Virus record (IMG/VR): IMGVR_UViG_3300009436_000023
From: an uncultured virus (IMG/VR IMGVR_UViG_3300009436_000023)
Taxonomy: Duplodnaviria > Heunggongvirae > Uroviricota > Caudoviricetes
Reading direction: 5' to 3' (one strand)
DNA length: 20,000 nucleotides
Shown: positions 1 to 20,000 of the stretch, piece by piece
Position numbering within the stretch: position 1 is the stretch's first letter
Layout of the letters: the number at the start of each line of letters is the position of its first letter
The notes under the pieces: generated by a model
Seen by the model: only the letters and a program-made list of their open reading frames with translations
What the model was told of the DNA's origin: nothing
Databases searched by the model: none
Position numbers and translations under genes: made by a program

Positions 1-165
1 TGCCAATCTGTCACCAGCAACAAACAAGTTACCCATGGGGTTTACTAGTTGTGGTGCTTCCAATGTGACGCCTGGGATAAATGCTTTCTGTGTGAAGAAC
101 TCTACGTTAGGCAAACGAGACACAGCCACAGTAAAGCCGATGGGTGATAGGTAATTAGTATTCAT
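1..165 (-). CDS. T4 gp3-like tail completion/sheath stabilizer protein (5' part; runs off the left edge)
   Basis: Manual translation from ATG at 165: MNTNYLSPIGFTVAVSRLPNVEFFTQKAFIPGVTLEAPQLVNPMGNLFVAGDRLA. The NxLSPxGF...PxVxFF...IPG...GDxL pattern matches gp3 of marine T4-like phages. An AGGA SD and a TATAAATA late promoter lie upstream. Confidence 0.75.
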   Translation of the reverse strand, partial: MNTNYLSPIGFTVAVSRLPNVEFFTQKAFIPGVTLEAPQLVNPMGNLFVAGDRLA

Positions 166-182
166 TTTCAAAACTTTCCTAT

Positions 183-211
183 TTGACAATCATTCTTTTC
201 TATGATACTAT
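183..211 (+). promoter_or_regulatory. sigma70-type early promoter for the topoisomerase gene
   Basis: TTGACA (183-188), 17-nt spacer, TGn-TACTAT (206-211). Confidence 0.7.
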
Positions 212-216
212 TTATA
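209..216 (-). promoter_or_regulatory. T4-type late promoter TATAAATA for the gp3-like gene
   Basis: + strand TATTTATA reads TATAAATA on the - strand, about 45 nt upstream of the gp3-like start. Confidence 0.7.
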
Positions 217-266
217 AATGTTACTAAATAAGGATTATTGATCAATCCTGAGAATAGCGAGGCCAC

Positions 267-2102
267 ATGGCAGAAGATTTTAAAATTTTAACAGCACGTC
301 AACACGTCAGAGAACGTATTGGCATGTATATGGGTTCAAGTTCCCTTGAGGAAGTTGAGCGATTTGTTATGGGTGAATGGAAAACTGCAAAGTACGTTCC
401 TGCACTATCTAAAATGGTAGATGAAATACTTGACAACTCAATCGATGAGGCAATTCGTACAAGCTTTAAACACGCCAATAAGATCGACGTATCAGTCAAG
501 ATGGATAACTCTATTACTATCTCTGACAACGGACGTGGTATCCCACATGAGGATGTGTTCGATGCAACCACCAAGAAGACTATAGCTAGGGCTACAGCGG
601 CTTGGACTAGAGTTAATGCGGGTACGTCTTTTGATGACGAACGTGTTACCATTGGCACGAATGGCGTTGGATCATCAGCTACTAACTTCCTATCAGCTAA
701 GTTCATTGGCAAAACTTGGTCTAATGGTACTATCCTTCAAGTGTCATGCACTAATGGTGCTGAAAAGATACGTGAGACAAAGAAAGAAAAGACTGGCAAT
801 GGTACTGAGGTGTCATTCGTACCAGACTTTGATTTGTTTGAGGTGAACAACCTTAATGATCTCGACACACTCGCTTTGCTTGAGGATCGTTTGATTGCAT
901 TGCAAATGGCTTTCCCTGAGATTGCTTTCTCTTTCAATAAGAAACGCATCAAGGTAAATAACCTTAAGAAATATTCTGAGATGTTCATCCAAGAGGGTGA
1001 AGCTTCTATTATTGAAAAGAGCGACAACCTCTCGTTCTTCATTGCATCCAGTGAAGACGGTTTCAGATCAAACTCATATGTCAATGGTGTGAACACACGC
1101 CAAGGCGGCACATACGTTGACTTCGTGATGAATGGTATCGTTGACGAACTTGTTGTTAAGATCAAGCGTAAGTATAAGATCGAAATGGCTAAGATCACAA
1201 TCAAGAGTGGGTTATCGTTCGTGATGTTCAGTCGTAACTTTGTCAATCCGAAGTTTGATTCACAAACAAAAGAGCGTTTGACAAATCCAATGGGTAATGT
1301 CAAAGCACATTATCTTGAGTCTGGCGTTAAGGACTTTGTGTTCTATTCGCAAAAGATCATGAATACACCTTCGATCATCGAACCAATCATTGAGGCTCAG
1401 TTGGCTAAGAAGTTAGCGCAAGATAAACGAGCCGCTACTCTAGCTCAAAAGAACCTTCGCAAGGTAAAGGTAGCCAAGCACATTGCCGCTAACAAGCCCT
1501 CAGCAACACTTAAGATTGTCGAGGGAGATTCTGCCATGGGGTTCCTACTGAAAGTTCGTAACGCCGATAAGGTGGGCGCTATGCCGCTCAGAGGGGTTAT
1601 TATGAATACGTGGGACATGAAGCCAGCAGACGTTCTCAAGAACAAAGAGTTGTCTGAGTTGGTTGCTGTACTTGGTTTGAATATCAATGATCCAGATAGC
1701 GTAGACAATATGCAATATGAGAACATCGCAACTCTTACAGATGCTGACCACGATGGTATCGGACACATCAGTCCATTGCTGATTGCTTTCTTCTATAAGT
1801 TTTGGCCTAGACTGCTATCTGAGCGAAGAGTTAAGATTACTCGAACACCAATTATGATCTCAACTAAAGATAAGAAGGTGAAGTGGTTCTACGGATACGA
1901 AGAAGCATCGAAGTTCAAAACAGACAACCCATCTGGTTGGAAGCATCGTTACATTAAGGGGCTTGGCTCTTTGACTGAAGAAGAATATGATGTGATTATT
2001 AACAAACCAAAGTACGACACTGTTACCGTTGACGATGCGTCTATGTTCCAAATGATGTTTGGTAAAGATTCGGCACTACGTAAACAGTTCATGTTTTCGT
2101 AG
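267..2102 (+). CDS. Type IIA DNA topoisomerase large subunit (T4 gp39+gp60-like, GyrB-like GHKL ATPase + TOPRIM)
   Basis: HVRERIGMYMG, EILDNSIDE, DNGRGIP, GTNGVG, PKFDSQTKERL, VEGDSA, PLRG, TDADHDG, YIKGLGS. Confidence 0.96.
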   Translation: MAEDFKILTARQHVRERIGMYMGSSSLEEVERFVMGEWKTAKYVPALSKMVDEILDNSIDEAIRTSFKHANKIDVSVKMDNSITISDNGRGIPHEDVFDATTKKTIARATAAWTRVNAGTSFDDERVTIGTNGVGSSATNFLSAKFIGKTWSNGTILQVSCTNGAEKIRETKKEKTGNGTEVSFVPDFDLFEVNNLNDLDTLALLEDRLIALQMAFPEIAFSFNKKRIKVNNLKKYSEMFIQEGEASIIEKSDNLSFFIASSEDGFRSNSYVNGVNTRQGGTYVDFVMNGIVDELVVKIKRKYKIEMAKITIKSGLSFVMFSRNFVNPKFDSQTKERLTNPMGNVKAHYLESGVKDFVFYSQKIMNTPSIIEPIIEAQLAKKLAQDKRAATLAQKNLRKVKVAKHIAANKPSATLKIVEGDSAMGFLLKVRNADKVGAMPLRGVIMNTWDMKPADVLKNKELSELVAVLGLNINDPDSVDNMQYENIATLTDADHDGIGHISPLLIAFFYKFWPRLLSERRVKITRTPIMISTKDKKVKWFYGYEEASKFKTDNPSGWKHRYIKGLGSLTEEEYDVIINKPKYDTVTVDDASMFQMMFGKDSALRKQFMFS

Positions 2103-2106
2103 GGGG

Positions 2107-2135
2107 TTGACAAGGTATGGACAGGGTGATAAACT
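2107..2135 (+). promoter_or_regulatory. sigma70-type early promoter
   Basis: TTGACA (2107-2112), 17-nt spacer, TGn-TAAACT (2130-2135). Confidence 0.55.
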
Positions 2136-2305
2136 TTATTCATTGGTATCGACAGTTAAAAGCTGAAGGTGTGGAGATGGGTTGGGATACTAAAGAGTTA
2201 GCCTACCACACAAGATACAATACATGGAACTGTTTACGTTGGGCAATTATGAACAGCGGAACACATTATACGGATGGGAGTTATTTCGATGAGCAAGATT
2301 GGTAA
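2117..2305 (+). CDS. hypothetical protein
   Basis: 62-aa ORF between the topoisomerase genes. The start lies inside the predicted promoter, so the true start may be downstream or it is read from the upstream transcript. Confidence 0.5.
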   Translation: MDRVINFIHWYRQLKAEGVEMGWDTKELAYHTRYNTWNCLRWAIMNSGTHYTDGSYFDEQDW

Positions 2306-2408
2306 TTACGTAGTTGAGCTACAAGAGCAAATGACTGAAGAAGAAGCGCAAGCACAATACGAAGAAGAGTATGAGCCTTGCTTTGAATCAGATGAGGACG
2401 GTAGATGA
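2289..2408 (+). CDS. small acidic hypothetical protein (39 aa, not in ORF track)
   Basis: MSKIGNYVVELQEQMTEEEAQAQYEEEYEPCFESDEDGR. GGGAG SD at 2276-2280; the stop overlaps the gp52 start (ATGA). Confidence 0.65.
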   Translation: MSKIGNYVVELQEQMTEEEAQAQYEEEYEPCFESDEDGR

Positions 2409-3751
2409 GTTTACTAGAATTTACAAAAGATGATAAGTCCACTACGGACTATCCGATTAGCAATGTTGCCAAGAACGAATGGCTTGACTTTGCTATGTAC
2501 ACGGTTGAGTCTCGTGCCATTCCAAATATGATCGATGGACTAAAGCCAGTTCAGCGGTTCTATTTGTATTCATCTTTGCTAAACTCTAAGCGAGACTTCA
2601 AGAAAGTATCAGCGGTTTCTGGTATTATCTCTGACTATGGGTATAACCACGGTGAAACTTCAGCCGCAGGTGCTGGTCAGTTAATGGCGGCTTCTTGGAA
2701 TAACAATGTCTGCCTTGTAGAGGGCAGAGGTTCATTCGGTACTAGACTTATACAACAAGCGGGTGCGGCACGTTATGTATACACACGTGTGCATAAAAAC
2801 TTTGAAACATATATCAAAGACCTTGAGTTGTCACCAGTACATGATGATCCAGAGCATGAGCCACCATCATTCTATTTGCCTGTACTACCTTTAGTATTGG
2901 CTAATGGTGCTAAGGGTATCGCTACAGGCTTTGCTACTAGCATTTTACCAAGAAGTACAAAGCATCTTGCCAAAGCAGTTAAAGAATATCTTGCGAAAGG
3001 TTCTATTGCACGAAAGCTTCCTATCACCTTTCCAGACTTTAGTGGCAAGGTAGAATACAACAAAGAAGAAGATAAGTACCAAGTCATCGGTACGTTCGAG
3101 CGCAAAAGCAAAACTGTAATGGTTATCACTGAAGTACCTTATGGATTTGACCGTGAGGGTTACATCAAGGTGCTTGACACATTGGAAGACAATAACGACA
3201 TTGTTTCATACGAAGACAAATGTGATAAGACTGGGTTTTGTTTTGAAATCAAACTTAAGCTTGCTTCTGCCAATGCTTGGACTGATGAACGCATCATCCG
3301 TAAGTTTAAGTTGAGCAAACCTCTGACTGAGAACCTTACTGTGATCGACCAGAATGGTAAGCTACGTGAATATAAAGATGAGCGTGAACTAATTAAAGAT
3401 TTTGTCGATTACCGCTTGACTGTCTTGCAAAAAAGAATTAATCTACGAAAGAAACAAGAGACTGAAGAATCACGTTGGCTCAAAGTTAAGATGCAGTTTA
3501 TCCAAGCAGTGCTAGATGGGACAATTCAGTTTAAAAACAAAAAGAAAGATGTTATTGCTACACAGATATTAAAAGTTACTGATGCATTAGAATTAGATGT
3601 TGACAAACTTCTCAGAATCAATATGCTATCACTGACGGACGAAATGGTTAAAGACCTCAAACAACAAATCGAGAGTTCTAAAGACCGACTAAAATTTTGG
3701 AAAGCAACAACGCCTAAAGATCAATTCGAAATCGACTTATCGGAGATTTAA
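2405..3751 (+). CDS. Type IIA DNA topoisomerase medium subunit (T4 gp52-like, GyrA-like)
   Basis: RAIPNMIDGLKPVQR, YNHGETS, GRGSFG, catalytic AARY, EPPSFYLPVLPLVLANGAKGIATGF, ITEVP. Confidence 0.96.
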   Translation: MSLLEFTKDDKSTTDYPISNVAKNEWLDFAMYTVESRAIPNMIDGLKPVQRFYLYSSLLNSKRDFKKVSAVSGIISDYGYNHGETSAAGAGQLMAASWNNNVCLVEGRGSFGTRLIQQAGAARYVYTRVHKNFETYIKDLELSPVHDDPEHEPPSFYLPVLPLVLANGAKGIATGFATSILPRSTKHLAKAVKEYLAKGSIARKLPITFPDFSGKVEYNKEEDKYQVIGTFERKSKTVMVITEVPYGFDREGYIKVLDTLEDNNDIVSYEDKCDKTGFCFEIKLKLASANAWTDERIIRKFKLSKPLTENLTVIDQNGKLREYKDERELIKDFVDYRLTVLQKRINLRKKQETEESRWLKVKMQFIQAVLDGTIQFKNKKKDVIATQILKVTDALELDVDKLLRINMLSLTDEMVKDLKQQIESSKDRLKFWKATTPKDQFEIDLSEI

Positions 3752-4147
3752 ATGTACTACACTGCATACGCCAAGCCAAAGATTATAACAAACAAGCTAA
3801 TGGACAAAGTTGTCGTGTTTGCTTGTGACTTTCTTAATCTTGACGTTGACCTTGAAATAGAATTCAAGGGCGTAGAGAATGGTGGGTATGTTGACTTTGA
3901 AGAAGGTGAAGACATCGTTGTCGGTATCAATCCAGATCAAAGTAAGAACGAACTAATCCGTACTATCTTTCATGAGATGGTTCACGTTAAGCAGTATGTT
4001 GAAGGTGACTTGTCTCACGAAAATTCAGATAATCTCTGGAAAGGTGAGGTTGTTGATGTTCCTTATTCAGATCGTCCATGGGAGAAAGAAGCTTATGAGC
4101 AAGAAGAAGCTATGTGGCACATCTTTACAAAAGAGGTTGGACTATGA
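3752..4147 (+). CDS. HExxH zincin-like putative metallopeptidase
   Basis: TIFHEMVHVKQY plus PYSDRPWEKEAY. Confidence 0.7.
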   Translation: MYYTAYAKPKIITNKLMDKVVVFACDFLNLDVDLEIEFKGVENGGYVDFEEGEDIVVGINPDQSKNELIRTIFHEMVHVKQYVEGDLSHENSDNLWKGEVVDVPYSDRPWEKEAYEQEEAMWHIFTKEVGL

Positions 4148-4527
4148 TAATTGACGTTGCAGTCAACGAAAAATATGATGCTCTTTTGGATGACTTTGTT
4201 TACTACATCTGCAAGCATTTTGGTATTATCCCACGGAAGATTTCTATAGAAACTGCTGACCTAGTTGGTAACAGAGGGATGTGCTTTGATGACGATGATG
4301 GAGAGTTTACTATCTTGGTAAAAACAAATGATGATATGGGACAGACTTTCGCAACTGTTGCGCATGAGATGATCCATGTTAAACAATATATGACACAAAA
4401 TCTTGGTCAGATACTTGACGAAAGTACGGCAATGCCGTATGATTCGCGGTGGTGGGAAGATGAAGCTTTTAATGGTGCGGTTCCTCTTGTGGAATCTTTT
4501 GCAACTAAGATCAAACTTTCTAGTTGA
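4144..4527 (+). CDS. HExxH zincin-like putative metallopeptidase (paralog of the previous gene)
   Basis: TVAHEMIHVKQY plus PYDSRWWEDEAF. Start placed at ATG 4144 (GAGG SD, ATGA overlap). Confidence 0.7.
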   Translation: MIIDVAVNEKYDALLDDFVYYICKHFGIIPRKISIETADLVGNRGMCFDDDDGEFTILVKTNDDMGQTFATVAHEMIHVKQYMTQNLGQILDESTAMPYDSRWWEDEAFNGAVPLVESFATKIKLSS

Positions 4528-4552
4528 CACCACCCAACCACTAGTGTATTAT
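4524..4552 (+). promoter_or_regulatory. sigma70-type early promoter
   Basis: TTGACA (4524-4529), 17-nt spacer, TATTAT (4547-4552). Confidence 0.7.
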
Positions 4553-4580
4553 ACACTTAATCGAAAGAAAAGGAAAACAA

Positions 4581-4811
4581 ATGAGTATCGACTTAACATT
4601 CTTTGAGGTAACGGATACCCAAAAACAAGTGGCTAATCTTGGTCGCAAGATGATGGAGTATTCGGAGAACTACAAAGACTCTGATATTCCCTTGGAAATT
4701 CTTAATGCAATGTCTCGTGTCGGAGAAAATCTTGCTGAAAATGCTTATGATAAAGTAAAGCTAGATGAGATCGATACTATGGTTGTTAAATATGCTAGGA
4801 GAGTGTTATGA
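4581..4811 (+). CDS. hypothetical early protein
   Basis: AAGGA SD; 76 aa; coupled to the next ORF. Confidence 0.75.
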   Translation: MSIDLTFFEVTDTQKQVANLGRKMMEYSENYKDSDIPLEILNAMSRVGENLAENAYDKVKLDEIDTMVVKYARRVL

Positions 4812-5056
4812 GTGAGTTGGGCTTTGAAACTTCATATGAAGATGAAGTGACAGTTGAAATTATGGATTGGGCTTTGGATACAATGCCAGATGAAGTAAAA
4901 GGCATGACACTAGAAGAAGTTGCAGATAAATATTGGGAAGTACACTTGAGTAGTACGCCAGATGAAGATGCCTTTTCTGTATTACCCGACTTCGATGATG
5001 ATGCTCTAACAGACTTAACAAAAACATATGGGAATCAACCAAATGAAAAATTTTAA
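4808..5056 (+). CDS. highly acidic hypothetical protein
   Basis: GGAG SD, ATGA overlap; about 23 D/E versus 4 K in 82 aa. Confidence 0.7.
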   Translation: MSELGFETSYEDEVTVEIMDWALDTMPDEVKGMTLEEVADKYWEVHLSSTPDEDAFSVLPDFDDDALTDLTKTYGNQPNEKF

Positions 5057-5519
5057 GAAATTAGTATTGGTAGCCGCTCTGGCTACTGCAACACAGGCTA
5101 CGGCAAACGAGAATGTAACAAACATTACAGTCTTTGATCATACTAAGACCGTAGTTACCAACAACCCTATTCAAGTTCGTGAATGTCGTGACGTAGAAGT
5201 CCCAGTTTATGAAAACTACCAAGGTGAAGGAGATGCCGCAGGCGGCGCATTTCTAGGAATGATCATTGGTGGCTTGCTTGGAAAAGGTGTTACTGGTGAT
5301 GATGGTGGTGCGGCGGCTGGAGCGGTGATCGGTGGATTAGTTGGTGCTGATAAAGGCGCAAAAGGTTCGAATGGTCAACGTATTGTAGGATATTCTTACG
5401 AAGAGCGTTGTAATATCGTGACTGAGAATCGTAGAGAAGAGCGAGAAGTATATAGCCACTCTACCATTCGTTTCCATCTTGGTGGTGAGCGTCACGTTTT
5501 AAAGTTTCAACGCCGATGA
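5043..5519 (+). CDS. secreted glycine-zipper 2TM (YcfJ-like) protein
   Basis: Signal peptide MKNFKKLVLVAALATATQATA, Cys pair, and GAFLGMIIGGLLG...GAAAGAVIGGLVG glycine zipper. Confidence 0.75.
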   Translation: MKNFKKLVLVAALATATQATANENVTNITVFDHTKTVVTNNPIQVRECRDVEVPVYENYQGEGDAAGGAFLGMIIGGLLGKGVTGDDGGAAAGAVIGGLVGADKGAKGSNGQRIVGYSYEERCNIVTENRREEREVYSHSTIRFHLGGERHVLKFQRR

Positions 5520-5617
5520 TAGATATTGTCGTAGCTAACCTAATCTTTTGGAGTTTGTATATTTTCATAGGTACAATTCCTTATCGTGTAATGCAGAAAG
5601 CAATTGACAATTCATGA
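5516..5617 (+). CDS. small membrane protein (33 aa, not in ORF track)
   Basis: MIDIVVANLIFWSLYIFIGTIPYRVMQKAIDNS; ATGA overlaps at both ends. Confidence 0.6.
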   Translation: MIDIVVANLIFWSLYIFIGTIPYRVMQKAIDNS

Positions 5618-5799
5618 GATACACATTAGAAAGAAACGGTAAAGTGGTACAACACATTGTAATGGTTGGTGCTGAGAAAAGTAACTTCAAGACCCCTACT
5701 GTGTTTGACCTTAAATTTGAAACATACGAAGCGGCTAATGAAGTAGCCGAAGTGTTAAAAGCCAAAGTTGTAGATAACCAAGCTACATTAGCGGCGTAA
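5614..5799 (+). CDS. hypothetical protein
   Basis: 61-aa ORF coupled to the upstream ORF and ending just before tRNA-Arg. Confidence 0.65.
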   Translation: MRYTLERNGKVVQHIVMVGAEKSNFKTPTVFDLKFETYEAANEVAEVLKAKVVDNQATLAA

Positions 5800-5805
5800 G
5801 AATTA

Positions 5806-5882
5806 GTTTCCTTAGCTCAGCTGGATAGAGCAACTGCCTTCTAAGCAGTAGGTCGTAGGTTCGAATCCTACAGGGAACGCCA
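5806..5882 (+). tRNA. tRNA-Arg (UCU)
   Basis: Acceptor GTTTCCT/AGGGAAC, D arm GCTC/GAGC, anticodon arm ACTGC-CTTCTAA-GCAGT, T arm GTAGG-TTCGAAT-CCTAC, encoded CCA. Confidence 0.95.
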
Positions 5883-5891
5883 AAACAGTGT

Positions 5892-5966
5892 GCGAGAGTA
5901 GCTTAGCGGTAGAGCAAGACGCTCATAACGTCCAGGTCGTAGGTTCGATCCCTACCTCTCGCACCA
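5892..5966 (+). tRNA. tRNA with CAU anticodon (elongator Met most likely; Ile2 not excluded)
   Basis: Acceptor GCGAGAG/CTCTCGC, anticodon loop CTCATAA, T loop TTCGATC, ACCA end. The paired 1:72 and lack of GGG/CCC in the anticodon stem argue against an initiator tRNA. Confidence 0.9.
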
Positions 5967-5970
5967 AGAA

Positions 5971-6166
5971 CGTGTTGGGTAGCACCGACTAGTATGGGTC
6001 AGCAAATCCCATATGATGAGAAGTGATTTAGCAGTCACAACAAAAGGCTTGATGGAAGTATCTCGGCAGGTGCATGTCGTTAGCAAGGTAGGGGTGGAGT
6101 TATACCAAAGAATATCTAACGTTCTACGATATTTGACTTTGAAACTCCTCTTGCGCACCACCCATA
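5971..6166 (+). ncRNA. candidate structured non-coding RNA (family unknown)
   Basis: Three short hairpins with AGCA-containing loops, then a five-helix interrupted rod (6069-6159), directly after the tRNAs. Confidence 0.5.
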
Positions 6167-6186
6167 ACTTTAACAAGGTAATAAGT

Positions 6187-6327
6187 ATGCGAAACATTTA
6201 CGAGAAAAAAGACCTGACAATAAAAGAACTTACAAAACTATTTTCTGATAATGATATCGATTATTTCATCAAATCAGTAGATGGATGCGTTGCCGCAATA
6301 CATTTTATCGTTAAGCCTGATGAGTAG
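6187..6327 (+). CDS. small hypothetical protein (46 aa)
   Basis: C-terminal part of track ORF 6013..6327; AAGGT SD before ATG 6187; overlaps the galE-like start. Confidence 0.6.
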   Translation: MRNIYEKKDLTIKELTKLFSDNDIDYFIKSVDGCVAAIHFIVKPDE

Positions 6328-7186
6328 GGTTCTTGTAACAGGAGCTACTGGATATGTAGGTAGCCACTTAGTTAAGCGTCTTGCTGAATATGGGCATGAG
6401 GTTCATGGTATTGACATTAACTTCCACGGTGAACATAACAATGTTGAAAAGTATTGTAGCTTAAAGCTACAGGATATCACATGGGTTATGAAGTATCGTT
6501 CAGAATACGATGCTGTTGTCCATCTTGCTGGTAGAAGTGTCGTACCACAAAGTCTTATTGAACCATCTGAGTATTACAGAGTGAATACGATGGGTACAGA
6601 TAATCTGTTTAATTATATCGATACACCCAACCTTATTTTTGCGAGTACGTCTAGTGCATTTGAAATGGCATCTCCATACGCACGATCTAAGGTAGCGGCT
6701 GAGGATATCATAAAGGAGAAGTCCAATGGGCATACTATTTTCCGCTTTTTTAATGTCTCTGGTTCTAATGGTGTTCATAGGCAACTTGGCTCTGCCACTC
6801 ATCTTATTCGTCGTTGTGCTATGGTTGCTGCTGGAAATCTTCCCCACATTGATATATTTGGCGTGGATTATCCTACTCGTGACGGTACTTGTATACGCGA
6901 TTATGTACATGTCAGTGATCTTAGTTCTGCTATAGCAAAATCAGTTGAGACTGGCGCACTAAATACTGAGTATGAGTGTTTGGGTGGTAATGTAGGTTAT
7001 ACTGTTCTTGAAGTTATTAGTGCAATGGAACGTGTGACAGGCAAGAAAATCAAGACTGTAATTCAAGGAAGACGACAGGGTGATGCAGTATCATCAGTTG
7101 TTGACAATCTGAGTAAATGTGTTACACTTACAAAGACTTTAGAGGATATGTGTTTGGATCAATATAAGTTGGAACTAACACTTTAA
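6320..7186 (+). CDS. galE: UDP-glucose 4-epimerase-like NAD-dependent epimerase
   Basis: VLVTGATGYVGSH, HLAG, YARSK (YxxxK), RFFNVSG, FGVDYPTRDGTCIRDYVHVSDL, RRQGD. Confidence 0.85.
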   Translation: MSRVLVTGATGYVGSHLVKRLAEYGHEVHGIDINFHGEHNNVEKYCSLKLQDITWVMKYRSEYDAVVHLAGRSVVPQSLIEPSEYYRVNTMGTDNLFNYIDTPNLIFASTSSAFEMASPYARSKVAAEDIIKEKSNGHTIFRFFNVSGSNGVHRQLGSATHLIRRCAMVAAGNLPHIDIFGVDYPTRDGTCIRDYVHVSDLSSAIAKSVETGALNTEYECLGGNVGYTVLEVISAMERVTGKKIKTVIQGRRQGDAVSSVVDNLSKCVTLTKTLEDMCLDQYKLELTL

Positions 7187-7261
7187 TGGGAAGTAGCTCA
7201 ATGGTAGAGCATCTGTTTTTGGTACAGAAGGTTGTAGGTTCGAGTCCTACCTTCCCAGCCA
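7187..7261 (+). tRNA. tRNA-Gln (UUG)
   Basis: Acceptor TGGGAAG/CTTCCCA with U1-A72 and G73 (Gln identity elements), anticodon arm TCTGT-TTTTGGT-ACAGA, T loop TTCGAGT, CCA. Confidence 0.93.
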
Positions 7262-7280
7262 AATTATAAGAGGAACTTAA

Positions 7281-7796
7281 GTGGCTGATGTTTTGATGTT
7301 AAATGCTGATGGTCAACCAGTCAGTTATCTACCACTTAGTACCATTAAATGGAAAGAAGCAATCATGTACATGTGGCACGATAAGTGTACTGTATTAGAT
7401 TGGTACGACGATTGGGTTGTAAGATCACCATCGTGGGAAACCAAAGTTCCATCTGTTATCATATTAAAAGATTATGTTCGCAAGAAAACCCAAGTGCGGT
7501 TCTCTAAAAATAACGTTTATCTAAGAGACTTGTATACTTGTCTGTATTGTGAACAGCACGTCAGTCGTTCCATGGCAACACTTGATCACGTCATACCACT
7601 TAGCTTGGGTGGCAAAACTACATGGGAAAACATCGCTACTGCGTGTAATAAATGTAATGGTATTAAAGCAAACAGGACAAATATGAAGCCAGTATATGTA
7701 CCATACCGCCCTGGTTATTACGAGTTAGTTCGTAAGAAAAAACAATTCGAGATCGAAGCTACGCATCCTTCTTGGGAAAAGTGGTTGACAAGCTAA
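7281..7796 (+). CDS. HNH endonuclease family protein
   Basis: RDLYTCLYC, TLDHVIPLSLGG, WENIATACNKCN; GTG start with GAGGA SD. Confidence 0.88.
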   Translation: MADVLMLNADGQPVSYLPLSTIKWKEAIMYMWHDKCTVLDWYDDWVVRSPSWETKVPSVIILKDYVRKKTQVRFSKNNVYLRDLYTCLYCEQHVSRSMATLDHVIPLSLGGKTTWENIATACNKCNGIKANRTNMKPVYVPYRPGYYELVRKKKQFEIEATHPSWEKWLTS

Positions 7797-7813
7797 ACGA
7801 ATCATAGTATTGG
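7785..7813 (+). promoter_or_regulatory. probable early promoter
   Basis: TTGACA (7785-7790) with a weak -10 (TATTGG at 17 nt), upstream of ORF 7843. Confidence 0.45.
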
Positions 7814-7842
7814 TTGTTCATCAACTATGAAAGGACGATGTT

Positions 7843-8244
7843 ATGACCTTCACCTATTGCGACGATTTAATCTCCGACTTCCACAAAGATGTGTATGGTT
7901 ACCGCCCACGTGAAAGTTTTTGGAATGAATGGGAAACCCTTACCCCAACCCAAAAGCAAACAATTTGGGATGAGTATGATCGTGTCAGTGAACTTCAAGT
8001 GATTGAAACCAAAGCGCAAGAAGAGCGTGACGTTGCTAAGTTTGAAGATCGTGTTCAAGATGTTATCAATATCGGCGCGGGCAATCGTAAGACTGCTTTG
8101 AAGTGGATCGCTGATAGCGAAACTTTCTACCACGGACAAGATGTTGAGCATTTTGTGTGGCAACAAGGTATCCTTTTCACAGGATATGGCAAACAACTAA
8201 TCAAAGATTTATTAGAAGTTGTTAAGTACAAGGAGTACGCATAA
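7843..8244 (+). CDS. phage hypothetical protein
   Basis: AAGGA SD; SDFHKDVYGYRPR motif resembles small early proteins of T4-like phages. Confidence 0.8.
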   Translation: MTFTYCDDLISDFHKDVYGYRPRESFWNEWETLTPTQKQTIWDEYDRVSELQVIETKAQEERDVAKFEDRVQDVINIGAGNRKTALKWIADSETFYHGQDVEHFVWQQGILFTGYGKQLIKDLLEVVKYKEYA

Positions 8245-8444
8245 TGGAAGTTAAAGTATATAAGCATAAAATTGATCTGAATACAGTACACACTTTTGGG
8301 TCTTATGGGTGCAACCTATACACGCAAGATGGAGAGTTCGTTGAGGCTCGTGTGTTCCATATGATGTCAGGTCAGATGTTCCACAATGAAATTCGTGAGA
8401 TCGCTCAGTTTGAAAAGCTACGAGTGGAGTCTCTAGCTTACTAA
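8244..8444 (+). CDS. hypothetical protein
   Basis: AGGAG SD, TAATG coupling. Confidence 0.7.
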   Translation: MEVKVYKHKIDLNTVHTFGSYGCNLYTQDGEFVEARVFHMMSGQMFHNEIREIAQFEKLRVESLAY

Positions 8445-8447
8445 AAC

Positions 8448-8476
8448 TTGACAAATCGCACTTTTTGTGGTATCAT
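8448..8476 (+). promoter_or_regulatory. sigma70-type promoter
   Basis: TTGACA (8448-8453), 17-nt spacer, TGn-TATCAT (8471-8476). Confidence 0.7.
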
Positions 8477-8509
8477 AAATTAATAGGTTCTAGTAATGGA
8501 ATAGGTAAT

Positions 8510-8593
8510 ATGATAGATAAAGCTAATACTATAGGAGACTTGATTATTAATTATTTAAGATTTATATCTCCTTATGATAAGGATAAACAATGA
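8510..8593 (+). CDS. possible 27-aa leader ORF
   Basis: MIDKANTIGDLIINYLRFISPYDKDKQ; AGGT SD; ATGA overlap with 8590. Confidence 0.35.
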   Translation: MIDKANTIGDLIINYLRFISPYDKDKQ

Positions 8594-9663
8594 AGGTTAC
8601 AGTTGTTCAAGATGACATTACATCTGAGATTAGTCGTATTATGGACTATGAGTTTGATGGTACTACTACGTTCTATCCTCATGAGTTCAGTGCTATTGAT
8701 CGTGAGACTACGCTTAAAGACTTTGGTGTTGGTTTGATTGTGGGACCTTCTGGTTCTGGTAAGACAACTTTACTTAAAGAGTTTGGTCAAGAGGTTGAAC
8801 CTGTTTGGGATGGTGACAAATCTATTGCTTCTCATTTCAAGGATATTGATGATGTGCAAGATCGTTTAGGTGCTGTTGGGTTTAACAGTATCCCTTCTTG
8901 GTTGCGTCCTTATCATGTTCTTTCCAATGGTGAACAGTTTCGTGCTAGGTTGGCTAGACAGTTAGATAGTAATATCGTTGTTGATGAGTTCACATCTGTT
9001 ATTGACAGAGACGTTGCTAAGAGTTGTTCTAATGCTATTAGTCGTTACGTTAAAAGAAACAATTTAAAGAATATTGTATTTTCATCTTGTCATTATGACA
9101 TCATTGAGTGGTTGCAACCAGATTGGGTTTTTGACACTCATACTGGTAAGCTGACCACAAGGGGGTATCATCGGCCAGACATTGTTTTGGAAATCTTACC
9201 TTGCACCAGAGACATCTGGACGATCTTCAGCGACCACCACTATCTCGACGGAAACATTCACTCAGGTGCATCATGTTGGATTGCAGTCTGGAACGACAGA
9301 CTTGTCGGATTTCTTTCTAGCTTAAGCATGCCTTCTGGCAGTTTGAAGAATGCTTGGCGAGGTCATCGTACCGTCGTTTTGCCAGAGTTTCAAGGTTTGG
9401 GGATTGGTGCTAGAATGACAGAAGCTATGGGAGAATTACACTTAATAGAAGGTAAAAGATATTTTACAAAAACGGCTCACCCTAGATTGGGAGAGTTTCG
9501 GAATAATTCTGATAAATGGCGTGGTACATCTAAGAATGGCGTCGCACGTTTAGATTACAATACCAATGACAGTACCTTTGGTGGGTTTGCTGGTGGCTTA
9601 CAAAAACATATGAACAGAATGTGCTATTCGCACGAGTATATCGGACTTGCTTCTAAAGCATAA
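8590..9663 (+). CDS. ABC-type ATPase fused to a GNAT acetyltransferase domain
   Basis: Walker A GPSGSGKT, signature LSNGEQFR, Walker B IVVDEF, H-loop SSCH; C-terminal GNAT motif A RTVVLPEFQGLGIG. Confidence 0.85.
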   Translation: MKVTVVQDDITSEISRIMDYEFDGTTTFYPHEFSAIDRETTLKDFGVGLIVGPSGSGKTTLLKEFGQEVEPVWDGDKSIASHFKDIDDVQDRLGAVGFNSIPSWLRPYHVLSNGEQFRARLARQLDSNIVVDEFTSVIDRDVAKSCSNAISRYVKRNNLKNIVFSSCHYDIIEWLQPDWVFDTHTGKLTTRGYHRPDIVLEILPCTRDIWTIFSDHHYLDGNIHSGASCWIAVWNDRLVGFLSSLSMPSGSLKNAWRGHRTVVLPEFQGLGIGARMTEAMGELHLIEGKRYFTKTAHPRLGEFRNNSDKWRGTSKNGVARLDYNTNDSTFGGFAGGLQKHMNRMCYSHEYIGLASKA

Positions 9664-9666
9664 ATA
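9659..9666 (+). promoter_or_regulatory. possible T4-type late promoter (CATAAATA) upstream of hemE
   Basis: 7/8 match to TATAAATA, about 33 nt upstream of the hemE ATG. Confidence 0.4.
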
Positions 9667-9699
9667 ATTGACCAACTAAGTTTTTGGAGCAAAGCTAAT

Positions 9700-10677
9700 A
9701 TGAACGAAAAATTTACAAACGCAATTAACCGTGTCGAACAATCGTGTCCACCTATTTGGATGATGCGTCAAGCAGGTCGATACCAGAGTTCCTACATGCA
9801 ACTCAAAGAACAATATAACTTTATGCAAATGTGTAAACTTCCGCAAATAGCGGCTAAGGTTGCTATGTTGCCTATTGATGAATTTGATTTTGATGTTGCT
9901 ATCTTGTTTAGTGACATTCTTTGGCATGTCGAAGGATTGGGTCTTCCATTGGCGTTTGATCCTAGCCCAAAGTTTGAATTTCATTTATCCGAAGAAAATT
10001 ACAAGAACCACATGTGTATTGAGACAGCAATGGAACACATAAACTTCCAAAAGGTTGCATTGGAAACCACAAGAGATATGTTGCCCAGTAGAAAAAGTTT
10101 GATTGGGTTTGTTGGCGGTCCTTGGAGTCTTCTTAACTATGCTTTAGGAGATAATAAGGTATCACTTGAGTTCAAAACGATGTATTTGAATGATGTTATT
10201 ATTCCTCTTATGGCTAGAAGTATCAGAGCGCAGAAGTTAGCAGGTGCTGAGGTAGTCATGATCTTTGACAGTGGTTTGCATAATATGTCTAAAATATATT
10301 ATGAGAACAAGTATCTCCCAATGATGGAACAGTTATCCGCAATCGGAAAAGTGGGTTACTACACACGTGATTTGCCTAATGGTTCTTTACCTAAAGTTAA
10401 GAAAATGGAATGGGCTGGTATTGGTATCGACTCCACCCAAGACTTGGTAAAAACTTTGAAGACACATACCAATGGGTTTGTCCAAGGCAATTTTGACGAA
10501 CAGCATATGTTATTGGATACTAAACTTTATCATTATGAATTAGATAAATGGTTAGAAAGTTTGGATGGTGTTGACACCACTGGTTGGGTATGTGGATTGG
10601 GTCATGGTATTCACAAACACACTCCAACAGATCACATAAAATACTTTATTAATCAAGTAAGGGATAAGTTTGAATAA
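9700..10677 (+). CDS. hemE: uroporphyrinogen decarboxylase
   Basis: PPIWMMRQAGRY, AILFSDI, GFVGGPWSLLNY, IFDS, VQGNFD, GLGHGI; the key R/D/Y/S/H residues are present. Confidence 0.95.
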   Translation: MNEKFTNAINRVEQSCPPIWMMRQAGRYQSSYMQLKEQYNFMQMCKLPQIAAKVAMLPIDEFDFDVAILFSDILWHVEGLGLPLAFDPSPKFEFHLSEENYKNHMCIETAMEHINFQKVALETTRDMLPSRKSLIGFVGGPWSLLNYALGDNKVSLEFKTMYLNDVIIPLMARSIRAQKLAGAEVVMIFDSGLHNMSKIYYENKYLPMMEQLSAIGKVGYYTRDLPNGSLPKVKKMEWAGIGIDSTQDLVKTLKTHTNGFVQGNFDEQHMLLDTKLYHYELDKWLESLDGVDTTGWVCGLGHGIHKHTPTDHIKYFINQVRDKFE

Positions 10678-11474
10678 TGTTTGACGATTATGCGGCTTGG
10701 TTTAAAACCTTGCAGAATGATATATGTGACACCGTAGAAGACATTGAATGGGATACTTGTTATAACATGGAAGAGCATAAGAGTCCGACCAAAGAAGGTT
10801 GGACTCAAATGCATAAAACGATCAGAGGCGATGTAATTGAAAAAGGTACTGTTAATTTCAGTAAAATCAATTCGTCGTTCGATCCTAAGTTCGCAAGTGA
10901 AATACCTGGGACTGAAGAAAACAATGATTACCAAGCAACTGGTATTAGCGTTGTTCTGCATCCAAAAAACCCCCACGTACCAGCGATGCACTTTAATACA
11001 CGATACATCAAGACATCAACCAAGGAATGGTTTGGTGGTGGAATGGATGTTACGCCCTGCTTGCCTTTCAATACGGAAGCTTATCATGACGTATTGAAAG
11101 AGATGTGTGATAAACACGACGAAGCTTATTACCCAAAGTTTAAACAAGCCTGTGATGAATACTTCTTTATTCCACATCGTAATGAAATGCGTGGTGTTGG
11201 TGGGATATTTTTTGAGTACCACGATCCAAAAGATATGAGTTTTGACTTCGTTAAGGATGTGGGACGAACATTTAATTATCTAGTCAAACATATTACAAAT
11301 GATTTGTCTGACCTTTCCTATACTGATGAAGCTAGAAGAATACTAGAAGTTAAGCGTGGACGCTATGTAGAGTTCAATCTGTTGTACGATAGAGGAACAA
11401 GATTTGGTTTCAAAACAGGGGGCAACATGGAAGCTATTCTCATGACACTTCCCCCAAAAGTTAGGTGGGAATAA
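10677..11474 (+). CDS. hemF: oxygen-dependent coproporphyrinogen III oxidase
   Basis: EKGTVNFS, ATGISVVLHPKNPHVPAMHFNTRY, WFGGGMDVTP, YFFIPHRNEMRGVGGIFF, RGRYVEFNLLYDRGTRFG, EAILMTLPP. Confidence 0.96.
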   Translation: MFDDYAAWFKTLQNDICDTVEDIEWDTCYNMEEHKSPTKEGWTQMHKTIRGDVIEKGTVNFSKINSSFDPKFASEIPGTEENNDYQATGISVVLHPKNPHVPAMHFNTRYIKTSTKEWFGGGMDVTPCLPFNTEAYHDVLKEMCDKHDEAYYPKFKQACDEYFFIPHRNEMRGVGGIFFEYHDPKDMSFDFVKDVGRTFNYLVKHITNDLSDLSYTDEARRILEVKRGRYVEFNLLYDRGTRFGFKTGGNMEAILMTLPPKVRWE

Positions 11475-12211
11475 TGAAGATAGGCGTAAGAGGTAGTGAC
11501 CTTGCATTAGCATATGCTGAGAGAGCCTGTAAGGAGCTACAGTGCGACACAGAGGTAGTAATCATCCAAACTGATGGTGATTTGAACCCTAACACTCCTA
11601 TCCACGAGATAGGTGGTAAGGGTGTATTCTGTAATGCTATTGAATATGCCTTAGTGCAAGGTATCATTGATGTTGGTGTTCATAGCTTAAAAGACATGCC
11701 CGGTGATATCGAACACCCTGATCTTGTTGTTGCATCTTATCTAAAGCGCAATAACCCACACGATGTATTGATAGGTAATGTGTTTGAAGGTTGTGTGATT
11801 GGTACAAGCAGTCCACGAAGAAAAGAACAAATACAAGAATTGTATGGTCATTTGAACGTAGAGATAAAACCTATTAGAGGAAACATAGACACACGTTTAC
11901 AGAAACTTGACGATAAAGAGTACGATGCAATTATCTTAGCAAAAGCTGGTTTAGATGCTCTTGATATATCTAGGATATGCAAACCCTTAGATATCATACC
12001 AGCAGTTGGTCAAGGAACTACTGTATTGCAGTGTAGAAAAGATGATGTTGAAACTATAGAACTTGTTTCTAAAACAAATGATGATCTAACCATGAGACAG
12101 TCTTTCTTAGAAAGAGCATTGCTAAAAGGTATTATGGGAGACTGTAGTACATCAGTTGCCGCCTTTGCTTATGATGATGCGCCCATTAAAATGGATGTTG
12201 TTTATTATTGA
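11474..12211 (+). CDS. hemC: porphobilinogen deaminase (hydroxymethylbilane synthase), C-terminally short
   Basis: IGVRGSDLA, TDGD, GGKGVF, VHSLKDMP, GTSSPRR, IRGNIDTRL, AIILAKAGL, PAVGQG, ERA..GDC (cofactor Cys). Start placed at ATG 11474 (TAATG coupling). Confidence 0.93.
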   Translation: MKIGVRGSDLALAYAERACKELQCDTEVVIIQTDGDLNPNTPIHEIGGKGVFCNAIEYALVQGIIDVGVHSLKDMPGDIEHPDLVVASYLKRNNPHDVLIGNVFEGCVIGTSSPRRKEQIQELYGHLNVEIKPIRGNIDTRLQKLDDKEYDAIILAKAGLDALDISRICKPLDIIPAVGQGTTVLQCRKDDVETIELVSKTNDDLTMRQSFLERALLKGIMGDCSTSVAAFAYDDAPIKMDVVYY

Positions 12212-12236
12212 CAACTTCATGACTTCATGATATGAT
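12208..12236 (+). promoter_or_regulatory. sigma70-type promoter for the Mom-like/MTase genes
   Basis: TTGACA (12208-12213), 17-nt spacer containing ACTTCATG twice, TGn-TATGAT (12231-12236). Confidence 0.7.
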
Positions 12237-12287
12237 ATAGAGATCATAAACGTAATATATGATTTGTAAGTCATAAGGAAGATTGTC

Positions 12288-12923
12288 ATGAGCGTTACGG
12301 ATTACACCGTATCACCAATAACTATACAAGAAGCTACACCGTTTGTTGTTGATTGGCATTACTCCAAGAATACGAATGGCTTGGCTACTCGTTTCTGTTT
12401 CGGTCTTTTCGATGGAACTGAAATGATTGGTGTTATGATATATGCGTATCTAGGCATGGCAAGTGTTTGGAAGAAGTATGGGGAAGTTGAAACAGACGTT
12501 GTTGAATTAAGACGATTGTGCTGTATTGATGACACCCCTAAGAACACGGAGAGTTACTTCATAGCTCAGACTATTAATTGGTTGAGGCAGAATACAGATT
12601 GTAAAGTTGTTGTCAGTTATGCTGACAGTATGCAAGGGCATGTAGGCACTATATACTATGCATCAAACTTTTACTATTTGGGTATGACTGCAAAGGGTAG
12701 ATCGATAAGGATTAAAGGTAATGATCGTCTGTATCACGAAAAGACAATACGGACTTACTACACACCTAAGAATGGCGAGAGGCGTCTTAAACCATACGCA
12801 CAAAAGATTAAGGAACAGCTAGAGAACGGCGAAGCAGAATACGTTCATAGTAAAGGCAAACACATATTCGTATATCCTCTCAATAAGAAGGAAAGACGGA
12901 AGTATAAAATGAAAGCAACTTAG
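12288..12923 (+). CDS. Mom-like GNAT-fold DNA (adenine) modification protein
   Basis: WHYS, FGLF..GVMIY, VELRRLC, PKNTESYFI, VVSYAD..QGHVGTIYYASNFYYLG match the phage Mu Mom family pattern. Confidence 0.75.
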   Translation: MSVTDYTVSPITIQEATPFVVDWHYSKNTNGLATRFCFGLFDGTEMIGVMIYAYLGMASVWKKYGEVETDVVELRRLCCIDDTPKNTESYFIAQTINWLRQNTDCKVVVSYADSMQGHVGTIYYASNFYYLGMTAKGRSIRIKGNDRLYHEKTIRTYYTPKNGERRLKPYAQKIKEQLENGEAEYVHSKGKHIFVYPLNKKERRKYKMKAT

Positions 12924-12924
12924 A

Positions 12925-14517
12925 ATGACTGATGTGAAACTTATGCTAGGCAATTGCTTAGATCGACTTAAAGACCTTGATGATAATTCTGTGGATAGTA
13001 TCGTTACTGATCCACCTTATGGAATTGATTTCATGGGTAAGAAATGGGATTACGATGTTCCGTCCACAGAGATTTGGGAACAAGCAATGAGAGTTCTCAA
13101 ACCAGGTGGTTATCTTCTAGCATTTGCTGGTACACGTACACAGCATCGCATGGCAGTTCGTATTGAAGATGCTGGTTTCGAAATCAGGGATATGATCGCT
13201 TGGGTATATGGTAGTGGATTTCCTAAGTCACATAATGTTAGTAAGGCTATTGATAAGCATAGTGAGAAACCAGAAACAAATGAAAAAATAATTGAATTGA
13301 AAACCCAACTTATTGAAATGTTTGATCAGTGTGTGTTGACCAGAAAGAAAATAGATGAAAAATGTGGTTTTCGTGCTAGTAACTATTTGACACTTCCTTC
13401 TGAAACTAAAAAATATGATCCATGGGTTAATATACTACCGTCACATGACAAATGGAAAATAATAAAAGAAGTTATTGGCGCTAAAGATGATTTGGATATT
13501 GATACCTTGTATAATGATATTGAACGTGAAGTAATTGGAACACAGACAAAAGCAAGAAGCACAAGTGGTAAATCAGCATTACCCACAGTTGGTGGTGATG
13601 TCATATACGAAACTTGGACAATAACTGCGCCCGCTACTGATGCCGCAAAACAATGGGAAGGTTGGGGTACAGCACTCAAACCTGCCCTAGAACCTATTAC
13701 AGTTGCTAGAAAACCATTAGGGGAAAAGACCGTTGCCGCTAATGTTTTGAAGTATGGCACAGGTGGTATCAATATTGATGCTAGTCGTATTCCTACTAAT
13801 CCTGATGTTGATGATGCACGACTTGGTGGGAATGGTTCTTGGAAAACGGATGGAATGGCGGTAAATGCGTATGGTAAGTTCGCAGGAACCGAAAACACTT
13901 CATCTGAGCAAGGTCGTTTCCCTACCAATCTTATTCACGATGGTTCTGAGGAAGTCACGAGTGGATTTCCTGATACTAAGGGTAGGTCAAATAAGGGATC
14001 AAGCAGTTCAACCAAAGTGGATGGTGGGGGTGTGGTATATGGAAAATACACTGGAGAACTGGAATGTGGCACATCCGCTAACCGTGACCCTATCGGTTTT
14101 CAAGAAGGTTCTGCCGCACGTTTCTTCTATGTACCAAAGACATCTAAGAAAGATCGTAATAATGGGCTAGAGAACTTTACACCAAAGGCTACAGCATCAT
14201 CTGAGTTCAGACCAAATCATGCAGAGAAAGCAGACAACGGTGAAGATGGCAATCCATATGGACGTTGGACGCCTACACAGAACAACCACCCTACTGTGAA
14301 GCCCACAGACCTTATGCGCTACCTTGTGACTATGGTGACGCCAAAAGGTGGCACAACCCTTGATCCGTTCATGGGTAGTGGTTCTACAGGACGTGGCGCA
14401 AAGTTAGGTGGGTTCAACTTTATCGGCATTGAGTTAGATGAAAACTACTTGGAGATTGCAAAGGCTAGGATTGATGCCATATCTACTGAGGTTACGCTAG
14501 AAGAATTTTTTAAGTAA
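12925..14517 (+). CDS. N6-adenine/N4-cytosine DNA methyltransferase (beta class) with internal insertion
   Basis: N-terminal motif IV TDPPY, RVLKPGG, WVYGSGFPKS, HPTVKP, C-terminal motif I LDPFMGSGST, FIGIE. Confidence 0.92.
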   Translation: MTDVKLMLGNCLDRLKDLDDNSVDSIVTDPPYGIDFMGKKWDYDVPSTEIWEQAMRVLKPGGYLLAFAGTRTQHRMAVRIEDAGFEIRDMIAWVYGSGFPKSHNVSKAIDKHSEKPETNEKIIELKTQLIEMFDQCVLTRKKIDEKCGFRASNYLTLPSETKKYDPWVNILPSHDKWKIIKEVIGAKDDLDIDTLYNDIEREVIGTQTKARSTSGKSALPTVGGDVIYETWTITAPATDAAKQWEGWGTALKPALEPITVARKPLGEKTVAANVLKYGTGGINIDASRIPTNPDVDDARLGGNGSWKTDGMAVNAYGKFAGTENTSSEQGRFPTNLIHDGSEEVTSGFPDTKGRSNKGSSSSTKVDGGGVVYGKYTGELECGTSANRDPIGFQEGSAARFFYVPKTSKKDRNNGLENFTPKATASSEFRPNHAEKADNGEDGNPYGRWTPTQNNHPTVKPTDLMRYLVTMVTPKGGTTLDPFMGSGSTGRGAKLGGFNFIGIELDENYLEIAKARIDAISTEVTLEEFFK

Positions 14518-14524
14518 AAAGTTC

Positions 14525-14553
14525 TTGACACGAAAAAAGAATCGTTCTATACT
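14525..14553 (+). promoter_or_regulatory. sigma70-type early promoter
   Basis: TTGACA (14525-14530), 17-nt spacer, TATACT (14548-14553). Confidence 0.75.
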
Positions 14554-14580
14554 GAGTTCTGTAAAACGAAAGGAAATATT

Positions 14581-14877
14581 ATGAATAAATGGATATATGA
14601 TTGTTGGAATGTAGTAATGGATCACGAAAAGAATCCACTAAGCAACATTCCTGACTTTGCTACACGACATATGATTATGCAAGTTCTTGCATGGATGTGG
14701 TGTATTACATTTGCTATTATTGTAGGTAGCATGTGGGCAGGAGTAATTAGTATGATGTTACATGCATTAGTATTAGCCGCAATTGCAGTAACAGTAGCAA
14801 CATTTGAAACAGCGAAGCGTAAACCAAATGTATTTGGGGCATACAATGGTCGTGCCAATGGGGGAGAACATGAGTAA
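14581..14877 (+). CDS. small membrane protein (2 TM)
   Basis: AAGGA SD; NPLSNIPD..RHMIMQVLAWMWC followed by hydrophobic helices. Confidence 0.75.
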   Translation: MNKWIYDCWNVVMDHEKNPLSNIPDFATRHMIMQVLAWMWCITFAIIVGSMWAGVISMMLHALVLAAIAVTVATFETAKRKPNVFGAYNGRANGGEHE

Positions 14878-15124
14878 ATTTGAAGTACACAAACCACACA
14901 AGATGCTTGATTGGCTAGAAGGTGAAATGACCGATTGGGCTATTGGATTGGTGACAGAACATTTTGGTGTCGAAGAAGTTGACACAATGTCTCGTGAACA
15001 GATCGATGAAGTAATCGCTGAGTGGGAAAACCTACTAAATCAAAATGGTTATGATTGGTTAGCGCTTGGTTTGCGAAATGCAATTGGCATTTGGGAAAAC
15101 GAGAACGACGAATATATTATTTAA
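14870..15124 (+). CDS. acidic hypothetical protein
   Basis: GGGGAG SD before ATG 14870 (MSKFEV...); converges on iscA. Confidence 0.7.
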   Translation: MSKFEVHKPHKMLDWLEGEMTDWAIGLVTEHFGVEEVDTMSREQIDEVIAEWENLLNQNGYDWLALGLRNAIGIWENENDEYII

Positions 15125-15405
15125 ACAGCAAAACTCTCACCGCAACCGCACGAAGCTGTTGCGTTGGGATTAACTACCTTGAGGTAGCTACCACCTAGTT
15201 CCTCAACGTAGTCAATGGTACAACCGAAGATGAACATCTCTGCCATGGGATCAAGCCACAGATTTTCAACAGTGGGTTCCTTATCGGTAACTCCCCACTC
15301 ATATTGAAAACCAGAACAACCACCACCTTTTACATTAAGTGATACGTTTGGCTTTCCTGCCTTTGCTAAGTACGCTTTCGCGTTATCTGTGACTTGAATG
15401 TTCAT
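15121..15405 (-). CDS. iscA: A-type Fe-S cluster carrier (IscA/SufA/HesB family)
   Basis: VKGGGCSGFQY, G.TIDY, NPNATASCGCGESF (three conserved Cys). Confidence 0.9.
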   Translation of the reverse strand: MNIQVTDNAKAYLAKAGKPNVSLNVKGGGCSGFQYEWGVTDKEPTVENLWLDPMAEMFIFGCTIDYVEELGGSYLKVVNPNATASCGCGESFAV

Positions 15406-15558
15406 TTATTCAGACTTCCAAATCGTCCATGCACCATAGACAATCATGCCATATGCTACTAGACTTACTGGTGCTAATACCATTGCGATACCTGTGCCAA
15501 TTAGCACGGCTCCGTCCAATGATGTACGCTCAGTACATCTGTTTTTAATCCAATTCAT
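15406..15558 (-). CDS. small membrane protein (50 aa, not in ORF track)
   Basis: MNWIKNRCTERTSLDGAVLIGTGIAMVLAPVSLVAYGMIVYGAWTIWKSE; AGGAGA SD; abuts the iscA start. Confidence 0.75.
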   Translation of the reverse strand: MNWIKNRCTERTSLDGAVLIGTGIAMVLAPVSLVAYGMIVYGAWTIWKSE

Positions 15559-15593
15559 AGTTTTTCTCCTAGTTTTTTATTGTTAACATAATG

Positions 15594-15944
15594 TTAATCA
15601 ATTGCCACTATATTAGGCGATAAGCCTTCTTTCTTAGTCAGCGTTACCGCTTTTGCGCTATAACGTGGCTGTCCGTCATCTTTATTGACGAAGTAACTAT
15701 ATTTATAAGGATTGTAAGTTACCGATGTCCCATTTTGAATGGTTTCTGTCGGTTCTACAAGTGTGCCTCTGATGAAAGCATGTACATTCTTTCTACCCTC
15801 ACGAAGCACTTTTGCTCTGCCAGATGGCTGAACAGCAAATGTTGCGTCTTCTAGTTGGACGTCATATGTGTGGGCAATTACTTTACCCTTATGCCTTACA
15901 CTAAACAAGTTCTTGTGTAGATTGTAGTAAACTTCAACACGCAT
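15594..15944 (-). CDS. phage hypothetical protein
   Basis: VYYNLHK, GRKNVHAF, VTYNPYK motifs; AAGGA SD; has its own promoter. Confidence 0.8.
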   Translation of the reverse strand: MRVEVYYNLHKNLFSVRHKGKVIAHTYDVQLEDATFAVQPSGRAKVLREGRKNVHAFIRGTLVEPTETIQNGTSVTYNPYKYSYFVNKDDGQPRYSAKAVTLTKKEGLSPNIVAID

Positions 15945-15972
15945 TAGTACATCCTTTATTTGTTATCAAAAC

Positions 15973-16001
15973 ACTTTAATCGATAAACAAACTAATGTCA
16001 A
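15973..16001 (-). promoter_or_regulatory. sigma70-type promoter (- strand)
   Basis: TTGACA (16001-15996), 17-nt spacer, TAAAGT (15978-15973). Confidence 0.6.
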
Positions 16002-16060
16002 GACACCAAAAACAGCCATCCTCCATTATATAACATAGGGAGCGGTTGTTTTTGGTGTCT
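16001..16060. repeat. 17-bp near-perfect inverted repeat (hairpin/cruciform; possible terminator)
   Basis: AGACACCAAAAACAGCC (16001-16017) / GGTTGTTTTTGGTGTCT (16044-16060), 16/17 complementary, with an inner CTCC/GGAG pair. Confidence 0.8.
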
Positions 16061-16364
16061 ATTTCTTTTTGCCGCCAAGCTTCTTTGGCTCTACTGCCTC
16101 TAGTCGCTTTTCAATCTCATCGATCTTAGCTGTTATCTTTGGATACTTCTTACGCCATGCGTCTTCTGGTTGCTCCAACCAAGTCCAACCCCAACGTTTT
16201 ACTAAGAAGTCAACTGCATTGTCTACCTTCGCATAGCCCCAAAGGCCAATGCGTGTCGTGCTTATATATGCAACAAAGATTGCACCTAAGACTGAACCAC
16301 CCAACGCTGTGTATATCCACAGACGATCACTCGCCATTTGTTGTATCATATCAATCATTATCAT
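16059..16364 (-). CDS. membrane protein with C-terminal coiled segment
   Basis: N-terminal TM (LWIYTALGGSVLGAIFVAYI); AGGAG SD; exact start ambiguous among nearby ATGs. Confidence 0.7.
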   Translation of the reverse strand: MIMIDMIQQMASDRLWIYTALGGSVLGAIFVAYISTTRIGLWGYAKVDNAVDFLVKRWGWTWLEQPEDAWRKKYPKITAKIDEIEKRLEAVEPKKLGGKKK

Positions 16365-17088
16365 TCTCCTTGGTGTACTTACAATAATGGTTCATGCCAT
16401 GATCATATGCACCGTCAAATGGCATTCCCTTTTTCAAGGCTCTCCATCTGCCACGCCACTTATCTTTTACTCGTTGCCACTTTGTGCAGGCTCTAATATT
16501 TCCGTAGTAATTGATGTATCGTGGTGTGGAGTTGTGTCTGTACCCCAACAAAGCAAATGGTACACAAGTAACAAGATCGTTATTGTTGACGTGCCTAAAA
16601 TGAGGTGTTTTGATAGATTTAACAAATTTCTTAGTCCCTGTTCTTGGTGATCCGTAGGTGAATAGCGCATCAACTTTATCTTGTAAACGACTACAAGCAA
16701 TTGTTGCCATAGCACCACCCAACGAGTGACCACATATGAAAAAATTCTTTCCTTCTAATTTTAAACTGTCGATTGAAGTTGACAGTTGATCCCATAATTT
16801 ATCTACTTCTACTTGGAAGCCATTATGTACAAAACCAGAGCCATTCCACGCCCTGTCTGGTAATGCGTTTAGGTCTGCTTTGATATCAGAGAACTCTCCT
16901 GGTTCCGTCCCTCTAAAGCACAAAACATTTTCTTCTTTGTTTCCAATGATGTGAACTTGTGCGCCATCACTCTCAATAAATTTGTGTCTTGTATAACCTA
17001 GTTTTTTATATTGCTTCTTAGCATCTGCGCCATCCATATAAGCTATTTGGGCGCATTGAGCCATTACTGCACATTTATTTATGAACAT
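16351..17088 (-). CDS. class 3 lipase family alpha/beta hydrolase
   Basis: FRGT, VHNGF, CGHSLGGA nucleophile elbow, TYGSPR.G, VNNNDLV..VP, C-terminal DH. Confidence 0.88.
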   Translation of the reverse strand: MFINKCAVMAQCAQIAYMDGADAKKQYKKLGYTRHKFIESDGAQVHIIGNKEENVLCFRGTEPGEFSDIKADLNALPDRAWNGSGFVHNGFQVEVDKLWDQLSTSIDSLKLEGKNFFICGHSLGGAMATIACSRLQDKVDALFTYGSPRTGTKKFVKSIKTPHFRHVNNNDLVTCVPFALLGYRHNSTPRYINYYGNIRACTKWQRVKDKWRGRWRALKKGMPFDGAYDHGMNHYCKYTKENDND

Positions 17089-17100
17089 CTTTCCTATCCT

Positions 17101-17454
17101 TTACTTCAATCCTTTTAATTTAGCTTTCATCATTTCGTGGGCATCTCTAGGTGTCTCCGTGGCTTCTGGCGATAGTCTGGGTTCGGTTTCCCCCCTGCCA
17201 AGAGCAACACTGGATTGTACCTGTTTTCTGCCACGACTTTCTTTTCGATAGCTACCCTCAATACCAAAATATCCGACTTCTTTTTTGAGCCTTTCAAGTC
17301 TTCGCCTGAGATGGAAAACTTTTTCATTTAAGTCTATCCCTATGCTATTTAGTTGTTGCTCTGAAAATTCCGTCCCAATATGGCGGTAAGTCTTGGGTTG
17401 CCATGTAATTACAACGTTCAATCCAAATATCGTAATATTCATCCATTTTGCCAT
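17101..17454 (-). CDS. hypothetical protein; gene model uncertain (alternative 17130..17327)
   Basis: Perfect AAGGAGGT SD 4 nt before ATG 17454, and the stop is 12 nt before the lipase start, but it overlaps the cyclase by 110 nt. Confidence 0.45.
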   Translation of the reverse strand: MAKWMNITIFGLNVVITWQPKTYRHIGTEFSEQQLNSIGIDLNEKVFHLRRRLERLKKEVGYFGIEGSYRKESRGRKQVQSSVALGRGETEPRLSPEATETPRDAHEMMKAKLKGLK

Positions 17455-19396
17455 TAAAACCTCCTTTTAGTTGCTCACACATAGTGATAACTTCACCAAA
17501 CTTTTGTTCTTTATAACACTTGTGCATAAAGTTGTGGCTTAGTTGGTTTGCACTATTGAATGCCTTGTCTGATCCACTCAAGTCTAATGCTGTGTATATG
17601 TCTAATCCAACTGTCTTTCCTTTTACTGCAAGGCAATCAAGTTGAAGGTAAAAGAAATCTTTCTTGGTAGCTTGGTATGTAGAAGGTCCGACAATCAACA
17701 CAACACCATAACCCTTACAGGCACTTTCTAATCTAGCCGCCGTGGATACCGCATCTCCAAGAATGTCATAGCTGTGTCTTGCAGTCGATCCCATTTCACC
17801 AATGTAACCTAGACCAGTGTTGATCCCAGCGCCCATAGCAACAGGTGGTTTGCCAGCAGCAACAAGCTTAGCGCTAAACTCATCTACCGCTCTTAACATA
17901 AGGAAACATGTTTTAACACCATTTCTAGGATGATCTGGATCATTGATAGGTGCGTTGTGAATATGCATAGAGGCGTCACCAATGTACTTAATGATCATTC
18001 CGTTTGCGTCTAAGACTGGCTTAGTAATTGCATCCATGTAACCATTCATGACATCAGTAAGACCTTTAACGTCATCTCCAAAACTTTCGCCCAATGGAGT
18101 GAAGCCACGCAAGTCACTAAACACAATAGAAACTTCTTTCTTCATGCCTTCTTTGACAAGAGCAGGATTTTCTTGAAGTAGGCGTACTACTTCTGGCGAA
18201 GCGTAACCTGCGAATTGTTTTTTGATTGCTTGCTTCTGTAGAAACTCATCTACAAACCTGAGTACATACTGTACAAGACCAACGAGCAAGAGCATAGCAC
18301 TAATGGTAACGCCATCAATAAGAATATTCGAAGTAGTAAAGACATAGATGGAACCCCCAATAAGTCCAGTGATTGTCATGACAAAAACACCAAGACCTAT
18401 GAAAGTCCAATATGATAATAAAATTATGATAAGACCACTCACAACTAATGCGGCTAACTCGCCCCATGCTTTTGCATCTGCATTTCGTGTGATGTTACTC
18501 TCGTTAAATACAGTACCAAGCATTGCCGCCTGTATTTCGTGTGGGAACACAGAACCCATCGCAGTAGCAAGTGGTTGTGTAATACCTGATGCAGTCGTAC
18601 CTACAAAAACCACAGCCCCACCGAAGTCATTTGGTAATTCAGAAAGGCTTACTGAGTTGTATCCTTGTGACCAATCAACCCATACTTCACCAGCTTCGTT
18701 TGTTGGTATGATACCGAATTGAGGTATTCTTAACTTATCTACGCCCAAAGGTGATAACTTGATTTGGAAGCTTGGATCACCAGCAAGAATACGTAATACT
18801 TCCATTGTAACGTTTGGATATAACGTACCACCACTCTCAAAAACTAAAGGTGCGCGTCTAGTAACACCATCTATTTCTGGGAAGGTGTTGATAATTCCTG
18901 ACCCCACTGCATTAGACTCAATGACATCGACGTTAGCTGTAATGCCAAGTACGCTTGGAATAACATACATATAATCGCTATTAATAATAGCGGCTCCCGG
19001 ATTAATTGGCTCATTTTTATTCTCCTCAGTACCTAGCATTGTCACTATGACAGGGTAGTTTTGCAAGGTTAATGCAAGTAAGTCGTCTTCACCAGACCTA
19101 TCTTCCTCACTCATCAAAACATTAAACACTACAAGCCCAGCGCCACGACTGTACAAATCTTCGATAATAGCACCGTATTCACCACGAGGGAAAGGCCACT
19201 GACCATATTGATTCAATGCTTCTTCATCTATATTAACTGCGTAAATGTTATTTGGGACAATTTCTTGGCTTACAATTAACTGATCGAAATAACGTAAACG
19301 CATGCTTTCAATAAAGGATGGGTTTACAACATATAACCAAGCAAATAAACCTAGCATCATTACAGCCCATATCGGGGAAAATAGTATTTTTCTCAT
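17345..19396 (-). CDS. CHASE2-domain membrane class III adenylate/guanylate cyclase
   Basis: N-terminal TM, CHASE2 motifs (VNIDE..L..YGQWPFPR, DGVTRR, VFVG.TA, PHEIQA), 3 TM helices, cyclase motifs FSDLRGFT, KYIGDA, GAGINTG..YIGEMGS, YDILGDAVSTAARLE, VKGK. Confidence 0.92.
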   Translation of the reverse strand: MRKILFSPIWAVMMLGLFAWLYVVNPSFIESMRLRYFDQLIVSQEIVPNNIYAVNIDEEALNQYGQWPFPRGEYGAIIEDLYSRGAGLVVFNVLMSEEDRSGEDDLLALTLQNYPVIVTMLGTEENKNEPINPGAAIINSDYMYVIPSVLGITANVDVIESNAVGSGIINTFPEIDGVTRRAPLVFESGGTLYPNVTMEVLRILAGDPSFQIKLSPLGVDKLRIPQFGIIPTNEAGEVWVDWSQGYNSVSLSELPNDFGGAVVFVGTTASGITQPLATAMGSVFPHEIQAAMLGTVFNESNITRNADAKAWGELAALVVSGLIIILLSYWTFIGLGVFVMTITGLIGGSIYVFTTSNILIDGVTISAMLLLVGLVQYVLRFVDEFLQKQAIKKQFAGYASPEVVRLLQENPALVKEGMKKEVSIVFSDLRGFTPLGESFGDDVKGLTDVMNGYMDAITKPVLDANGMIIKYIGDASMHIHNAPINDPDHPRNGVKTCFLMLRAVDEFSAKLVAAGKPPVAMGAGINTGLGYIGEMGSTARHSYDILGDAVSTAARLESACKGYGVVLIVGPSTYQATKKDFFYLQLDCLAVKGKTVGLDIYTALDLSGSDKAFNSANQLSHNFMHKCYKEQKFGEVITMCEQLKGGFNGKMDEYYDIWIERCNYMATQDLPPYWDGIFRATTK

Positions 19397-19509
19397 TCTT
19401 CTTTACACTCGCATTTATAGCAGACGTCATTCACACACTCTTTGCAATCTGGACTGTAACAGTGACAACCATGACCGCATTTCTTACAGGTTCTTGGTGT
19501 TCCTTGCAT
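19393..19509 (-). CDS. Cys/His-rich metallothionein-like peptide (38 aa, not in ORF track)
   Basis: MQGTPRTCKKCGHGCHCYSPDCKECVNDVCYKCECKEE (9 Cys, 2 His); GGAG SD; ATGA overlap with the cyclase start. Confidence 0.7.
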   Translation of the reverse strand: MQGTPRTCKKCGHGCHCYSPDCKECVNDVCYKCECKEE

Positions 19510-19535
19510 GTATTAACTCCATATAAAGATACATG

Positions 19536-19543
19536 TATTTATA
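19536..19543 (-). promoter_or_regulatory. T4-type late promoter TATAAATA
   Basis: Exact match on the - strand in the intergenic gap, about 27 nt upstream of the Cys-rich ORF. Confidence 0.7.
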
Positions 19544-19999
19544 TTAATTTTGCGTTACGGTCACTGCGCAACCGTTTGCATTGTTGCAATATTGTGTAAG
19601 GCTGTATGAGTTTAATCCTGTATCTTGATAACTACTACCAAGTTGTCGAACATTGACAGTATTAGGACCACCTACATTTGTTACGTCTATGTTAGCAACA
19701 TTATTCATTGACCTTTGATATACGTTTACATAGTTATCATCACCAGTTACGCTGATATTCGATTCTGCTTCTCCATAACTGTCGCTACTAACCTTTACAG
19801 TATTATCATCGCCTGTAATTAGAATATTACTTTCTTTAGTACCGCCCCAATCTTGATTACTATAACCGTGGCTTCCACTACTGTGGTTTGAAAACAAGAC
19901 TTGTGCCTTGTTGCGATCACCTACAATTCCAATGTTTGTTTCATTGATGTTGTTGTTGCCTTGCCCAGTAGCGTGTGCTACAACAACTTTATTGTCATC
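19544..19999 (-). CDS. curlin-repeat-like beta-rich protein (3' part; ORF open to the right edge)
   Basis: Repeats NIGIVGDRNKAQV / NILITGDDNTVKV / NISVTGDDNYVNVYQ / NIDVTNVGGPNTVNVRQ; N/G/Q/V-rich; C-terminal CxxxxGCxVxVxQ. Confidence 0.65.
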   Translation of the reverse strand, partial: DDNKVVVAHATGQGNNNINETNIGIVGDRNKAQVLFSNHSSGSHGYSNQDWGGTKESNILITGDDNTVKVSSDSYGEAESNISVTGDDNYVNVYQRSMNNVANIDVTNVGGPNTVNVRQLGSSYQDTGLNSYSLTQYCNNANGCAVTVTQN

Positions 20000-20000
20000 G

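Follow-up and report, generated by a model that had tools for sequence, protein, structure and literature searches.

Cyanophages carry ho1, pebS, and pcyA, catabolic genes for heme oxygenase and ferredoxin-dependent bilin reductases that serve cyanobacterial phycobilisome pigments. A viral alaS-hemO-pcyA/X cassette, comprising the first step and two catabolic steps of tetrapyrrole metabolism, has been described with enzyme assays (Wegner et al. 2024, Nat Commun, PMC11480375). In addition, one sentence in Zaragoza-Solas et al. (2020, mSystems, PMC7029224) mentions that a “deep ecotype” pelagimyophage encodes a coproporphyrinogen oxidase and a porphobilinogen deaminase; this T4-like marine myophage also has CsgF/CsgG, radical SAM genes, a GT8 glycosyltransferase, and an Asp/Asn hydroxylase. 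Our literature search found no characterized phage system of the hemE-hemF-hemC kind reported here, as the original prediction for this DNA had supposed. Its novelty is lower than supposed there: two of the genes had been mentioned in 2020, and the cassette turns up often (36 IMG/VR loci and, for each enzyme, at least 120 protein clusters).

Organization and predicted transcription of the cassette

The window (the whole 20,000-nucleotide stretch that was analyzed) is part of a virus fragment of 57 kb in IMG/VR, in which T4-type replication genes flank the cassette on both sides. The cassette occupies 9700-12211 and, according to the ORF list, encodes HemE, HemF, and a short HemC, all on the plus strand (Table 1). 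Both TAATG couplings that had been predicted (at 10677 and 11474) are seen in the sequence as one-base stop/start overlaps, at 10675-10679 and 11472-11476. The hemC reading frame has two candidate starts, GTG at 11465 (248 aa) and ATG at 11474 (245 aa), and the latter was chosen because homologues begin MKIGVRGS or MRVGVRGS. Among the T4-like neighbors originally named, the topoisomerase II genes gp39 and gp52, upstream of the cassette, were borne out by Pfam; gp59, gp32, UvsX, and gp41 lie further downstream on the contig.

Table 1 Features of the cassette and its immediate surroundings (positions within the window)
Feature	Position	Strand	Remarks
Sigma-70-like promoter	8448..8476	+	TTGACA, 17-base spacer with TG ahead of the -10 hexamer, TATCAT; 11/12 consensus positions
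P-loop and GNAT-like protein, 357 aa	8590..9663	+	Ends 36 bases upstream of hemE
hemE, uroporphyrinogen decarboxylase	9700..10677	+	325 aa; Pfam PF01208
hemF, oxygen-dependent coproporphyrinogen III oxidase	10677..11474	+	265 aa; start overlaps hemE stop (TAATG)
hemC, hydroxymethylbilane synthase, trimmed	11474..12211	+	245 aa; start overlaps hemF stop (TAATG)
Sigma-70-like promoter of next unit (Mom-family protein and DNA methylase)	12208..12236	+	11/12 consensus with TG

The transcription unit that holds the cassette likely starts at the strong upstream sigma-70-like promoter, which is kept in front of the same gene in three related loci (L005, L006, and L026). That gene, for the 357-aa protein, adjoins hemE in the same three loci and in L004, and is probably co-transcribed with hemE; its product has weak Pfam matches to Acetyltransf_7, Acetyltransf_1, and P-loop families and belongs to PHROGs phrog_11143 (E 3e-111; database label, function unknown). 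The downstream edge of the unit is marked by the likewise strong promoter of the next one, which is kept straight after hemC in six related loci (L004, L005, L006, L013, L018, and L021). Across the contig, the TG-type sigma-70-like motif occurs 16 times, versus 3.3 in shuffles (largest shuffle, 8). Promoter-like sites in general were not above chance over 7200-13000 (19 versus 19.3 expected), and none was seen directly before hemE. The T4 late promoters (TATAAATA) listed in the original prediction proved a weak claim and were rejected for the cassette: the three matches in the window are minus-strand and lie away from the cassette, and they are not enriched, as 30 of 200 shuffles reach three. 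Contigs from the metatranscriptome library X15 lie over 8574-11421 at 90-97% identity, covering hemE and hemF and ending before hemC; they do not prove transcription, because DNA can occur in RNA libraries.

The encoded enzymes, their relatives, and the source phage

All three enzymes matched their Pfam families and retain the conserved motif residues; the original prediction had recognized active-site motifs in them. HemE matched PF01208 (URO-D; E 2e-56, 191.9 bits versus a cut-off of 23.9) over profile positions 3-344 of 346 and PDB chains of UROD down to E 7e-30; against the NCBIfam equivalog TIGR01464 it scored 187.6 bits, under the cut-off of 302.95. Its RQAGRY, FSDIL, and GHG motifs and Tyr147 are invariant in all 10 rows of an alignment of phage and cellular sequences; R23, R27, D72, Y147, and H302 (likewise 10/10) line up with the corresponding motifs of solved URODs. 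We take the Arg-x-x-x-Arg of RQAGRY, the Asp of FSDIL, the Tyr, and the His of GHG to be substrate-binding or catalytic residues. HemF matched PF01218 (Coprogen_oxidas; E 1e-85), scored 314.3 bits against NCBIfam NF003727, above the equivalog cut-off of 297, and had a PDB match of E 8e-59. Its length is close to that of the 269-aa Pelagibacteraceae protein, and a 15-row alignment has 81 invariant columns, including the blocks HPxNPxVPxxHFNTR and KRGRYVEFNLxYDRGT.

HemC matched PF01379 (Porphobil_deam; E 5e-58), while the Pfam search reported no C-terminal domain family (PF03900). It scored 224.6 bits against NCBIfam TIGR00212, over the equivalog cut-off of 164, and NCBIfam also has a HemC model of 241 positions. 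K73-D74, R135, R141, and C224 are invariant in 51 rows, R115-R116 is kept in at least 90%, and Cys224 aligns with the GGC motif of solved enzymes. After this cofactor cysteine 21 residues remain, and Pelagibacter HemC is about 60 residues longer; in the AlphaFold2 model (pLDDT 92.3) domain 3 is one helix plus a two-strand hairpin; sequence end and predicted model agree that a complete domain 3 is not present. Consistent with this, Foldseek comparisons with solved deaminases gave TM-scores of 0.80-0.91 normalized on the query and only 0.62-0.74 on the targets. All of the best 120 hits share the short form (242-254 aa, 64-97% identity), and among the best 150 HemC cluster representatives, 146 have at least 273 aa and 4 have fewer, two of these being fragment-like. 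This short conserved HemC with its cofactor cysteine had been overlooked in the original prediction.

The closest cellular relatives were found in SAR11-type Alphaproteobacteria and Marinimicrobia with a hemC-hemE-hemH-hemF-hemJ operon. Among the nearest 80 cellular HemF loci, 25 have hemC, hemE, hemF, and hemJ in operon order and 3 more have a partial set; two of the operon records are titled Pelagibacteraceae or Pelagibacterales. This operon of streamlined marine Alphaproteobacteria and Marinimicrobia shares hemC, hemE, hemF, and hemJ with the phage, on one strand and overlapping or abutting, but it includes ferrochelatase (hemH), which the phage cassette does not. Identity to the phage proteins is 43-47% (alphaproteobacterial/Pelagibacterales rows) or 35-41% (Marinimicrobia/TMED rows) for HemE and 44-52% for HemF. 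The operon HemC has 502-505 aa, with an extra C-terminal half matching no Pfam family, in contrast to the trimmed phage HemC, which is closer to Pelagibacter HemC (44-46% identity) than to the operon type (26-30%), which suggests a mosaic origin. In an unrooted HemF tree, 37 phage rows fell on one side and 80 cellular rows on the other (SH-aLRT 100, branch length 0.75). The phylogeny originally proposed to identify a donor recovered one phage clade but names no donor, because the tree is unrooted and does not resolve where that clade attaches to the cellular rows. The three genes are kept in one phage clade and evolve under purifying selection; in unsaturated pairs, dN/dS is 0.09-0.15 for hemE, 0.07-0.08 for hemF, and 0.11-0.12 for hemC (0.07-0.15 overall).

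The source is most probably a T4-like marine phage of about 210-225 kb from the HTVC008M/Mosig/Melnitz (pelagimyophage-like) group, with the cassette as its auxiliary metabolic module. In a protein collection, these proteins are recorded on contigs of 212-227 kb. The contig carries a CsgF/CsgG curli pair together with T4-type replication genes, and in 50,697 GenBank phage records CsgG matched only HTVC008M (52% identity), Melnitz (49%), and one unannotated 1.5-kb “Salmonella phage”. The best match of the bilin reductase is Pelagibacter phage Mosig, gp41 is only 51-54% identical to that of any cultured phage, and the nearest named HemF is from Pelagibacteraceae (53% identity). The phage is related to viruses of SAR11 and OM43 bacteria; its host is likely a heterotroph and may be SAR11 (or OM43), to which the HemF match and the 44-46% identity between its HemC and that of Pelagibacter point indirectly. 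A DNA search of GenBank phages gave no match to the cassette, and a protein search gave only hits of at most 40% identity in records resembling bacterial DNA; “Acinetobacter phage MD-2021a” (multi-contig), Salmonella genome records, and short unannotated contigs were set aside on this ground. In PHROGs, no HemE, HemF, HemC, or HemJ family was found at E 1e-5 or better.

Proposed role and alternative explanations

Beyond the window, the same contig encodes hemJ, 34 kb downstream, as well as a heme oxygenase, a PcyA/PcyX-like bilin reductase (Fe_bilin_red), and a P450. These genes were missed in the original prediction, as were the alaS and hemB of relatives, which are found over cut-off in 11 and 12 of 37 related records, respectively. 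Heme oxygenase occurs in 6 of the 37 records and is not seen in 6 of the 12 records of at least 39 kb; bilin reductase is present in G007, G010, and G036, and G007 and G036, two divergent cassette contigs, have both. Summed over the clade, the genes provide AlaS, HemB, HemC, HemE, HemF, and HemJ, which account for six of the eight steps between glycine and heme, and also cover the two steps from heme to a bilin. Pfam HEM4 and Ferrochelatase (hemD and hemH) were found in 0 of 37 records, and tblastn with Pelagibacter HemD, the C-terminal half of operon-type HemC, and operon HemH gave nothing at E 0.01 in G000, five large contigs, and 47 loci; a separate scan of viral contigs with operon HemH, by a method that detects close relatives only, found none. 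All 37 records are fragments of 1-37% estimated completeness, and gene absences are therefore weak evidence. The reliance on host hemA, hemB, hemD, hemJ, and hemH that had been proposed needs revision, with hemJ on the contig and hemB in a third of relatives (12/37), but since neither hemD nor hemH was found in the 37 records, the module appears to depend on the host at these steps. Next to hemJ, orf319 was considered as a missing heme enzyme, being 81-83% conserved near divergent cassettes, and rejected, as it resembles a PHO4-type permease, an assignment we treat as a lead only (Atlas name; Pfam PHO4 E 1.6e-4, below cut-off). The gene preceding the bilin reductase, orf233, was considered as a bilin-binding partner; it matched no Pfam family, and Atlas groups it with viral hypothetical proteins, some with DUF6065.

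Mechanistically, the cassette and the upstream 357-aa gene (four genes) would be transcribed early by the host RNA polymerase, with coupled translation. Phage HemC would convert porphobilinogen to hydroxymethylbilane, host HemD would close the ring, phage HemE and HemF would carry uroporphyrinogen III to protoporphyrinogen IX, and phage HemJ would oxidize the latter before host HemH inserts iron. Such a module would maintain the protoporphyrin/heme supply once host gene expression is shut off. Tentatively, we propose that the cassette may refill a small heme pool on which the phage heme oxygenase, PcyA/PcyX-like bilin reductase, and P450 draw, such that respiration is not starved. The link from cassette to sink is circumstantial, because relatives for which no cassette has been shown have heme oxygenase and bilin reductase as well (Mosig; supplementary AMG table).

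Host DNA misassembled onto phage DNA, or a bacterial island, might be suspected from an incomplete metagenomic fragment whose cassette genes have close cellular relatives (44-53% identity), and all GenBank “phage” records with hemE, hemF, or hemC look, by name and annotation, like misfiled bacterial DNA. However, the cassette is flanked on both sides by T4-type genes, its phage copies form their own long-branched clade, G+C is even (0.38-0.39 across the cassette versus 0.39 for the contig), and the flanking promoters are conserved in relatives. Contig integrity, which the original prediction had left to be confirmed, held up as well: the junctions recur in 35 further viral contigs and in contigs from three additional sequencing runs, and all three genes are present in 32 of 36 related viral loci (order E-F-C in 16 and F-C-E in 16). 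Contigs of run X2 are identical to the window over 9090-9724 and 10340-11746, a third X2 contig spans the hemC-mom boundary at 11970-12775 (12 differing letters, 2 gaps), and contigs of runs X3 and X7 also bridge gene junctions; gaps in the coverage by X3, X7, and X15 do not indicate absence. The cassette did not arise by misassembly, and this largely refuted explanation retains only a negligible probability. A different doubt concerns HemC, which might have lost hydroxymethylbilane synthase activity and act as a porphobilinogen binder or a partner-requiring subunit, leaving HemE and HemF as the only added catalysis. The loss of most of domain 3 and the rarity of such short forms among the best 150 representatives speak for this, and published abstracts tie truncating and splice variants of human HMBS to porphyria, and therefore the trimmed HemC may be impaired. 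We nevertheless regard it as improbable, given that every residue invariant across cellular HemC is retained (Cys224, Lys73-Asp74, Arg115-Arg116, Arg135, and Arg141), that the short form is itself conserved and under purifying selection, that its score exceeds the equivalog cut-off beside an existing 241-position model, and that the structural model is confident. Taken together, and as originally predicted, the cassette is intact and encoded by a phage, with overlaps that would couple translation; it behaves as an auxiliary metabolic module, a real and probably functional one.

Respiratory enzymes need heme, and, in line with the use suggested in the original prediction, the cassette might lift heme only for host respiratory cytochromes (ATP during infection), unconnected to the phage heme oxygenase and bilin genes. 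The same respiration argument was made for viral AlaS (Wegner et al. 2024, PMC11480375), and half of the larger records (6/12) show no heme oxygenase. On the other hand, the contig has the phage's own heme consumers (heme oxygenase, bilin reductase, and P450), two divergent cassette contigs hold both oxygenase and reductase, and a phage after more heme alone would not carry a heme-degrading enzyme as well, all of which makes a purely respiratory role rather unlikely. It is likewise doubtful, though conceivable, that the true product is a bilin made in a non-photosynthetic SAR11-type host, for example as a chromophore, signal, or antioxidant, with the trimmed HemC as a natural minimal enzyme without most of domain 3. 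Refilling a heme pool that the phage itself draws on is the account we tentatively prefer. The cassette and its relatives draw attention to the function of a bilin, or of additional heme, in a heterotrophic host, and to the host steps that are limiting for flux in infected cells. The naturally minimized HemC, which keeps the cofactor cysteine and little of domain 3, also offers a simple test case for the need for that domain.

Comparison with described tetrapyrrole systems

The contig shares with the “deep ecotype” pelagimyophage all of the genes listed above for that phage plus coproporphyrinogen oxidase and porphobilinogen deaminase, a likeness drawn from the published description (PMC7029224). 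In its available text, that article has no hemE, cassette, overlaps, trimmed HemC, or conservation or selection analysis, and the searchable text of its supplements lists only heme oxygenase. The Wegner system (PMC11480375) likewise belongs to aquatic phages whose hosts are non-photosynthetic; it consists of auxiliary genes for tetrapyrrole metabolism, and shares heme oxygenase and bilin reductase with our contig and alaS with 11 of the 37 related records. Its main text does not contain hemC, hemF, or hemJ, and the string “hemE” there is only the word “heme”. That system covers the pathway ends and was assayed, whereas the window covers three middle steps predicted from sequence. Like the cyanophages with ho1, pebS, and pcyA, the phage encodes a heme oxygenase and a bilin reductase, the latter matching cyanophage PcyA at 24-31% identity; in contrast to them, the window holds biosynthetic steps, and the host is likely a heterotroph. 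Work on tetrapyrrole genes of phages has until now dealt with the two ends of the pathway, AlaS at its start and heme oxygenase with the bilin reductases at its end; the cassette fills the middle, and together with its relatives indicates that one abundant ocean-phage lineage carries most of the glycine-to-bilin route.

The hem cassette and its viral contig

Three tetrapyrrole genes linked by TAATG overlaps, as described in the original prediction, were borne out by ORF calling (325, 265, and 248 aa), by Pfam, NCBIfam, and PDB matches, and by the sequence at both joints (see table). HemF and HemC scored over the cut-offs of the NCBIfam equivalog models (314 vs 297 bits and 225 vs 164 bits, respectively), whereas HemE scored under (188 vs 303 bits). 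We place the hemC start at 11474, giving 245 aa, because homologues open with MKIGVRGS or MRVGVRGS. Residues R23, R27, D72, Y147, and H302 of HemE did not vary in 10 aligned rows, 81 columns were invariant in 15 HemF rows (including a His/Asn/Arg block and an RGRYVEFN block), and R6, K73, D74, R135, R141, and C224 were invariant in 51 HemC rows, with R115-R116 nearly so; we take these conserved residues of the three enzymes to have the catalytic roles assigned to them.

Positions 105–20000 of the window open an IMG/VR virus record of 57,330 bases (estimated completeness 26%) and make up its initial 19,896 bases; positions 1–104 lie outside that record and were not found elsewhere in it. Topoisomerase II genes of the gp39 and gp52 types (Pfam) lie upstream of the cassette, gp59, gp32, UvsX, and gp41 homologues lie at 50.9–55.5 kb of the contig, and G+C is even (0.38–0.39 in the cassette, 0.39 in the whole contig). 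A scan of IMG/VR with HemF recovered 36 loci (57–95% identity), arranged as hemE-hemF-hemC in 16, hemF-hemC-hemE in 16, hemF-hemC preceded by a distant hemE-like gene (26%) in two, hemE-hemF with the contig ending right after in one, and hemF alone in one. Near-identical DNA occurred in at least 20 sequencing runs from 15 studies among the matches listed, and four runs (X2, X3, X7, and X15) were compared over 8400–13000. Contigs from X2 showed zero differences over 9090–9724 and 10340–11746, a third X2 contig spanning 11970–12775 had 12 differing letters and 2 gaps, and gene junctions were also bridged by contigs from X3 and X7. Given viral relatives with the same arrangements and contigs from other runs over the junctions, together with the even G+C and T4-type genes on both sides, a chimeric assembly, which had been raised as grounds for rejecting the cassette, is very unlikely. 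In a metatranscriptome contig (X15), 63 bases that separate the upstream gene from hemE (9645–9709) are swapped for 605 other letters, and viral loci L006 and L026 likewise carry ~600 bases there; this region is either a spacer that varies or a small gene insertion.

Features of the window, of its own virus record (G000, contig C1, of which L002 and L003 are stretches), and of related loci
Feature	Location	Strand	Details
Sigma-70-like site	window 8448–8476		11/12 consensus with TG; ahead of 357-aa P-loop/GNAT-like gene (phrog_11143)
Cassette	window 9700–12211	+	hemE-hemF-hemC
hemE		+	325 aa; URO-D E 2e-56; best PDB matches are the solved enzyme, E 7e-30
hemF		+	265 aa; Coprogen_oxidas E 1e-85; PDB E 8e-59
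hemC		+	248-aa ORF; Porphobil_deam E 5e-58; PDB E 1e-37
TAATG	window 10675–10679		one base common to hemE stop and hemF start
TAATG	window 11472–11476		hemF stop shares one base with ATG at 11474
Sigma-70-like site	window 12208–12236		11/12 consensus with TG; just past hemC
Mom-family and methylase genes	window 12288–14517		Mom-family protein (PF25680, E 3e-42), then 530-aa N6/N4 DNA methylase
Sensor-cyclase and lipase	window 16351–19396	-	683-aa CHASE2 sensor fused to adenylate/guanylate cyclase domain, adjoining class 3 lipase (Pfam)
Curli-type row	G000:C1:20089–23244 (L002:1089–4244)	-	FecR-domain protein, uncharacterised ORF, CsgG, CsgF
Biosynthesis-like row	G000:C1:37275–43823 (L003:275–6823)	-	683-aa radical SAM, AMP-binding enzyme, tryptophan-halogenase-like, P450, Asp/Arg hydroxylase
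Cytochrome P450	G000:C1:41727–42974		outside window
319-aa membrane-like protein	G000:C1:45272–46231 (L003:8272–9231)		adjoins hemJ
hemJ row	G000:C1:46248–50355 (L003:9248–13355)	+	hemJ, 270-aa ORF, heme oxygenase, 233-aa DUF6065-like ORF, PcyA/PcyX-like bilin reductase
HemJ	G000:C1:46248–46679		outside window; PF03653 E 9e-49
Heme oxygenase	G000:C1:48150–48740		outside window
Ferredoxin-dependent bilin reductase	G000:C1:49669–50355		outside window; start overlapped by 233-aa ORF
Distant hemE-like gene	L007, L009 (viral loci): 3353–4372		replaces phage-type hemE, to which it is 26% identical; adjoins gp39, upstream of hemF-hemC
Viral alaS	G015:C1:19207–20412		one in-frame TGA in related records G015 and G017
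Cellular operon hemC	L061:1446–2954; L060:1455–2972		502–505 aa

Expression and maintenance in the phage lineage

No sigma-70-like site was found directly before hemE; the two flanking promoter-like sites are both conserved, at matching positions, in relatives. The pattern TTGACA-N16-18-TAnnnT occurred 16 times in the contig vs 3.3 in shuffles, a loose promoter scan over 7200–13000 did not exceed chance, and that interval has no conspicuous terminator. We infer that orf357-hemE-hemF-hemC would form one early transcript of four genes. Related-strain contigs from the X15 library cover 8574–11421 at 90–97% identity, a hint of cassette transcription short of proof. Beyond the cassette, the Pfam match of the DNA methylase covers residues 23–513 against a profile of 221 positions, so this protein carries a large insert, and the CHASE2-cyclase gene has a TATAAATA 140 bases upstream.

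Relaxed selection, with dN/dS near 1, had been named together with failed complementation as evidence that would count against the cassette. It was not seen: Nei-Gojobori values for the window paired with nearer relatives, from unsaturated pairs only, ranged from 0.07 to 0.15, with 0.09–0.15 for HemE (partners L004, L026, and L005), 0.07 for HemF (L004; 0.08 with L006, where dS of 1.8 is near saturation), and 0.11–0.12 for HemC (L004 and L006). The best 120 matches per enzyme in a metagenome-wide search were all relatives of phage-like length. In a quick, unrooted HemF tree with every row kept, one branch (SH-aLRT 100, length 0.75) separated 37 phage rows from the 80 nearest cellular rows. The hem genes are long-standing residents of this phage lineage, maintained by selection.

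Phage identity, trimmed HemC, and apparent mosaic origin

Among 50,697 GenBank phage records, CsgG was found only in Pelagibacter phage HTVC008M (52%), Methylophilales phage Melnitz (49%), and one unannotated 1.5-kb record; Zaragoza-Solas et al. 2020 (PMC7029224) report the CsgG/CsgF curli-type pair from pelagimyophages, along with radical SAM, GT8, and Asp/Asn hydroxylase genes, all three of which our contig has. The bilin reductase best matched Pelagibacter phage Mosig (34%), gp41 was 51–54% identical to those of Melnitz, Sinorhizobium phiM12-like phages, and cyanomyophages, and gp52 was 42–44% identical to T-even phages. By these comparisons, the phage is a distant member of the pelagimyophage group. 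Completeness estimates (57 kb at 26%, 80 kb at 37%) suggest a genome of ~210–225 kb, in line with the longest contigs carrying the same proteins (212–227 kb).

The phage HemC stops 21 residues past the cofactor cysteine, and Pelagibacter HemC (305 aa) runs ~60 residues further. An AlphaFold2 model from 51 sequences (pLDDT 92.3, pTM 0.88) has domain 3 cut to a helix (204–219), the cysteine loop, and a hairpin (228–244), and Foldseek aligned it to solved deaminases with TM 0.80–0.91 on the query and 0.62–0.74 on the targets. The short form is no accident of this contig, since the 120 best relatives (64–97% identity) are all 242–254 aa. HemC ORFs in 34 phage loci were 245–256 aa in 18 and 273–278 aa in 16. 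Beyond this group the short form is rare: among the best 150 representatives of 50% clusters, 146 measured at least 273 aa. NCBIfam includes a HemC model of 241 positions. One short-form cluster (P0152, 69% identical) lacks the GTSSPRR block, home of two conserved arginines, and has different residues there; frameshift or decay may have affected this copy.

The only named close HemF was from Pelagibacteraceae (53% identity). Of the 80 GTDB loci closest to the phage gene, 25 have hemC-hemE-hemF-hemJ on a single strand, with a partial set in three others; the titles of these genomes give Marinimicrobia or uncultured Alphaproteobacteria, two of the latter being labelled Pelagibacteraceae or Pelagibacterales. 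The two annotated cellular loci (L060 and L061) have ferrochelatase between hemE and hemF. The N-terminal half of the cellular operon HemC is the deaminase, and its C-terminal 243–246 aa gave no Pfam match at thresholds as loose as E 1; this half could be a divergent HemD fusion. Unlike in the operon type, HemD in Pelagibacter is encoded separately, following hemC. Phage HemE was 43–47% identical to alphaproteobacterial/Pelagibacterales operon HemE, 35–41% to Marinimicrobia/TMED, and 28–31% to Pelagibacter, whereas HemC showed the opposite pattern (44–46% to Pelagibacter, 26–30% to the operon type), so that the trio, although it matches a cellular operon in gene content, looks mosaic in origin.

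Wider pathway, purpose, and known phage heme genes

The expectation that hemB, hemD, hemJ, and hemH would come from the host held only in part. HemD and ferrochelatase (HemH) were found in none of 37 cassette-bearing records including our own, an absence that is provisional as all are fragments, and cellular HemD and HemH queries gave no match by local tblastn; however, HemJ occurs in two (our contig and one of 36 relatives) and ALA dehydratase (hemB) in 12, as hemF-hemC-hemE-hemB. ALA synthase (alaS) was over the cut-off in 11 and heme oxygenase present in six, and the 107-kb contig G036 alone holds alaS, hemB, hemC, hemE, hemF, heme oxygenase, and the reductase. The radical SAM-to-hydroxylase row is 71–100% conserved in related records G001 and G010, and its P450 is a heme client encoded by the phage. 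The 319-aa protein, 81–83% identical in phages whose HemF is at just 57–60%, bears the Atlas name phosphate/sulfate permease (Pfam PHO4 E 1.6e-4, under cut-off).

The best-supported reading of these sequences is a functional auxiliary module, which would keep the middle of the protoporphyrin branch going in the infected cell and would depend on host HemD and HemH. It may feed heme-consuming enzymes of the phage itself and so spare respiration, a purpose to which we tentatively give a little less than an even chance because the phage has genes for three proteins that use or consume heme, and the cassette persists alongside heme oxygenase and the reductase in divergent relatives. That it serves respiration alone, in keeping with the cytochrome respiration originally proposed, we consider less likely.

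The finding is real and well conserved, and the cassette is probably functional. Its novelty is partial: a full-text literature search found no description of the cassette itself, but a single sentence in the available text of Zaragoza-Solas et al. (PMC7029224) credits one pelagimyophage with the hemF and hemC products, coproporphyrinogen oxidase and porphobilinogen deaminase, and heme oxygenase is the sole entry of this kind in the text supplements. The main text of Wegner et al. 2024 (PMC11480375) lacks hemC, hemF, and hemJ, and "hemE" matched only the word "heme". A 2024 preprint names HemA, HemL, and HemC, from KEGG annotation, as AMGs of sediment viruses, and the accessible portions of a Baltic Sea AMG paper mention ahbD only. 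Wegner et al. (PMC11480375) characterise viral AlaS, HemO, and PcyA/X and note that the presence of heme and B12 genes in phages has been suggested.
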